A stretch of 58,425 bases of DNA from a virus (taxonomy: Duplodnaviria > Caudoviricetes), in IMG/VR virus record IMGVR_UViG_3300030376_003371, positions 1 to 58,425 of that record. The stretch is one strand, 5' to 3'. Under the pieces are notes generated by a model that worked only from the letters and a program-made list of their open reading frames with translations, ran no database searches and was not told the origin of the DNA. How positions within the stretch are numbered: position 1 is the first letter of the stretch; each line of letters begins with the position of its first letter. Made by a program: the position numbers and the translations under genes. Positions 1 through 58,425 of this stretch are shown here, in pieces.

Positions 1-98
1 ATAACATAGGGAGAAAAGTTAAGTATCCTTAATACATCTGCCGGAGTATCTCCTTCACCAAGCTTATCTATGTTTTTTATAAACCTATCAATCTGAAT
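1..98. repeat. Terminal overlap, identical to 58326-58423; circular assembly, unit genome ~58,325 bp
   Basis: ATAACATAGGGAGAAAAG...CTATCAATCTGAAT is identical at both ends, and an ORF reads through the join. Confidence 0.95.
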
Positions 99-3000
99 AG
101 CAGGTAAACTTGTTGAGGCAGCAACTTCTAAATAGAATTTTTTAAATGCTTCTTTAGCTTTCTCTTCATCCTTCGTACCCATAGCTCTGTTAGCTAACTT
201 TAATAATCTTTGAAGTTGCATTAATGGAGCAATACTTCTAACGCTTTCTCCTGCATATGGCTTACCTTGTAGTAGGTCTGCAGTTCCACTTATCACTTCA
301 CCCACAATAAACAATGCATTCAAGTTACCTATAATTGCAGCTCTTAATAAATCATCATCATCTTCATCACGCACCGGTCTTAATAATCCCGGAAGTCCTA
401 ATGCAACATACTGAAACAATACCGGAGCAACTAAATGATAAGTAACAAACGTTCTAAGGTTCTGTCCTAACGTTCCTTTACCTGCGTTTCTATCCCAAGC
501 TTTTACTTTACGATATAAATTACGAGTTGATTGTATTTCTTTTCTTAAATATTGTTTAGGTGTAGTCAAGAACATATTCAATCCTCTTTGAAGTGCTCCT
601 GCAGTTTGATAGAAGTCTCTATCTTGTAGGTCCATAGATTGCTGTGTTCTTTTTGTATCTCTTTCAAACTTAACTATAGCTTCTTGCTGAGCTTCCTGTT
701 CAGTCTTTCCTTGCTTTAATGCTTGGTCTTTATAATATAAATAGTTAGGCATACCTCCTAAATAGATTGCCGCCTTATCCCCAAACTTAGTTGTGTACAT
801 AATAAAGTTTACATAGTTATCCCAATACTGATTAGGAACCATCTCAATCATTCCATCATTACTATAAGACTCTATTATCCTTGTTATAGATTGTTTGTTT
901 CTGTCTTGCATGTACACAGAATTCTTGGATATTTCTTTGACAGTCTTTATCATTTGAGGCACACTCTTTAATGAATACTTCAACCAATTTCCATAACCAA
1001 TATCATTACCATAGGTAATCATAGAAGTCAACTGCTTTATCATTACAGTAGGGTTCAGACCAATCCTTGAAAAGATAAACAGATTGTTCATTTTATTTAC
1101 AAACCTGTCTGCTGAATTAGTTCTTATACCTTGGTTAGCAATCTTACCAATCATATTACTAATCAATCTATTAACATAGTCCCCATGAATAGCAGCTATA
1201 GATTCACGCACTTGCTTATTACTAAATATTTTATTTATACTATTGATGGTTTCTCCGTAAGCAGCAAAGTATTCCATGTCACGCAGATAGGTTGACATCA
1301 CATTCATAGAGTTCATCTTTCTAATCGGTAAATTATTTTGTACCCTAGCTTTAGTTGATGAAGTTCCAACTGATGTATTCATTATGCTTTTATCTGCAAG
1401 TAAGTCAAGAGGTTGTTGCTCTATTGGGTTTCCTTGTGGGTCGTTTCGATATATCATACCGGAATAATATCTATTCCATGGCATGTTAGTTCTGTACAAT
1501 GCTTTATATGTGTTGTTGTAATGAGAGTAAAGAGAAGGATAAAATTCATTCACTTGCCAATCACCAAACTCTTTAATACTATCATCCATATTTGCCTCCA
1601 TCTCTTCCATAATTCTAGCAAAGTCTTTCCCAAATGTTGCTTTAAAAGAACCTCTGTTTGCAGGGTCCTTATATAAATTATAGTAGTATAGCATTTCGTT
1701 TTGAGACATCTCTACTTCATTCTCTGCTAATACTTCCTTAAGTATTTGTTTGTTCTTTAAACTTGGGTCGTTGTTAAAATTTTCTTTTGCTTTTGCCACA
1801 GCTTCAGGGTCAAGAACGTAAGCCACTTGTGGTTTGTTGTGAGCTCTTACTTGGTTTCTCCACTTCTTACCATACAATTCTTCAAGTTTAGTAGCAAGTA
1901 TCTCTTCTTGCTGCATCATTCTACCTTTATACATTCTTGTTGAGGCATCAACTCTTGCAGTAACTAACTCTTGAAGTCTACCGCCAAACATTTCTCCCGG
2001 AAGTTTAGATATTAAATCCATCAGTCCATCCAATGCTTCGGTTTCATTGAAGAATTTTTTTACATTTGTCTTAAGAGTATTAACAAACTTTGCAATTATA
2101 TTCTTAGTTCTTTTTTGTTTTTTGTTTCGCAACTTCTGATTCATTGAATCAAGCTCAACTCTAGCATCAGGGTCACCCATGTCAACTTTTTCTCCGGTGA
2201 TATCTTCAATTGCAATTGAAGCTTCATCGTTATACTCGTTGTGTTTATCTTGAAGTTGCTGTTTAAGTTCACTTCTACCCTGCTCAATCATTTCTGTAAG
2301 AGATGCAAGTGCTACATCCAATGACCCTGTTTTATTAACGTCATTGTTCTCCATAGTTAGAGCATTGTTAAGGTTTAACAAAATCTGAATATCAACCAAT
2401 CGACTCATGTCACCTTCCGATAAAACATTTTTTTGACGAATTTGATTGAACTCTTCAGTTAAATTTTTATTTGTATTCTCTATGTCTTCAGCTGTTGCAG
2501 TAGATGAGAGTCTGTCTTTTGCAATCCTCTGTATTCTTTCTTTTATATTAAGACTAATCTTCGCAGCTTTCTTTCTACCTGATTGTTTAGTTTCATACTT
2601 TCCATTCAGGATATTATCTATTTGCTTTTCTAACCTTACGTTATTCTTAGTATTAACAAACTCTATTATTTCATTAAATAAATTTTCTATTTGCGCAGTA
2701 CTACCTGCGTCAGTTATTTGTCTTACAAGCTTCATCACTTCACTACGAGTATATAAATCTGCCGGTAAAGATTTTCTAAGAAAGTTTCTCATCGCAACCT
2801 TTACGCTTTGTAAATCTACAGCACCACGCTTTCTTTGTTGAAGCATTCTTCGAGCCTCAGTAAGTTTCTCTTGTACACTTTCACTTGTTCTTGTACCTAC
2901 ACTTCTTTGAAACTCTACTTGAAGCTGAGCTTGTTTAGTTGTTAACCCTTTACTTCCATCGCCTTCGTTTTTATACTCAGGTTGTTTCTGTAAGTATTCT

Positions 3001-6000
3001 ATAGTTTGGTCCGCTATTTGTTGTTCTGTAAGCTTGACCTTTTTTCTCTTGTTGGAGTTGATAAGCTTTTGCTCAAATGCTTTTACTCTTTTATATAGTT
3101 TAAGTCCTGATTCTACACCACCTTCTATATTGGTAAAGCTTTTAGGAAGAGTTTTAAATAAATTAACATCTACTTCCATTATCTTATTGACTAATTTGGC
3201 AGGATATTTTTTAACTCTTACTAAGAAATCTTTTATTACCTCGTCTCTAAAGTTAGAATCTCTTGACTCATTTATAATATCAGTTATTTCTTTTTGTTGT
3301 CTACCTCTTCTTGAAGTAACTTCTTTTACTCCTGAACCATAAGGTGCTACCTTTTGACTAGTAGTAGTTCTACCTGCACCCTCCATTGACTCTCTCATTT
3401 CCTTTGGCATCAATTCAAATGCATCAATCTTTGTGTCAGGAACACCTACAACTTCTCCAAGAATAGTATTGGTATAAGTAGAATGGTTAGAACCTTCCTT
3501 GACTCCTGTTGGTTTTAACACCATCATGATATCATTTTGTTGGAAGTTGTTCTCTGCATAGAAACCATCTCTAAAAATTTCAGGGTCAATAAAACCATCC
3601 AACTCTTTAACGAGTTTGTGATATGCTGTGTTAGGAGTTTTACCTTGAGCAATATGCGCAATCAAAAAGTTTTTTCTTACTGAACCATCAGCTTCTTTTA
3701 TTTCTTGCCAACTATCATACTCTGTTAGCACATCTCTAACACCCTTAACAGGTTTAGTTTCTAATGCCTTCTCTTTAAATGTAGCGTAGTCGCCAAGCTT
3801 ATCTGTATATTTATCGTATACCTTTTTATTAAACAAGTGACTCTTTGATGGTGAGCCACTAATAATAAATATATAATCAGCTTTGCCTATATTTTTTTCA
3901 AGTGTTTTTTTAGTTAAACTACTTGCCCATATTTCACCTTCTTTTTGTAGTGCGTAACTTGGACCTGCATCTATATCCATCTCTGCATCTAAACCTAATT
4001 GGTCAGCTACCCAAAACCAAACCTTCTGACCTTTGTCTGCAATGGTATCAATTAATGAATCAATATCAATTTTTTTAGCAGAGCTTACTAAGGATAGGGG
4101 GTACGAGTCTTTAAATTTTATCTTCTGTTGTCGCCCTTTACTCTTTGGTTTTACAATAGTAGTTGGATTACCTATTGGGTTTGTACCATTATCAAGTTCT
4201 TCTAATGTAGCTATGTCAGCTTGTTCAATCTCTTCACCGGTTCTAGTTTTTCTAGCTAAGGTGTTTAATAAATCAATTATATCTCTATCAGTTTTTGTAA
4301 ACTGTGAACCTAAGTCAATTCCAACTTTTGAAGCCATACTTTTTATAAAGTTTACAATGGCATTTTTAGATGGCTTAGTTAAACTCTTATAGTCTGATGC
4401 CATCATTCCAAATAATTCTGACAATGCTTCTTCATTAGCTATCGACATACCTTCAGATTGGTATGCTCTTTCAAACGCATCCATTCTGTTTGCCATCAAA
4501 CTATTTTTATCTAACGTCTTACGAACAGAGCCAATCATTTTAGTTACTGCTTCAGCAGTTTTAGTCTCTCCTAAAGTATTAAATAACACAGCATGAAAAA
4601 CCTCATGAGGTACAGTTGTAGCTGTAGCTCCTTCAAGATTAATGTGAATAGTATTATTATCAAAATCAAAAAAACCTCTACCTTCAGGAGCAACTTTATT
4701 AAACTCGTCTATAGATTCATGAAGAACTATTTTTGTCTTAGGTAATATTGTCTTGATAGAGTTGGCTGCTTTGGACGCAATGTCAATCACCATTCCTCTC
4801 ATAGATTTTAAATCAGGTGTAAGCTCACTACCTCTTTTTCCTTTTCTATTAAAGAATAAATTGTTTTGAGTAGTCGTTTCTGTTTGAGTTTCTTCTCCAA
4901 AGAATCCTTCAATATCAGCTCGTTCTTCTGTTGTTACATCAGTATCTTCTTGAACCTGCTCATCAACTTGCTCTTGAACACCAAGCTCAGGAATTGATTG
5001 CTCTAATTTGTTTTGATTTTCTAAGTTTGTTTCCGCTGTACTTTGAATACCTTCAAGAGCAGTATTAATATCATTTACTCTTGCCTGTTCCTTTTTAACT
5101 AGCTCAGGTGCTTTACCTTCCATTTTAGATTCTAAGGTTTGCTTTTCTAATAGTAACTGTAAAGCTTCTTTTTTCTGTTGAGTCGTATAATCTGTAGGTA
5201 CTTTAGGAGCAAGACCTTCTAACTGCTCAAAGTTTTTTAATTCTGCGTCTGCTTCTTTCTGTGTTTTTGTTCCGGCTGCTACCTCTTGTTTTAGTTTGGT
5301 AACAAACATAGTTTTATATTGAGGGTCAGACATGATGCCTTCAAAGATTTTAAAGACCCCATCATCTACTTCAGGCAATTTTCCTCCCGCAGCCATGTTT
5401 GAAACAGCAGGTATCACACCTAATGTAAAACCACCGACAGCTTCTTGAGCACCGGCATACATCATTTGAGATGCAACGTCTATAAATGTATCAGGGTTTT
5501 GAAATAAATTTTTTCCTTTAGATGCATCAAATATTTCTTTAATACCTATCGTTGCGCCTTCTTGCAAGAATCCTGTTTCAAATTCTGCAAGTCCACCTGC
5601 ACCTATTGTAAGAACTCCTCGTGCAACCATCTGCTTAACATCTTGTCTTATAAATTCTTGAAATGTTTTTGCTGTAGTTTTTTCCGTAGATTGACCTAAA
5701 GCTCTAGCAATCACACCGTTTAACAATCCTTTTTGTTGAACAATGTTTCTAAAACCTATAGCTTCTAATGCACCTACTGCAAGACCTACCGGTACTTTAA
5801 CAAAATACTTTTCATTCTCAGTAATCTCATCAAACGCAGGGTCCTTTGACATCTCTTGGTCTATGTGGTCACTAGTAAGAGCATACATCTGTGCTGTTCT
5901 TTGAATCATACCGGGGATTCCTTTACCACCAATCATGGCAGGTAAAGATTCTGCAAGACCTAAAAATGCACCACCCCAAAAACCTTGCTTTTGAAGATTT

Positions 6001-7616
6001 GCCCATTGCTCTGTAGTAGATTGGTCTCCCAACACTTGTACCATACCTGCTCTTGTAGCGTCTAACATTCCCATTTCAGTATCAAAATAATTTGACTGTA
6101 CAGAAAATGGATTACCCGCAGGTCTTACATTACCTGTTGTTCTAAATCTATCATACGCATTTGGACCATAATACTTTATAGCTTTTTTATAGGCATCTTT
6201 AGTTCTGCTTATAGAAGACTCAACTAAATTTTCTCCATCTTCAGTTGTAAGATTACTTAAAATACTTTGAGCCTCTTTAGCATCATATTGTGATAGTGAT
6301 TTGCTTAATGCAATCTTGTCTTCTTCCGTTAGTTCGTTTTTATTAAGTAAACTTTTTATTTCATCTGACCCCTCTCCTTTTCCTATATACTGATACTTTT
6401 CAGGAGACTCTATAAACCTTCTAAGCGCATCATTAGTTATATCACTTTGAAGACTAGCTTCGTTATAACCCATCTGCATAGGATTTACTTCAACAAAAAA
6501 GTCTGTCATTACATCTACTGCTTGTGAAGCGAATGAAGAAGCTCCTTTCATCGCAGCATTCCAAAGACCACCGGACCAAGTACCTTGTGTGCTTTGCATT
6601 TGCACATATCTACCTACCTCTTGGTCAAGTAGTGCACCCTTTTCGGAAAAGGTTTTTTCTTTTTCTTGAAGCTTACTGAAAGCTCCCATCAAATCTTTTT
6701 TCTGATTAATATATGTTTGATAGGCTGCTTTTTTTTCAGGGTTACCTTTTATATCACTAGCAGAAAGACCTGCGAATTGAGCTTCATATAACTTATCAAG
6801 CTCTGCTTTGGCATTTGAAAACTCAACTACTTCTTGTCTAAAGTTTTCTGTCTGCTCATTAAAAAGTTTAACAGTAGCTTCTATTTCTTTTTCATCTCTT
6901 ATTTGCTGATTCTTCTTTTCAATTCTAGAAGTGGTTGCAGCTAGTCTATTTTCTGATTCAACTCTGTTTTTTTCCAAAAAATTTCTAAGCTTTGCAGCTT
7001 CTGCTGTTTCAGTTGCACCCATCATAGGGTCTAAGTCTATAGATATTTTTTCTCCATTTGCAGATTGAACAACCATTGCATCTCCGATACCTGTCTCTTC
7101 AAAAGTAAAACCATAATCATTGAATCTATAGTTTAAATCAGGCACAACGAACTCTTCTTCTTTGTCTATAAGTTTATTGGTAATAGTGCTTAAGCCAACA
7201 TCGAATGGGTCTTCGATTTCATCAGCTAATAGAGTTCCTGCAAAAGGGTCTTCAACTTCTTCCTCTGTAATAGATGATTCCGATGAAACATTTTCTGTCT
7301 CCGATTGTAAAGGTGATTCCAAACCTTCGGGGACTTCGGGTAGATTTGGTTGGTCCAATCCGATTGGATTTTTTTTTTCCGGGTCATCTGTCGAGACAAT
7401 CTCCGTTTCTTCTACAACATTAGTTGAATCTCCAAAGCCAACAAGGGTCTTGAACTGATTAATATCTTTCTGATAACCCTCACCTTTAGCAACATTATAC
7501 ATATTGTTAAGTGCCTCTTCATTAGACCCCATCAAAACTTTAAAGTCTTCAAAAGATTTAGAGTAGCCTTCTGCTTGTGCTAAGCTATATAATTGTTGTA
7601 CTGCCTCTTCGTTCAT
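1..7616 (-). CDS. Giant (~2600 aa) virion ejection/polyvalent protein with a zincin metallopeptidase motif; 5' part, continues across the origin to 58139
   Basis: ATG at 7616 (MNEEAVQQLYSLAQAEGY...). Open frame read by hand to base 1. HEVFH at 4593-4607 followed by EEALSELFG. Last gene of the ejection cluster. Absent from the ORF track because it runs off the edge. Confidence 0.88.
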   Translation of the reverse strand, partial: MNEEAVQQLYSLAQAEGYSKSFEDFKVLMGSNEEALNNMYNVAKGEGYQKDINQFKTLVGFGDSTNVVEETEIVSTDDPEKKNPIGLDQPNLPEVPEGLESPLQSETENVSSESSITEEEVEDPFAGTLLADEIEDPFDVGLSTITNKLIDKEEEFVVPDLNYRFNDYGFTFEETGIGDAMVVQSANGEKISIDLDPMMGATETAEAAKLRNFLEKNRVESENRLAATTSRIEKKNQQIRDEKEIEATVKLFNEQTENFRQEVVEFSNAKAELDKLYEAQFAGLSASDIKGNPEKKAAYQTYINQKKDLMGAFSKLQEKEKTFSEKGALLDQEVGRYVQMQSTQGTWSGGLWNAAMKGASSFASQAVDVMTDFFVEVNPMQMGYNEASLQSDITNDALRRFIESPEKYQYIGKGEGSDEIKSLLNKNELTEEDKIALSKSLSQYDAKEAQSILSNLTTEDGENLVESSISRTKDAYKKAIKYYGPNAYDRFRTTGNVRPAGNPFSVQSNYFDTEMGMLDATRAGMVQVLGDQSTTEQWANLQKQGFWGGAFLGLAESLPAMIGGKGIPGMIQRTAQMYALTSDHIDQEMSKDPAFDEITENEKYFVKVPVGLAVGALEAIGFRNIVQQKGLLNGVIARALGQSTEKTTAKTFQEFIRQDVKQMVARGVLTIGAGGLAEFETGFLQEGATIGIKEIFDASKGKNLFQNPDTFIDVASQMMYAGAQEAVGGFTLGVIPAVSNMAAGGKLPEVDDGVFKIFEGIMSDPQYKTMFVTKLKQEVAAGTKTQKEADAELKNFEQLEGLAPKVPTDYTTQQKKEALQLLLEKQTLESKMEGKAPELVKKEQARVNDINTALEGIQSTAETNLENQNKLEQSIPELGVQEQVDEQVQEDTDVTTEERADIEGFFGEETQTETTTQNNLFFNRKGKRGSELTPDLKSMRGMVIDIASKAANSIKTILPKTKIVLHESIDEFNKVAPEGRGFFDFDNNTIHINLEGATATTVPHEVFHAVLFNTLGETKTAEAVTKMIGSVRKTLDKNSLMANRMDAFERAYQSEGMSIANEEALSELFGMMASDYKSLTKPSKNAIVNFIKSMASKVGIDLGSQFTKTDRDIIDLLNTLARKTRTGEEIEQADIATLEELDNGTNPIGNPTTIVKPKSKGRQQKIKFKDSYPLSLVSSAKKIDIDSLIDTIADKGQKVWFWVADQLGLDAEMDIDAGPSYALQKEGEIWASSLTKKTLEKNIGKADYIFIISGSPSKSHLFNKKVYDKYTDKLGDYATFKEKALETKPVKGVRDVLTEYDSWQEIKEADGSVRKNFLIAHIAQGKTPNTAYHKLVKELDGFIDPEIFRDGFYAENNFQQNDIMMVLKPTGVKEGSNHSTYTNTILGEVVGVPDTKIDAFELMPKEMRESMEGAGRTTTSQKVAPYGSGVKEVTSRRGRQQKEITDIINESRDSNFRDEVIKDFLVRVKKYPAKLVNKIMEVDVNLFKTLPKSFTNIEGGVESGLKLYKRVKAFEQKLINSNKRKKVKLTEQQIADQTIEYLQKQPEYKNEGDGSKGLTTKQAQLQVEFQRSVGTRTSESVQEKLTEARRMLQQRKRGAVDLQSVKVAMRNFLRKSLPADLYTRSEVMKLVRQITDAGSTAQIENLFNEIIEFVNTKNNVRLEKQIDNILNGKYETKQSGRKKAAKISLNIKERIQRIAKDRLSSTATAEDIENTNKNLTEEFNQIRQKNVLSEGDMSRLVDIQILLNLNNALTMENNDVNKTGSLDVALASLTEMIEQGRSELKQQLQDKHNEYNDEASIAIEDITGEKVDMGDPDARVELDSMNQKLRNKKQKRTKNIIAKFVNTLKTNVKKFFNETEALDGLMDLISKLPGEMFGGRLQELVTARVDASTRMYKGRMMQQEEILATKLEELYGKKWRNQVRAHNKPQVAYVLDPEAVAKAKENFNNDPSLKNKQILKEVLAENEVEMSQNEMLYYYNLYKDPANRGSFKATFGKDFARIMEEMEANMDDSIKEFGDWQVNEFYPSLYSHYNNTYKALYRTNMPWNRYYSGMIYRNDPQGNPIEQQPLDLLADKSIMNTSVGTSSTKARVQNNLPIRKMNSMNVMSTYLRDMEYFAAYGETINSINKIFSNKQVRESIAAIHGDYVNRLISNMIGKIANQGIRTNSADRFVNKMNNLFIFSRIGLNPTVMIKQLTSMITYGNDIGYGNWLKYSLKSVPQMIKTVKEISKNSVYMQDRNKQSITRIIESYSNDGMIEMVPNQYWDNYVNFIMYTTKFGDKAAIYLGGMPNYLYYKDQALKQGKTEQEAQQEAIVKFERDTKRTQQSMDLQDRDFYQTAGALQRGLNMFLTTPKQYLRKEIQSTRNLYRKVKAWDRNAGKGTLGQNLRTFVTYHLVAPVLFQYVALGLPGLLRPVRDEDDDDLLRAAIIGNLNALFIVGEVISGTADLLQGKPYAGESVRSIAPLMQLQRLLKLANRAMGTKDEEKAKEAFKKFYLEVAASTSLPAIQIDRFIKNIDKLGEGDTPADVLRILNFSPYV

Positions 7617-7629
7617 TTATATCTATGTA

Positions 7630-9552
7630 TTAATAGTCTGCCATACTTTTGCCGCCACCTTTGCCGCTAGTTTTTCCAACTTGATTATTCAAGAAATCTT
7701 GTTGTGACTCTGCTTCCGCAGCACTTGTATTTCCTTTTATAAACACAAGAAGTTTTTCAAGCTCAGCATTAGCCAAAGTTGGATTGTCTTGATTACTGTT
7801 TACACTTAACTTATTGTCTCCTTTCTTTATTGTTACAGTACTGTTCCATGAATTTGGAACATTTACTTCAAATCCAAATGGTGAAAGTAAGGCTTTTAAT
7901 GCCTCACCTGTATCATCATCCTCTGCGCCCAAGAACAAGCTAGAATCTACTTTTGTATCGTAATATCTAGTAACCTGTTGTTGTGGTGTTTCCTCCTGTG
8001 TGGTTCCTGCTCCTGAACTCGTTTCTGTAATAGAACCTAATTCATATTCCTTTCCTACTTTATAAGGAGAGTTAAGAATATCTCCTCTTTTAGTTTCTAC
8101 TCTTCCGTCTTTATATATAACATCATAAGTGCCTTCTGCTTCTCCTGCTTTAACCTCTGCTACAATACCTGTTCTTACACCACCTGCTAAGTCAACACTT
8201 TCCGCAATGTTTGCCTCACCTGTTAATAGTACTGCTGATTCTGCAAAGTCCGTAAAGCTCATAAGATTACCTTTGTCATCTATAAGTGGAACTTCTTTTG
8301 TTACACCCTCATTATTAGTTACATATATAATATTCCCTCTCTTTTGAACCTCAGCAACGTCAGTAAAGTTATCTCTAAAATAAGTTTCAGCTGCTTTAAC
8401 TGCTGCCGCATCACCATAATAAAGGTCAGATAGTTTATTAAATGAGTTTTCAGCAACTCCTTTATTCTTTCTGTCATTCTTTGTAGTAGGTGGTTCATAA
8501 CCTCTACGAGAAGATTTAACATCTATCTTTTTATCTACTGAATCGTTAAGTCTTTCTATAATAGCATTTTTTACTTTACCCTTTTGCTCATCTGTAAACA
8601 CAGGTTCACCACTTCTATTATTGGTTCTGTCTAAATAAATTTCATTAGGCTCTCTTTTGCTCTCATCAGGCTCATAACTAAAAGTGTATTGTTTTCCATT
8701 AGATGCTCTTAGGTTTTCGTTTGTTAAAATAGAAGTAACATGAAATGGATTTGACATCATTGCATCAGCAGTATAACCTGCCCATTCAAAGTATTCTTTT
8801 AAAACCTCATCATCTCCGGAATATTTTCCTCCTTGAGAACTTGTTTTAAATATCATATCAAGACCACCTTCACCTGCATACTTTACATCTATTTCATCTA
8901 TTATTCCTAAATCATCCACCGCAGTATTTACTTCTTTTCTTACATCGAAATAATCATATTCTCCTGAAAGATTACCCATAAGCTCAGGTATAGTTTGATA
9001 TGCACCGGGATTTGTATCCATTTTACCATCCTTCCATAAACCAATTGAGACCATTCCACTATTAGGATTAATTAGTGCTTTGGTGTTTCGTAAGTTATAT
9101 AGTCCTTCTGCTTGTTCCATCTTCCATTGCTCTAGCATTTGAGAACGAGTTGCAGGGTCTGCAGAATTCATTCTTTCCATTTTCAGTTTATAAGCTTCCT
9201 GATAGGATTGTGCTAGTTTAAACATTTGCTTATTCGAATCATTTAAGTTGGCTCTAACTACAGCATAATCACGAGGTTGTAAAACCCCTTGCTTTAATAA
9301 TCGGTCTTGAGTAAGTAGGACTTGAGATGCGTCACTTGCGTAGTTTGAAATAAAGGTATTACCGTCTACATATTCTCCTGATGGTGCATTATTTAAAGTG
9401 TCCACCATTTCACGAGAAGCTTTGTCTATCTCAGCTTTCTGTTGATTTCTAACATTAGCTTCTTCTTGTAGAACTGTTGTGAATTGTTGAGCTACTGCCG
9501 ACCAATCTACTTGGTTGGTTGCCTCTCTTTTAACGTATCCAAATTTTGTCAT
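7630..9552 (-). CDS. Putative internal virion/ejection protein (640 aa)
   Basis: Helical, charged protein lying between the small and giant ejection genes, as in podovirus ejection operons. Confidence 0.6.
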   Translation of the reverse strand: MTKFGYVKREATNQVDWSAVAQQFTTVLQEEANVRNQQKAEIDKASREMVDTLNNAPSGEYVDGNTFISNYASDASQVLLTQDRLLKQGVLQPRDYAVVRANLNDSNKQMFKLAQSYQEAYKLKMERMNSADPATRSQMLEQWKMEQAEGLYNLRNTKALINPNSGMVSIGLWKDGKMDTNPGAYQTIPELMGNLSGEYDYFDVRKEVNTAVDDLGIIDEIDVKYAGEGGLDMIFKTSSQGGKYSGDDEVLKEYFEWAGYTADAMMSNPFHVTSILTNENLRASNGKQYTFSYEPDESKREPNEIYLDRTNNRSGEPVFTDEQKGKVKNAIIERLNDSVDKKIDVKSSRRGYEPPTTKNDRKNKGVAENSFNKLSDLYYGDAAAVKAAETYFRDNFTDVAEVQKRGNIIYVTNNEGVTKEVPLIDDKGNLMSFTDFAESAVLLTGEANIAESVDLAGGVRTGIVAEVKAGEAEGTYDVIYKDGRVETKRGDILNSPYKVGKEYELGSITETSSGAGTTQEETPQQQVTRYYDTKVDSSLFLGAEDDDTGEALKALLSPFGFEVNVPNSWNSTVTIKKGDNKLSVNSNQDNPTLANAELEKLLVFIKGNTSAAEAESQQDFLNNQVGKTSGKGGGKSMADY

Positions 9553-9555
9553 ATC

Positions 9556-10473
9556 TTAATTAGTTATGGTTGTCGTAGTCGTAGTACCTAACAATGAATT
9601 TAGTTCTTGAAGTTCTACCTCTGTGATAGTACCTGCAGATTGTTTTTGTCTCAGCATCTGAAGCCTTGCTTGTTGTGGAGTTTGCGTAAGCGCATTAATA
9701 CCTCCGCTTTGTGCTGCAAAATTAGCTTGAAATGCTTCGTTACCAAAAATTAAATTCTTTTGGTTAGGGTCTAGGCTTCTTCTGAATTTTCTAAAATCAC
9801 TTTTCTTTCCTGAACCTAAAGCTGAGGGGTCAAATGCTTTACCATTAATGTCTCCAATGTCAGCTATCTGCTCAGCAGAAAACTCAGTCTCTCCTATTGC
9901 AGCCATTTGTGCATCAGTATTTTGACCATATAAAGGTATCATTTGAATACCTTGTTGAACTGTACTTACAGCACCTTGTATTCCGGCTGCTGTTTGTGCA
10001 GCTGCTTTAGCTTCTGCATCTGCTGCTGCCTGTTGAGCTCCCTGTATTTCTCCTAAGTCTAATTGAACATTTAAGTCTCTTAATCTTGCATCTTCTTCAG
10101 CTACAGCTTTTTCAATAGATTGAAGTTCTTGACCCATTTGAGTTCTTACTTGACCTTGAGCTTGAGTCTGTGCTTGTTGTAGTCTACCGGCTGTTGCGGC
10201 TACACCTCTTTGACTTCCTTCTTGAGCTGCAGCTAAGGCAGTTGCTCCTTGTTGAAGTAATGCCTCTCGTTGAAGTTCATATGGTTCTTTCTTTATAGAA
10301 AGCTGTTCCATATAATTTATATCTAATCTTTTTCTTGCTTGACGCATCATTGCTTCAGCTTTAGATTCAGCATCTCTTTGTTGTCTTCTAGATGCACCTG
10401 CTTGAGCAAAAGAAGCACCGGTACCTATTGCTGATAATGCTAACCCTGCAATTGCAAATCCGATTCCTGCCAT
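9556..10473 (-). CDS. Putative internal virion/ejection protein (T7 gp14-like position)
   Basis: Gly/Ala hydrophobic N-terminus (MAGIGFAIAGLALSAIGTGAS) followed by an Ala/Gln coiled coil. Confidence 0.65.
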   Translation of the reverse strand: MAGIGFAIAGLALSAIGTGASFAQAGASRRQQRDAESKAEAMMRQARKRLDINYMEQLSIKKEPYELQREALLQQGATALAAAQEGSQRGVAATAGRLQQAQTQAQGQVRTQMGQELQSIEKAVAEEDARLRDLNVQLDLGEIQGAQQAAADAEAKAAAQTAAGIQGAVSTVQQGIQMIPLYGQNTDAQMAAIGETEFSAEQIADIGDINGKAFDPSALGSGKKSDFRKFRRSLDPNQKNLIFGNEAFQANFAAQSGGINALTQTPQQARLQMLRQKQSAGTITEVELQELNSLLGTTTTTTITN

Positions 10474-10988
10474 AATTTTTTAATTTTGTTTATAACCTTT
10501 TTAGGAAGGTCTTTGTAATTATTTGTATACACATCTGCCTCCGCTTCTTCAAAAGTTTTAGCTTTTGTTTTGTACACTCCAACTAAAATAGTGTCTTCGT
10601 GTACATAAAAAACTCTTTGAGCTCCTACTTTTGTGAAAATTTTATGAGGTGCTTTCACTATTCTAACAACTCCTTTATCATCTAAGTAAGAAAACATTCC
10701 TTTTAAAACAAATGTAGGGTGACTCTGTTTATGTATCATACTGATAACTACACTACCCTTTGGCATAAATAGTTCTCGAGTATATATACCACCTTCTATA
10801 TGTTGCTTTAGTGGATAAGTTTTTTTTAACTCTTCACATTGCTCATCACCTGCTTGATGGGTTATACCCCCTTGAAATGTACCAAGTTTTTTTTGAAACT
10901 GTTCGATTTTTTCCCACATTACTCCTGTTAATTGAGGGATACCACCTAGTACTCTTTCTGCCACAAGTGATTGTTGCTCGTCAATCAT
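10440..10988 (-). CDS. Cupin-fold protein
   Basis: GIYTRELFMPKGSVVISMIHKQSHPTFVLKG...KAPHKIFTKVGAQRVFYVHEDT double-stranded beta-helix pattern. Confidence 0.6.
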   Translation of the reverse strand: MIDEQQSLVAERVLGGIPQLTGVMWEKIEQFQKKLGTFQGGITHQAGDEQCEELKKTYPLKQHIEGGIYTRELFMPKGSVVISMIHKQSHPTFVLKGMFSYLDDKGVVRIVKAPHKIFTKVGAQRVFYVHEDTILVGVYKTKAKTFEEAEADVYTNNYKDLPKKVINKIKKLWQESDLQLQG

Positions 10989-10992
10989 ATGA

Positions 10993-11000
10993 CAAAGATA
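10993..11000 (-). promoter_or_regulatory. Bacteroidota sigma-A -7 element, 4 nt before the ATG at 10988
   Basis: TATCTTTG-tcat-ATG. Confidence 0.7.
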
Positions 11001-11007
11001 ACAAATT

Positions 11008-11862
11008 TTAAGGAAAGCTTTTCATTACCTCTGACTCAACTGCAAATAGCTCAGATGGTGCTGTTGTGTTTAATTGAAGTTCAAATACACAATAATGCCC
11101 AAGTACTCCATGTGATTCAGCGATTGGGTTCTTAATAAAAAACCAAAAGCCATCTGTAACCGGAATAAATGTTGGTTGTGGAGCTGCAGGGAAACCTCCT
11201 ACCGCTGCGTTGGTACTGTTAATTGTTAATTGATTTACAGAATTTGGTAAATCTACATTAACCTCAGTTAAAACTCCCACGAATTCAGGAGCATCATAGT
11301 TAGGTCCGGGTGCATAATACATGAAATCCCCTGCAGATATTATACCTCCTATTTGAACAGAGGCATCAAAAGATACTATAATGTTAGCAGGGTCAGTAGT
11401 ATCGAGTGCGTCATTTATACCCACACCATTTACGCTTCTAAGTTCCCATTGACTTTGGTCTGTGTTAGGTCCTGTTGGACCATTGCTTCTGACAAACCCA
11501 AACCATGAGCCTTCTTTTTGTACAAAATAATTTACATTTATCTCACCATCCAATTGAATATCAGTAAACAAAGTAGCGTCCCATGCATCATCACTTTCAA
11601 GATTTAATGTTTTAAATATTTTATTTTCTAAAGGTTGTTGATTAAAAACACTTGTAATTGAAGATGGATATTGAACACCATAATAATTATTCCTTGTGTC
11701 GTTTACATTATGTCTCCATAAATTACCACCACTAAAGGTATATAAATATTGATTCATACCTTTAATAAATTCTGCGCAGTAAGAGTAAAAAGAAGGGAAT
11801 CCTTTTACATCTTCACTATATGTTATAGTACATTTATTTAATGTGGAATTTTCGTTTATCAT
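11008..11862 (-). CDS. Tail structural protein, probably the C-terminal part of a split nozzle/stabilisation protein
   Basis: TITYSEDVKGFPSFYSY...GNLWRHN...KIFKTLNLES pattern. ATG at 11862 overlaps the upstream TGA (ATGA). Confidence 0.6.
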   Translation of the reverse strand: MINENSTLNKCTITYSEDVKGFPSFYSYCAEFIKGMNQYLYTFSGGNLWRHNVNDTRNNYYGVQYPSSITSVFNQQPLENKIFKTLNLESDDAWDATLFTDIQLDGEINVNYFVQKEGSWFGFVRSNGPTGPNTDQSQWELRSVNGVGINDALDTTDPANIIVSFDASVQIGGIISAGDFMYYAPGPNYDAPEFVGVLTEVNVDLPNSVNQLTINSTNAAVGGFPAAPQPTFIPVTDGFWFFIKNPIAESHGVLGHYCVFELQLNTTAPSELFAVESEVMKSFP

Positions 11863-12794
11863 GGACAAATAGTTATATTGGTTATAACACCATTAGCATC
11901 TACAGTAAATACTGCTTTACCTGATGGTGGGTTCATTACATATGAACCTGCTGCTAGTTTATTTAATCCTGAAGAATCAGAAAAAACAAACTCATTTACA
12001 GATGGTTCACCCGGTGTATTTCCTTGGTTCGGTGCATGATAGAAGAATGTAGGGAATGTGGTTGCCGAACAATCATCAGCAAGTAAATTTACAGGAACAG
12101 ATGGTAACGCTGCAGGACAATTGATTGCTAAATTCCAAGACGTTCCGCAATATCCTACAATATCTATTTGACAAGTGGATGCATTTTGATTTACTCTAGG
12201 TATTACCATAGTCACAACTCCCGGTGCAGATGCTGTTAGTACTACATCTGCAGAAGTACCTGTAGCTACACCTGAGCTTCCAATCAAGTCAAAGCTTGAT
12301 GTTGATGCGTTATACCTGTATTGGTCTAAACCTGAGTAGCCTCCTCCATCTAATGTAACACCGATTCCCGGACTACAATCTGAAGATGCAGTTCCTATTA
12401 CTGTAAGGTTATTTGCATTACCTGCCGCTGCATATCCAAAATTATTTCCCGTTACTTCATTATAAGTAACACCATCAAATATAGCTCTTACTCCATCAGG
12501 AACTCCAATAGGGTCAAAATAAATAATCATTGCTCCTAAATTAGCACCGGTAGCAAAGGTTAATTCATATACACCTTGATTACCACTTGCATTAATTGTA
12601 GCATCACATGGTATTACACAATCAGGACAAGGGACAGCTATGGTAAGTACACATCCTATTTGTTGTCTACATACAATTCCGTCTGAATAGAATCCATCTG
12701 CTGCGCAAACAGTTAAATCAATATCATCAAATACTGCTGTCGCTGTTGATAATGTTGGTCCGTCTATAAAGTAATTTCCTAATGTTGCTGCCAT
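11859..12794 (-). CDS. Cys/Gly/Thr-rich tail-associated protein
   Basis: Beta-rich composition with many Cys, inside the tail operon. Confidence 0.55.
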   Translation of the reverse strand: MAATLGNYFIDGPTLSTATAVFDDIDLTVCAADGFYSDGIVCRQQIGCVLTIAVPCPDCVIPCDATINASGNQGVYELTFATGANLGAMIIYFDPIGVPDGVRAIFDGVTYNEVTGNNFGYAAAGNANNLTVIGTASSDCSPGIGVTLDGGGYSGLDQYRYNASTSSFDLIGSSGVATGTSADVVLTASAPGVVTMVIPRVNQNASTCQIDIVGYCGTSWNLAINCPAALPSVPVNLLADDCSATTFPTFFYHAPNQGNTPGEPSVNEFVFSDSSGLNKLAAGSYVMNPPSGKAVFTVDANGVITNITICP

Positions 12795-12809
12795 ATTTAT
12801 TTATTTATT

Positions 12810-15800
12810 TTATACTACACAATCGCATGTTTGAAAGGTTACACTAAAGTTTGATTGTGGTGTTGTAAAGCTTCTTAAACATTTTACCGTAACACCTGTT
12901 GGTGATAAAGTTACAGTTTGAGCAACTCCATCACAATCTGTATAGAAGAATGTTTGACTATTTACACCATCTAAGTTCTCTATGAAATAAGCATTACAAG
13001 CTGTGTTACAAGACACACCAAACAAAGTTCCTAATTTAGTTGCAGTAACAGGGTCTGTAGTTGTGTTGATAATTTCATATCTACAATTTTGGAATGAAGC
13101 ACCTGTTAGTGTTACAATATCTCCAATGTTATTACTTGCATCAAAAGCTATTATCTGTTCATCAACTGTTCCTGTACCGTCTTGTTGACATCTTCTTACT
13201 ACAAAGTTTAATTCACACCCACAACCTTGAACTGCTGTCACATTAGTTAACGCATCTAATCTGTGTGCACATATAAATATACTTTCATTATCTGTTAATG
13301 TGCCTGTTTGTAATACGTCATTGCAATCAAAGTATTCATACTCTCCACCTGTTATAGGTGCTCCTGTTAAAACGTATTGGTCACACACTTGATTACAGTT
13401 AGTAACTCCTGTAAGTATATTTCCAACAACTGCGTTTGGAGCAGCTAATGTTATAGCTGTAACCTCATAAGTACAAGAGCTACTTGCTCCTGTTGGATTA
13501 ATGAATGTACCTACGGTTACTCCCGGAGTAGGAGGTATGATTATAGTTTGAGGATTAGCTGTTGTAGCTAAAGGGTCTACACATAATTCAGCCTCTAAAT
13601 TATCCTCTTCAGGTGTTGGGTCTTCTCCACAATCACAACATGCTTCAGAACAATCTACATCTGAGTAACATAACTCAATTGGAGTAGGTCTTCTGTAATC
13701 CCAAATCAAATATAAATACTCATCATTGGTGTTCGGCATAGCAAATGTAGCATCGAACACAGGTGCTGCGCCTGTAATAGGAGCTGCTTGAGTAGACACA
13801 TTCAATAAAGTCTGTATGTTCGCAGGAGTATTAGTGTAAAGTGTTGCACTTCTGTGGAATCTAAACTGATTTAATGCTGCGTTGAAAACAAAATCATCTC
13901 CTAAAGCTGCAATTTGATTACTAATAATTCTTACGGTAGCACCGTTGGCAGGAATCAAGTTTCCACCTTGAGGTGCAGTAGTAAATGTATATTGTGAAAC
14001 TATTAATCCTGTTCCACTTAGAAATTCAACTTGTTCAGATTGCAATGCACTTGTGAATACACCATCTGTCCATCTGTATTCGTCATGAATAAATTGACCT
14101 GCTTCATTGTCAGATGTTATTGCTACTTGAATAACATTAATTAGTGGAGCATCAGGACAAGTTACTGTAATCTCTAGGTTTACAGGGTCTGAAGAAGCAC
14201 CTAAACCAAATGTAAGGAATAGCTCTTCCGCTGAAACAATTGTTTTATTAAAGGTGTGAGTGAAAAAGCCATCAGTATTAACTACTCCGCTAAACACTAC
14301 AGCTCCATTGTATACTCCTTCATATGGTATTGGTACACCTGCGTAATTTGTAACTATGAAAGAAACGTTTACAGCTCCAACTAAATTTCCAAGTTGATAT
14401 ATAAATTCTTGCTCAGGTCCATTCCATGTAATAGTTCTTGTAACACCACAATTTATTTCTAATGGCTCTGAAGGAATTAGTAAATCAGAATTTGTTAATA
14501 CATACTCATTCATGTATGGGTCATAACCACCAAGCTTAAACGTATTAAAACTATCAATAAAGTAATCTCTAAAGAAAGACCTCATTCCAAATTCCGATAC
14601 CACTTGTAATTGTTCTGACTGCGCTGAACTTCCCTTAAGTTGAAGCACAGCACCACGCTTGGCATCAGTAAAGAATTTATCAGCACCCCAAACAGCAAAG
14701 CTTTCAGGGTTATTACTATTTCCATAGTCTTCTATTCTTGCAATCTGAGTACCTAATACTTCAGGCACCGAAGCAATTGAACCTCCTCCTGTAGAATCAG
14801 AAAGCAAGTTTTTGCCTTGAAGAACATAAGATATTTTATCCTCTTGTAATGTAAGTATATCTGTCTCTCTTCCGTTAAGAACTGTTATAGGACCATAAGA
14901 GTCTTCTAAAGGTTTAAAGTTTAATAATCCTAAATTAAATTCATTAAGTTTATTTAGGTTAGTTTCATCATTAATAACACCACTATAAGTAATATCAGCA
15001 AATCTATGAGCCTCTTTATAATCTTGAGCAGAGGTACTTGTAACTCTATTTCCAAGAGTTAGTGGTTTACCGATAATAGAATCTTCTATTTTAAAACTTT
15101 CTACACCATTACCAAATGTATAACAGTTAAAGAATTCAGTATCAATAATAGCAGGTTGTGTGTCTGTTTGGTTTTGTAGGTTTCCTTGGTGAATTGCACC
15201 ACTTAATGTTACATCAGTAATAGATATATTAGCTACATTATCAGGAGGTGTAGTTGCACTTACTACTGCCGAACCACAATCTCCATACACAATTTTTGTA
15301 TCACCGGGGTCTACTGTTTCGCTAAACACTCTTCCTTCAAAAGAGTAATCAAATACTATAGGAGCAGATTCAGCTGCATCAACACTAAGTGTTATTTCAC
15401 ACTCTGCGTCAAATACTTGGTAGGTTGTAGGAGACTCGTACCATAAATCAGGTAATGCGTCTTTAGGTTCAGACTCGAATACAATCAATGTATCTCTTCT
15501 AATTATAACTACTTCTACTTCTAGCTTAGACCTTCTGTTTCTATTACTACCACACCCCTCTGTTCCTGTGAATCCTAGTCTTTGTCTTCCGGAATTATCT
15601 GTGTCAGTACCGACATAGTCCATGAACTGAATATAGTTAATACCAAATGAACAAGGAATATTTCCTATTACAAAATTACTTCCAAAGATAGGAACAAGGT
15701 CATACCCACCTAATGCAGGTAAATATTGAAATGTTGAAGGAGCATCTGAAGTATCAGTTCTACATTCTGCACTACTTGTTAATCCACCAAGACTATCTCC

Positions 15801-18314
15801 ATCCCAAAAAGCTTTTAAACTAGGGTATTCTTGAGATGCTGTTGCTTCAGCTTCCCATATACACTCTCTTAATTCACATTTATTTCCTGAGCCTCCTCGT
15901 CTTTTATTAAAATAATTTATTCTAATTGTAGAGCCTTCAGGAATTGTAAAAGGAATATATGCAAAAGTTGTAGGGTCTAAAGGGTCGTAAGTTGCAGGGT
16001 CATAATCAACATTAGGTAAAGTACAAACATCTAAGTAAACCTTTGGACAACTATTGTTATTACCTGTAGCACTATCCTTATCTTCTACCACAGGGTTTGT
16101 TCCTAGCTCAGTTGCAATTTGATTGGTTGCAACTCTCATGTAAGTTCCGGAAGGAACTACAGCTTCATTTCCTGCTGCATCTGCAGGAGGAGGGGTTATA
16201 AAGTCTGCTAGTTTAGCTTCTTTATCTAAAACTGTTACTGTAGTACATCTTTCTTTAGGACCATTAGTATCTGCTTTTACAATAAGCTTATCTCCTACTT
16301 CAATTTTTTGAGAGTTTTCCCCATCAAGTAAAAACCAAGTTGAACCTAAAGCAGCGTCTCTAAAAAACAAGTTAGTGTAAATAATATCGTAATCTTCTTT
16401 ATCCGGCTTGATGCAAAACTTATAATATTTTGCCCAATCAGGTGGAAGCTGAGTAGTAGGTATAGTAACCCGTATTGAGTTCTGACTCGTCAATGCTCCA
16501 CATGGAACATACTGTGTATTGTTTTCACTAACCAAAGCTGTAGTAGCTCTTGAGAATTCATCCATGTAGATAATTCCAATCTCATACCCTCTATTACTAT
16601 GTAAGCTTTTTGCATTGGCTATCTTAGTGTATTCAGCTTCTGATAAACTTATAGTTAAATATTCATAAGCCACATTTGCAGGGTCTAGGGTGTCTACATA
16701 TTGTAATGCAGCTATCTGTATTTTTAAAAGATTAGGTTCAGGAACCGTTACTATGATATCAAAGGGTTGATTTAACCCTGTAATACCACTTGCAGTTTTT
16801 TCATAATTTGTGTCAAGAGTTAACTGAGCCGCACAATTTAATTCATCACTAAGCGAAGAGCCATTACAAGCATCTAAAAAGACCGGCTCCAATAATTGAA
16901 TAGCATCAATAAAATCTTGGTCTTGAGCTAAATCAAAAACAGTTGCATAGTCCTCTCTTAATTGATATTGAAAGTTTAACTCTATAGCATTATTGGTTTG
17001 TGTTAATTGGTCAAAAGATGCATCAAATGAATCATGAATTAAGTCTAGCTCTATAGCAATACCTGCACCTGCTACCAAATCAACCCCTGTAAAATCTACC
17101 TCTACAACCGACTGAGGAATGTTTCTTGTTGTTCCTGATATAGTATAAACACCTGCGGAAGTTGCAGTCTCTAATACTTGATACTCAACAAACTCACTAA
17201 TAAGTTCTGTAGTATACTCGAGCTTTAGAGCAGCACCGGTATAATCTATTAAATCTCTACCCTCAAAATAATTTCCATACATTAATCGGTTACCCATTAA
17301 TGTTTGCGCCTTTGCTTTCAAAGGAACATTATCAAATAATCTTAAAACCTCTGAGTCTGCTAGTACAGTAAATATTTTACTATTACTAAAAGTATATGTA
17401 ATTTCTGTATTGTCGGGTATACCTAAGTCAGCCTTGTTCAGTTTTTCTATAACCTTAATAGTGTTTAGACTCATATCCTTAAATAATAAATCTACTCCCA
17501 CTACTAATTCACCACCACTATTATATGTTATCTCACATATGTTTGTGGTGTTTAGCATTCCTCGGTTGTTAGCTAAAGAAGAACTATAACTAAAAGGTCC
17601 CGGAATAAAAGAAGGAGGACTAAAAGGAGATGTTGCAGAGTATTCATTATCTGCGTATCTATATCTATATCCAAAGCATACAAATCTATTTTCTAAATAA
17701 TTGTTTTCACCTGCACCTTTTTTTGGTGCAATTATAGGAGAGGTATAAGGAGGTCTTTTAATAACCAAGATAGCCTCTGCAGAAAATTGGTCTATAAATG
17801 TTGCTGAAGGGTTTGGATAGTTTCTTTCTACATTTATAAATCTAGGAGGATTATTGTTGTCTGTAAAAAACAAAAGGTCGTTTACAAAATCTACTCCTAA
17901 AACTAACTCATCTGATTGAAAATTTAATGTAGTGTTTACTCCACCTCCGTCATCTAAACTTACTATATGATAAGTTAAAGTTTCGGTTTGAGTATTAAAG
18001 GAAACTATCATGTCACATTTCCCTGTGGCACCTAAACCAAAAGCAGGGTCATGTACAAACCAATACATTGTTTCTTGTTCACCTAAAGCAAATGCTCCAA
18101 TACATCTTGCTGAGGAAGATACTTCTTGTCCATTATATGATAAAGTAGTGAGTTTAATATTTCCTCTTGAGTTTTCTACCGCACCAATCTCTGATGCTTC
18201 AGTAGAACCCAAACGAACATTAACAGCATCTATATACTGACCATTAGGCAAGAGTCTTTCATCAAGACTCTTATTCATTTTACCTGCTACAAAATTTCTT
18301 TGTATGTTTGCCAT
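12810..18314 (-). CDS. Tail nozzle/stabilisation protein (1834 aa) with a Cys-rich C-terminal extension
   Basis: N-terminus MANIQRNFVAGKMNKSLDERLLPNGQYIDAVNVR; beta-propeller-like segments (LLFFTDNNNPPRFIN, NPESFAVWGADKFFTDAKRGAVL, GGYDPYMNEYVLT); follows the ring genes. Confidence 0.75.
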   Translation of the reverse strand: MANIQRNFVAGKMNKSLDERLLPNGQYIDAVNVRLGSTEASEIGAVENSRGNIKLTTLSYNGQEVSSSARCIGAFALGEQETMYWFVHDPAFGLGATGKCDMIVSFNTQTETLTYHIVSLDDGGGVNTTLNFQSDELVLGVDFVNDLLFFTDNNNPPRFINVERNYPNPSATFIDQFSAEAILVIKRPPYTSPIIAPKKGAGENNYLENRFVCFGYRYRYADNEYSATSPFSPPSFIPGPFSYSSSLANNRGMLNTTNICEITYNSGGELVVGVDLLFKDMSLNTIKVIEKLNKADLGIPDNTEITYTFSNSKIFTVLADSEVLRLFDNVPLKAKAQTLMGNRLMYGNYFEGRDLIDYTGAALKLEYTTELISEFVEYQVLETATSAGVYTISGTTRNIPQSVVEVDFTGVDLVAGAGIAIELDLIHDSFDASFDQLTQTNNAIELNFQYQLREDYATVFDLAQDQDFIDAIQLLEPVFLDACNGSSLSDELNCAAQLTLDTNYEKTASGITGLNQPFDIIVTVPEPNLLKIQIAALQYVDTLDPANVAYEYLTISLSEAEYTKIANAKSLHSNRGYEIGIIYMDEFSRATTALVSENNTQYVPCGALTSQNSIRVTIPTTQLPPDWAKYYKFCIKPDKEDYDIIYTNLFFRDAALGSTWFLLDGENSQKIEVGDKLIVKADTNGPKERCTTVTVLDKEAKLADFITPPPADAAGNEAVVPSGTYMRVATNQIATELGTNPVVEDKDSATGNNNSCPKVYLDVCTLPNVDYDPATYDPLDPTTFAYIPFTIPEGSTIRINYFNKRRGGSGNKCELRECIWEAEATASQEYPSLKAFWDGDSLGGLTSSAECRTDTSDAPSTFQYLPALGGYDLVPIFGSNFVIGNIPCSFGINYIQFMDYVGTDTDNSGRQRLGFTGTEGCGSNRNRRSKLEVEVVIIRRDTLIVFESEPKDALPDLWYESPTTYQVFDAECEITLSVDAAESAPIVFDYSFEGRVFSETVDPGDTKIVYGDCGSAVVSATTPPDNVANISITDVTLSGAIHQGNLQNQTDTQPAIIDTEFFNCYTFGNGVESFKIEDSIIGKPLTLGNRVTSTSAQDYKEAHRFADITYSGVINDETNLNKLNEFNLGLLNFKPLEDSYGPITVLNGRETDILTLQEDKISYVLQGKNLLSDSTGGGSIASVPEVLGTQIARIEDYGNSNNPESFAVWGADKFFTDAKRGAVLQLKGSSAQSEQLQVVSEFGMRSFFRDYFIDSFNTFKLGGYDPYMNEYVLTNSDLLIPSEPLEINCGVTRTITWNGPEQEFIYQLGNLVGAVNVSFIVTNYAGVPIPYEGVYNGAVVFSGVVNTDGFFTHTFNKTIVSAEELFLTFGLGASSDPVNLEITVTCPDAPLINVIQVAITSDNEAGQFIHDEYRWTDGVFTSALQSEQVEFLSGTGLIVSQYTFTTAPQGGNLIPANGATVRIISNQIAALGDDFVFNAALNQFRFHRSATLYTNTPANIQTLLNVSTQAAPITGAAPVFDATFAMPNTNDEYLYLIWDYRRPTPIELCYSDVDCSEACCDCGEDPTPEEDNLEAELCVDPLATTANPQTIIIPPTPGVTVGTFINPTGASSSCTYEVTAITLAAPNAVVGNILTGVTNCNQVCDQYVLTGAPITGGEYEYFDCNDVLQTGTLTDNESIFICAHRLDALTNVTAVQGCGCELNFVVRRCQQDGTGTVDEQIIAFDASNNIGDIVTLTGASFQNCRYEIINTTTDPVTATKLGTLFGVSCNTACNAYFIENLDGVNSQTFFYTDCDGVAQTVTLSPTGVTVKCLRSFTTPQSNFSVTFQTCDCVV

Positions 18315-18315
18315 T

Positions 18316-19236
18316 CTATTTTATCCATTTATCTTTTCCCCTCATGTTCATTAACAATCTTCCCGGGTGAATATTACTAATTCTAATTTTTGCGTTTCTT
18401 AATAAAGCTTGTTTTCTTTTTCTAACTCTATTAATAACATATTCTTGTGCGCCTAGCTTTGAACTTAGAATAGCATATTCGATATATGCATAAATATAAT
18501 CTTCAAATAGTTTGTTTACACTAACTTGTGAATCATCTCCATTTTCCATTCCATCGGATACATATTCTAAAATACATTTTTCATTAGCCATGCCTGAGCT
18601 GAAGTTTATTACTCCACCTTTTTTGTTTATTGAGAATGTAGGATTTGCGTTAGCAGTCTCAGTATTTAAACCAAACCTTGCACCAATCTCATAATCAAAA
18701 TACCACATTCCATCACAACAATATCCTTCGTATCCATGGAATATACTGTTCTTATTTAAGTAAATACTTTTAAGACCACCTGTAATTCTTTCAAAATCTA
18801 AATCAGAATATTGTGGCTTTAAAACATTTCCGTCTTGGTCAAATAAAATTCTACAATCATTGTCTTGCAAGTACGCACCACTCCAATTGGTTTGAATGTT
18901 TTCTGTCAACGGATATAATAATCCATTTTTAAATACAGATATTCTAACCCAATTAACATAATCGTTTGGTAGTACAAACCTTAATGTACTACACACATCA
19001 AGTTCTAATATTTTTATTTCTTTGAATGCATCGTAATTAAGTTCTTGTATTCCTCTTTTAGCATGAAACAAAATCTTATATCTATTAACATTATTAATTA
19101 ACGAGTGGTTACCTGCATACATTAACAAAAAGTTTCTCACAATATCTTCTAAGCTTATATATTGATAAGAACCCCAATTAGCATCTTCAGGTGGATTACC
19201 TCCGTTTTCGTAATATTGATATGGTGTTATATACAT
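18316..19236 (-). CDS. Structural ring/tail adaptor protein
   Basis: Lies between capsid and nozzle genes; HAKRGIQELNYD and LPNDYVNWVRIS motifs. Confidence 0.6.
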   Translation of the reverse strand: MYITPYQYYENGGNPPEDANWGSYQYISLEDIVRNFLLMYAGNHSLINNVNRYKILFHAKRGIQELNYDAFKEIKILELDVCSTLRFVLPNDYVNWVRISVFKNGLLYPLTENIQTNWSGAYLQDNDCRILFDQDGNVLKPQYSDLDFERITGGLKSIYLNKNSIFHGYEGYCCDGMWYFDYEIGARFGLNTETANANPTFSINKKGGVINFSSGMANEKCILEYVSDGMENGDDSQVSVNKLFEDYIYAYIEYAILSSKLGAQEYVINRVRKRKQALLRNAKIRISNIHPGRLLMNMRGKDKWIK

Positions 19237-19243
19237 AAACTAA

Positions 19244-20206
19244 TTATTTTTCTTGGTTGTCTTCTGCTCCTTCCAATCCTTGACCGAATTGAACAGCTTG
19301 TAATTCTCTTATTGACATTCCTGCAAATTGCAATATCTTTAAAACCAAAGTATACTCATCGTCTAATGGTAACTCAAAGTTTTGATATGACGGATTCGAT
19401 GGATTAAACACAGGCTCACCTCCGGTAAGCGTGGTGTATGTCCATTGTGGGTCAAATGGGTATCTTATATATTGACATTGAACAGCTCCAATTGTATTTA
19501 TACTTGGAGGAAACAAAGACAATGTCGGTTCCTGTTGAGTATACGCAGGATATAATGTAGAGGGTGCAGTAAGCAAAGAACTATTAAGCAAAGTTATTTT
19601 ACTATGTGTTACTTTCTCTGCTTCAGTTACTACTTCATCATCATATATAATATATTCTTCTCCAACATTTAAAAAGATATCTGCAGGATTACCATCGTTA
19701 TCTACCAATACAAGTGTATTTGTTCCGTTTAAACTTTGAACAAATGCTATTTGATTTGTTGTTACGTTCCCTACAATATCTCCTACATTAACACCTGCTG
19801 CTACAAAGTCAGTAGTGTTGTCTACTAAATCTTGCACCTGTACTACTGTGTTAGTACCACTAGCTAACATCCTTGAATAAACAAGAACTTTATTTAATAA
19901 ATAATAATCATCATTTGTTGTTGCAAGACTTGGGGTAAAAAACCTATTGTTATAATTATGAAGCAAAAACTTTTGCTCTGAAAAAATATTTATTACCTCT
20001 TCATAACCTTTCGTAATGTCAGCATACCCTGTACCTGACATTCTTTTATTCTCTTTGTTTAGCTGATAATTATATTGGTAAAAATAATCCTCAAAAATAT
20101 CTATCTGAGCTTGTTTAGCAAATAGATTAAAATCTTGTGGGGAAATGTATCCGTAATTATTTTTATTAAGAATAGCTAATACTGTATTTCGTACCGAATT
20201 AATCAT
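19244..20206 (-). CDS. Structural ring/head-tail adaptor protein
   Basis: GYISPQDFNLFAKQAQ and YIRYPFDP...FELP motifs; position in the morphogenesis operon. Confidence 0.6.
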   Translation of the reverse strand: MINSVRNTVLAILNKNNYGYISPQDFNLFAKQAQIDIFEDYFYQYNYQLNKENKRMSGTGYADITKGYEEVINIFSEQKFLLHNYNNRFFTPSLATTNDDYYLLNKVLVYSRMLASGTNTVVQVQDLVDNTTDFVAAGVNVGDIVGNVTTNQIAFVQSLNGTNTLVLVDNDGNPADIFLNVGEEYIIYDDEVVTEAEKVTHSKITLLNSSLLTAPSTLYPAYTQQEPTLSLFPPSINTIGAVQCQYIRYPFDPQWTYTTLTGGEPVFNPSNPSYQNFELPLDDEYTLVLKILQFAGMSIRELQAVQFGQGLEGAEDNQEK

Positions 20207-20223
20207 TAATAAATTATTTTATA

Positions 20224-20231
20224 CAAAGATA
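20224..20231 (-). promoter_or_regulatory. Bacteroidota -7 promoter element
   Basis: TATCTTTG upstream of 20206, directly after a terminator. Confidence 0.7.
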
Positions 20232-20234
20232 AAC

Positions 20235-20267
20235 AAAAAAAAAAGAGGGTTGTAAAAACCAACCCTC
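20235..20267 (-). terminator. Intrinsic terminator
   Basis: GAGGGTTG-7 nt-CAACCCTC followed by 10 T on the minus strand. Confidence 0.85.
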
Positions 20268-20296
20268 CCTTGACTAATTCAAAATATGTGCCTACA

Positions 20297-21043
20297 CTAC
20301 GCTAATTGTTTTTCTAAATACTCAAGCTTCTCTATTCCTTCATCTGTTTTAAAGTAAGACGCTATAACATGCATTGGGTCTTCACCAAATGGTATTGTTA
20401 GCAATCTTTTTTTGTTTGATGGTAAGTTGAAGTATACATCTTTATTTTTATTTCTGTATGCTATCAGTCTTTCATCAAAGCATTTTTGAATTGTAGAATA
20501 CAACTTTAACGAAGGGTCATCCAATGCTTGTAAAAACTCAGCAGGATAATTACGAGCATACACTAGCATGTCTCTTTTTAATTCTGATGTTGACATTTTA
20601 TTTACGTCCCCTGCTAGTATCACTCTACCTACAGATTCCATTTGCTCTAATCCCATGCTTTTAGCTGCGATTAATGCATCAACCTCTACACTCATTGCTT
20701 CTACTTCTTTAGCTGCATCCTGTGCAGTATCTACTTCCTCAAACTTTTTACCATTTAAAGGATGATAGGCTAAGAACATTTGTAATGCTTGATTTTGTTT
20801 TGGAACTCTAAGTAGTCCTGATTCAAAGATAATAGGAGTTACAATGGCATTACCATCTTGCTCGTCTTTAAAAGGACTTTGTTGATTTGTTGCGTATCTA
20901 ATCTCTCTGTTTTGTCCTGTCTCTTCATCGAAGTGAAGTAAAGGTCTACGCTTTGAACTCTTGGATGGAAGCATAAAGCTCAACGGAGCTGCTCCTCTAG
21001 TCAAACGATATACTCGTGACTTAATTTCTTTTTTTTCTTTCAT
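20297..21043 (-). CDS. Hypothetical protein downstream of the capsid gene
   Basis: 248-aa ORF with an A-rich leader. Confidence 0.7.
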   Translation of the reverse strand: MKEKKEIKSRVYRLTRGAAPLSFMLPSKSSKRRPLLHFDEETGQNREIRYATNQQSPFKDEQDGNAIVTPIIFESGLLRVPKQNQALQMFLAYHPLNGKKFEEVDTAQDAAKEVEAMSVEVDALIAAKSMGLEQMESVGRVILAGDVNKMSTSELKRDMLVYARNYPAEFLQALDDPSLKLYSTIQKCFDERLIAYRNKNKDVYFNLPSNKKRLLTIPFGEDPMHVIASYFKTDEGIEKLEYLEKQLA

Positions 21044-21071
21044 TATATTAAAATTTAATTAGATTATAAAT

Positions 21072-21102
21072 AAAAAAGATAGGGGTGCCCGTAGGCACCC
21101 TT
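21072..21102 (-). terminator. Terminator-like hairpin after the major capsid gene
   Basis: AAGGGTGCC-TACG-GGCACCCCT (UNCG tetraloop) then ATCTTTTTT. Confidence 0.75.
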
Positions 21103-21119
21103 CTCTTTCTACATGGGTA

Positions 21120-22601
21120 TTATTCTTCAAATAATACAAAGTTGTTAGCACCCATAACACAAACACATCTTTCTGATAAGAAGTTAACTCTCATCTCATC
21201 AATGTCTGTAGTAGCTGCTCCACCTGCTGAACCTGTAATCCAAGTCTTGTAACGTCTGTCTTCAGTTTCTGAAGCTCTATAACGTACATGAAGGAAAGGA
21301 CGCTTAGCATTTTTACCCATTACTTGGTCATAAACGCTAGTAGAACCTGCCGGTACTAATAAACCTGTGATAGCACCTGAACCTGCAATAACAGGGTTGT
21401 TAGTTAAACCACCTCTCATTGTTGGGTCGTTCAAGTACTTCCAATCTGATTTATAAAAATCATAACCTCTACGGAATCCTGTGAATCCTAAGTTAAGAGC
21501 CATCTCTTCATCGTTGTCAAATAATCCATAAGATGAACCACCTGCACCGTAAGAGTTTTGAGCTGCTAACATATCATCAATATCAAATCCGAATTGTCTG
21601 TTAACAAAGATTACGTTTTCTTCAATTGAACCTTGCTTATCAAGTCTATCGATTACTGCATCAAAGTCAGCTAACGCATCAGGGTTTCCACCACCCCACA
21701 GGTTACCTCTAGTTCCTACAGCGTGGAATACACCTTCAGAACCTACAAGACCTGCAACTGCTGCACCTGAAGCTGCCTCTGCCGGTACTGCTTCAATCAT
21801 AGCTGTTTCTAAATAGTCATCGAATCTTAATCTTGTTTCATGTTCAGACTTCAAGTACCATAGGTATCCTGATGCACCATCTTCAGTTGTAATCTCAATC
21901 CATCCGATTTGAGCCATATCAGAACCATTTACTAGATATGTATCTTTTAAGATGATTGGATTGTTTTCAAAGATGTAGTCATCAGATTGAAGTGAACCAT
22001 CCATTCCTGCAGTTCCTTTTTGGAATTCAGAACCGTAGATAAATACTGTAACATCAGCATTACCTAATCCTGTTCCTGCAGTAACTAAACCTGCTGCTTC
22101 ATAGAAAGCAACTGTGAATTGTAAGATGTTACCACCAACTGCAACGTCTGTGATAATACCTTTGTTTTCACCTGAACCATTGTTTTGATTTACAACAATA
22201 GTTTGTCCAACTCTAAGAGCCGGTGCACCTGCTGCATCAAAAGGGTTACTACCTGTGATTACTGTACCTACAGGATTTGCTCCTATAGCTGAATCATTAA
22301 TTTGGAACGTTGCATTTAAAGCACCTGCTGCTGCTGCTGTTCCTACATCTACATATTTAATATGTAACCTTCCTTGTTCTGCCCATTTGATAAGGTCAGA
22401 ATTAGAAGGCATCTCAGCTCCTACCATTCTTAGGAACGAGCTAAGTGTACGATTACCATATCTTTCGAATTCTTTCTCATATGTATCAGGAAGATACTGA
22501 TTTAAGAAATCAAAGTTGGTAATGTAATTTGACTCCAATGGAACCTTCTGAGCACTAGGCTGTAAAGAAAATCCCGGAGTTACGTTTAAACTACCTGCCA
22601 T
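21120..22601 (-). CDS. Major capsid protein
   Basis: 493 aa, after portal and scaffold, followed by a hairpin; FLNQYLPDTYEKEFERYGNR...IKWAEQGRLH pattern of Bacteroidota podovirus capsids. Confidence 0.85.
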   Translation of the reverse strand: MAGSLNVTPGFSLQPSAQKVPLESNYITNFDFLNQYLPDTYEKEFERYGNRTLSSFLRMVGAEMPSNSDLIKWAEQGRLHIKYVDVGTAAAAGALNATFQINDSAIGANPVGTVITGSNPFDAAGAPALRVGQTIVVNQNNGSGENKGIITDVAVGGNILQFTVAFYEAAGLVTAGTGLGNADVTVFIYGSEFQKGTAGMDGSLQSDDYIFENNPIILKDTYLVNGSDMAQIGWIEITTEDGASGYLWYLKSEHETRLRFDDYLETAMIEAVPAEAASGAAVAGLVGSEGVFHAVGTRGNLWGGGNPDALADFDAVIDRLDKQGSIEENVIFVNRQFGFDIDDMLAAQNSYGAGGSSYGLFDNDEEMALNLGFTGFRRGYDFYKSDWKYLNDPTMRGGLTNNPVIAGSGAITGLLVPAGSTSVYDQVMGKNAKRPFLHVRYRASETEDRRYKTWITGSAGGAATTDIDEMRVNFLSERCVCVMGANNFVLFEE

Positions 22602-22623
22602 TTTACTAATTTTTAAATGTTAA

Positions 22624-23760
22624 TTATTTTTTATTACTTCTAATTTTGAGTCCTCTACCCTCACTTGGGTTGATTGCTCTAATTGTCATACCATCTTTCT
22701 TAGCTACTTGCGGCGCATTCCTTGTAGACATATTAACATTTTTTATTTTTTTTGTTACATCTGTCGTTGCATCAGATTGACCTTGTTCATAAAAGAACTT
22801 AGCAAACCTTTCAGGATTTTGAGCAATAGCTAATGCTCTATGGTATCCTTGTGCGTCAGATACTAAGCCTGTCTTATCATCAAGAAACTTATTTATAAAG
22901 TTTGTTGAATCAGAATTCATACGCTTAATCTCAGACACATTCTTAGAAGGTAAAAAAGTAATCACTTTGTCTTCACCAACTTTGAAGTCAAAACCTTTGA
23001 ACTCCGGGTGGAAAACTTCCTCGGTCTTATCTAAGAACCAATCTCGTTTTCTTTTCGCCTCTTCTTCATAGGTCTGAGCATCTTGCACATATTTATTGTA
23101 AGCCTCTAGGTTTTCTTGTTGCTCTTGAGAAATGGATTTAACACTTGACTCAAGTGGTTCCTTGTACATCTCTTTTTGCTTCTCAAAAAACTTTTTAGCT
23201 TTACCAATCTCTTTTTTAAAAGCTACTTTCTTTTTCTTTATTACACTTTCTTCATCAATATCTGCATCATAACTAAAATCCTCCATCATATAATCTATGT
23301 CTTCAGAATCTAATGCATCTTCAGTTGCTGAGTAATATTCTCTTAAAAGTTGCTTTTCATCCATAGCATTAAAGTCTCTATTCAATTTTGAATAGTCTTC
23401 AAAACTACGTCCTGTTTTTTTTCTATACTCCAAATATGCGGCAACGTCTTCAGGTATTTCTACGTTTGATTCTTTTTTCTCAAACAAATCCCCTACTGAC
23501 GATACCTCTTTGTTGTATCTATTCTTAATAAATGAAAGAACATCTTCCTCATTTAACTCTGAGGATTGAGTTTCAATTTCTTCTTTAGGTGTTTCAGCCG
23601 GAGCTTCTACACTTTCTGTTTGTTGTGGTGTAGTCTCTTCTACTACATTCACATTTTCAGCTACTTCATTTTTCTGAGCAGCTTTGTCAAGAACTTCTTG
23701 TTCTTTCTCAGCCATAGATTTTTCATCTACAGACCCGAGGTCTTTTACTTTAATTTCCAT
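22624..23760 (-). CDS. Putative scaffolding protein
   Basis: Acidic helical protein between portal and capsid genes. Confidence 0.7.
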   Translation of the reverse strand: MEIKVKDLGSVDEKSMAEKEQEVLDKAAQKNEVAENVNVVEETTPQQTESVEAPAETPKEEIETQSSELNEEDVLSFIKNRYNKEVSSVGDLFEKKESNVEIPEDVAAYLEYRKKTGRSFEDYSKLNRDFNAMDEKQLLREYYSATEDALDSEDIDYMMEDFSYDADIDEESVIKKKKVAFKKEIGKAKKFFEKQKEMYKEPLESSVKSISQEQQENLEAYNKYVQDAQTYEEEAKRKRDWFLDKTEEVFHPEFKGFDFKVGEDKVITFLPSKNVSEIKRMNSDSTNFINKFLDDKTGLVSDAQGYHRALAIAQNPERFAKFFYEQGQSDATTDVTKKIKNVNMSTRNAPQVAKKDGMTIRAINPSEGRGLKIRSNKK

Positions 23761-23776
23761 TTGATTTAATTTTATA

Positions 23777-23784
23777 CAAAGTTA
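23777..23784 (-). promoter_or_regulatory. Bacteroidota -7 promoter element
   Basis: TAACTTTG upstream of the scaffold gene. Confidence 0.7.
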
Positions 23785-23811
23785 ATAAATATATTTCGTT
23801 CAAATTATTTA

Positions 23812-26247
23812 CTATCTCGGTTCAAATTCAGCTAGGTCAAACCCATCTAAACTATCCTCGTTTGATTCGAAATTTTGTGGTGGAAGATTATTCTTCCTTT
23901 GATTTATAAGCTTAGACTGTTCTGTGTTTTGCTGAGAGATTCTTTCTTTCTTTGCTTCCTCTCTTGCTCCTTCACGAAACGCTAAAGCATTTTCTGAAAC
24001 ATTTCTAAGTTGTTGGTTGTACGCAAATTCCTCTGCCATCAACTGACTCTTAAGCTGTGCTTCGTTTTGCATTTTTTCTATTTCAAAAGCAATCTCAGCT
24101 TGTTTTACTTGAATCTTAGTGTCTAACTCCATTTTAGACTTTTGTAAGTCTGCTTGAGATTTAGCCTGTACAAGTTGCATTTGTTGTTGCGCAGCCATTT
24201 GCTGTTTCTGCATCGCCATCTGCTGTTCTTTTTCCTGCTTTTGTTTTCTCTTTAATTTTAATAATTGATTAGCAAGTTTTAAATTTTTAAGCTCTCTAAT
24301 ATCAATAGCGTCTTCTAAATTAATATCACCTTTAGATAAAGCCATTTGTATATTCTGTTCTAGTTGAGCCTTTTGTTCTTCATCCGGTGCCACTTCAATA
24401 AATATTCCAAAGTCATATATATATAAATCAGATATATCATTTAATATACTTACATTATATTTTCCAATCTTATTTGTAAAGTCATCTTTGAAATCTGAGT
24501 ATTCTAAAATATCAGCTACTCTATAAGTTAAAGCTTCAGATAAAGTTCTAAATATATATAAGGCTCCATCAAGAATATGTCTAGTGGCTACGTTAGAATT
24601 TAAAGCAGCTAACTTTTGTAGACCAACTAAAGAGTTAGGGTCAGGACTTGAAGCGTCTCTAGCTTCATTTAATCCCGTCACCTGTCTTATCATATTTAAA
24701 TAATGATTATAGTTGGATATTAATGTTTGAGTTTTACTTGCTCCTGAATTAGTAGTAAGTTCTTTAATAGGGACTTTACCTTGGTTGTAGTCTCCTTCTT
24801 GAGTATAACTTCTACCAATAACAGAACCGGTTTGGAAATATAATCTTAATGCATCTTCAGGATTATAAGCACCACCTGTTCCAAGGTCTACTTCATTCAA
24901 TCCATCAGCATCAATGTATACACCATCCGGTACAGTCCTCGCTATTACTTGTTGTAACTTCAAGTGAGTTACTTGAATCAAGTCAGCAAAAGGAATCATT
25001 CTACGAGTTAAAGACTCAATAACACCTTTATACATTCTTGGTGCCACAGCTACATAGTTAGGCAAAGCATGTTGACTAGATGATTTTGGACGAACCATAT
25101 TGTGAGCTAATTCCCATTTTAATAAAATGTTTGTTCCCATCACCATAACTCCGTCATACCATACATCAATAGTCTTTTCAATTTTTTCAAACTGACCTTC
25201 CTCCATAACTTCAACAGGTGGATTAAATTGGTCATCTTTCTCAATAACCTTGCTTCCGCCTGTAGCCATTATCTTTTTCTTGTATACTATTTTTTTAGTT
25301 GTCTTGTAGTTGAAATATAAAAGAGTACAAGTGTCTCTGTAAAACATATCGTTCTCATAGTATTGAGCTACGTTATAGTAGTCATACCAATTCTGACTGT
25401 ACTTACTAATTTCTTCTAAGTCTTCGTTTGTTAGTGAAGGGTCAATCTTCATTAACTCAATAATAGGTAGTGTCTTTACTTCACCCCAATAAAAACAATC
25501 TTTAAAGTGAGGGTCTTCTGTGTAGCTATATACAATATTAGCAGGGTCAACATATGAAACCTTCACACCTGAACCTAATAAAAATTCATGCTTAGCTACT
25601 GAGATACCTAAAACGGTTAAATCATAGTCTAACCTTTTTCTTAAATCAATATAGTGATTCTCTTCAAAGATAGTATTGATAGCTTCTTCTTCAGCTATTT
25701 CAATTGCCGGTTTGTAATTGATTTGCATATATAAAGAAAGCTCCTCATCTGTTTGAGGTAATTGGTCAGGTGAAACTGTAAAAGCGTCAAACCCTGATTG
25801 CTGTTGCAAATCCATCAAGAAATCTTTAGAAACCATTTGAGCTTCTACCATGTCTTGATACTTACTTCTTTTTGATTGAGACATTGCATCTTGTGCGTAT
25901 GCCTTTACTTTGAACAATCTATCAGACATCCCGTTTACAACTATGTCAACAAACTTAGGAATGATAGGAACCGGAGTCCAATCTAAGTTTAAATAACTTA
26001 AATCACCATCTATGGCTAACTCATTCTTATATTTTGCAACTGACTGCTCCCCTCTAGCGTATAAACGCAATCGGTGAAACTGACGGAATTGGTCGTAGAA
26101 TCTACAACTTATTCCATCTCTTCGAAACCATTCATACTGAATTGCTTGACCTATTTGTAAGCCATATTCCTTGGTTTCCTTTTCTGCGTCAGATACAAAT
26201 TGACTCGGGAAAGCTGCAGATTTTATATTTACCTTTACATCTTTCAT
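23812..26247 (-). CDS. Portal protein
   Basis: 811 aa directly after the terminase; LNLDWTPVPIIPKFVDIVVNG motif; Gln-rich C-terminal barrel coiled coil. Confidence 0.85.
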   Translation of the reverse strand: MKDVKVNIKSAAFPSQFVSDAEKETKEYGLQIGQAIQYEWFRRDGISCRFYDQFRQFHRLRLYARGEQSVAKYKNELAIDGDLSYLNLDWTPVPIIPKFVDIVVNGMSDRLFKVKAYAQDAMSQSKRSKYQDMVEAQMVSKDFLMDLQQQSGFDAFTVSPDQLPQTDEELSLYMQINYKPAIEIAEEEAINTIFEENHYIDLRKRLDYDLTVLGISVAKHEFLLGSGVKVSYVDPANIVYSYTEDPHFKDCFYWGEVKTLPIIELMKIDPSLTNEDLEEISKYSQNWYDYYNVAQYYENDMFYRDTCTLLYFNYKTTKKIVYKKKIMATGGSKVIEKDDQFNPPVEVMEEGQFEKIEKTIDVWYDGVMVMGTNILLKWELAHNMVRPKSSSQHALPNYVAVAPRMYKGVIESLTRRMIPFADLIQVTHLKLQQVIARTVPDGVYIDADGLNEVDLGTGGAYNPEDALRLYFQTGSVIGRSYTQEGDYNQGKVPIKELTTNSGASKTQTLISNYNHYLNMIRQVTGLNEARDASSPDPNSLVGLQKLAALNSNVATRHILDGALYIFRTLSEALTYRVADILEYSDFKDDFTNKIGKYNVSILNDISDLYIYDFGIFIEVAPDEEQKAQLEQNIQMALSKGDINLEDAIDIRELKNLKLANQLLKLKRKQKQEKEQQMAMQKQQMAAQQQMQLVQAKSQADLQKSKMELDTKIQVKQAEIAFEIEKMQNEAQLKSQLMAEEFAYNQQLRNVSENALAFREGAREEAKKERISQQNTEQSKLINQRKNNLPPQNFESNEDSLDGFDLAEFEPR

Positions 26248-28466
26248 CTAATTATTTCGCTTTGTATGCCGGTATTAGTATACCTTGCAAAGTTAAGTTT
26301 TATTTTTGACTCTTTTCTTTCAGAAACATATAAGTGTTTTTGACAAGCCATTATAGCTAAACCTGAGCTAATACTAGCATCAAACTTAGTTCTGTTGTTA
26401 ATATCAAATTTTGCCCAATCAACTAAAGTTCTGTTAAAAGGCATTGTTCCCATTTCATCTGAGGGTCTAAATACTGATTCAAAATCCAACCCTATATATT
26501 TTTCTATGTACGATTCTATAGCAGAAGCATGTGCTTGTTTAACACCTTCACTTGTATTAGGTATACCTCCTAATTCTTTTTCTGTCTTAGACAATTTGTT
26601 GAATTGTTTGTCAGGTCTATTTAAACAATAGCGTCTATATCCTCTGTTTTTAAAATGATATAATAATCTTGGTTTATTGTTTTCCACTAATATAGGCATT
26701 CCATAAAATACACAAGCCATCAACACATCTTCAAAAAACATTTCAGCTGTCTGAGGTCTTGCAACATATTCTAAGAAAAACTCATTACTTGGTGCATCAT
26801 CTATATTAAATTTAGTTAAACCATGCAGAGCTCCATTTGAACCTCCTCCGCCTACGACTCCACTTATATCATATGAGTCACAACCAAATGCACCAAGGTG
26901 TTCATTTCCGGGATATTTTATTCCGTTCTTTTGGTGAGCATTGTTTTGAATGTTAGCTGATGGTAGCCAAGAAATATTAAACCTACCCTTACTGTCAGGA
27001 ATCCATATAACTTTAGAATCTTTTACTCCATTATCCCACACAAACTTTCCTCTTGTAATATGATGTTCTTTAATCATAGAGTCATTGTAATCTATTTGTT
27101 GGTAAAGCTTAGTTAAATTAAATATAGATTGTTTACTCTCATCTCTAAATGCATGAGACTCTGTACGAGGAAACTGTCTATAATATTCATTCAAAGCGTC
27201 AGCATCATTCTTCAATGAATCTACCTCAGCTTTCCAATAATCAATTGAACCCTGATAAATCATTTCCCCATCTATCCCCTCAACTTCGTGTGCAGGGTTT
27301 TCTAAAACAGGCATACCAAATCTATCTATAAAACCTTCCATGTTCCATTCCATAGGAACGAAAAGTGAATATAACCCACTCTTGGTTTGACCATTAGCGT
27401 TTCTGTTAGTTACATCTGAATCATAATATAGTTTTTTAAAATTATCTCCTCCTTTATCTAAAGCGTTGGAGGTTGACCCCATCATGCATTTACCAATAAT
27501 TTTGCTTCCTAGTCTCAAACAAGTTTTCGTTACTCGCCAATTATTTAAAATATTATTTGGCTTTACCCATTTTCCACTTTCGTCATGAACTAAAAGTAAT
27601 AACTTCTCTCCATCATAGGAGTTGTCATCTGTATTCTTCCAATCAATAGTGGTGTCTAAACCTTCCATATCATCCTCAAACATTTCATGCATATTCTTTT
27701 TAGTAATTTTGGAAGCAGGAATTCTAAAAGCTAGTTCAGTTTTCGGTTTATCCATACCATCTTGAATAGGTTTGAAAAAGAATGGAAGTCTGTTTGAGAT
27801 GGGAACTACTTTATCAGTAAACATTTTTTTAGCATCCGAACCGGTTTTAGATAGTATACCTACCCTTGCATCTTTAGCAAGAGTAGCTGTATTGATACAT
27901 TCAGAAGAACCCATAAAAGAAAAACCTGAACGTCTTATTTTTAAATATATTAAACCAAAGCACCTAGAGTCTGCCTTACATGCTTCCCAATAAATAAACA
28001 AAGCTCTGTTAGCTTCTCTGTAATCCGGATATCCAACATCAATTTTTGTCCATTGTAAATACATATAGTGAGAACCTGTAATATAATTTGGTACTCCTCT
28101 ATTCATAAACCAATACCCCTCTTCTCTTCGGTCAAATTCATTTTCTATATAATCAACGTATTGGTCTTTAAAAGAATTAGGCATGTCATTCCATTGAAAA
28201 ATAGATTTTATTTTTTCTAAATTTTTTGGAATGTTTCCTCGTTCCCAATATTGACTAAGCTTGTTATCACTTCTTTTATAAACTTCCTTGGGTTGTTTTG
28301 GTAATGCAATTTTTAAATTAGATATCTCTACTATCTTTCCAATTTGACCACTCTTAGATATAATAACTAAATCATATTTTTTGTTATAACCGTACAACCA
28401 ACTTCGACCTCTATTTTTATTAGAGATTACATTTTTAGGTATGTGGTTTTTTATTTCTTTAATCAT
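26244..28466 (-). CDS. terL: Terminase large subunit
   Basis: Walker A-like LKIRRSGFS, Walker B LLLLVHDESGK, coupling motif GSTSN, RNase H-like nuclease (FGCDSYD, LVENN, KFDASISSG). Confidence 0.92.
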   Translation of the reverse strand: MIKEIKNHIPKNVISNKNRGRSWLYGYNKKYDLVIISKSGQIGKIVEISNLKIALPKQPKEVYKRSDNKLSQYWERGNIPKNLEKIKSIFQWNDMPNSFKDQYVDYIENEFDRREEGYWFMNRGVPNYITGSHYMYLQWTKIDVGYPDYREANRALFIYWEACKADSRCFGLIYLKIRRSGFSFMGSSECINTATLAKDARVGILSKTGSDAKKMFTDKVVPISNRLPFFFKPIQDGMDKPKTELAFRIPASKITKKNMHEMFEDDMEGLDTTIDWKNTDDNSYDGEKLLLLVHDESGKWVKPNNILNNWRVTKTCLRLGSKIIGKCMMGSTSNALDKGGDNFKKLYYDSDVTNRNANGQTKSGLYSLFVPMEWNMEGFIDRFGMPVLENPAHEVEGIDGEMIYQGSIDYWKAEVDSLKNDADALNEYYRQFPRTESHAFRDESKQSIFNLTKLYQQIDYNDSMIKEHHITRGKFVWDNGVKDSKVIWIPDSKGRFNISWLPSANIQNNAHQKNGIKYPGNEHLGAFGCDSYDISGVVGGGGSNGALHGLTKFNIDDAPSNEFFLEYVARPQTAEMFFEDVLMACVFYGMPILVENNKPRLLYHFKNRGYRRYCLNRPDKQFNKLSKTEKELGGIPNTSEGVKQAHASAIESYIEKYIGLDFESVFRPSDEMGTMPFNRTLVDWAKFDINNRTKFDASISSGLAIMACQKHLYVSERKESKIKLNFARYTNTGIQSEIIR

Positions 28467-28735
28467 TTAGAACGTCTTTCAGCAAAGCCTTGCTTAGTAA
28501 CCGGTTTACTTTTACCCATTTCTAAAGCTTCTTTCTCTGCTTCTATTCTACTTAATATTTCAAAAGCATCCATGATGCACAATTTTTTTGTAGCTGCAGC
28601 GTTCTTAAGTCTATCAGCAGCTAAGTCATCATCTAAATCAGGTTTTATAATATCTTCTTTAGCAACCTTGACGAGCTGCTCAACAGCTCTATAACCTGCT
28701 TGAATTATTTTTAATTTAGTTTCTTGTAGATTCAT
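28463..28735 (-). CDS. Putative terminase small subunit
   Basis: Small helical protein overlapping the terL start; ATG at 28735 (the track start is TTG). Confidence 0.55.
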   Translation of the reverse strand: MNLQETKLKIIQAGYRAVEQLVKVAKEDIIKPDLDDDLAADRLKNAAATKKLCIMDAFEILSRIEAEKEALEMGKSKPVTKQGFAERRSK

Positions 28736-29291
28736 ATGCAATAATATTTTTAGACCTTATTCTATATAGTTTTTTTTGGTCAAAGCTGAACTCATATTCT
28801 GAGTCAGGCATAAACGTAACGATGTCGCCTTTTTTAATACCATGTCTTTCAATTGAAGGGCAAGTATACTCCATTGTTCCCATCAAAGGTTCGTGAGTAA
28901 AAGGTTTATATATATAAGTTTCTGTAGCCGGAAGAGGTGAGACAAAACAAAAAGGCTCAACTGCATACCATTCAGATATCTTTTTGTACATATAATACTG
29001 AGTATCGTCTATAAAAAACTTATTGTCTTTAAAAAAACTTTTACCGCTTTGCCTTCTTCCATGCATATCGTTGTAGTATTTAAAGACATTATGATGAACT
29101 AACAAGGTGTCTCCTTCTTCTATTGGTCCGGTATAATTAATAGGGGTACTTAATACAACAGCTTCTCTGTTTGAAAAAGAAGCAGACTCTTCAGAGGTAT
29201 CTAATATTATTTCTATACCTTCTATATTTTTTATATTGTTATATCTTCTATCATTAGCAGGTACAACAATAAATTGATTGGGTGATTGCAT
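28716..29291 (-). CDS. Protein with two tandem GroES-like domains
   Basis: AVVLSTP...IEEGDTLLVHH and GTMEY...IKKGDIVTF..SEYEFSFDQKKLYRIRSKNIIA both resemble the cpn10 core. Confidence 0.5.
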   Translation of the reverse strand: MQSPNQFIVVPANDRRYNNIKNIEGIEIILDTSEESASFSNREAVVLSTPINYTGPIEEGDTLLVHHNVFKYYNDMHGRRQSGKSFFKDNKFFIDDTQYYMYKKISEWYAVEPFCFVSPLPATETYIYKPFTHEPLMGTMEYTCPSIERHGIKKGDIVTFMPDSEYEFSFDQKKLYRIRSKNIIAYESTRN

Positions 29292-29296
29292 TTAAT

Positions 29297-29527
29297 TTAA
29301 AAATTTATATTGTACTCTAATGATATAGGCATTGTTGAGTTGAATTGTTTCCACAACAAAACTTCTTGTTCACTAGAATCTTCTATATAAATTTGATAAG
29401 CATTTTCTGTTGAGCTGTATTTAATTAAATGAATTGTATAATTTCCATTAAGAACCGTTTGCCCAACAAGGTAATGCATTCCTCCTGACTTATAATCAGG
29501 ACCTATTGAAATCTTTCTAATGTCCAT
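29297..29527 (-). CDS. Hypothetical protein
   Basis: First gene of the packaging operon, A-rich leader. Confidence 0.7.
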   Translation of the reverse strand: MDIRKISIGPDYKSGGMHYLVGQTVLNGNYTIHLIKYSSTENAYQIYIEDSSEQEVLLWKQFNSTMPISLEYNINF

Positions 29528-29548
29528 TTATTTTAATTTGATTTATAA

Positions 29549-29556
29549 CAAAGATA
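29549..29556 (-). promoter_or_regulatory. Bacteroidota -7 promoter element
   Basis: TATCTTTG directly after a terminator, at the head of the packaging operon. Confidence 0.7.
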
Positions 29557-29559
29557 ATT

Positions 29560-29588
29560 AAAAAAAAAATACCCCTTAAAGGGGTATT
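29560..29588 (-). terminator. Intrinsic terminator
   Basis: AATACCCC-TTTAA-GGGGTATT followed by a T run on the minus strand. Confidence 0.85.
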
Positions 29589-29671
29589 ATGCGAGGGCGG
29601 TGCCATACAGGATTAATCACGAAGACATCTCCACACAGGAACCATCACGAAGACGGTGCCATACAGGAACC
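29588..29671 (-). repeat. Three tandem imperfect 28-nt GC-rich repeats in a 3' UTR
   Basis: Minus strand: GGTTCCTGTATGGCACCGTCTTCGTGAT / GGTTCCTGTGTGGAGATGTCTTCGTGAT / TAATCCTGTATGGCACCGCCCTCGCATA. Confidence 0.9.
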
Positions 29672-29682
29672 ACCAATATATT

Positions 29683-30690
29683 TTAAAAGAAAGAACTACT
29701 TCTAGGGACATTAGTGGATTGCCCCGGTGTTACTATAACTTGACGTAGTATGCTTGAGTCAAGCGGACTCCTTGCATAACTTAAAGTCATTGGGTTTGAT
29801 GGCTGTCCAAATATATAAGGAATAGTGTGATTCGTTAATGTAAAATCAGGGTTTTCTATTCCAATAACCATTCTAAAAACTACCTTCATCATTGGAATTG
29901 CACCTACAAATTGCGGGTCTCTAGTATTCCACCCGAAAGTTGCTTGTACATTTTTAACCGATAATACCGGTGCAATAAATATATTTTGAGGATTATCCTC
30001 TATTACAAGTCCATTCGGAAAAGGAATCGATGTAATTTCTGTACTTGTTGTATTGTGAGGTGTATATCGGTTAGCTAAAAATTGAAGATTATTCATAGGA
30101 ACTTGTATCCTTGCTGTGTCGAAAAGTAATGGGTCTGAAAAATCTACTGCGCTACCATTTGCGGCTAACACCAAATCATTTTGTATGCTCCACTCAGTAA
30201 CAAGGGGATGTACTGTAAAATCAGCTGAAGAGCCATCAAGACTTCTAGCTACAATTTTGCCTCGACCCCAATTTGTGTTTCCAAACTTTGAGGTTGTATA
30301 AGTTCCGTTTAAATGTGGAGGGTGAGTCCAACCACCGTTTCTACTAGGTCCACTCATTTCAATATTCCTACCTTGTGGTCTGTATAATTGTAAAAAAAGT
30401 CTTGCGCTTGGATTATTCAATATCCAATCTTTATTGCTACCTAACAATCCATTAATTCCTATACGAGAAGAATTTCCATAAGTTATACTTCCACCTGCAC
30501 TTAACTTTAACTGATAGAGTTCGGGTACAGGGATTGTAAGTGATGTGGGTAAGTTTGAAACAGTATAATCTACTATACCATCAACAGTAATGTTCTTTGT
30601 TACATTTTGAGGTAAGCCACTTGTTTCAGAAATTAGAATCTTATCATCACCCTTTGGTGTTACTACACTATAGTTGGCTATTTTACCCAT
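29683..30690 (-). CDS. Putative fibre/virion accessory protein
   Basis: N-terminus (MGKIANYSVVTPKGDDKILISE...TKNITV) is shared with 37699-38166. Confidence 0.55.
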   Translation of the reverse strand: MGKIANYSVVTPKGDDKILISETSGLPQNVTKNITVDGIVDYTVSNLPTSLTIPVPELYQLKLSAGGSITYGNSSRIGINGLLGSNKDWILNNPSARLFLQLYRPQGRNIEMSGPSRNGGWTHPPHLNGTYTTSKFGNTNWGRGKIVARSLDGSSADFTVHPLVTEWSIQNDLVLAANGSAVDFSDPLLFDTARIQVPMNNLQFLANRYTPHNTTSTEITSIPFPNGLVIEDNPQNIFIAPVLSVKNVQATFGWNTRDPQFVGAIPMMKVVFRMVIGIENPDFTLTNHTIPYIFGQPSNPMTLSYARSPLDSSILRQVIVTPGQSTNVPRSSSFF

Positions 30691-30692
30691 AT

Positions 30693-30926
30693 TTATTTTT
30701 TAGTTACATCGCCTGTCTTTAAATTTATCATAGAATCCTTTCCGTATTTTTCAACTAGATGGTCTTCCATCTTAGAAAATTCTATTTGTAATTTATTGAC
30801 TTGACTTAATAATCCGTTCTTTTGAAGTTCAAGTTCACCTATAGCTAATTTAAATTTTGTTAATTGCTCATTAGCTTTTTGTAAGTCAGTTAACTCTTGT
30901 TCTGTTAATTTTAGTTCTGTACTCAT
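30693..30926 (-). CDS. Small coiled-coil protein (possible fibre chaperone)
   Basis: Heptad pattern; ends YGKDSMINLKTGDV. Confidence 0.6.
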   Translation of the reverse strand: MSTELKLTEQELTDLQKANEQLTKFKLAIGELELQKNGLLSQVNKLQIEFSKMEDHLVEKYGKDSMINLKTGDVTKK

Positions 30927-30949
30927 TGTATTAAATTTAATTATTTATA

Positions 30950-30957
30950 CAAAGATA
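30950..30957 (-). promoter_or_regulatory. Bacteroidota -7 promoter element
   Basis: TATCTTTG upstream of 30926. Confidence 0.7.
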
Positions 30958-31356
30958 CTATTTTTTATTTTTAATCTTTTCAAAAGACCTGCCGCCAAAA
31001 TAGGCTGAGATTACGGTAATTAAAGTAAGTTGCAAAAGGTCTGTCCACTTATCTTCTACTTGAAAGGTTATCATACCTGCGTCAATAAATATCATAATAA
31101 TAGTTGACACCACTAAAAAAACAAGTATGATTGGTCTTACATTTCGAGTAAGCCAAGATGCTGAGTTATCAGACACCCATCTTTCAGTAATATTTTTTTC
31201 CATGTCTGCTTCATGCTTCATAAACAACTCAGTCATTTCTTTTTCAAAAGCATCCTTTTCTTCTTTGGTTCTTACAAATTTATCTACTATACCTGCTAAA
31301 CCATCTGCTACTCCGGTGGCTGCTCCACCAAAAATTTTTTCTAATATTTTTTTCAT
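30958..31356 (-). CDS. Holin (GTA 3TM-holin-like)
   Basis: SWLTRNVRPIILVFL...AYFGGRSFEK motifs, hydrophobic helices, next to the endolysin. Confidence 0.8.
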   Translation of the reverse strand: MKKILEKIFGGAATGVADGLAGIVDKFVRTKEEKDAFEKEMTELFMKHEADMEKNITERWVSDNSASWLTRNVRPIILVFLVVSTIIMIFIDAGMITFQVEDKWTDLLQLTLITVISAYFGGRSFEKIKNKK

Positions 31357-31766
31357 AATGTTGGGTATTGTTCTTTGACATTAAAACTAGGACAAGCTTT
31401 CGGTGAAAATTCATTATGACCATGAACCGTAGCATTAGGAAACATTTTTTTTAATGTTTGTAATAAAAGCAATAAACTTTCTTTTTGCTTTTCAGTTCTA
31501 GTATCCTTTGGAGTTTTGCCATCTTTTTCTACTCCTCCAATATAACAAACTCCTATAGATGATTTGTTCATGTTCTTTACATGAGCTCCTACTTCATCTA
31601 TCATTCTCCCTGATTCTATTTTACCATCTATTAAAACTACATAATGATATCCGCATCCTCGCCATCCTCTAGCTTTATGCCATCTATCAATTACCTCTAC
31701 ATTAACAGAGTCATCGCCCTCTCTTGTGGCAGAACAATGAAGTATTATTTTATCTATATCTCTCAT
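31353..31766 (-). CDS. Endolysin, N-acetylmuramoyl-L-alanine amidase (T7 lysozyme-like)
   Basis: IILHCSAT, GYHY, GAHV, SIGVCYIGG, HGHNEF..KACPSF zinc amidase motifs. Confidence 0.95.
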   Translation of the reverse strand: MRDIDKIILHCSATREGDDSVNVEVIDRWHKARGWRGCGYHYVVLIDGKIESGRMIDEVGAHVKNMNKSSIGVCYIGGVEKDGKTPKDTRTEKQKESLLLLLQTLKKMFPNATVHGHNEFSPKACPSFNVKEQYPTL

Positions 31767-31888
31767 CTACCTTGTCCTCTATATTTTTGTTTATAACCAT
31801 TCTGACTTTTGGAAGCATTCTTTGAATGCACTCCGGGTCTTTTCTTTTTACTTTGTTTTATATATATGGGAATATGAATCTTAGCCAT
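31763..31888 (-). CDS. Small basic protein (41 aa), not in the ORF track
   Basis: MAKIHIPIYIKQSKKKRPGVHSKNASKSQNGYKQKYRGQGR; TAATG and ATGA overlaps with both neighbours. Confidence 0.75.
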   Translation of the reverse strand: MAKIHIPIYIKQSKKKRPGVHSKNASKSQNGYKQKYRGQGR

Positions 31889-32250
31889 TACTGATTGAGT
31901 GTATCAATAACCTTTTGAAGTTCCTCAATAGTTATAGTAGGTTCAAACATAATGTTGCCTTCCCAATAACCTAAAGGTTTATTTGGTTGAGATTTTTTAG
32001 TTACAGCAATGATTGGAATTTTAGAAAATCTTTCTTGTAATTGTTTTGATTGACTTTCTAAGTATGCGTATTGAACATTACACCCATTTAGCTTTTCTAA
32101 TTTAATAGAATTCTTTTTATTCCAAGAAGCATTTATTTGTAGTACGTTGATATCGTAATCTTCAGAAGAGGATGGGGTTGCAGGAAAAGGAGTTGGCGCA
32201 ACTAAAAATGCTGCGGCAATAATTAACAAGAAAGGTAATAAAGTTTTCAT
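31888..32250 (-). CDS. Exported thioredoxin-fold-like protein lacking CxxC
   Basis: Signal-peptide-like N-terminus; VLQINASWNKKN where WCxxC would be; KIPII cis-Pro-like segment; C-terminal EELQKVID helix. Confidence 0.5.
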   Translation of the reverse strand: MKTLLPFLLIIAAAFLVAPTPFPATPSSSEDYDINVLQINASWNKKNSIKLEKLNGCNVQYAYLESQSKQLQERFSKIPIIAVTKKSQPNKPLGYWEGNIMFEPTITIEELQKVIDTLNQ

Positions 32251-32546
32251 CTTTTCTTATTTTCATACAATCTAGTCTCAAGAATTTTTAAGGTTTCTTT
32301 TATTTCTTTTACATCTTCTTTCATTGCGTCCACATCTTGTTGTGTAAGCATAATGGTTTTTCTAACTACTTCATCTTTGTATTGATATTCTTGTTGAGAA
32401 ATAACCGGTTCCGGTCTTTCCATAGCTAAAGCAATATCTGCTTTTAAACTAAAATATACACTTAAAATACTAATCAATACAAACCCTAAACCTGCGGCAT
32501 CTTTAACCGTCAATCTTAACTGTGTATCTTTGTTTAACTCGTTCAT
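32247..32546 (-). CDS. Single-TM protein with a C-terminal coiled coil
   Basis: AAGLGFVLISILSVYFSL followed by a heptad repeat. Confidence 0.7.
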   Translation of the reverse strand: MNELNKDTQLRLTVKDAAGLGFVLISILSVYFSLKADIALAMERPEPVISQQEYQYKDEVVRKTIMLTQQDVDAMKEDVKEIKETLKILETRLYENKKR

Positions 32547-32625
32547 TATCGTTTATAGATTTTTTCTTTACTTCATATTTAAATTCGATATCTAACAAAT
32601 AAGAATTTGATTGTGTGAATTCCAT
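32503..32625 (-). CDS. Small hypothetical protein (40 aa), probably leaderless
   Basis: MEFTQSNSYLLDIEFKYEV...; TAACTTTG (32630-32637) lies 4 nt before the ATG. Confidence 0.45.
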   Translation of the reverse strand: MEFTQSNSYLLDIEFKYEVKKKSINDNERVKQRYTVKIDG

Positions 32626-32669
32626 TCAACAAAGTTAAGTAAAATAAAATTATTTATTTATTTAAAAAT

Positions 32670-33623
32670 CTAAGGAGTACAGTTAGTAAAATTAGGTTTC
32701 GGTAAGGTCCAAGATGATGCACCGTCACTAAAATCAACACAATTGGTTACATTGTTTACTGCCCAACCACTTAAGTCTTGATTGAACGCAGTCGCATCTT
32801 CAAACATTTCCCTCATATTAGTTGCGCTACTCACATCCCAACCACTTATGTCTTGATTAAAAACAGGGTTCTTTTCAAACATAGATTGCATATTATTCGC
32901 ATTACCTACATCCCAAGAACTTATATCTTGATTGAATGTCATACTACTACCCCTGAACATACTATCTAGCCTGTTAGCAGAACTCACATCCCAACCTGAG
33001 ATATCTACATTAAAAGAGTTGGCACCAAAAAACATCTGATGAAACTCAAGTCCATTTGAAACATCCCAACCACTTATGTCTGCATCAAACAGAATAGCTC
33101 CATTAAACATAGTTGCAAAATCATCTACATTGCTTACATCCCAACTACTTAAGTCTTGGTCGAAAGCCTGACAATTACTAAACATTGCAGCCATATCATC
33201 TACATTGCTTACATCCCAAGAACTTATGTCTGAATTAAAAACCAAACATCCGTTAAACATTCCATTCATTCTAATAGCACTACTTGTATCCCATGAACTT
33301 AAATCGGGGTCAAAGCTTGTACAGAATCCAAACATTCCATTCATCTGCGTCATGCTACTCACATCCCAAGCTGAAAGGTCTCCGTTGAAATTAAACCTTC
33401 CATTAAAAGCAAGAGTGGCAGTAGTCACTTGACTAACATCCCAATCTTGAATTTTACCATAAGGGAATAGGTCGAAATTTCCGTTAACGTCTTGCGCTAA
33501 TATATCGTTTATTGCTGTTTGAAAAGTTGCATCTGTTAAGGGCACAGGAGGATTAGGACTAGGTTGTCCTGATTTGTTTTGTAAAAAACCTATGCCGGAT
33601 GCTATGCCAATTCCTGTTGGCAT
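32670..33623 (-). CDS. Putative head-spike fibre with DUF285/BspA-like 25-aa repeats
   Basis: About ten WDVS..M..MF....FNxDxS repeats; GIGIASGIGF N-terminal peptide; follows the spike-base gene. Confidence 0.8.
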   Translation of the reverse strand: MPTGIGIASGIGFLQNKSGQPSPNPPVPLTDATFQTAINDILAQDVNGNFDLFPYGKIQDWDVSQVTTATLAFNGRFNFNGDLSAWDVSSMTQMNGMFGFCTSFDPDLSSWDTSSAIRMNGMFNGCLVFNSDISSWDVSNVDDMAAMFSNCQAFDQDLSSWDVSNVDDFATMFNGAILFDADISGWDVSNGLEFHQMFFGANSFNVDISGWDVSSANRLDSMFRGSSMTFNQDISSWDVGNANNMQSMFEKNPVFNQDISGWDVSSATNMREMFEDATAFNQDLSGWAVNNVTNCVDFSDGASSWTLPKPNFTNCTP

Positions 33624-33624
33624 A

Positions 33625-34104
33625 TTACCATAGTGCTATTATATCCGATGCAGTTGTACCGGTATTAAAAACCTGAATACAATTTACAGGAATGAATGAG
33701 CCGCCACTAACTCCAACAAATGTTACATCGTCACCACCTGCTGTTAGTACTCTCAAGTCACCTGCTGTTCCTACATATAATACAGCACCATTGTTGTCTC
33801 CACCATATATTTGGTAAGTATCATTAAGTCCAAAAATCTGAACATTTAATAAAAGTTCTTCTTTTCCTACTCCTGTAATGATAGCTGTTTTACCATTACC
33901 TGCTGTGGTATTCTGTATAACCATACCTTTAGTAAGACCTATCTGTCTAAGGTCAGTAACATTTTGGTCTTTTATACCCGGTGGGACAGCTGATATTCCT
34001 GAAATTGTACCGCTACCATCCTTTACCATTATTTGAGGTATAGGACCTGAGTCACTTGGTACAACCGGATAAGCTCTGCTTGTATTTAACTTTTGATATG
34101 CCAT
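33625..34104 (-). CDS. Head-spike base protein (RcGTA rcc01079/GhsA-like)
   Basis: VVPSD...LYVGTAGDLRV...GDDVTF.GV.GGSFIPV...V..TGTTASDIIALW. Confidence 0.7.
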   Translation of the reverse strand: MAYQKLNTSRAYPVVPSDSGPIPQIMVKDGSGTISGISAVPPGIKDQNVTDLRQIGLTKGMVIQNTTAGNGKTAIITGVGKEELLLNVQIFGLNDTYQIYGGDNNGAVLYVGTAGDLRVLTAGGDDVTFVGVSGGSFIPVNCIQVFNTGTTASDIIALW

Positions 34105-34105
34105 A

Positions 34106-34702
34106 TTATACTACTTCTTGTAAAAGGATTGATGCTTCTACTTCTTCTCCTGTGTTTCCGAATCCTGAACTCGCAACTGCTGTAACCTGAATTGCACTTC
34201 CTGAAGGAATGTCCAAGTTTAATGTAGTTGCATCTTCAAAGAATCCCGGTGCTACACCTGAGCTTCCGTCCCATTCTGTTACGAATGCACCTACTTGAGT
34301 CCAACTTGCAGCGTCAGTCATATTAGTTCCTAACTCAGCTTTATACACATTGAATGTTATTGTTGAACTTCCTCTTGCAGTTTGATAATCTAAAGTAGAA
34401 CCCCATTGAGCTCCAAATCCTTTTATCTTTGCTTCGAAAGGTACAACTAAAAATGGGAAGTGGTCTCCTGCGGTATTTTGTTCTACACCCCAATCTATAC
34501 TACTTCCTCCTAAAATATCTGCACCTCCACCTGAGGCACCGAAGTTTACATATGTACCATTTGCCATAACTACTGCCGGAGTTTGGAAGTCGTCAGGAAA
34601 AGTATACACATCTCTTTTTGCATTTAGAGAAGCTGAACCTAAGTTTGCTGTTGGGACTGAGGGAGCTACTCCATGAAATTTTGTTCCGTTTGGTATTGCC
34701 AT
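34106..34702 (-). CDS. Putative virion decoration protein, paralogous N-terminus family A
   Basis: MAIPNGTKFHGVAPSVPTANLGSASLN followed by a beta-rich domain. Confidence 0.6.
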   Translation of the reverse strand: MAIPNGTKFHGVAPSVPTANLGSASLNAKRDVYTFPDDFQTPAVVMANGTYVNFGASGGGADILGGSSIDWGVEQNTAGDHFPFLVVPFEAKIKGFGAQWGSTLDYQTARGSSTITFNVYKAELGTNMTDAASWTQVGAFVTEWDGSSGVAPGFFEDATTLNLDIPSGSAIQVTAVASSGFGNTGEEVEASILLQEVV

Positions 34703-34720
34703 TTTCTTAAAATTATAAAA

Positions 34721-34894
34721 TTATTTATTTCTGTTATAAGGGAAAATCCTATTTAGAGAATCTCTCCTAGCACCACATCCACAATCGCTATTGGTAGCGG
34801 CAGCGACTTTATCTACTACCCTTTTGATTCCGGTGGCTTTTGTAAACTTCTCCACCGTATCTCCAAATCCCCTAGACATTGTTCTTGGTTTCAT
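34721..34894 (-). CDS. Small basic protein with a CGC motif (57 aa), not in the ORF track
   Basis: MKPRTMSRGFGDTVEKFTKATGIK...DCGCGARRDSLNRIFPY; TATCTTTG at 34899-34906 lies 4 nt upstream. Confidence 0.75.
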   Translation of the reverse strand: MKPRTMSRGFGDTVEKFTKATGIKRVVDKVAAATNSDCGCGARRDSLNRIFPYNRNK

Positions 34895-34917
34895 TCAACA
34901 AAGATAAACAATTTATT

Positions 34918-35016
34918 TTATTGATTTTTATCCTCTTCTGTTTTAACCCCAAAGTCTGTTGTAGGGTCTACAGTAGGAACCGTATAAGGTTTTAAAGTTT
35001 TATCTACTTGTGGCAT
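34918..35016 (-). CDS. Small hypothetical protein (32 aa)
   Basis: MPQVDKTLKPYTVPTVDPTTDFGVKTEEDKNQ, starts 4 nt after the upstream stop. Confidence 0.45.
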   Translation of the reverse strand: MPQVDKTLKPYTVPTVDPTTDFGVKTEEDKNQ

Positions 35017-35020
35017 TTGC

Positions 35021-36013
35021 TTATTGTTTAATCATTAATATTCCTGCTGCATTTAAAGGAGCTGCACCTGTACCATCTGTTTGATACATTTGTCCTGCTG
35101 TTAACCCTGCTGTACCTGCTGCTGCATCATCTGCATGTGCAGGAAGACTATTTGTAAAGGTTATACCTCCTGCTGTGGTGATTGGCATATCCGCAGTATT
35201 TTTTATAAAGTGAGCTTCAGTTGTATTACCGCCCACTACAAATCCATCTGCATCATGATAAATACCTGCGTATTGATTTATTGTACCTGTATAAGTTGCT
35301 TCAAGGTCAGCATTAAGAAATATCTGACGGAAGCTTTCTACTACTGAAACATTATTATCTATATCCCATTCATAGTAATGACCATATAAATAATTGATAG
35401 CTAAGTTATCTGTTAGTAGTTGTATTTTGTTTTTGTTGGCTACCCAAAAATTAGAACCGGCTGCCGGTGGCACTCCTGTTCCTGCATCTGAAATCATATC
35501 GTTGCTTAAGCCATAGAAATTTACAGGAGGATACAAGTTTCCATCATCAGCTACTCTGATTCGTGGAGTACATGCATCTCCTAATATAAAGAAAGCATTG
35601 GATGCTCCTCTAAATGAAAGTCTGTTTTGTTGACTTGCGAGTACAGTTGCTGTTTCTGACTCAGGTGTACGAATATCCCAATTGTTAAACATCTGATATC
35701 CATATCCTCCAATTCCAACTGAACCTTTTGTGTTAATTGAATTTATCCAATTAAACATTCCACCTGTGTCTACTCCATCATAATCAAACTCTTGTAAGAA
35801 AGTAATCTTAGTGTTATCATTATTAATAGGAGGAAGACCCGGTAGGGTATCATATGTTTCAGGATAGTTAATGGAAAGCTTTGTAAATGAAGTAGAAATC
35901 TCTCCCATATCGGCAGCTATCACATTGCTGTTTAAAAGCCTAGACTTTTTAAGATTAGTACTTACATTAGGTCCTACGAAATGACCCTTAAATCCCTTGG
36001 GTATCCTTGCCAT
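35021..36013 (-). CDS. Putative virion decoration/fibre protein, family A
   Basis: Start moved to ATG 36013 (MARIPKGFKGHFVGPNVSTNLKKSRLLN); C-terminus ADDAAAGTAGLTAGQMYQT. Confidence 0.65.
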   Translation of the reverse strand: MARIPKGFKGHFVGPNVSTNLKKSRLLNSNVIAADMGEISTSFTKLSINYPETYDTLPGLPPINNDNTKITFLQEFDYDGVDTGGMFNWINSINTKGSVGIGGYGYQMFNNWDIRTPESETATVLASQQNRLSFRGASNAFFILGDACTPRIRVADDGNLYPPVNFYGLSNDMISDAGTGVPPAAGSNFWVANKNKIQLLTDNLAINYLYGHYYEWDIDNNVSVVESFRQIFLNADLEATYTGTINQYAGIYHDADGFVVGGNTTEAHFIKNTADMPITTAGGITFTNSLPAHADDAAAGTAGLTAGQMYQTDGTGAAPLNAAGILMIKQ

Positions 36014-36017
36014 AGTT

Positions 36018-36158
36018 TTATTTTTTACACATACATTGAGCAACAGGACATTCGTTTACATCAATAATTAATTTTGATATTAACCAATTCCATTTGCAAC
36101 AAAGTTTGCACCAAGTCTTTTGAATCCAAAGACCTAGCTTCACTAATAATTTACCCAT
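36018..36158 (-). CDS. Cys/Trp-rich amphipathic peptide (46 aa), not in the ORF track
   Basis: MGKLLVKLGLWIQKTWCKLCCKWNWLISKLLIDVNECPVAQCMCKK; TAATG overlap upstream. Confidence 0.7.
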   Translation of the reverse strand: MGKLLVKLGLWIQKTWCKLCCKWNWLISKLIIDVNECPVAQCMCKK

Positions 36159-36370
36159 TACTTTTTGATTAAAGAACTTAAATGACCTTTAACGCTTGAA
36201 GGATAATGCTTGTCCTCTTTCATCGAATGATTACCTGAGTATGCATGTCCTGTCATTTTTTTAGCCATTCCTTTACTTTCATCTCTTCTGTCTTTTAATG
36301 ACTGCTTGTGAGCACCTTTGTGCTTACTACCTAAAGACTCATCTAGTCTGTCGTTATAACCTTGTTTCAT
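36158..36370 (-). CDS. Small basic protein
   Basis: MKQGYNDRLDESLG...; tightly packed in the operon. Confidence 0.7.
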   Translation of the reverse strand: MKQGYNDRLDESLGSKHKGAHKQSLKDRRDESKGMAKKMTGHAYSGNHSMKEDKHYPSSVKGHLSSLIKK

Positions 36371-36381
36371 AATATTGATTT

Positions 36382-36636
36382 TTATTTTTTAAATATTCTA
36401 TCTGTGATACGATTAACTCTGTCTGTTAATCTTTTTACTTTTCTCTTTTTACCTTTGTCCATTGCGTTATCAATCTTCCCTATAGTCTTTAAAACTCTTG
36501 CGCCTTTTTTACCAAGCTGTGCTTGGTTTTGTTTTTTAAGTTCTCTGTTATCTTTTCTTCTTTGCTTACGAGTTCTTGGGTCGCTTAACTCATCAATGTC
36601 TCTATTCTTGAAAGGCATGGAATAATCTTTACTCAT
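36382..36636 (-). CDS. Small basic protein
   Basis: Lys/Arg-rich, 84 aa. Confidence 0.65.
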   Translation of the reverse strand: MSKDYSMPFKNRDIDELSDPRTRKQRRKDNRELKKQNQAQLGKKGARVLKTIGKIDNAMDKGKKRKVKRLTDRVNRITDRIFKK

Positions 36637-36638
36637 AT

Positions 36639-36836
36639 CTATTTCTTTTTAGTGCTGCAGCCAAAGTTCTTAGCAAAGTTTGCCATTTTAACTACACTTG
36701 GTTTATATTTCTTTTTTTGCTTCATTACTGTGGAAGCAGCCGCACAAACTGATTTACCCGGCATATTCTTTTTTGCCCAAGCAGTAAACTTACCTTCGTT
36801 TGATTCTTTTATATCTATGAATCCTTTCTTTGCCAT
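36639..36836 (-). CDS. Small basic protein
   Basis: IKESNEGKFTAWAK...KMANFAKNF. Confidence 0.7.
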   Translation of the reverse strand: MAKKGFIDIKESNEGKFTAWAKKNMPGKSVCAAASTVMKQKKKYKPSVVKMANFAKNFGCSTKKK

Positions 36837-36838
36837 AA

Positions 36839-37375
36839 TTAATTTCCTTGTTGTATTGGTGGGTTATCATTAAATACTCTTCTTAAAATGACAACGTTCT
36901 CGTATCCTGCATTATCAGTTATAGTTCCTGTTGGGTCTATTGTAACTGACGACAACTTTATTGCATCTCCTCCTTGAACATTTGTAATTTTAGCCGAATC
37001 TAATAACACTCCCGTTGTTGCTCCTGTTACGACAACGTAATTGTTATTGGTAGTAACTTGAGCATAGTAATTATTACCAAATATTTCCACATCTCCCTCT
37101 CCAATCAAATCTCCATTCGCATCTCTACTCCAAGTAAAAGTTATACCTGTGTCATTATAAAGTTCCTCTACGAACCAAGGACCCGGATTTGTTGACGAAT
37201 AGTATCCAATGTATGTTTGAACTGCTCCACTCGGTGCGGATGATAATACCGTCTGAGTTATATCAGCCATTGTTACTGATTCTACATTAGAGTTTAACAA
37301 TTGTGATTTTCTATTCGTAGTATCTACATCTGCAGATACGGTATGTATTCTTTGGTCACTTGGAATTATTGACAT
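36839..37375 (-). CDS. Putative virion decoration protein, family A
   Basis: MSIIPSDQRIHTVSADVDTTNRKSQLLN; preceded by TATATTTG at 37396-37403. Confidence 0.6.
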   Translation of the reverse strand: MSIIPSDQRIHTVSADVDTTNRKSQLLNSNVESVTMADITQTVLSSAPSGAVQTYIGYYSSTNPGPWFVEELYNDTGITFTWSRDANGDLIGEGDVEIFGNNYYAQVTTNNNYVVVTGATTGVLLDSAKITNVQGGDAIKLSSVTIDPTGTITDNAGYENVVILRRVFNDNPPIQQGN

Positions 37376-37403
37376 AATTAATCTTTTTATTTATACAAAT
37401 ATA

Positions 37404-37694
37404 CTAATATTTTCCTTGTCTATTTTTTGGAGAAGACTTCGTGCTTCCTCCTTTACCTGCCCATAGTTTCTTGCAGGACCAATATCTTGCAGTTAACTTT
37501 GATTTAGCAGTTCCACATTTATGTCTTGCTCTAAAAGATTTTCGAGCTGCCGCACTATAGTTATGTCCATAACCTTTAGCACCAAAGTGAATTAGTTTTT
37601 CCTTGCCATTCTCACAAGCCTTAACCATTCTCTTCTTCCCTGCTCTATCAGATGCAACTACTCTGTTGCATTTCATTTTACTTTTATCTGCCAT
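37404..37694 (-). CDS. Small basic protein
   Basis: KLIHFGAKGY...ARKSFRARHKC...KLTARYWSCKKLW. Confidence 0.75.
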   Translation of the reverse strand: MADKSKMKCNRVVASDRAGKKRMVKACENGKEKLIHFGAKGYGHNYSAAARKSFRARHKCGTAKSKLTARYWSCKKLWAGKGGSTKSSPKNRQGKY

Positions 37695-37698
37695 AATT

Positions 37699-38166
37699 CT
37701 ATTGGTAAACTCTTATTTCTATAGGAGCTCCTTCTAATAAATCATCACCTAAAGCTGTTGTGTCATCTTGAGTTGTAACTACGACTTGACTAGGTGAAGC
37801 AACTTTAGCTTTTGGAGGTAGACCATCTGAAACAGGACTGCCATAGTTAAGCCATATCTGAACCTTTAGTGCTTGGGAAAATGCAGCATTAGCTGATGTC
37901 AATGTATACGTTCCGGGTGATGTTCTTCCCCATTTAAATAGAGGGTCTAACTCATTGTTGAGTACTACTGCTGTTGGGTCACCACCACCTTGCTGAGTAA
38001 TAAGTGCTGAATATGTTTTGTAGGCTCCTATACCTAATGCATTCCCCACACCACTTATCTCAATGTTTTTAGTAGCATCATTATCTGACTTGTCAGTTAT
38101 TATTATTAAATCGTCTGCTTCCGGAGTTACGATTGGATACGAACCTGTATTGCTTATCTTTCCCAT
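37699..38166 (-). CDS. Putative fibre/virion accessory protein, family B N-terminus
   Basis: MGKISNTGSYPIVTPEADDLIIITD...TKNIEI; C-terminal YKTYSALITQ..G.PTAVVLNN...IEIRVY domain. Confidence 0.6.
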   Translation of the reverse strand: MGKISNTGSYPIVTPEADDLIIITDKSDNDATKNIEISGVGNALGIGAYKTYSALITQQGGGDPTAVVLNNELDPLFKWGRTSPGTYTLTSANAAFSQALKVQIWLNYGSPVSDGLPPKAKVASPSQVVVTTQDDTTALGDDLLEGAPIEIRVYQ

Positions 38167-38169
38167 AGT

Positions 38170-38424
38170 TTATCTTTTAGTATATTTTTTAGTTACCCTA
38201 CCTGCTCTAGTATTTGCTACTACTGTTTTACCTTTACGTCCTCCGGCTTTTTTCTTACGAGCTGTCTTAGCTCTTTCAGCCTTGGTCATAGATTTAGCTT
38301 TAGCTAATGGCAAACATCTATCAGGGTTCTTTTTATTTTTACTTGTACCACAAGCTCCTTTAATAGAACCATCAAGTCCTATACGGACCCACTTCTCTTC
38401 TCGCCACTTCTTAAGCTCTCCCAC
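38170..38424 (-). CDS. Small basic protein
   Basis: GELKKWREEKWVRI...CG...RCLP; GTG start. Confidence 0.75.
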   Translation of the reverse strand: MGELKKWREEKWVRIGLDGSIKGACGTSKNKKNPDRCLPLAKAKSMTKAERAKTARKKKAGGRKGKTVVANTRAGRVTKKYTKR

Positions 38425-38426
38425 TC

Positions 38427-38585
38427 TTAATACGTTTTCTCCATTCCATAGCTAGGGTTGTTCTTCTTAGAACCGCCCATTAACTTCTGAAGTGAATCTG
38501 CTTGTGCTTTTCCTATTGCATTGTATGGAAAAGTCTTTGTCATCTTTTTGCCTGTATCAGGACAAGTATATTTTACTGTTGGCAT
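38427..38585 (-). CDS. Small basic protein (52 aa), not in the ORF track
   Basis: MPTVKYTCPDTGKKMTKTFPYNAIGKAQA... Confidence 0.7.
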   Translation of the reverse strand: MPTVKYTCPDTGKKMTKTFPYNAIGKAQADSLQKLMGGSKKNNPSYGMEKTY

Positions 38586-38609
38586 AACTTTATTTTTATT
38601 TGTTAATAT

Positions 38610-38867
38610 TTATCTTCCTTTTAATTTTACTTTTCTTTTTTTCTTAATAATAGTTTTCACTATATATTGATTTCCGTTCTTGTATGTTTTTTGTTCCTTT
38701 ACATTATCTTTAGGAGCATCTTGTATAGCTCCTGCAGGATTATTACTTCTACTCTTAATAAGAGTATCTGTCTCTATATTAAATTTAGGATAAACGCTTG
38801 TAGCTTCTTTAGCATAAGCCTTCATACATTTTTTTTTGGCACTTCCTTTTAATCCTTCACAAGCCAT
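38610..38867 (-). CDS. Small basic protein
   Basis: MACEGLKGSAKKKCMK... Confidence 0.65.
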   Translation of the reverse strand: MACEGLKGSAKKKCMKAYAKEATSVYPKFNIETDTLIKSRSNNPAGAIQDAPKDNVKEQKTYKNGNQYIVKTIIKKKRKVKLKGR

Positions 38868-38871
38868 AATT

Positions 38872-38988
38872 TTATTTTTTCTTTTTTAGTGATTTCAACA
38901 TTCTGTCAATTTTTGCAGCCTGACCTTTATGCATGGCTGAAGCTTTTTTTAATTCACTAGAAATTTGTTTTAATTTTTTAGCATCCAT
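38872..38988 (-). CDS. Small basic helical protein (38 aa), not in the ORF track
   Basis: MDAKKLKQISSELKKASAMHKGQAAKIDRMLKSLKKKK. Confidence 0.7.
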   Translation of the reverse strand: MDAKKLKQISSELKKASAMHKGQAAKIDRMLKSLKKKK

Positions 38989-38990
38989 AA

Positions 38991-39401
38991 TTATTTCTTT
39001 TTACTTGCTGTTACTTTACTTTCACCTTTTGTTACTGTTACATCTGTATCAGTCACATCAACTTGCATAGGGTCATCTTCTTTATCAGACAACTCTTTAA
39101 TCAAGCTTTTAATTATTTCTAACTCAGGCTTCTCTTCTTTTTCTTTTGCTCCAACTATATGTTGTAGTATTCCTATTAGAGCCATAGCTGCAGTAGATAC
39201 TAAACCTATAACTGCAGTCAATGCACCACCTTCTAAAAATTGAGAACTAATAACTCCTATCACTACTAAGATAGTTATATAGTTAATAGCGTTCTTACCT
39301 AAATGCTTAGAAGCAATTTCTTTAGCTGTACTATTCGCATGTATCTTATCTATCTCTATCTGCGCTTCAACTTCTTGAGTTGATTTTTCTTTTGTGCTCA
39401 T
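38991..39401 (-). CDS. Two-TM membrane protein
   Basis: Hydrophobic hairpin AINYITILVVIGVISS / ALTAVIGLVSTAAMALIGIL. Confidence 0.7.
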   Translation of the reverse strand: MSTKEKSTQEVEAQIEIDKIHANSTAKEIASKHLGKNAINYITILVVIGVISSQFLEGGALTAVIGLVSTAAMALIGILQHIVGAKEKEEKPELEIIKSLIKELSDKEDDPMQVDVTDTDVTVTKGESKVTASKKK

Positions 39402-39563
39402 CTATTTCTTTTTACTGCCCTTAGCGTAATTAGGGTCTTTACAATATTTACTTGCTGCCATATTCGCATACGCTGACGGATATGTATCAAATGTTCTCTT
39501 TGCCCAAGCTATTCCTGCAGGACAAATCTTATTTCCTTTTTTCTTTGTTCTTCCCTTTGCCAT
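39402..39563 (-). CDS. Small basic protein (53 aa), not in the ORF track
   Basis: MAKGRTKKKGNKICPAGIAWAKRTFDTYPSAYANMAASKYCKDPNY...; TAATG overlap. Confidence 0.75.
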   Translation of the reverse strand: MAKGRTKKKGNKICPAGIAWAKRTFDTYPSAYANMAASKYCKDPNYAKGSKKK

Positions 39564-39847
39564 TATGCTTTTCTTGTTTGCTTAAATCCTTTTAACTGTT
39601 TAAGTTTTCCAAGACCCATCAATGTTATACTGTTGGTTTGTCTAGAGCCTTTATTAATATTCTCACTTACATTATTTGTATTATTAATAATATTCTCTGC
39701 TTGAGAATTTTTAACAGCCAAGTCAGCAATATCACGAAACGTTGCGAGTGATTTATTTATGTTTTGACTCATTGGACTTCCTCCTATATCTTTTACATCA
39801 GCGTCAGGAATTTTCGTGTCCTTTGTTAATTTGTTATCTTTGCTCAT
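39563..39847 (-). CDS. Hypothetical protein
   Basis: TAACTTTG (39852-39859) lies 4 nt before the ATG. Confidence 0.7.
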   Translation of the reverse strand: MSKDNKLTKDTKIPDADVKDIGGSPMSQNINKSLATFRDIADLAVKNSQAENIINNTNNVSENINKGSRQTNSITLMGLGKLKQLKGFKQTRKA

Positions 39848-39877
39848 AATGCAAAGTTAATTAAATTAAATTTATTC

Positions 39878-40276
39878 GTGGATTCAGAAAATTACCTAAA
39901 GTATTGGAGAGTTGTTCGATACTATATAAAAAAGAAATATAAACTTACTACAGCAGAGCTTGAGGTTCTTTTGTTTTTAAAAAGTGAGGGACGTTTTTCT
40001 AGAGATGACTTTCAGAAATTTAATGAAGTCATTAGTTGGGACAAGAAACGTTTTGAAAAACTCAGACAGGATGGTTGGATAGAGAAGTTTAGAAACAGGG
40101 TAGGAAAAAACAAAGCACTATATCAACTCACTTATAAATCTAAAAGAGTTATTGCTTCAGTATACTCCAAACTAAATGGAGATGAAATACCTACTTCAAT
40201 GTTTCAAAGTAAAAGTTATATGGATAAAGTATATAGAAATTTTATAGAACAACTACGACATCCCTCTGCTGAATAA
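39878..40276 (+). CDS. Winged-helix (MarR-like) DNA-binding protein
   Basis: LTTAELEVLLFL...FEKLRQDGWIEK...LYQLTYKSK; lone plus-strand gene in the minus arm. Confidence 0.65.
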   Translation: MDSENYLKYWRVVRYYIKKKYKLTTAELEVLLFLKSEGRFSRDDFQKFNEVISWDKKRFEKLRQDGWIEKFRNRVGKNKALYQLTYKSKRVIASVYSKLNGDEIPTSMFQSKSYMDKVYRNFIEQLRHPSAE

Positions 40277-40499
40277 CCGTAATCTTTTTTCCTTCTATCA
40301 AAAGAGTATGTGCGTTTCTAAAGTCATAGTATATTTCTTCATCAGGATTAATTCCTTCTACTTCATTTCCTACTGAATAAACTTTTCCTTTATGATAACG
40401 TCTACGTTGAGCTTCCTCATTTGTAAGCAGTATGCCCGACTCAGTCTTTAACTCTTCCTCTATTGGTTCTACTAAAATATATTTACTTATTGGTCTCAT
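40242..40499 (-). CDS. groES: Co-chaperonin GroES
   Basis: MRPISKYILVEP..EELKTESGILL...GKVYSVG...DVVVVL. Confidence 0.9.
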   Translation of the reverse strand: MRPISKYILVEPIEEELKTESGILLTNEEAQRRRYHKGKVYSVGNEVEGINPDEEIYYDFRNAHTLLIEGKKITVIQQRDVVVVL

Positions 40500-40627
40500 A
40501 CAACTTCTTGTTCCTGTTCGATTGTTTTATATATACGATATCCGTTTTCTTTTAATAACGTAATAGCGTCTTGTATCTTTTTCTCTTCACTTCTAAAGTG
40601 TTCGAAAATTTGGTTTGATATTGCCAT
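40496..40627 (-). CDS. Small hypothetical protein (43 aa) between groEL and groES
   Basis: MAISNQIFEHFRSEEKKIQDAITLLKENGYRIYK...; ATGA overlap with groES. Confidence 0.7.
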   Translation of the reverse strand: MAISNQIFEHFRSEEKKIQDAITLLKENGYRIYKTIEQEQEVV

Positions 40628-40629
40628 AA

Positions 40630-42228
40630 TTAATTTTTCTTTCTATGCATCGTAATGATTGCATTGGTTGATAATAATGTAACTGCTACGCTAACTGCAT
40701 TTTGTAAAGCGGACCTTGTTACTTTCACCGGGTCTATAACTCCCATCTTTATTAAATCTCCCCACTCTTCATTCTTTACATCTAATCCCTCACCCCATTT
40801 TCGGTCAGGATTCTTTTCATACAAGTAAACGTCCATTCCTGCGTTACGCAGTATTTGAACTAACGGAGCTTGTAACGCATTTCCTAAAATTGCGTAAGCA
40901 ATTTTTTTTGTTGAATTTTTGTCACACTCTTTAGACTTGTCTAAATATTCCTCGCCTATTGTAAACAATGACAATCCTCCCCCGGGGAGTATGCCTTCTT
41001 CTAGAGCTGACTTAACTGCACATACTGCATCGTCAACTCTATCGTATAGTTCTTTTTGTTCGAGGTCTGTATTACCTCCAACATAGATTACTCCTATACC
41101 TCCTGTAAGGGAAGCGATTCTTTTTTCTATAAAGCTTCTCAGCTGTTTATCTTTAGCTGCACTATGTTGAACCCATAACTCTTCTACTCTTGTATCTACT
41201 GCATCTTGATTTTCTGTAGCATCATCCTTAATGATGATACTTGAGTCACGACCAACTATCACCTTGGAACAATGACCCAAGTCACCAAAGTTTATCAAGC
41301 TCAAATCATCTCCGGTTTCGCCACTAAAGTAAGTAGCTCCAACTGCAAGAGCAATGTCGTTCATAAGTTCATGTTGTCTATAACCAAAGTCAGGTGGTGC
41401 AATGTTTACAATCTTAAGACTGTTCTTCATTACATTCGCTGCCATTGTGTTAATGAATCCTTGAGAGCATGGAGCAATAATCAATAACTTCTTTTGTTCA
41501 TTGATAATTGTTTTCAATACATTCTCAATTTGTAATATACTATTTATTTCGGTATCACATACAAGCACATGCACATCCTCATGTATACATTCGTCATGCT
41601 TATGGTTATTAATAAACAAGTGTGATGTCCACCCTCTATCTATCTTAATACCCTTTGTGCTTTCGTAATACGTCTCATGGGTTTTGGATTTCTCCACAGT
41701 CACTATCCCATCTTTACCAACTTCTTTATATACATCAGCTATTTGTTTTCCAATCTTCTCATCGTTGTTGGCTGAGATAACTGCAACATCTTTTAATTTA
41801 TTACCTGCTATCTTTTTACCTTTCTTGTGAAGCTGACTAATAATAGATTGAGATTCTTCCTGTAGTATTTTTAATACCTCAGTATTGTTGGTCTCCTCAT
41901 CTATTAATTCCATACCGGCTTTGACTAAAGCTTCGGTAAGTACAATTGCTGTTGTCGTTCCATCTCCTGCTGAGGTTGCAGTCTTATCAGCTGCTTCCTT
42001 CATGATACGAACCGCTAGGTTCTCCACAGCGTCTAAAAGAAAAATAGACTTAGCCACAGTCACACCATCCTTGGTTACTGTGATTCCATGTGTATGTTCT
42101 TGAGATTCAATGAGGACTGTATTTCCTCGGGGACCCAATGTAGACTTTACTGCCTTAGCTATTTGTGTTATACCGCTAAGTAACTTTTCTCTACCATCGG
42201 AATCGAAGTGTAGTTGTTTTGGATTCAT
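40630..42228 (-). CDS. groEL: Chaperonin GroEL
   Basis: TLGPRG, TKDGVTVAK, AGDGTTTA, DRVDDAVCAVKSALEEGILPGGG, GVIDPVKV; no GGM tail. Confidence 0.97.
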   Translation of the reverse strand: MNPKQLHFDSDGREKLLSGITQIAKAVKSTLGPRGNTVLIESQEHTHGITVTKDGVTVAKSIFLLDAVENLAVRIMKEAADKTATSAGDGTTTAIVLTEALVKAGMELIDEETNNTEVLKILQEESQSIISQLHKKGKKIAGNKLKDVAVISANNDEKIGKQIADVYKEVGKDGIVTVEKSKTHETYYESTKGIKIDRGWTSHLFINNHKHDECIHEDVHVLVCDTEINSILQIENVLKTIINEQKKLLIIAPCSQGFINTMAANVMKNSLKIVNIAPPDFGYRQHELMNDIALAVGATYFSGETGDDLSLINFGDLGHCSKVIVGRDSSIIIKDDATENQDAVDTRVEELWVQHSAAKDKQLRSFIEKRIASLTGGIGVIYVGGNTDLEQKELYDRVDDAVCAVKSALEEGILPGGGLSLFTIGEEYLDKSKECDKNSTKKIAYAILGNALQAPLVQILRNAGMDVYLYEKNPDRKWGEGLDVKNEEWGDLIKMGVIDPVKVTRSALQNAVSVAVTLLSTNAIITMHRKKN

Positions 42229-42254
42229 TTTAAATTTAATTAGATTATACTTAG

Positions 42255-42262
42255 CAAATATA
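42255..42262 (-). promoter_or_regulatory. Bacteroidota -7 promoter element for groEL
   Basis: TATATTTG upstream of 42228. Confidence 0.65.
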
Positions 42263-42286
42263 AAAAAATAATTTTTAATATGAATA

Positions 42287-42473
42287 TGTTGAGATGTCGA
42301 CTTTTTATCTCCCTTACTCTCTCTCTCTTATTATACACATGAATATTTTATTTCCATATACGAGGCTTTAAACTTAACATAGTTAACATTTTATAATTAA
42401 CATATTGATTATCAATTAGTTACAAAACTAAAGTCAACATAAAGTTAACATAAAGTCAACATAAGGATAACAT
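42287..42473. other. Origin-like element, copy 1 (11-bp iterons plus IHF-consensus sites)
   Basis: AAAGTCAACAT/AAAGTTAACAT/AAAGTCAACAT/AAGGATAACAT at 42430-42473; WATCARNNNNTTR on both strands at 42398-42422; core shared with 51536-51690. Confidence 0.6.
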
Positions 42474-42477
42474 ATAT

Positions 42478-42512
42478 AAAAAGAAAAGAGGCTACCAAGT
42501 GGTAACCTCTCT
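42478..42512 (-). terminator. Probable intrinsic terminator
   Basis: AGAGGTTACC-ACTT-GGTAGCCTCT followed by TTTCTTTTT on the minus strand. Confidence 0.7.
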
Positions 42513-42571
42513 TTATATGGTTAGTCAAAACACTACTAAAAACTAACCTAACACAAACTACTCGCTATAGT

Positions 42572-42772
42572 CTATCTTTTAAATAAGTCAATGTTAGCTT
42601 GGGATAACTCATTACCCTCTGCTATCATTTGAACCTTTTCATATCTTTTTGCGGAAGCTCTCATTTGAGCTAACTTAGTAATTCCCATCTCAGGTGATGG
42701 TGCCATATTAATAAGTCTTCCGTCTTTTACTTCATAACCTTGCATTGAAGGTGGAATATTAAATCGTCTCAT
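42572..42772 (-). CDS. Hypothetical protein
   Basis: 66 aa with its own TATCTTTG promoter (42795-42802) and terminator. Confidence 0.7.
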   Translation of the reverse strand: MRRFNIPPSMQGYEVKDGRLINMAPSPEMGITKLAQMRASAKRYEKVQMIAEGNELSQANIDLFKR

Positions 42773-43156
42773 AGTATTATCTTTTGTTCACCTACAAAGA
42801 TAGTAAAATTTTATTTAGATACTCAGGGCATTTGGGTTATATATAGCGACACGCAACCCGACCCCCTCAGGAAAACGATATTTTTTTTGTTTGACCTTGA
42901 CATTTTCAAAATCGCATGTCTGATTTTTTTGCCTTTTTTTTTATGGGGTACCCTACCCCCTCTGTTAGTTGTAGTATTTTCTCCCTGTATACGTTACACC
43001 ACCATTCACCCCCTGTTGACCTCTGTCCTTCCCTCCGTTAGACCTTCCCCTAACCCACGCATGAACTGAACAAAAGTTTTAAAGAAGACCTTCCCTTCGT
43101 TAGTACCTGTATGAAGTCATTTGACCTAAAACAAAACTACATAATCTCACATAATT

Positions 43157-43181
43157 TAATTCATTGATAATCAGCGAGTTA
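43157..43181. promoter_or_regulatory. Double IHF-consensus site upstream of the early promoter
   Basis: AATCAGCGAGTTA (+) and TATCAATGAATTA (-) both match WATCARNNNNTTR. Confidence 0.5.
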
Positions 43182-43287
43182 AAAAGAAAATAACAAAATA
43201 ATTAAAAAAAAGTTTGGTAGTTAAATATATTTAGACGAGATTTGTTAAAAATTTAATAATTATTTAAACATTTAAACACTTACAATT

Positions 43288-43473
43288 ATGACACATTTAA
43301 ACACAAACGCAGTAACTGATAACACAATCACAAACAAGGCACAAGAGCAATTCCTTCTTGAAGACATAGTAGAGAGAGATTTTGCTTTAGGACTGATAAC
43401 TGAAGACGAGTACGAAGTAGAGATACAGAAAATCTACTATAGCTTTGCAGATTTATACGGATTTCCTGCGTAA
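43288..43473 (+). CDS. First early gene, small acidic protein
   Basis: 61 aa; leader TAAACACTTACAATTATG. Confidence 0.75.
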   Translation: MTHLNTNAVTDNTITNKAQEQFLLEDIVERDFALGLITEDEYEVEIQKIYYSFADLYGFPA

Positions 43474-43496
43474 ATCAAACAGGGGTCTTTGACCCC

Positions 43497-43546
43497 TCTG
43501 TCCAAGGGAATGTCCCTTGCTGATGAGACGAAGAAGTCGAAACAGA
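43497..43546 (+). ncRNA. Type III hammerhead ribozyme (HH1), predicted cleavage after C43502
   Basis: UCU-GUC, stem I CAAGGG/CCCUUG, CUGAUGA, stem II GAC/GUC, GAAA, CAGA closing stem III; complete canonical core. Confidence 0.92.
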
Positions 43547-43574
43547 AAATAATATATATATAAACACTACAATT

Positions 43575-43718
43575 ATGAAATCAATTTTAAACTTTAACAT
43601 CGTTGAAAAAGCAATCATGTTCACTCTAACGTCACTTGTGGCAGTAAGTTGGACAATGTTAGTCTTCCATATGTTAACAGAAGGAATTGTTGCATCCTCA
43701 TTCGGTATTTACGGATAA
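43575..43718 (+). CDS. Small membrane peptide (47 aa) between the two hammerheads, not in the ORF track
   Basis: MKSILNFNIVEKAIMFTLTSLVAVSWTMLVFHMLTEGIVASSFGIYG; leader TAAACACTACAATTATG nearly identical to that of 43288. Confidence 0.8.
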   Translation: MKSILNFNIVEKAIMFTLTSLVAVSWTMLVFHMLTEGIVASSFGIYG

Positions 43719-43724
43719 ATCAAC

Positions 43725-43752
43725 AGAACCTGAGCAAGTTCTTAAACTGCTT
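43725..43752 (+). ncRNA. Predicted H-type pseudoknot directly 5' of HH2
   Basis: Stem 1 AGAAC/GUUCU, stem 2 GAGCA/UGCUU, linker UAAAC. Confidence 0.6.
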
Positions 43753-43801
43753 CTGTCGTAAGGTGTGTACCTTACCTGATGAAGCAAAAGCAGAAACAGA
43801 A
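43751..43801 (+). ncRNA. Type III hammerhead ribozyme (HH2, variant stem II), predicted cleavage after C43757
   Basis: UUCU-GUC, stem I GUAAGGU/ACCUUAC, CUGAUGA, A-GC-AAAA-GC-A, GAAA, CAGAA. Confidence 0.8.
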
Positions 43802-43822
43802 ACTTAAATTAAATCTTAAACA

Positions 43823-44758
43823 ATGAGTAACACAAACGCAGTCGCAAAGAAAGTAAAAGCTACACTTCTTGAAGGACTTAAAAAAGATGGCTTACAATGG
43901 TTCAAACCATGGAAATCAGGATTAAATTTTCCTATCAATAACAAATCAGGTAGAGCATACCGAGGTTTTAATACTTTCATCCTGAACGCTGAGATGAAAG
44001 AGAAAGAGTACAAGTTTAACGAATGGGATACCTTCAAGAGCATATCATCAAGAGGTGGTAAGGTCAACAAAGGTGAGAAAGGAACAGACGTTTATTTTTG
44101 GTTAATATCTTATACTGCCATGGGTGGTTCAGGTAAATGGTACAGAACCAAAGCCGAATGTATGAAGAATGAAAATTGTACTGAAGCAGATATATTTACT
44201 AATTTCAATCTGAGATTCTACAGAGTTTGGAACATCGCACAATGTGAAGGTTTGTCTCCAAGAAGAATAGAAGACGAGACGAAAGTTGTACACGAGCCAA
44301 TCGAAAGTTGCGAGAATATAGTATCTAACTATAAAAAGATAGCTAAGAAGTTGCAAATCGTTGAATTAGAGCAAGATAAAGCATACTATTCACCTTCGAA
44401 AGATAAGATAGTGATGCCACTAAGAAGTCAGTTTAGTAAATTAGATAAATTCTATCACACACTATTTCACGAAATGGTTCATTCAACAGGTCATGACTCA
44501 AGGTTAAATCGTGAAGGAGTTGCTACGGCAAATATGTTAAACAAGACCAAACATGATTATGCATTTGAAGAGTTAATTGCTGAGTCAGGTGCAATGATGT
44601 TGTCAGGTATGTCAGGAATTGAAACCAAAGACGAAGACAAGCAGAGTCAAGCGTATGTTAACGGATGGGTCAAAGCAGTAGAGAAAGCCAACGAGAAAGC
44701 AGTTGTATCTGCTCTAACGCAGTCAGCCAAGGCAGTTGACTACATCTTAGGAGAGTAA
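43823..44758 (+). CDS. ardC: ArdC-like antirestriction/ssDNA-binding protein with a zincin domain
   Basis: WFKPW...PINNKSGRAYRGFN...WDTF...GGKVNKGEKG...VWNIAQCEG; AYYSPSKDKIVMP; TLFHEMVHSTGH..RLNR; YAFEELIAE. Confidence 0.92.
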   Translation: MSNTNAVAKKVKATLLEGLKKDGLQWFKPWKSGLNFPINNKSGRAYRGFNTFILNAEMKEKEYKFNEWDTFKSISSRGGKVNKGEKGTDVYFWLISYTAMGGSGKWYRTKAECMKNENCTEADIFTNFNLRFYRVWNIAQCEGLSPRRIEDETKVVHEPIESCENIVSNYKKIAKKLQIVELEQDKAYYSPSKDKIVMPLRSQFSKLDKFYHTLFHEMVHSTGHDSRLNREGVATANMLNKTKHDYAFEELIAESGAMMLSGMSGIETKDEDKQSQAYVNGWVKAVEKANEKAVVSALTQSAKAVDYILGE

Positions 44759-44768
44759 TCTCCTTACC

Positions 44769-44813
44769 TTCAGGAATGGTTGCAAGGGGGTTCGATTCCC
44801 CCTCCTGAAACTA
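44769..44813 (+). ncRNA. Minimal tRNA mimic TL1 (acceptor stem plus T arm only)
   Basis: TTCAGGA/TCCTGAA 7-bp stem, 10-nt linker ATGGTTGCAA, GGGGG-TTCGATT-CCCCC, then A-CTA. Confidence 0.75.
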
Positions 44814-44835
44814 ATTTAATTTAATATATATAACT

Positions 44836-44949
44836 ATGAATGCAAAACGTTTAGGCAAGTTAGCCAAGAAAATTCAAAACATCATGTTGGTTGTGATACC
44901 ATCGTATTTTATAATCAGGATACTTGTATCCGTAATCTTTGGAGTATGA
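44836..44949 (+). CDS. Small membrane peptide (37 aa), not in the ORF track
   Basis: MNAKRLGKLAKKIQNIMLVVIPSYFIIRILVSVIFGV; ATGA overlap with the next gene. Confidence 0.7.
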   Translation: MNAKRLGKLAKKIQNIMLVVIPSYFIIRILVSVIFGV

Positions 44950-45173
44950 TATATATAATTAGCATGAAATCAATGTGGGGTAATTACAGGACGTTCCTAA
45001 AGGACTTCAATGATGAGCAACACATGAACAATTGGGTGAACCTTATGATTAGAAAAGGTCATAAGATTATAGGTGTACAACGTCAGTACATGAACATCGC
45101 AAAACATCGCAAGGAAATGCAGTTGGAACATAACCAAGCTAAAGCAAGGCGAATAAGAAAATATAATATATAA
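44946..45173 (+). CDS. Hypothetical early protein
   Basis: 75 aa, translationally coupled. Confidence 0.7.
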   Translation: MIYIISMKSMWGNYRTFLKDFNDEQHMNNWVNLMIRKGHKIIGVQRQYMNIAKHRKEMQLEHNQAKARRIRKYNI

Positions 45174-45193
45174 CTGCGAAAAACACAGAAAAA

Positions 45194-45225
45194 CTTGCAT
45201 ATGTCGAAATTTTGTCGTATGTTTG
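45194..45225 (+). promoter_or_regulatory. Bacteroidota sigma-A promoter
   Basis: CTTG ... TATGTTTG (45218-45225), about 18 nt before TL2. Confidence 0.7.
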
Positions 45226-45242
45226 TCGAAATTCTGATTAAA

Positions 45243-45316
45243 AGTAGGAGCATGGTGCAAGTAGAGGGAGTTGAAAACCCTTGAAAATTGAAGTTCGAAT
45301 CTTCATCCTACAACTA
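45243..45316 (+). ncRNA. Degenerate tRNA-like element TL2
   Basis: GTAGGA/TCCTAC acceptor, GCATGGTGC mini D-arm, GAGGG-AGTTGAAAA-CCCTT arm, TGAAG-TTCGAAT-CTTCA T arm, then A-A-CTA. Confidence 0.7.
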
Positions 45317-45334
45317 AGATTAAATATATATAAC

Positions 45335-45694
45335 ATGGAAAAAAAACACTACATCTTTGATTACCTCAGCACAGCTGACGGATACGAAATCGGTTGGCTA
45401 CATGAGGACACACAAAAAAATATTAGCGACCCTGATTCAGAATTATTCTATGATAAATATGGGATGATGGAGTCTGCGAAAGAGTTAGTTCTTGAGGGTC
45501 ATGAGTTTACTAACTATTGGTTAGATGAATCTGACATTGATGAATGGATTGAAGAGAGAGATAGATGCGAAACCTGTGAAGGAGAAGGCACTATCATCTG
45601 TCCAACTTATGATGACCCATACAACGAAGAACCTTGTATGGATTGTCAGGATGATGGTTCAGATTTAGCTTACGAATTATCAGTAGGCAAATAA
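45335..45694 (+). CDS. Acidic protein with a C-terminal CxxCxGxG...CxxC zinc finger
   Basis: CETCEGEG...CMDC; start moved to ATG 45335. Confidence 0.75.
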   Translation: MEKKHYIFDYLSTADGYEIGWLHEDTQKNISDPDSELFYDKYGMMESAKELVLEGHEFTNYWLDESDIDEWIEERDRCETCEGEGTIICPTYDDPYNEEPCMDCQDDGSDLAYELSVGK

Positions 45695-45709
45695 TATATA
45701 TATAATACA

Positions 45710-45802
45710 GAACAGGTGCTACCTTGGTGGTCGGAGTGGTTTGTAAGATTTGACACATACGTTAGTTTAAAAACAGAGGTTCGAATCCTCGCCTGTTCTC
45801 TA
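45710..45802 (+). ncRNA. tRNA-like element TL3 with a non-canonical interior
   Basis: GAACAGG/CCTGTTC 7-bp acceptor, GAGG-TTCGAAT-CCTC T arm, then T-CTA. Confidence 0.65.
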
Positions 45803-45821
45803 ATTTTTAAACACTACATAT

Positions 45822-46934
45822 ATGAAACAAATAGTTCACAATGATTATTCTTATTTGGATAAAATAGAATGGTCAGAAAACGTTCAGAATATGGTGGTTA
45901 GTTTCCACCATCTGACAGGAGACAGGATAGGTCAGAGAATTGATATTCCTGTTCAATTTAATCATGGCAAGATTTGGGATGCCTTAATCGAAAACAAAGT
46001 GTTTGTTGACAACGAGGAACTGAAAGCAAAAGTCCTCCACAGAACAGACCAAGCAGTTAAAAACAGAATCGCAAAGAAAGTCACGAACTACAACAATGGG
46101 GTAGATATATATAATGCCCTGACTAAACTTGAGGTAAAGGATAGACGTAAAGATAGATATACTGATGGCAGGTTTGATGGCAAGGTTGAGCCAAGCGAAA
46201 TAATAAAGACAGACTACGAGAATTATCTATCTGATATTAACTTCAGCTTCAAGATTGATTGTGAGTATGATTACGATTACAGGAGGTATGAGGGTAGATA
46301 TACATATAAGAACTCTTATGCTCATGAGTCTGTGACCTCTGAGTATTGTAATATTGAAATAAAATTTAATATTAAAAGTTCATGTGAAGGAACAGGTCTG
46401 TTTTATAAAGTGCCACACTTTACCTTAGACTTTGTTTTCACCAACAAATCGAATCAAGAAGACAAGATTGATTTGATTAGGAGTAGTGCTTTTGATAAGG
46501 TTTGGAAGAACGGAAAGCATCACACTAAAATGACATTTCAAAGCTACTACCTTCGTGACAACTCTCGTTATGTAAACCTAAATACATTTCTTGTTTACGC
46601 AAGAGAGAAATCACAAACCAATAAAGATATGTATAAGCGTGAGATAATGGAGACAACCAACAAAGACAAAGTGCAACAAGAGATTGCTGATAAGTATCCA
46701 AATGCAAATGTGTTTGTGAGAAGCTCCTACAAGAGAGACCTCACCCATCACGATGAATATTGGGGAAGGTATAGTAAGGATTGTATTTGTGTAGAGTTCA
46801 AAGACAAGAGCTATATATTATATTCAATTGCTGATGCTAAAAGAGGAGACCAAGAAATCATTGGGGTGTACGACTCAGAGTATAAAAAACCTGAGCAAGA
46901 GGAGTTAATAGAATTAATAACTAACAGAAACTAA
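45822..46934 (+). CDS. Hypothetical early protein (370 aa)
   Basis: Long ORF; leader TAAACACTACATATATG. Confidence 0.8.
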   Translation: MKQIVHNDYSYLDKIEWSENVQNMVVSFHHLTGDRIGQRIDIPVQFNHGKIWDALIENKVFVDNEELKAKVLHRTDQAVKNRIAKKVTNYNNGVDIYNALTKLEVKDRRKDRYTDGRFDGKVEPSEIIKTDYENYLSDINFSFKIDCEYDYDYRRYEGRYTYKNSYAHESVTSEYCNIEIKFNIKSSCEGTGLFYKVPHFTLDFVFTNKSNQEDKIDLIRSSAFDKVWKNGKHHTKMTFQSYYLRDNSRYVNLNTFLVYAREKSQTNKDMYKREIMETTNKDKVQQEIADKYPNANVFVRSSYKRDLTHHDEYWGRYSKDCICVEFKDKSYILYSIADAKRGDQEIIGVYDSEYKKPEQEELIELITNRN

Positions 46935-46946
46935 ATATATATAATT

Positions 46947-47327
46947 ATGGGAAGATTTTATTACGGAGACATCGAAGGTAAATTTATGTTCGCAGTCCAA
47001 CCAAGTGATGCAGGATGCAGATTTGGTGCAGAAGAAGACGAGCCATACGCAGTAGATTATTCATTAGACAGAGATAGCTATGACCATCTGTGCAAGGAAT
47101 TAAAATCTATTGAAGATTCAGGTGCAGTCAAAAGAGTTAAGCATATGTTTGACTCACTCGAGAAAATAGAAAACAAAAGAAGTTATGGAGATGAGGATTG
47201 TGAGAAATATAAAGTAACCCCATTAGATTTATCGGAGTATGCTGATTGGTTGATGGGAACAAAGATGAAAGAGTTCTTTGACGACAATCCTGACGAAGAC
47301 ATATTAAACTTTAACGCAGAAATATAA
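46947..47327 (+). CDS. Hypothetical protein
   Basis: MGRFYYGDIEGKFMFAVQPSD... Confidence 0.8.
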   Translation: MGRFYYGDIEGKFMFAVQPSDAGCRFGAEEDEPYAVDYSLDRDSYDHLCKELKSIEDSGAVKRVKHMFDSLEKIENKRSYGDEDCEKYKVTPLDLSEYADWLMGTKMKEFFDDNPDEDILNFNAEI

Positions 47328-47332
47328 AAACT

Positions 47333-47590
47333 ATGAAAGCAACTATATTACACAGAAGTGTATACCACAAAACAACTGAAGTAGAAATTGAAATCCCTGA
47401 CTCAGTCGATGAGTTCGAGGTGCAGGAGTACCTCAACGACAACGAACATTTATGGGTCGATAAGATTGATGAACAAATGTCCAAAGCAAAGTACGAGTAT
47501 GGGTTAGGGATGGATAGTGGAGATTGGACAGACAAAGACCAATCATGTGAATGGAGGTATGAAGTAGACGGATGTGGAGGTCACTTATAA
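47333..47590 (+). CDS. Small acidic hypothetical protein
   Basis: 85 aa, ends GCGGHL. Confidence 0.75.
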   Translation: MKATILHRSVYHKTTEVEIEIPDSVDEFEVQEYLNDNEHLWVDKIDEQMSKAKYEYGLGMDSGDWTDKDQSCEWRYEVDGCGGHL

Positions 47591-47665
47591 TAAAAAAAAA
47601 ATACGAAATGATTAGGAATTGTCGAATTAATTTCGTAATATTGTTCAACTTTTTAATAAAACACT

Positions 47666-48061
47666 ATGGCAAATAAAGTATCGGAGTATCAGGGTCTCCG
47701 TCTCAAAACCCTTACAAAAGATGAGTACACTTGGATGGGTGGCACTCACAAAATTTCAGAGATAGTTAATACAACTTATTCAGATTTGGTTGATGCATTT
47801 GGTTTTCCAACCATGCATGGAAGTGGAGACAACAAAGTTCAAATGACTTGGGTTATTGAAGTAGAGTCAGAGGATGGAATTGAAACCATGGAGATATATG
47901 ATTGGAAGACATATGACTTAGACTACACTATTAATTCATTGACTCGTTGGAGTATTGGTGGGAGAAATAATAATAATCCTTTCATCCTTCACGCATTCAT
48001 TGAATCAATAAAAGCAAAGTCTGATTTTGAAACAGAGGAATTTATTACTAATTTATTTTAA
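47666..48061 (+). CDS. Hypothetical protein
   Basis: TYSDLVDAFGFP...DNKVQMTW...IYDWK...WSIGG. Confidence 0.75.
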   Translation: MANKVSEYQGLRLKTLTKDEYTWMGGTHKISEIVNTTYSDLVDAFGFPTMHGSGDNKVQMTWVIEVESEDGIETMEIYDWKTYDLDYTINSLTRWSIGGRNNNNPFILHAFIESIKAKSDFETEEFITNLF

Positions 48062-48066
48062 ATATT

Positions 48067-48405
48067 ATGGCAGACAAGCAACCAACAAAAGCAGAGATTA
48101 GTAATCAAGCGATTACTATTTTAGAACTTGAAGGATATTCTGTTGAGTATCTATGGCACATTGAAGATGTAGTTTTGGAATATCCTTGGGTGACTAAAGA
48201 ACAAGCATTAGAAATATTATCTAATATACTATCAAGCGAATCAATTATAGAGGCAGTTAATGTGGCTATTCAAATAGAGGTTGATAAGAACTTTCCTAAA
48301 CCAAAGCTAAGCTTAGCAGATATGATACTTGATGCAAAGCAGAAAGGTTTAGACAAGCGATACATTCAAGCTCTTCAAAATAAATATAGCGATGAGGAAG
48401 AATAG
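48067..48405 (+). CDS. Hypothetical protein
   Basis: LWHIEDV...TKEQALEIL. Confidence 0.7.
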   Translation: MADKQPTKAEISNQAITILELEGYSVEYLWHIEDVVLEYPWVTKEQALEILSNILSSESIIEAVNVAIQIEVDKNFPKPKLSLADMILDAKQKGLDKRYIQALQNKYSDEEE

Positions 48406-48688
48406 GTTAATTAAAATGCAAGATGGTTTCTGTTGGTGGGATGTAACCGACAACGCTGAAGCTATATATAAAGTAGGAGCTGTTGAACTATATATATTAT
48501 ATGACGATGACTCCGAAAGTTTGATTGAGAACGAAGAAGAATTAATTGAAGCGAAAGCTCTTGGTCTTCGTATTACTATGGAGTTAGGTTACATTCAAAA
48601 GAAACCTGACCTATGGACAAGATGTAAAAGAATATTAAAAGATGGGCATTGGTATGTAAAATTATCCGATGCTGTTAAAACACTATAG
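48392..48688 (+). CDS. Hypothetical protein
   Basis: LYILYDDDSESLI; overlaps upstream gene. Confidence 0.7.
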   Translation: MRKNRLIKMQDGFCWWDVTDNAEAIYKVGAVELYILYDDDSESLIENEEELIEAKALGLRITMELGYIQKKPDLWTRCKRILKDGHWYVKLSDAVKTL

Positions 48689-48690
48689 AC

Positions 48691-48915
48691 ATGGCAAGAA
48701 TAACACATTGGACTATTAAAATTATGTGGGACGATGGCAAGGAAGAGTTCCTTGATGACATCCCAAACTATGTAGCATCCCCTGTTGATGATATGTTAGA
48801 TACATTAGAACAATTAAAAACTGAAATAGAATTAAAAGAAAGGTATGAAGAAAACCGAGGAACTAATAAAAGAAGTAGCGAGGGACGTAGTCCTGTTACT
48901 ACTCGAAAAGAATAA
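48691..48915 (+). CDS. Hypothetical protein
   Basis: 74 aa. Confidence 0.6.
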   Translation: MARITHWTIKIMWDDGKEEFLDDIPNYVASPVDDMLDTLEQLKTEIELKERYEENRGTNKRSSEGRSPVTTRKE

Positions 48916-49132
48916 AGCTTATGGAGATACTGCTAACAATCCACCTCAGATTTTTAGTAAGCTATCACCAAAGGAAGCAATCCTGTCTCGACTTGATGAC
49001 AAGTTGAGCAGAATAAAAAACGTTGGACTGACAGATAAAACAGAGGATACAATTAGTGATATCATTGGGTACCTGATTTTGTATCAAGTTCAAGTGAGGA
49101 AAGAGGAATTAATTAAATCAAATAAGAAATGA
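48845..49132 (+). CDS. DUF1599/Nmad1-like nucleotide-modification-associated protein
   Basis: LLEKNKAYGD...RLDDKLSRI...EDTISDIIGYLIL. Confidence 0.75.
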   Translation: MKKTEELIKEVARDVVLLLLEKNKAYGDTANNPPQIFSKLSPKEAILSRLDDKLSRIKNVGLTDKTEDTISDIIGYLILYQVQVRKEELIKSNKK

Positions 49133-49428
49133 AATTAGATATTTTTAATAGCTATGTTGAGAAAGTATGTAAGCTATATCAAGTAGACGAAAAGGATTTG
49201 TTTACTAAGACAAAGGTGAGGGAGGTTGTCGATGCTCGACATCTACTTTATTATTTGTGTAGGAACAGACCGATGAAGCTCAAGTATATTCAAACATATA
49301 TGTCTGAACGAGGATATGACGTAGGTCATTCAAGCATAAACCATGGAGTCAACATGGTAACTAAGTTTAAAAGAGAAGACGAAGATTATAAAAAATTATT
49401 AGTAGGTTTACAAGAAATTTATGAATAA
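49129..49428 (+). CDS. DnaA C-terminal (domain IV)-like HTH protein
   Basis: DLFTKTKVREVVDARHLLYYLC...HSSINHGV. Confidence 0.7.
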   Translation: MKLDIFNSYVEKVCKLYQVDEKDLFTKTKVREVVDARHLLYYLCRNRPMKLKYIQTYMSERGYDVGHSSINHGVNMVTKFKREDEDYKKLLVGLQEIYE

Positions 49429-49825
49429 TAGAATTAGTTTAAGGGACGTTTGGGTTGAGGCAATGGACGATAGTTATTCATCTGCACTTGATGGTCAAGG
49501 ATATGAAGCTCGTATGGTTTTTGGGATTAAGATTGTTTATGACCTTGAATCACAGCAAGTTAATATATATAACACATCAAAGGGTGGTAACTTCTACACC
49601 GAAGTAAAAAACATAGACCCATTTTTAGAGGGTGGATGGAGATTCGGAGTCTACACTACTGCACTACAAAACTACAGGGAAAAACTTGACAAGGTGGAGG
49701 AAGCAGTAAGACATGAGGTTAATGGAAAGAACAACCCTAAACAAATTACTTCTTTGAAAAACGCAAGGATAAGATTATTAAATAAGTATAATAATATAAG
49801 TGATAAATTAAATAAAATAAAATAA
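49421..49825 (+). CDS. Hypothetical protein
   Basis: 134 aa, coupled to its neighbours. Confidence 0.7.
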   Translation: MNNRISLRDVWVEAMDDSYSSALDGQGYEARMVFGIKIVYDLESQQVNIYNTSKGGNFYTEVKNIDPFLEGGWRFGVYTTALQNYREKLDKVEEAVRHEVNGKNNPKQITSLKNARIRLLNKYNNISDKLNKIK

Positions 49826-49828
49826 ATT

Positions 49829-50356
49829 ATGGCACAATTAAAATCAGTAAACATCAAGGGTAAACAATATGTAGAAGTCAATGAAAGGTTAAGATACTTT
49901 CGTGAGACGTACCCAAACTTTGCACTAACATCAGAGGTGTTAGAGAAAACAGAAAACTCAATACTAATTCTTGCTTCAGTTGTAAATGAAGACGGAAGAG
50001 TTGTAGCTACAGGGATGGCAGAAGAAGAGAAAGGTAGTACCTTTATCAACAAGACATCTTATGTAGAGAACTGCGAAACTTCAGCATGGGGTAGAGCTTT
50101 AGGAAACTTTGGAATAGGTATCGACACTTCAGTTGCATCAGCTAACGAAGTCAACAATGCTATCGCCAATCAGACCAAAGAAACCAAACAAGTTTTAATG
50201 GAACTGAATGATGAGAAGATGGTAGATGTTCTTAAGTATGTAGCAACACACAAATCAAAAGGACTTGAGTGGATTATAAGCAACATCAGTAAGAAGTATA
50301 AAGTAAATACTAAAGTGAAGAATCAAATAAAGAAGACACTACAGGATGCAAAGTAA
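49829..50356 (+). CDS. Putative single-strand annealing protein (Rad52/Sak-like)
   Basis: IKGKQYVEVNERL...ATGMAEE...VENCETSAWGRAL; next to the exonuclease and SSB genes. Confidence 0.6.
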   Translation: MAQLKSVNIKGKQYVEVNERLRYFRETYPNFALTSEVLEKTENSILILASVVNEDGRVVATGMAEEEKGSTFINKTSYVENCETSAWGRALGNFGIGIDTSVASANEVNNAIANQTKETKQVLMELNDEKMVDVLKYVATHKSKGLEWIISNISKKYKVNTKVKNQIKKTLQDAK

Positions 50357-51104
50357 GATAACAAAAAAGGTAATCAATTTATTAAAATCAGATGCAGAAT
50401 ATTACGGAGGGATTGGTAAACAATTCCTCTCTAATTCTGACATAGGAACTTTGCTACGCAACCCTGCTCGATATGGCATACCTCAACCTGACAACAAGGC
50501 ATTCTTAATGGGTAGATATTTTCATTGTAAGATGCTTGAACCTGAAAAGGTTGATGAATATTTAATAGCAGATGCGAGTAGCAGGAACACCAAACTATAC
50601 AAGGAATTTTGTGCAGAGCATATGATTCCCTTCGCTTTACTTAAGTCAGAGCAAGAGGATGTGGATAAGTGGTGTGATGTTATGCTGAGTAACTTTGATT
50701 TCTATGAGTTAATTCAGGACAAAGAGAACAAGTATGAAGAACCAAACGTAAAGAACATCGGTGAATTAAATGGTGGTGCTTTATGGAAAGGTAAAGCAGA
50801 CATCGTTCATAAAGATTATGTGATAGACCTGAAGACAAGTGGAGACATCACTAAATTTAAAAGTTCAATTTATAATTACAATTATGATTCACAAGGTTAT
50901 ATTTATCGGGAGCTATTTGGTAAACCAATTATGTTCCTTGTTATTGACAAGTCTACAAATGTTTTGGGCATGTATGAATTATCTGAAGAGAGTTATGAAA
51001 GAGGTGCGTACAAAGTGGAACAAGCTCTTGAAGTTTACCACAAATACTTTGGCGACAATCGAACAGAAGATATCAAGTCATACTATATTCGGAACACCAT
51101 ATAG
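50346..51104 (+). CDS. PD-(D/E)xK exonuclease (RecE/DUF3799-like)
   Basis: LSNSDI...GRYFH..LEP; WKGKADI...VIDLKTS; YNYDSQGYIY. Confidence 0.85.
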   Translation: MQSKITKKVINLLKSDAEYYGGIGKQFLSNSDIGTLLRNPARYGIPQPDNKAFLMGRYFHCKMLEPEKVDEYLIADASSRNTKLYKEFCAEHMIPFALLKSEQEDVDKWCDVMLSNFDFYELIQDKENKYEEPNVKNIGELNGGALWKGKADIVHKDYVIDLKTSGDITKFKSSIYNYNYDSQGYIYRELFGKPIMFLVIDKSTNVLGMYELSEESYERGAYKVEQALEVYHKYFGDNRTEDIKSYYIRNTI

Positions 51105-51246
51105 ATGGATAGCTAAAACAATAAAAAGAAAAAGGACACATTATGTTATTGAAGTTCCGTTGGAATATGATAGTGTTCTTGACTACGAGAAATGTGTAGT
51201 TCAAACAATGAAATTAATGGAACAAAAATCAATTATTAAATTTTAA
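50995..51246 (+). CDS. Hypothetical protein overlapping the exonuclease 3' end
   Basis: Fills the gap to the SSB gene; start uncertain (ATG 50995 chosen). Confidence 0.45.
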   Translation: MKEVRTKWNKLLKFTTNTLATIEQKISSHTIFGTPYRWIAKTIKRKRTHYVIEVPLEYDSVLDYEKCVVQTMKLMEQKSIIKF

Positions 51247-51250
51247 AATT

Positions 51251-51517
51251 ATGGCACAAGCTGAAGAAAAAATCTTTGCTGACGGATTCTCATTCAAACG
51301 TAGAGATAATGCTCCTGACTTTGTAGTTGGTAGAATTAGTGTGAAAGTAGACGATGCAATTTCATTCATGAAGAAGCATCAAAAAGGTGGATGGGTTAAC
51401 CTCAACTGCAACCAAGCGAAGAGTGGTAACTACTACTTAGAACTTGACACATTTGTTCCCAAGAATACAGAGAACAAAGCACAAGAAGAGAAGGCAGAAG
51501 CAGACCTTCCATTCTAA
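51251..51517 (+). CDS. Putative single-stranded DNA-binding protein
   Basis: Small beta-rich core with an acidic tail ending EADLPF. Confidence 0.65.
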   Translation: MAQAEEKIFADGFSFKRRDNAPDFVVGRISVKVDDAISFMKKHQKGGWVNLNCNQAKSGNYYLELDTFVPKNTENKAQEEKAEADLPF

Positions 51518-51535
51518 TTTAATAACAGGGAAGGG

Positions 51536-51690
51536 TGTTGAGAATGTTAAAAATTCTGTTCATTCTTCCCTATATTAATTATATTTTATTTATTTTTATT
51601 TCCTGTATACGAGGTTAAAAAGTTAACATAGTATGCAACTCATTGATAATCAGACACAAACTTAACATAAACTCAACATAGACTCGACAC
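51536..51690. other. Origin-like element, copy 2, directly upstream of the primase-helicase gene
   Basis: AT-rich tract; TTTTATTTCCTGTATACGAGGTTAAAAAGTTAACATAGT core; IHF consensus at 51636-51648 (-); 11-bp repeats at 51658-51690. Confidence 0.65.
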
Positions 51691-51701
51691 AAACCACTAC
51701 A

Positions 51702-54125
51702 ATGACAACATCTGAACAAAGCATTACGATATTTCAAAACATAAAACAAACTGACACTCCATTCCACAGACCTGTAAAGCATATACTTAAACGAATCAAG
51801 GATGGAGCCACTAAAGAATTAGTAAAACAAATAAGGGCAGAGAAAAGAAAGACCGAAAGGAATGAACTTAAAAAGAATTTACCTGCCATATGTTTCTCAG
51901 GTATATTTAATAAGAGAAACGACAATAGCTTACAAGAACATACAGGAATTATATGTCTTGACTTTGATGGCTATGAAAAAAACAAAGAGCTTTTACAAGA
52001 CAAAGAGAACCTGACCAAAGATAAATATGTTTACTCTGTATTTATTTCTCCATCAGGGTTAGGACTTAAAGTATTAATCAAGATACCAAAGGATGCAGAG
52101 AATCATGTGAACTATTTCAATTCACTTGCCAAGCATTTTGATAACCCAAGGTTTGATGTTACTTGCAAGAACTTATCTCGTGTGTGCTACGAAAGTTATG
52201 ACCCACTAATTTTTGTAAATGAAAACTCAAGTGAGTGGGATAAGATTGAAGAGAAAGTATACGAGGAGAAGCATTCGCTTAGAGACCTGCCAACTTTACC
52301 AATCACAGATGAAAATAAAATAGTGGAGATACTAACTAAGTGGTGGGTAAAAAAATACCCAATGGTTGAAGGTCAAAGAAACAACAACACTTATGTTTTA
52401 GCTTCAGCATTCAATGACTTTGGTATTAATAAATCCTTAGCGAGTTATGTGTTAAGCAACTATCAGACTAAAGGATTTGGACAAAGAGAGATAGCACAAA
52501 CGATAGAGTCTGCATATGCACAGACACAAAACTTTGGGACGAAATACTACGAAGATGACGAAAGAATAAACAATATTAAAATTAAATTACGAAGAGGTGT
52601 TTCTAAAAAAGAAATTAAATCTCAATTACTTGACAGCGAAATAGGAGAGAACGTAATTGAATCAGTATTGCAACGAGTAGATGATGAGAACAAAGAGCAA
52701 AAGTTTTGGACAAAGAGTGACAAGGGAGTAATCAAAGTAGTTCATATCTTATTCAAACAATTCTTAGAAGACAATGGATTCTATAAGTATTGTCCTGAAG
52801 GTAGTAAGAACTATGTCTTTGTAAAGGTTACTAATAATTTGATAGACCACACAGATGAAAAGCAAATAAAAGATTTTGTATTGAATCAACTCATAGACTT
52901 AGATGATTCAAGCATATACAATTACTTTGCTGACAACACAAGATTTTTTAAGGAAGAGTTTCTGTCCTTGCTGTCTACGATAGATATATATTTTATTGAG
53001 GACACAAAGAATACATCATACATTTACTTTAAAAATTGTGCAGTTAAAATAACTAAAGAGAACATAGACATATTGGATTACCTTGACTTAGGTGGATACG
53101 TTTGGAAAGACCATGTCATTGATAGAAAGTTTAATGTGTGTGAGACCAACGATTCAGATTACAAAACATTTATATATAACATATGTAAAAAAGAAGAAGA
53201 CCGAGTTGAGTCTATGGAATCAACGATAGGATTTCTAATGCATGGTCATAAGAACTTAAGCTATTGTCCGGCAGTAATCTTAAACGATGAGGTTATATCA
53301 GACAATCCTGAAGGGGGTACCGGGAAGGGAATATTTATGAATGCTTTAAGTCAAATGAAAAAAGTTGTAACGATTGATGGTAAGTCATTCACATTTGAAC
53401 GTAGCTTTGCATATCAACTTGTATCAGCTGACACACAGATACTTGTGTTTGATGACGTAAAAAAATACTTTGACTTTGAAAGATTATTTAGTGTAGTTAC
53501 TGAGGGTTTAACGTTGGAGAAGAAGAACAAGGATGCTATAAAGATTCCTTTCAGTAAGTCTCCAAAGATAGCTATCACAACTAACTATGCTATCAAAGGT
53601 GCAGGTAATTCTTTTGCTCGTAGAAAATGGGAGCTTGAACTACACCAACATTACAATAAAAACTTCACACCTCTTGATGAGTTTGACAAATTAATGTTTG
53701 GAGATTGGGATGATAATGAGTGGTGCCTGTTTGATAACTATATGATTTGTTGTTTACAAACTTACCTGAATAAAGGATTAGTAAAAAGTAAATTCGTAAA
53801 TTTAAAAATCAGACAACTATCAGCTGAGACTTGTCATGACTTTATCGAATGGTGTGGTGTTATCAACGGAACAATAGCTAATGAAAGATTACAGGTTGAT
53901 ACCAAGATACATCTGCAGGATTGCTACTATGATTTCATTGAAGAGTATCCTGACTATGGACCGAAGGCAAAGCTAACGATAAGTAGGATAAGGTTTAACA
54001 AATGGATGGTATCATATGCTAATTATATTACAGGTGGTGCACCGGAAGAAGGAAGAGATACTCAAGGCAGATGGATGAGGATGAAAAGAAAGGAAGAACT
54101 AAACATACAAACAAAACTTTTATGA
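51702..54125 (+). CDS. Primase-helicase (BT4734/VirE-N-like primase, PriCT, P-loop helicase)
   Basis: LKKNLPAICFSG, IICLDFD, FISPSGLGLKV, SRVCYESYDP; EGQRNN; Walker A GGTGKG; LVFDDV; ITTNY. Confidence 0.88.
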   Translation: MTTSEQSITIFQNIKQTDTPFHRPVKHILKRIKDGATKELVKQIRAEKRKTERNELKKNLPAICFSGIFNKRNDNSLQEHTGIICLDFDGYEKNKELLQDKENLTKDKYVYSVFISPSGLGLKVLIKIPKDAENHVNYFNSLAKHFDNPRFDVTCKNLSRVCYESYDPLIFVNENSSEWDKIEEKVYEEKHSLRDLPTLPITDENKIVEILTKWWVKKYPMVEGQRNNNTYVLASAFNDFGINKSLASYVLSNYQTKGFGQREIAQTIESAYAQTQNFGTKYYEDDERINNIKIKLRRGVSKKEIKSQLLDSEIGENVIESVLQRVDDENKEQKFWTKSDKGVIKVVHILFKQFLEDNGFYKYCPEGSKNYVFVKVTNNLIDHTDEKQIKDFVLNQLIDLDDSSIYNYFADNTRFFKEEFLSLLSTIDIYFIEDTKNTSYIYFKNCAVKITKENIDILDYLDLGGYVWKDHVIDRKFNVCETNDSDYKTFIYNICKKEEDRVESMESTIGFLMHGHKNLSYCPAVILNDEVISDNPEGGTGKGIFMNALSQMKKVVTIDGKSFTFERSFAYQLVSADTQILVFDDVKKYFDFERLFSVVTEGLTLEKKNKDAIKIPFSKSPKIAITTNYAIKGAGNSFARRKWELELHQHYNKNFTPLDEFDKLMFGDWDDNEWCLFDNYMICCLQTYLNKGLVKSKFVNLKIRQLSAETCHDFIEWCGVINGTIANERLQVDTKIHLQDCYYDFIEEYPDYGPKAKLTISRIRFNKWMVSYANYITGGAPEEGRDTQGRWMRMKRKEELNIQTKLL

Positions 54126-54355
54126 GCAACATCGAAGAATATTTAGATACTGCATTTAGAAATTCATATGATGTTATCATAAATGACAAGTCAGCTAAAG
54201 ACTTTATTACCTCAGAAGATGGATACTTTATTCACCACCCTGCTGAACCGGTAACAAAAGATATACTTGAAGATATGAGAATATACTTTAGCGAGAACGA
54301 AGAGTATGAGAAGTGTGTAAAAATACTTAAGTATATATCAGATGAATATAATTAA
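54122..54355 (+). CDS. Hypothetical protein with a UvrB/C-like EEYEKC helix motif
   Basis: YFSENEEYEKCVKI; ATGA overlap at 54122. Confidence 0.65.
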   Translation: MSNIEEYLDTAFRNSYDVIINDKSAKDFITSEDGYFIHHPAEPVTKDILEDMRIYFSENEEYEKCVKILKYISDEYN

Positions 54356-54587
54356 GTACGAACAATACGGATACTCAGATGAGCAAACACTTAAACAAGT
54401 TAGAATACTTGAGCATGTGATGTTTCAAACGAAGGAAGTAAAAAAAGGAAGAGGAAGAAAAGCAATTGTAACACATGAGTATGTGTACAATACAGAAGAA
54501 GACGATGAAGTGAGAGACAAAATAACAAACACAATAAAACACTATGAAGCTAAGTTGGAGAACCTATCAAAAAAGGATAATAAATAA
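54342..54587 (+). CDS. Hypothetical protein
   Basis: 81 aa, overlaps both neighbours. Confidence 0.65.
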   Translation: MNIIKYEQYGYSDEQTLKQVRILEHVMFQTKEVKKGRGRKAIVTHEYVYNTEEDDEVRDKITNTIKHYEAKLENLSKKDNK

Positions 54588-55779
54588 TGCAAGAGAAGTA
54601 ATACATAAGTATCGTTTCGTTTATCTTGCAATGGAAGTTAGGACAGGCAAAACACTAACAGCATTGGGCATAGCTCAAGCATGTGGATTTAGAAATGTTG
54701 TATTCTTAACTAAAAAGAAAGCGATATCATCTATCGTTGCTGACTATCAGTTATTGAATCCAAACTTTAAATGTGAAGTAATAAACTATGAGTCCATGCA
54801 TAAGCTCATGGTAACTAGGTGTGACTACTTAGTATTGGATGAGGCTCATGGACTAGGAGCTTTTCCTAAGCCAAGTAACAGAGCTAAGAACGTAAAAGAT
54901 TTTATTAAGAAACACGATTGTAGTGTGTGTTTATTGTCAGGTACACCAACACCTGAGAGTTACAGTCAAATGTATCATCAGGTGTTTGGTATACCATCTA
55001 ATCCTTTCAATCATTTCAAAAACTTTTATGCCTTCGCTAAGGATTATATTAAAGTTACAAGGAAAAAAATAAACTCAATGTACATCAATGACTATAGTGG
55101 AGGTAAGCCAAGCATACTTAGAACCATGCAACCCTATACCATTAGCTATACACAAAAGGAAGCAGGGTTTAAAGTTGAAACAACTGAAAGAATATTGGAA
55201 GTAGAAATGAAACAAACCACCTATGATATAGCAAAGAGATTAAAAAGAAACAGAGTTGTTGAGGGTAATGAAGAATTAATATTAGGTGATACACCGGCAA
55301 AGCTTATGAATAAACTACATCAGCTTTACTCCGGCACAATTATATTTGAATCTAACAAGGCTACCATTCTTGATTATAGTAAGGCAGAATATATAAAGCG
55401 AGTGTTTAAGGGTCAGAAGATAGGTATCTTTTATAAGTTTAGACAAGAGCTAAAAGCTATTCAAGAAATATTTGGTGACGAGATAACCACAGACCTTGAG
55501 AAGTTTAATACCACAAATAAATCTATTGCTCTTCAGATTGTAAGTGGAAGAGAAGGTATTAGTTTACGTCAAGCTGATGCCCTTGTATATTACAATATAG
55601 ATTTTTCAGCCACAAGTTATTGGCAATCAAGAGACAGGATGACAACCAAAGAAAGATTAAAGAATGATGTCTATTGGATATTTTCAAAAGACGGAATTGA
55701 AAATGATATATATAAAGCAGTAATAAAGAAGAAGGATTATACGGTTAATCACTTCAAGAAGGATTTGTTATCTTTGTAA
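54544..55779 (+). CDS. SNF2-family helicase
   Basis: MEVRTGKT, INYESM, LVLDEAH, LLSGTPTPE, SGREGISL, YWQSRDR. Confidence 0.88.
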   Translation: MKLSWRTYQKRIINNAREVIHKYRFVYLAMEVRTGKTLTALGIAQACGFRNVVFLTKKKAISSIVADYQLLNPNFKCEVINYESMHKLMVTRCDYLVLDEAHGLGAFPKPSNRAKNVKDFIKKHDCSVCLLSGTPTPESYSQMYHQVFGIPSNPFNHFKNFYAFAKDYIKVTRKKINSMYINDYSGGKPSILRTMQPYTISYTQKEAGFKVETTERILEVEMKQTTYDIAKRLKRNRVVEGNEELILGDTPAKLMNKLHQLYSGTIIFESNKATILDYSKAEYIKRVFKGQKIGIFYKFRQELKAIQEIFGDEITTDLEKFNTTNKSIALQIVSGREGISLRQADALVYYNIDFSATSYWQSRDRMTTKERLKNDVYWIFSKDGIENDIYKAVIKKKDYTVNHFKKDLLSL

Positions 55780-55780
55780 T

Positions 55781-55987
55781 ATGAGGTTTCTGAAGTTCTT
55801 GTTAGTGTGGGTAAGTCAGAACCTAGCTATTCCTTTTTGGGTGGTGGGTCACATTCACCTATCAATTCACAGCTTTCACAGCGTAGTAGAATTATTTAGC
55901 TCCGTTGGAATGAACATCATAGTAGCTGTTGGATTTTTAATTGACTATAATAATGACAGAACAAAAGATACAAAAAAAAAGAATTAA
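55781..55987 (+). CDS. Small two-TM His-containing membrane protein
   Basis: Hydrophobic helices; TATCTTTG (55769-55776) lies 4 nt before the ATG. Confidence 0.7.
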   Translation: MRFLKFLLVWVSQNLAIPFWVVGHIHLSIHSFHSVVELFSSVGMNIIVAVGFLIDYNNDRTKDTKKKN

Positions 55988-56192
55988 ACAACTAGAAGCA
56001 GAAGGATACTATGTAATTAAACTAACTGTTACAAACAAGAATGGCATACCTGATTTGATTGCTATTCCAAAAGACTCAGACGTTTTATTTATAGAGTGTA
56101 AAACAAAAGAAGGTAAAGTATCAGCCTTGCAAGAGTACAGAATAAAAGAACTAAAAAAATATGCTAAGACAGAAATATATAGGGGAGATTAA
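55953..56192 (+). CDS. VRR-NUC nuclease
   Basis: MTEQKIQ...NGIPDLIA...FIECKT..GKVSALQ. Confidence 0.85.
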   Translation: MTEQKIQKKRIKQLEAEGYYVIKLTVTNKNGIPDLIAIPKDSDVLFIECKTKEGKVSALQEYRIKELKKYAKTEIYRGD

Positions 56193-56556
56193 ACACTACG
56201 AGGTAGATGAATATTTTGTAGATAAAATCAGAGAGCTACCTATAAAGATTGGTTTTGATATAGCAAAACAAATGGATGAGATGGCTTCCTATTTACCCAT
56301 TAAAGATTTTTGGGAACAAAAGATTGCCGGTGTATCTAATGCAACATCAGAGTCATACTTTTATGTGGTAGAATATATGCATCAAGAAGATGTTCCTCCA
56401 ATATTTTTAGACCTTCACGAAATAGATTCGGATGAATACTTAGACTACTATAATCAAAATAAAATAATTAAATTGAATGACGATGGTGACAAACTCACAG
56501 ATGAATTTTTTGGAGAAGATAGTGAACGCAGAGATGCAAGTAGATATACAATCTAA
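56161..56556 (+). CDS. Acidic hypothetical protein
   Basis: 131 aa, coupled. Confidence 0.65.
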   Translation: MLRQKYIGEIKHYEVDEYFVDKIRELPIKIGFDIAKQMDEMASYLPIKDFWEQKIAGVSNATSESYFYVVEYMHQEDVPPIFLDLHEIDSDEYLDYYNQNKIIKLNDDGDKLTDEFFGEDSERRDASRYTI

Positions 56557-56884
56557 AAGTAGAACCACTAAACACATAGACGCAAGACTTATATACTCAT
56601 ACATACTACACGAAAGAGGTGTTACTTATCAAAGAATTGCAGACCACTTTAATAAAAACCATGCCACGATTATAAATTCCGTAAAGAATGCGAAGAATTA
56701 TTTAAAGCATGAGCCGGACTTATATCGTAGATATAAAATGTGTAAGACTATATTTGAAAACAAGAGTCATCCCGTAATAGATTACACATATGAAGAGCTA
56801 TTAAAGTCTTACTTTGAGTTAGAAATAAAGTATAATGACCTTGAGGATGAGTTGTTTGAAATAAAAAATATGTTAAATGATTAG
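56477..56884 (+). CDS. Second DnaA domain IV-like HTH protein
   Basis: SKSRTTKHIDARLIY...TYQRIADHFNKNHATIINSVK. Confidence 0.75.
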   Translation: MTMVTNSQMNFLEKIVNAEMQVDIQSKSRTTKHIDARLIYSYILHERGVTYQRIADHFNKNHATIINSVKNAKNYLKHEPDLYRRYKMCKTIFENKSHPVIDYTYEELLKSYFELEIKYNDLEDELFEIKNMLND

Positions 56885-56918
56885 GAATTGTAGTTAAATT
56901 GTTGTTAATTTAGACAAA

Positions 56919-57104
56919 ATGATAACAGCATTAGAGCAAGAGAGACTTAACTACATCAATAGTTTGATGCAGAGACTCCACTCTCTTAATGTAATCATAT
57001 ACGAGTCCTTATGTGACAGGGAATATCAAAATACACAGGAGGCTATAGCTGAAATTCAAGAGGAGTTAAAGCAGTTAACCGACTCAATACAGGATGACCT
57101 CTAA
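56919..57104 (+). CDS. Small helical hypothetical protein
   Basis: 61 aa behind a promoter-like sequence. Confidence 0.7.
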   Translation: MITALEQERLNYINSLMQRLHSLNVIIYESLCDREYQNTQEAIAEIQEELKQLTDSIQDDL

Positions 57105-57483
57105 AAAATGCAGGAGTTGTAAAGAGATTAAACCTGAAACAGAATTTTATAGTGCAGGTAGAAGAACACTTGCCGGTAAGATAATCAAAGACACTCTTTG
57201 TAAGCCTTGCAAAATACTATACAAAAAGGAAAGGCATCGCAAGATAAAGAGTTTTATAGAAAGTTATAAAACAAAATGTGAAAAGTGTGGGTACTCACAA
57301 GAGACTCATGAAAGCTTTCAGATTAATGCTCTAGCTTTTCATCATGTAAGAGGAGAGAAGAGTTTTAATATAGCAGATGCTATAGGTAGAGGTTGTTCTA
57401 TGGAAAAAATACAAGAGGAAATTAATAAATGCGTAATTCTATGTACAAGATGTCACGCAGAAATACATGCAAATGAACGATAG
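57094..57483 (+). CDS. HNH endonuclease with zinc fingers
   Basis: CRSC...CKPC, CEKCG, ALAFHH...EINKCVILCTRCHAEIH. Confidence 0.85.
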   Translation: MTSKKCRSCKEIKPETEFYSAGRRTLAGKIIKDTLCKPCKILYKKERHRKIKSFIESYKTKCEKCGYSQETHESFQINALAFHHVRGEKSFNIADAIGRGCSMEKIQEEINKCVILCTRCHAEIHANER

Positions 57484-57574
57484 GAAACATGATGACAAAC
57501 TTCTTGCGATTGCATTCAGCTATACAGGAATACTAATCATCTTAATATATCTTATAATAATAAACAACCTATGA
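57473..57574 (+). CDS. Small membrane peptide (33 aa)
   Basis: MNDRKHDDKLLAIAFSYTGILIILIYLIIINNL; ATGA overlap downstream. Confidence 0.5.
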   Translation: MNDRKHDDKLLAIAFSYTGILIILIYLIIINNL

Positions 57575-57984
57575 GGTTTGAAAACGACTTAGATTTAAGC
57601 CGGGAAAAAAAAGCTATAAACTATTTTGTCAAAAGATTTCAAGGCTCTTTTAAAAAGTTAGGACCCAACGATATTGATTATAAAATATTTGATAAGGATG
57701 GAAACCTTATTGCTTATGCTGAAGTAAAGGGTAGATATAGAACTTTAGCTAACTGCTATCCTCTTCCGGTAGCGGCACGAAAAGTTGTTAAGCTATGCGA
57801 CAAAAGGCTAAACCCTGTAATGATATGGGCATGTGATGATGGTATTGTTTATGGTCAGCCATCACAGATTGAAGGTAGTGTAAAGTGGGGTGGTAGAAAA
57901 CCTCGTGAGGGAGCTGTTAATGACCAAGAACTTATGATATATTATGACAAACAAAAAACACTACGATACTTTAGATACTACTAA
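57571..57984 (+). CDS. PD-(D/E)xK nuclease-fold protein
   Basis: IDYKI...AYAEVKGR. Confidence 0.6.
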   Translation: MRFENDLDLSREKKAINYFVKRFQGSFKKLGPNDIDYKIFDKDGNLIAYAEVKGRYRTLANCYPLPVAARKVVKLCDKRLNPVMIWACDDGIVYGQPSQIEGSVKWGGRKPREGAVNDQELMIYYDKQKTLRYFRYY

Positions 57985-58136
57985 TTACCGTATCTTTTAG
58001 ATGGTCTTAATCCTCTAGGTTTCTTTATATCTTTTTTAAATCCATCAGTTGCGTAGTACAGCTTTACTTGTTTCTCCGTAAAGGTTCTTCCACTTGGACT
58101 TTGATATTTGTTATCTCCTATCTTTTTAAATGGCAT
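57981..58136 (-). CDS. Small basic protein (51 aa), last gene of the minus arm
   Basis: MPFKKIGDNKYQSPSGRTFTEKQVKLYYATDGF...; starts 2 nt after the giant gene's stop. Confidence 0.7.
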   Translation of the reverse strand: MPFKKIGDNKYQSPSGRTFTEKQVKLYYATDGFKKDIKKPRGLRPSKRYGN

Positions 58137-58138
58137 GA

Positions 58139-58425
58139 CTATCTTCTTTCTCTTCTTGGTCTACTATTAGAACCTGTTCTTCTACGTCTTGATTGATTGC
58201 TATTAGTTCTTGAGAACTCTAAATTTTTAGTTTGCTTTTTCTTTCTCTCCTGTTCTTTGTAGTACTCAGCATTTTGTTCAGCTACACTTTTTTTCTTTTT
58301 CTTTTTCTTTGTCTTAGGACCTTCTATAACATAGGGAGAAAAGTTAAGTATCCTTAATACATCTGCCGGAGTATCTCCTTCACCAAGCTTATCTATGTTT
58401 TTTATAAACCTATCAATCTGAATCG
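58139..58425 (-). CDS. 3' end of the giant ejection protein, continued from base 1; very basic C-terminal tail
   Basis: In frame across the overlap: ...NFSPYVIEGPKTKKKKKKK...SRRRRTGSNSRPRRERR, TAG at 58141-58139. Confidence 0.85.
   Translation of the reverse strand, partial: IQIDRFIKNIDKLGEGDTPADVLRILNFSPYVIEGPKTKKKKKKKSVAEQNAEYYKEQERKKKQTKNLEFSRTNSNQSRRRRTGSNSRPRRERR

Follow-up and report, generated by a model that had tools for sequence, protein, structure and literature searches.

Tandem type III hammerhead ribozymes of viroids and retrozymes yield circular RNAs, and the seed sequences of the Rfam family RF00008 (Hammerhead_3) are mostly those of viroids and satellite RNAs. The G10.1-C11.1 pair that closes stem II is highly conserved in hammerheads, yet it does not strictly define them. 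Fast hammerhead cleavage at physiological Mg2+ depends on a tertiary contact between loops I and II. Prophage hammerheads flank genes, and processing of long phage transcripts has been proposed as their role (Perreault et al. 2011, PMC3088659). The main text of that study also describes natural, active hammerheads with a 2-bp stem II and a U10.1-U11.1 mismatch. A role for phage hammerheads is likewise hypothesized by Weinberg et al. (2019, PMC6765202), in whose text the function is still to be defined. A·A at positions 10.1/11.1 does not appear in the main text of Perreault et al. 2011, whose Dataset S1 and Figures S6-S8 may hold examples. Our literature search for a natural A10.1·A11.1 hammerhead, or for hammerheads in phages of Flavobacteriia, found nothing relevant.

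The DNA studied here, which we call the window, is a whole virus record of 58,425 bases, rated ~99% complete by CheckV. Judging from its genes, the genome is that of a 58.4-kb podovirus-like tailed phage with relatives among the phages of Flavobacteriia. TerL, portal and virion proteins are encoded on the minus strand and primase/helicase genes on the plus strand; TerL is 45% identical to that of Flavobacterium phage elemo and related to those of Cellulophaga, Tenacibaculum and Maribacter phages. A blastn search of positions 42300-45300 against deposited phages gave no match. The minus-strand block begins with a Cpn60/GroEL-type chaperonin gene (40630-42228, minus strand; PF00118, 2.8e-56). 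The adjoining divergent intergenic region (42229-43287, ~1 kb) carries iteron-like direct repeats at 42373-42472, including TAAAGTYAACA repeats with 11-nt spacing (42429-42472), and more TTAACAT copies lie at 42367-42404; these repeats could be origin or regulator-binding sites. On the plus strand, the intergenic region is followed in order by the features below, where R1 denotes a covariance model of the hammerhead family described further on.

43288-43473, plus strand: gene1, 61 aa, without a family match; first gene of the plus-strand block
43481-43497, plus strand: 7-bp GC-rich hairpin that abuts HH1 stem III and would end the upstream cleavage product at its 3′ side
43495-43548, plus strand: HH1, type III hammerhead (Rfam Hammerhead_3, 35.3 bits; R1, 51.4 bits)
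43575-43718, plus strand: orf47, small hydrophobic ORF of 47 aa between HH1 and HH2
43751-43801, plus strand: HH2, type III hammerhead (from sequence; R1, 60.6 bits, E 3e-13; covariation in 21 relatives)
43823-44758, plus strand: ardC-like gene, 311 aa (Pfam PF08401, 1.6e-20; PF18818, 2.2e-27)

Cleavage by HH1 is predicted after C43502. Its stem I has 7 bp, and its stem II, GAC-GAAGAA-GUC, carries the canonical G10.1-C11.1 pair. In a contig of a ~95% identical relative (run X3), stem II of HH1 shows a compensatory change, A43528C with T43537G, the two being partners of one pair. The hairpin at 43481-43497 was considered as an intrinsic terminator and rejected: it scores as terminator-like on the minus strand only, and on the plus strand it lacks a following U-tract. 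Gene1, with which the block opens, is conserved directly upstream of the hammerhead-ardC unit in relatives. The small ORF, orf47, is not found at the corresponding position there; a similar 40-aa ORF lies in one relative (L199, 4118-4240) without flanking hammerheads, and 7 of the 11 listed in-ORF differences from the X3 relative contig fall at third codon positions (counted by hand). The gene downstream of HH2 has the domain make-up of an ArdC-like anti-restriction protein, its predicted product combining an ArdC N-terminal domain (PF08401, 74 bits) with a zincin-like metallopeptidase domain (PF18818, 96.1 bits), both above the cut-offs. The ArdC N-terminal domain binds single-stranded DNA.

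An earlier note on this DNA had described a second type III hammerhead at 43751-43801, and that description proves accurate to the base. The plus-strand sequence of HH2, TTCTGT-C/GTAAGGT-GTGT-ACCTTAC-CTGATGA-A-GC-AAAA-GC-A-GAA-ACAGAA (the slash marks the predicted cleavage site), divides into the following elements.

43751-56 with 43796-801, plus strand: stem III, 6 bp, including A15.1-U16.1
43757/43758, plus strand: C17 and the predicted cleavage site
43758-64 with 43769-75, plus strand: stem I, 7 bp, with a GUGU loop at 43765-68
43776-82, plus strand: core strand CUGAUGA
43783-92, plus strand: stem II, A-GC-AAAA-GC-A (A43783, G84-C85, loop AAAA 86-89, G90-C91, A92)
43793-95, plus strand: G12-A14 (GAA)

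Three helices of 7, 2 and 6 bp (stems I, II and III) thus surround the core with type III connectivity. The conserved core nucleotides C3-U4-G5-A6-N7-G8-A9 and G12-A13-A14 are all present and align with the core columns of R1. The A15.1-U16.1 pair is formed by A43796 and U43756, and position 17 is C43757, that is, non-G. As the earlier note had stated, HH2 has the topology and the UCUGUC...GAAACAGAAA frame of HH1, and its stem I differs in sequence from that of HH1 and still pairs over 7 bp. The description of stem II holds equally: A43783 and A43792 occupy positions 10.1 and 11.1 in place of the G10.1-C11.1 (R-Y) pair, and the A·A mismatch, two Watson-Crick pairs and the tetraloop take up 10 nt in all. 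Most family members have a stem II that is longer by one base-pair layer, with a stem I of the same length as in HH2. The element lies 22 nt before the start codon of ardC.

HH2 resembles the phage and prophage hammerheads in the main text of Perreault et al. (2011, PMC3088659) in its intact core, in the occurrence of several copies per genome beside single genes or small blocks of genes, in a stem II that is often 2 bp long and in a tolerated 10.1/11.1 mismatch. Unlike the U·U cases described there, HH2 has an A·A mismatch, which comes together with a stem of 2 bp plus a tetraloop. RF00008 and HH2 have the same topology (open stem III), core and cleavage-site rule; they differ in that HH2 has no match to this model at E<=10, and the canonical-stem-II hammerheads in 15 loci searched score 39-44 bits, below the gathering score of 48.5. 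The tandem hammerheads of viroids and retrozymes resemble the window in having two direct type III copies with matching stem III that flank a short RNA, here 255 nt. In contrast to them, the window belongs to a DNA phage, the flanked RNA holds a small ORF, and adjacent family hammerheads are no more cross-compatible than random pairs among the matches listed. Circularization throughout the family accordingly finds no support: chimeric stem III averages 3.69 bp in the 94 adjacent pairs among the matches listed, against 3.47 bp in random and 5.86 bp in native combinations. The spacing of 255 nt between the HH1 and HH2 cleavage sites is the smallest of those 94 pairs.

The pattern CTGATGA-N4-30-GAAAC occurs four times in the window, where chance predicts 0.33 occurrences; a count of four was reached by 0 of 100 shuffles. 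At the gathering threshold, Rfam finds neither HH1 nor HH2 in the whole window; a permissive search of 701 nt (E<=10) reports HH1 only, at 35.3 bits. We scanned IMG/VR with a loop I/core pattern that is unbiased for stem II (TGTGTRYY-N4-CTGATGA-N6-16-GAAAC) and obtained at least 119 stretches. These gave 108 well-formed unique type III hammerheads, with re-matched AGC-N4-GCA loci left out of the count. Every second one of the 108 (54 sequences) entered the covariance model R1, which excludes both the window sequence and the AGC-N4-GCA stem II. Over all 58,425 bases with filters off, R1 gives HH2 60.6 bits (E 3e-13) and HH1 51.4 bits (E 7e-11). The third-best match reaches only 11 bits, and the window holds exactly two matches to the family. 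The pattern excess over shuffles, together with R1 scores far above the third match, rules out chance for HH2. Across loci, R1 has 164 matches in 100, several of them with two to five, among the matches listed. A blastn search with the 55-nt HH2 returned only short, chance-level matches inside genes. These comparisons confirm HH2, at the level of sequence, as a genuine second hammerhead motif upstream of ardC in a marine phage. Since intergenic hammerheads of phages were already described in 2011, finding HH2 as such is unsurprising.

The unusual stem II recurs widely. The earlier note had proposed a search of relatives for CTGATGAAGC-N4-GCAGAAAC and had reckoned with a decayed copy if the variant was inactive and not conserved. 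In IMG/VR this pattern returned 85 stretches, which were sorted by script. Type III hammerheads account for 33 of the 85 (21 unique sequences), with a GUGU loop I as in HH2. The script assigned another 43 to type I (stem I open, the other two closed), a number that falls to ~40 once L001 and L037 (chance-like) and L066 (truncated) are set aside, and 9 apparently lie inside coding sequences. Counted by eye, the 21 unique type III sequences have ~11 differing stem I sequences, all of which pair. Their loop II is mostly GAAA; AAAA, as in HH2, occurs in L007, L035 and L079. An alignment of 25 sequences combined HH1 and HH2 with the 21 unique type III relatives and two canonical ones. Pairing holds in 89% of its cells, and both partners have changed in 10 of 16 pairs. 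Covariation scores 0.446 versus 0.162 for shuffled alignments (0 of 500 reach 0.446), and slid-partner controls stay at or below 0.066. Since stem II is fixed by the search pattern, the covariation backs stems I and III only. Among the 120 matches listed in a cellular-genome control, there were 0 type III, 3 type I-like and 117 other sequences, which indicates that the hammerhead use of AGC-N4-GCA belongs to viruses and does not come with the pattern itself. The variant is thus conserved, which goes against the decayed copy that the earlier note had reckoned with.

The compact module of A·A, 2 bp and a tetraloop is therefore recurrent, conserved and almost exclusively viral, and it serves type I as well as type III hammerheads. 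An Rfam search at E<=0.1 on 15 of the 85 AGC-N4-GCA loci reported none of their AGC-GNRA-GCA hammerheads; it did report two hammerheads with canonical stem II, whose scores of 44.1 and 39.4 bits fall short of the gathering score. Because the compact stem II escaped the Rfam models in all tested cases, annotation pipelines would miss these ribozymes.

To place the A·A mismatch among its relatives, we classified positions 10.1/11.1 in the 108 unique type III members among the matches listed. The largest classes are G-C (48) and U·U (38), followed by an extra U after A9 and then G-C or G-U (12), A·A (6), an extra A after A9 (3) and C·U (1). A-U, U-A and C-G are absent from the 108 listed, and a census of 195 unique parsable type III members (IMG/VR loci L001-L207, among the matches listed) adds only one G-U. 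The six A·A members of the 108 have 3 further base pairs in stem II. Among 37 bystander hammerheads, which lie in the same loci outside the ascertainment pattern, 21 are U·U, 13 G-C, 2 carry the U insert and 1 combines A·A with 2 bp. The U·U members, the commonest non-canonical class, resemble HH2 in the GUGU loop I, the NAAA loop II, stem III and the position upstream of a start codon; they differ in having 3-4 further stem II pairs and mostly A17, which none of the A·A members has. By this comparison, A10.1·A11.1 with 2 bp and a tetraloop is one of several apparently interchangeable stem II solutions (G-C, U·U, A·A, and an extra U or A after A9), and as such it extends the published U·U exception at 10.1/11.1. 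The freedom that this phage family shows among G-C, U·U and A·A at the most conserved helix-closing pair constrains models of the role of positions 10.1/11.1.

The traits of the census match what is expected of active hammerheads, as far as sequence can tell. Position 17 is never G in the 195 members, N7 varies (U 168, C 17, A 8, G 2), and both loops are conserved in sequence, loop I being GUGU in 158/195 and loop II AAAA in 105/195 or GAAA in 60/195. An ATG lies within 40 nt downstream in 187/195. For the 40 nt that would end the upstream cleavage product, the mean folding energy in the family is -11.6 kcal/mol versus -5.2 kcal/mol in control segments, and 61% of these segments reach -8 kcal/mol or lower versus 17% of controls (Mann-Whitney p 4e-17). 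The corresponding segments of the window fold to -11.3 kcal/mol for HH1 and -7.6 kcal/mol, a weak hairpin, for HH2. With kinship ignored, the 10.1/11.1 class tracks nucleotide 17 in the 195-member census: U·U goes with A17 in 66/77 and G-C with C17 in 56/66, while A·A members have C17 in 19/26, U17 in 7/26 and A17 in 0/26. Shared descent or structural coupling could account for this link.

The position of HH2 is also shared. Nine IMG/VR loci encode ArdC relatives of 39-78% identity, and in five of them (L199, L200, L201, L202 and L205) a hammerhead found by R1 ends 16-27 nt before the ardC start. The other four have none directly upstream of ardC: in L203 a hammerhead lies just downstream of the gene, and R1 finds none at the ardC loci L204, L206 and L207. 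A hammerhead upstream of this early anti-restriction gene is thus positionally conserved in 5 of 9 ArdC relatives. At the ardC-upstream site, stem II is canonical in L199, carries a U insert in L200, is HH1-like in L201 and L205 and has U·U in L202. This variety at an orthologous site indicates that stem II types replace each other over short evolutionary distances. The window differs from these relatives in its extra small ORF between two hammerheads, in keeping with the published picture of hammerheads beside variable genes.

We consider it likely, at a probability of about 70%, that HH2 belongs, as a working ribozyme, to a large family of intergenic type III hammerheads of marine and aquatic tailed phages and processes an early polycistronic mRNA. 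The motif, its family membership, the covariation, the conservation of the variant and the position upstream of ardC are directly supported by the data above. The divergent intergenic region would presumably drive a polycistronic RNA that runs through gene1, HH1, orf47, HH2 and ardC and onward. HH2 would cleave this RNA after C43757 and leave the upstream product with a 2′,3′-cyclic phosphate. The ardC mRNA would then start with a 5′-OH and the ribozyme body (stem I hairpin, core and stem II), and an A/U-rich leader of ~20 nt would separate this body from the AUG of ardC. Such cleavage would make the stability and translation of ardC independent of the upstream genes. No run recorded as RNA contains 43250-44800. 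Among the contigs of runs X1-X3, low-depth pieces of relatives that as contigs do not display RNA ends, none starts or stops at 43502/43503 or 43757/43758. The suggestion in the earlier note that HH2 sets the 5′ end of the ardC mRNA fits this position, 22 nt before the start codon and matched by a hammerhead in five of the nine ArdC-encoding relatives, with cleavage itself being a prediction. The processing role agrees with the proposals in the texts of Perreault et al. (2011, PMC3088659) and Weinberg et al. (2019, PMC6765202).

The earlier note had also viewed HH2 as an attenuated or conditional ribozyme on account of its stem II. In this case, cleavage would be slow or bound to certain conditions and processing would be partial, owing to the A·A mismatch, the 2-bp stem II and/or a competing hairpin. 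The hairpin in question is the minimum-free-energy fold of the region and is specific to this window:

43748-43786, plus strand: extended hairpin that competes with the hammerhead fold

In the predicted fold, UGCUUC.GUC pairs with GAU-GAAGCA around stem I, so that the 5′ flank and C17 would be paired with GAUGAAGCA and C17 and the CUGAUGA core sequestered. The nearest-neighbor model gives this hairpin an advantage of 4.1 kcal/mol over the hammerhead fold, and none of the other type III sequences with AGC-N4-GCA, 22 in all with HH2, shows so large a gap. The hairpin could form before the 3′ strand of stem III has been transcribed. The mismatch may contribute as well: U·U was the most active of all 10.1/11.1 mispairs in earlier mutagenesis cited in the main text of Perreault et al. 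(2011, PMC3088659), which implies a weaker A·A that would be expected to act more slowly in minimal constructs. Against attenuation by stem II, the variant is conserved across many phages and in both type I and type III topology, and canonical and variant stem II alternate at the orthologous ardC-upstream site. The competing hairpin is not conserved among the relatives with AGC-N4-GCA stem II, and because the hammerhead fold is the minimum-free-energy structure in 12 of these 21, attenuation through the hairpin would be peculiar to this genome. Even in the contig of the ~95% identical relative, T43752C would, by inspection, weaken the hairpin. Attenuation by the variant stem II is thus not supported, the window-specific hairpin being the only other hint, and we regard an attenuated or conditional HH2 as unlikely.

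Far less probable is decay, with HH2 as an inactive copy that derives from HH1 or an ancestral hammerhead. Such a copy could be suspected from the non-canonical 10.1/11.1 positions, the lack of an Rfam match and the weak upstream hairpin (-7.6 kcal/mol). However, all core nucleotides, A15.1-U16.1 and C17 are intact, the independent family model ranks HH2 above HH1 (60.6 vs 51.4 bits), and 21 unique type III relatives combine the same stem II with stems that covary.

The hammerheads might also serve mainly as short homologies at the DNA level, through which phages exchange gene cassettes, with RNA cleavage being secondary. The gene order points in this direction, since relatives have gene1-HH-ardC and the window has gene1-HH1-orf47-HH2-ardC. 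The 5′ flank and 3′ strand of HH1 recur in the only hammerhead of L199, which looks as though a cassette had entered a hammerhead or the DNA next to it. Which genes the hammerheads flank varies, both in the loci of this family and in the main text of Perreault et al. (2011, PMC3088659). However, the compensatory changes in stems I and III, the absence of G at position 17 and the free N7 show selection on the RNA fold and not on DNA identity. We consider a mainly DNA-level function very improbable, although roles in DNA exchange and in RNA cleavage are not mutually exclusive.

Finally, HH1 and HH2 might together excise a 255-nt RNA (43503-43757) with the whole of orf47, to be joined into a circular, exonuclease-resistant mini-mRNA, which would be a viroid- or retrozyme-like RNA circle from a DNA phage. 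HH1 and HH2 have stem III in common, so the ends of the excised RNA could meet: a chimeric stem III of 6 bp (HH2 5′ strand with HH1 3′ strand) would align the 5′-OH and 2′,3′-cyclic-phosphate ends, hammerhead reversal or a host RtcB-type ligase would join them, and the short A·A stem II might tune the balance between cleavage and ligation. We give this scenario next to no credence. Chimeric stems of at least 6 bp, the length read for the window's own, occur in about 9% of random pairs. Circular or spliced products were undetected in the cases examined by Perreault et al. (2011, PMC3088659, main text).

Processing by family members such as HH2 could be studied in a cultured phage. The deposited genome MW202828.1 (TerL 74% identical) has no R1 match. 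The Flavobacterium phage vB_FspP_elemoF_6-3D carries an unannotated type III hammerhead (NC_055853.1, 17864-17922, minus strand; locus L210; R1, 40.6 bits), directly upstream of gp59 at a divergent gene junction. As this phage is in culture and carries a family member, the function of phage hammerheads could be tested there. Type I hammerheads with an AGC-GAAA-GCA stem II lie ~60-90 nt upstream of tRNA genes in three of the loci found with the stem II pattern (L004, 1290-1451; L005, 948-1119; L041, 904-1075). Their placement suggests ribozyme-made tRNA 5′ leaders or precursor processing.

What the first reader, a model, noticed from the sequence alone, without database searches (positions are those of the whole stretch)
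44769..44813. 41-nt natural tRNA minihelix right after ardC
A perfect 7-bp acceptor stem is stacked on a perfect 5-bp T stem with a TTCGATT loop. The D and anticodon arms are replaced by 10 nt (ATGGTTGCAA) that keep a TGG able to form the elbow contact. It cannot decode. It could be a minimal RNase P/Z processing signal or a decoy for tRNA-targeting defence proteins. A second hairpin (AGGAGA-GTAA-TCTCCT) covers the ardC stop.
Basis: partly seen in the sequence, partly recalled or inferred. Interest (0 to 1): 0.7.

Follow-up and report, generated by a model that had tools for sequence, protein, structure and literature searches.

The report
Phage tRNA-like minihelix, likely RNA cut-site
The 41-base hairpin after the phage's anti-restriction gene is one copy of a widespread, previously uncatalogued tRNA look-alike that probably tells the host's tRNA-trimming enzymes where to cut phage RNA.

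Summary
Window 44769-44809 folds as a 12-bp coaxial helix with a UUCGAUU T-loop and a stemless D-loop-like linker, 10 nt after an ArdC-like gene. The window is a complete marine phage contig.

It is not a decayed tRNA. An exact pattern scan found the same 41-nt architecture in 28 of 41 matching IMG/VR loci, and 72 of 78 distinct metagenome matches have it. Eleven of 12 base pairs covary. Comparison corrects the register to 6 bp + A + 9 nt + 6 bp. It also adds a conserved N-C-(U/A)-A tail that resembles CCA. Rfam 15 has no family for it.

Two swaps suggest the function. In close relatives the slot 3' of ardC holds a type III hammerhead instead. Directly 3' of GOLLD RNAs in larger phages, either this minihelix or a true tRNA sits 6-9 nt away. 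What a hammerhead, a tRNA and this element share is that each specifies an RNA cleavage site.

Best reading (about 0.6): a minimal signal for host RNase P, perhaps with RNase Z, that cuts phage transcripts, as mascRNA and plant mitochondrial t-elements do. A decoy or small-RNA role stays open; tandem non-coding arrays favour it. No cleavage has been shown.

The parts
43495..43548 (+). Hammerhead type III-like ribozyme 1. Predicted cleavage is after C43502, and a hairpin (43481-43497) precedes it.
   Evidence: Rfam RF00008 gives 35.3 bits, E 2.6e-4 to 2.9e-5, below the gathering score of 48.5. My descriptor finds all three stems plus the CUGAUGA/GAAA core.
43575..43718 (+). Small ORF (47 aa, hydrophobic) lying between the two hammerheads.
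43751..43801 (+). Hammerhead type III-like element 2, 21 nt before the ardC ATG. Predicted cleavage is after C43757. Stem II is atypical: an A.A mismatch in the first pair, then 2 bp.
   Evidence: Found by descriptor only; cmscan at E<=5 did not report it. The descriptor gives just these 2 hits in the whole window on both strands, against 0.04 per shuffled window.
43823..44758 (+). ArdC-like anti-restriction gene (311 aa).
   Evidence: Pfam ArdcN and MPTase-PolyVal; PHROG 7245 'anti-restriction protein', E 1.3e-58.
44749..44764 (+). Hairpin AGGAGA-GUAA-UCUCCU spanning the ardC stop codon. It is the likely 3'-terminal hairpin of the upstream cleavage product.
   Evidence: Relatives have an equivalent hairpin at the same place with a different sequence (read by eye). 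Across 82 distinct instances the 40 nt upstream of the minihelix fold with mean z -1.37, against -0.48 for the 40 nt downstream.
44769..44809 (+). tRNA-like minihelix. P1 is 44769-44774 paired with 44804-44809. A is at 44775. The D-loop-like linker AUGGUUGCA is 44776-44784. P2 is 44785-44790 paired with 44798-44803. The T-loop UUCGAUU is 44791-44797. Predicted RNase P cut lies between 44768 and 44769.
   Evidence: Covariance model R1 scores it 63.5 bits, and it is the only copy in the window; the next hit scores 10.8 bits.
44810..44813 (+). Discriminator-like A followed by CUA. This is the family-wide N-C-(U/A)-A tail.
   Evidence: In 83 distinct instances, position +2 is C in 64, +3 is U in 42, A in 23 and C in only 8, and +4 is A in 56.
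44836..44949 (+). Next small ORF (37 aa, hydrophobic). Its ATG lies 26 nt after the minihelix.
45709..45799 (+). Second, longer tRNA-like element. It has an 8-bp acceptor-like stem AGAACAGG/CCUGUUCU, a GAGG-UUCGAAU-CCUC arm and the same NCUAAUUU tail. It lies before ORF 45822-46934.
   Evidence: Sub-threshold tRNA-Sec match of 22.5 bits. ARAGORN did not call it. It is conserved in L002, L003 and L021, and the acceptor stem covaries.

Best explanation
The element is an RNA-level 'cut here' module that mimics only the part of a tRNA read by tRNA end-processing enzymes. That part is the 12-bp acceptor/T-arm stack, a T-loop capped by a GG-containing D-loop substitute, and a CCA-like N-C-(U/A)-A tail.

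Inferred mechanism. The rightward early operon is transcribed through ardC. Host RNase P cleaves between 44768 and 44769. The ardC mRNA is left ending in the stop-spanning hairpin plus 4 nt. The downstream RNA begins with the minihelix. The minihelix either stays there as a structured 5' cap or is released by a second cut after A44810 (RNase Z or exonucleases).

With the two hammerheads upstream of ardC, this would turn the operon into separately stable mRNAs. Elsewhere the same module would define the 3' end of GOLLD RNAs.

Shown here: the structure, its conservation and covariation, its strand and its intergenic placement, and its interchange with a hammerhead and with tRNAs.

Inferred: which enzyme acts, where it cuts, and what the cut does to the RNAs.
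For: 1. tRNA-specific features are under selection. Eleven of 12 pairs show changes on both sides. 99.1% of cells are paired, against 52% in shuffles and 44-53% when the partners are slid. The G:C pair closing the loop is invariant in 28 of 28. The helix total stays at 12 bp even in a 5+7 variant in L009. GG is kept in all 13 variant linkers printed and in the array copies.

2. The tail N-C-(U/A)-A is conserved, and C is avoided at +3.

3. It acts on the sense strand as RNA. G.U pairs occur. All copies within a record share one strand. Of 28 instances, 22 have a same-strand ORF ending within 150 nt upstream, and 14 of those lie 1-16 nt after the stop.

4. Slot equivalence with a ribozyme. The region 3' of ardC could be read in the window and 8 relatives. 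It holds the minihelix in 4 (window, L002, L003, L005) and a type III hammerhead in 2: L004 (39.5 bits) and L006 (descriptor only). The other 3 have other hairpins. The 5' side of ardC carries a hammerhead in the window, L002 (48.5 bits), L004 and L005.

5. Slot equivalence with a tRNA. Five loci have the minihelix 6 nt after a GOLLD RNA. These amount to 2 distinct versions whose P1 stems differ at paired positions. Acinetobacter phage AM24 and an uncultured 642-kb phage instead have a canonical tRNA 9 nt after GOLLD.

6. No terminator-like site lies on the + strand between 42200 and 47000.

7. Discriminator, N-1 and stem sequences vary freely. This argues against an aminoacylation identity and for recognition by shape.

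8. Background from PMC4919913 (passages seen). RNase P measures the T-stem-loop/acceptor stack. It cleaves non-tRNA substrates such as tmRNA and MALAT1, and it needs a T-loop-like structure but not the D-loop.
Against: No cleavage product has been seen. No RNA data cover the element.

The linker AAUGGUUGCA is conserved more strongly than RNase P is thought to need. The D-loop is described as dispensable (PMC4919913). This hints at a further or different partner.

Bacteroidales and Duncaniella MAG contigs carry four tandem copies 105-155 nt apart, separated by purine-rich spacers that I read by eye as non-coding. That looks more like a small-RNA gene array than like punctuation between cistrons.

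In 16 other minihelix loci (149,914 bases) no ribozyme reached Rfam's gathering score. The link with hammerheads is therefore confined to the ardC phage clade.

Only 1 of the hammerheads cited passes Rfam's cut-off. Two have a mismatched first pair in stem II.

The invariance of the linker and loop in my main alignment is partly imposed by the search pattern. I also preselected its rows for at least 5 of 6 pairs per helix.

The tail lacks C75, which bacterial type A RNase P normally pairs with (recalled).
Confidence: 0.6

Rival explanations
1. The released 41-45-nt minihelix is itself the functional product. It would be a small tRNA-elbow/acceptor mimic, perhaps completed with CCA. It would titrate or mislead a host factor that binds tRNA acceptor ends or elbows, for example defence toxins that modify tRNA 3' ends or a tRNA-processing or modifying enzyme. 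Processing would only serve to liberate it. This reading is compatible with the best explanation rather than exclusive of it.
For: Four tandem copies with spacers that I read as non-coding occur in L052, L053 and L057. There are up to 7 copies per phage record. The linker is conserved more strongly than simple RNase P recognition should require. The tail is CCA-like. In jumbo phages the element sits at the head of tRNA arrays, where its neighbours are matured into stable RNAs. In the window it lies beside an anti-defence gene.
Against: A hammerhead replaces it at the same slot, and a hammerhead cannot supply a tRNA-like product. There is no anticodon arm, so it cannot decoy anticodon nucleases. 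Flanking genes are otherwise unrelated to defence: only 3 of 20 neighbouring ORFs have any Pfam match (terS, terL, HNH). Stems and discriminator vary freely.
Confidence: 0.2
2. It works as a 3'-terminal tRNA-like cap. Only the 3' cut occurs, so the upstream mRNA or GOLLD RNA ends in the minihelix. The minihelix would protect against 3' exonucleases or recruit translation factors, as the tRNA-like 3' ends of plant RNA viruses do.
For: The tail resembles CCA, with the RNase Z anti-determinant CCA avoided (that CCA blocks RNase Z is recalled). The element sits 1-16 nt after stop codons in 14 of 28 cases.
Against: A separate hairpin already lies just upstream. It would be redundant if the minihelix stayed attached. 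The hammerheads that replace the element cut at their own 5' edge, so the ribozyme body goes to the downstream fragment. The 6-9-nt spacing from GOLLD is the same for true tRNAs, which are cleaved away from what precedes them.
Confidence: 0.07
3. It is a new class of small self-cleaving ribozyme that happens to use a T-loop. That would explain why it swaps with hammerheads.
For: It occupies the same slot as a hammerhead. It has about 19 conserved unpaired nucleotides in 41 nt. New ribozyme classes have been found by searching near hammerhead-associated genes (PMC5737381, passages).
Against: Every conserved feature has a direct tRNA counterpart: the UUCGAnU loop, the G:C closing pair, GG, a 12-bp stack and an NCNA tail. 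It also swaps with real tRNAs 3' of GOLLD. The closest Rfam model, although below threshold, is the RNase P/Z-processed mascRNA (19.6 bits).
Confidence: 0.05
4. It is a non-functional or DNA-level feature: a tRNA gene that lost its D and anticodon arms, an attP core copied from a host tRNA 3' end, or a promoter or origin hairpin.
For: The T-arm is tRNA-like. Three of the records that carry it are classed as proviruses.
Against: The architecture is fixed at 41 nt, with 63 distinct acceptor stems and 49 distinct T stems. Both helices covary. There are several copies per genome on one strand. G.U pairs would be A.C mismatches on the other strand. The exact 24-nt 3' half is absent from IMG/VR. Only 7 matches were found in 185,579 prokaryote genomes.
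Confidence: 0.03

Closest known systems
mascRNA/menRNA, the tRNA-like elements at the 3' ends of MALAT1 and NEAT1 (Rfam RF01684)
   Same: It is a tRNA-like fold inside a longer transcript with no decoding role. RNase P cleavage at its 5' side creates the 3' end of the upstream RNA (function recalled; Wilusz 2008 appears in the reference list of PMC4919913). It is the best, though sub-threshold, Rfam match to the window element. The arrangement of GOLLD followed by a minihelix parallels MALAT1 followed by mascRNA.
   Different: mascRNA belongs to vertebrate nuclei. It keeps a D-like hairpin and an anticodon-like arm (56 model positions), whereas this element is 41 nt with neither. The score of 19.6 bits is far below the gathering score of 42.5, so the element is not a member of that family.
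Plant mitochondrial t-elements
   Same: They are tRNA-like structures beside protein genes that contribute to mRNA 5' and 3' end formation (PMC1920247; title and start of abstract seen in a search listing only).
   Different: They are organellar and heterogeneous, and are often degenerate whole tRNAs. They are not a single conserved 41-nt motif, and none is known from phages.
tRNA-like domain of tmRNA
   Same: It has an acceptor stem plus T-arm, with a D-loop substitute that lacks a D stem. It is an RNase P substrate (PMC4919913). The window's T-arm matches the tmRNA model's T-arm (16.7 bits for 17 nt).
   Different: In tmRNA the two halves are separated by roughly 300 nt that include the tag reading frame. 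tmRNA also carries alanine identity (recalled). Here the stems vary freely and there is no mRNA-like part.
Multiple hammerhead ribozymes flanking ardA in an Agrobacterium tumefaciens prophage (Perreault et al. 2011, PMC3088659)
   Same: RNA-cleaving elements bracket an anti-restriction gene within a polycistronic phage transcript. Those ribozymes cleaved in vitro, and in vivo in E. coli (passages seen). Here hammerhead-like elements lie 5' of ardC and the minihelix, or a hammerhead in relatives, lies 3' of it.
   Different: The gene there is ardA, not ardC, and all the elements are hammerheads. No tRNA-like element appears in the passages I saw. Its Figure S2 and other supplements were not seen.
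Synthetic acceptor/T-arm minihelix substrates and engineered tRNA-spacer arrays
   Same: The laboratory finding is that a T-stem-loop/acceptor stack is enough for RNase P recognition (PMC4919913). Engineered transcripts exploit tRNAs as cut sites (recalled).
   Different: Those are designed molecules. This is a natural, conserved family with an added D-loop mimic and an NC(U/A)A tail.

Membership tests
Canonical tRNA gene (RF00005) | Cloverleaf with D arm, anticodon arm and anticodon | tested here: not met
   ARAGORN finds 0 genes in the window. There is no RF00005 hit at gathering score or at E<=10 on 44720-44860. Only 10 nt lie between the acceptor and T stems.
Canonical tRNA gene (RF00005) | Acceptor/T-arm coaxial stack of 12 bp, a UUCRANY T-loop and a G53:C61 closing pair | tested here: met
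   The register is 6+6 bp (5+7 in L009). The loop is UUCGAUU, with UUCGACU and UUCGAAU as variants. The closing pair is G:C in 28 of 28.
mascRNA-menRNA (RF01684) | Score at or above the family's gathering threshold | tested here: not met
   19.6 bits against a threshold of 42.5, E 0.058 on a 141-nt search.
RNase P/RNase Z-processed tRNA-like elements (a functional class) | Cleavage by RNase P at the 5' end of the acceptor-like stem, and by RNase Z or exonucleases after the discriminator | not testable with these tools
   No RNA run holds the stretch. The contigs laid on it cannot show RNA ends.
RNase P/RNase Z-processed tRNA-like elements (a functional class) | Lies within a longer transcript, on the same strand as its neighbours, where RNA ends are needed | tested here: met
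   Intergenic and co-oriented placement. Interchange with a hammerhead. Interchange with a tRNA 3' of GOLLD.
tmRNA (RF00023) | tRNA-like domain joined to a tag-encoding mRNA-like domain | tested here: not met
   Only the 17-nt T-arm aligns (model positions 347-363). ARAGORN reports no tmRNA.
Hammerhead ribozyme type III (RF00008), for the flanking elements at 43495-43548 and 43751-43801 | CUGANGA and GAAA cores, three stems with stem III open, and an NUH cleavage triplet | tested here: met
   Descriptor results. There are exactly 2 hits in the window, against 0.04 per shuffled window.
Hammerhead ribozyme type III (RF00008), for the flanking elements | Rfam gathering score of 48.5 bits | tested here: not met
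   Element 1 scores 35.3 bits. Element 2 is not reported at E<=5. Among the relatives, only L002's copy reaches 48.5 bits.
Intrinsic terminator | GC-rich hairpin followed by a U tract | tested here: not met
   No + strand terminator-like site lies in 42200-47000. ACUAAUUUAAUUU follows the minihelix, not a U run.
attP core derived from a host tRNA 3' end | Sequence identity to a host tRNA 3' part, present as a single copy next to an integrase | tested here: inconclusive
   The exact 24-nt 3' half has 0 matches in IMG/VR. Other phages carry several copies, and the stems covary, which argues against this. I did not search host tRNAs with the 3' half, and I did not look for an integrase in the window.

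The most novel reading that the evidence does not exclude
Phages of many lineages encode a 41-nt 'elbow-only' tRNA mimic with two uses. It is a portable cut site, dependent on host RNase P, that is interchangeable with hammerheads and real tRNAs, including for setting the 3' end of GOLLD nanocage RNAs. Once released and completed at its NC(U/A)A tail, it is also an abundant small RNA that soaks up a host factor which reads tRNA acceptor ends or elbows, such as a defence toxin that modifies tRNA 3' ends. The tandem arrays would then be decoy factories.
Probability: 0.2. Interest if true: 0.9.

Novelty: new variant of a known kind. Interest (0 to 1): 0.75.

Why it matters
tRNA-like processing signals inside longer transcripts are established for vertebrate lncRNAs and plant mitochondria. 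To my knowledge they are not established as a conserved, named motif in phages or bacteria. This element has more than 80 distinct natural sequences with strong covariation. It has no Rfam family, and I found no description of it in eight literature searches.

If it is an RNase P/Z signal, three things follow. Phages would be outsourcing operon dicing to an essential host enzyme that the host cannot easily change. The long-noted closeness of GOLLD RNAs to tRNAs would be explained as 3'-end formation. And nature would supply a 41-nt cut-site module much smaller than a tRNA for building multi-gene transcripts.

If instead the released RNA is the active part, it would be a new kind of phage small RNA aimed at tRNA-binding host factors. 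Either outcome can be tested directly with a 100-nt transcript and purified RNase P.

Tried and rejected
- **Expression data.** No RNA holder is listed for window 43300-46000. I laid four runs on it. Two metatranscriptome runs gave nothing. Two 'RNA?' runs gave only short, low-depth contigs of relatives, which cannot show RNA ends. No conclusion is drawn.
- **Cultured relatives.** blastn of the ardC region against 50,697 phage records found no match. The Bacteroidales array also found none. GOLLD-bearing Acinetobacter phages and an uncultured phage gave no full R1 match in the 3 loci fetched. I therefore found no cultured phage that carries the minihelix. The phage collection cannot be scanned with a covariance model here.
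- **tRNA remnant or attP.** The exact 24-nt 3' half gave 0 hits in IMG/VR. Rejected on covariation and copy number.
- **Link to ardC or to defence genes.** Of 20 flanking ORFs from other loci, only 3 had any Pfam match: terS-like, terL and an HNH endonuclease. Rejected as a general association.
- **General co-occurrence with ribozymes.** No ribozyme reached gathering score in 16 other minihelix loci. Rejected as a general rule.
- **Promoter reading.** The sigma-70 scan shows no + strand site between 44196 and 45677. The host's promoter type is unknown, so this is weak evidence.
- **Literature.** Searches found no description of this motif. PMC5737381's main text mentions none. Its Supplementary File 1, which holds all 224 motif diagrams, and Weinberg et al. 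2015 (PMC4509812, not held) could not be checked and might contain it.
- **First hammerhead descriptor.** It placed stem III wrongly and was replaced by the one.

Full report
**What the window is.** The window is an entire IMG/VR virus record of 58,425 bases, estimated 99% complete. Public runs labelled marine metagenome hold it. The minus strand, up to about 42.2 kb, carries portal, large terminase and virion proteins and a Cpn60-family chaperonin. The plus strand, from about 43 kb, carries small early-type ORFs followed by primase/helicase-like genes. ORF 43823-44758 is an ArdC-like anti-restriction protein.

**The observation.** RNAfold predicts the stop-spanning hairpin (44749-44764) and the minihelix (44769-44809) as the minimum-energy and centroid structure. 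The z-score is only -2.28, and 6 of 200 shuffles fold as well. ARAGORN finds no tRNA and Rfam finds nothing at gathering score. A permissive search of the 141 nt around the element gave mascRNA-menRNA as the top full-length hit, at 19.6 bits against a threshold of 42.5. mascRNA is a tRNA-like processing element.

**Conservation near ardC.** Nine IMG/VR loci encode ArdC relatives at 39-78% identity. Eight of them extend past the stop codon. Three (L002, L003, L005) have the same element 10-12 nt after the stop. In these the linker AUGGUUGCA(A/G), the loop UUCGAUU and the tail NCUA are unchanged, but the stems differ: TTCGAG/CTCGAA, GCTGAG/CTCAGC and TCCCTG/CAGGGA, with T stems GGTGG, AGGGG and AGATG. 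The hairpin across the stop codon is also kept with different sequences (read by eye).

**A family, not a remnant.**
- The exact pattern ATGGTTGCA-N6-TTCGATT matched 41 IMG/VR loci.
- Of these, 28 loci have at least 5 of 6 pairs in both helices: 27 distinct sequences, or 28 with the window. The other 13 have at most 3 of 6 pairs in each helix, so the split is clean.
- On the 28 distinct sequences, 99.1% of 336 cells pair, against 52.2% in shuffles (0 of 500 shuffles reach it) and 44-53% with slid partners. Eleven of 12 pairs change on both sides. The twelfth, the G:C pair closing the loop, is invariant.
- Two caveats apply. The pattern fixes the linker and loop, and I preselected the rows for pairing.
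- A tighter 19-base pattern gave 105 metagenome stretches. Among the 78 distinct matches that I examined, 59 were perfect 6+6 and 13 were 6+5. They had 63 distinct acceptor stems and 49 distinct T stems.
- The same pattern matched only 7 contigs among 185,579 prokaryote genomes. All 7 score 56-62 bits with my model. The motif therefore appears far more often in viral and metagenome contigs than in the prokaryote genome set.

**Refined anatomy.**
- The base before the T stem covaries with the base after it, and the preceding A is invariant. The register is therefore 6 bp, A, a 9-nt linker, 6 bp, a 7-nt loop, and 12 nt returning.
- Covariance model R1 found further copies with variant linkers: AUUGGAUGCA, GAUGGUCGCA, AAUGGUUCA, CAUGGUGUCCA and AAUGGUUGAA. 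GG followed by U or A is always kept, and the total is always 12 bp, including a 5+7 variant in L009.
- The linker reads like a D-loop without its stem.
- After a variable discriminator, position +2 is C in 64 of 83 distinct instances. Position +3 is U in 42, A in 23 and C in only 8. Position +4 is A in 56. The tail resembles CCA with the middle C avoided.

**Placement.**
- Copies lie on the strand of the flanking ORFs, and all copies in a record share a strand.
- There are 1-7 copies per record. Of the 33 records searched, 28 have at least one; the 5 without are all ArdC relatives. The window has one copy.
- Fourteen of 28 instances start 1-16 nt after a stop codon. The next start codon is typically 15-45 nt downstream.
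- Neighbouring proteins are mostly unannotated. Exceptions are a position between the small and large terminase genes and a position before an HNH endonuclease. The element is therefore not specific to ardC.
- The 40 nt upstream fold better than shuffles (mean z -1.37; 34 of 82 below -1.5). The 40 nt downstream do not (mean z -0.48).

**First swap: hammerhead.**
- In L004 the slot 3' of ardC holds a type III hammerhead (39.5 bits, E 3.3e-5). In L006 it holds one that only my descriptor finds, because its stem II has a mismatched first pair. L007, L009 and L010 have other hairpins there.
- The 5' side of ardC carries a hammerhead in L002 (48.5 bits, at threshold), L004 (36.4 bits) and L005 (21 bits).
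- The window has two such elements. One is at 43495-43548 (35.3 bits). The other is at 43751-43801 and is found by the descriptor only. These are the only 2 descriptor hits in the window, against 0.04 per shuffled window.
- In the window, ardC is therefore bracketed by a hammerhead-like element and the minihelix.
- Each hammerhead would cut at its own 5' edge, a few nt after a hairpin. That is the same geometry as an RNase P cut 4 nt after the window's stop-spanning hairpin.
- Perreault et al. 2011 reported active hammerheads flanking ardA in an Agrobacterium prophage (PMC3088659, passages).

**Second swap: tRNA.**
- Rfam found GOLLD RNAs ending 6 nt before the minihelix in L037 and L030. A profile search of all held loci added L130, L144 and L149.
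- Four of these five share one minihelix. L030's has a different, still paired P1.
- In Acinetobacter phage AM24 and in an uncultured 642-kb phage, a canonical tRNA starts 9 nt after the homologous GOLLD end.
- Published work notes that GOLLD lies near tRNA islands but does not explain why (10.1101/2024.12.08.627333 and PMC5737381, passages).

**Interpretation.** A hammerhead, a tRNA and this element share one property: each specifies an RNA cleavage site. Taken with the tRNA-specific conserved features and the freely varying identity positions, this makes a host RNase P (and perhaps RNase Z) signal the best-supported mechanism, at about 0.6. RNase P is known to measure the T-stem-loop/acceptor stack and to cut non-tRNA substrates (PMC4919913, passages). 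The scan found no + strand terminator-like site across 42.2-47 kb, which is consistent with long transcripts that need processing.

**What argues otherwise.**
- Nothing shows cleavage.
- The linker is more conserved than RNase P should need.
- Gut Bacteroidales contigs carry four tandem copies with purine-rich, indel-rich spacers that I read as non-coding. This suggests the released RNA may matter in itself.
- Ribozymes accompany the motif only in the ardC clade.

**Known or new.** There is no Rfam 15 family for it. Eight literature searches found no description. Supplementary motif catalogues and Weinberg et al. 2015 could not be checked. I rate it a new variant of a known kind: a tRNA-like processing element, here in a minimal phage form.

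Noticed in passing
L037:5876-6337(-), L030:3780-4238(-), L130, L144, L149; compare L164:2272-2722 and L166:2399-2887: GOLLD RNAs (Rfam 275-307 bits) are followed after 6 nt by the minihelix. In Acinetobacter phage AM24 and an uncultured 642-kb phage they are followed after 9 nt by a canonical tRNA. This suggests that GOLLD 3' ends are made by RNase P cleavage.
   Followed up: partly
L057:1779-2160, L052:779-1082, L053:7201-7505(-): Four minihelices lie in tandem, 105-155 nt apart, after a gene and before the next ATG. The spacers are purine-rich (AGTGAAG-like repeats) and differ by indels between relatives. L052 is labelled a Bathyarchaeota MAG, yet across the aligned stretch it is nearly identical to the Bacteroidales contig L053.
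   Followed up: partly
window 45709-45799 (+): A 91-nt tRNA-like element that ARAGORN does not call. It has an 8-bp acceptor-like stem, a T-arm and the same NCUAAUUU tail. It is conserved in L002, L003 and L021, with a covarying acceptor stem and an insert of variable length. It may be a second processing element or an odd tRNA.
   Followed up: partly
83 distinct minihelix instances; window 44810-44813: The 3' tail N-C-(U/A)-A is conserved, but C is rare at the middle position (8 of 83), as if a full CCA were selected against.
   Followed up: partly
window 43751-43801; L006 about 1290-1345; L005 about 2926-2978: These hammerhead-like elements have a mismatched first pair in stem II (A.A or U.U) and Rfam's model misses or barely scores them. 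They could be a tolerated variant or inactive copies.
   Followed up: no
window 40630-42228 (-): The phage encodes a Cpn60/GroEL-family chaperonin (Pfam E 2.8e-56), at the end of the minus-strand gene block next to the divergent early region.
   Followed up: no
window 43550-43563, 44823-44835, 45690-45705; also in L002-L004: An ATATATATA(A) run recurs just before start codons and beside the RNA elements. It could be a promoter or a leader motif for an unknown host.
   Followed up: no
window 3-7616 (-): A giant ORF of more than 2,537 aa runs off the contig end and has no PHROG match at E<=1e-5.
   Followed up: no
L013:7578-7619, L029, L038: In three related phage contigs the minihelix lies between a gp3-like small terminase gene and the large terminase gene, so it also occurs in late operons.
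   Followed up: no
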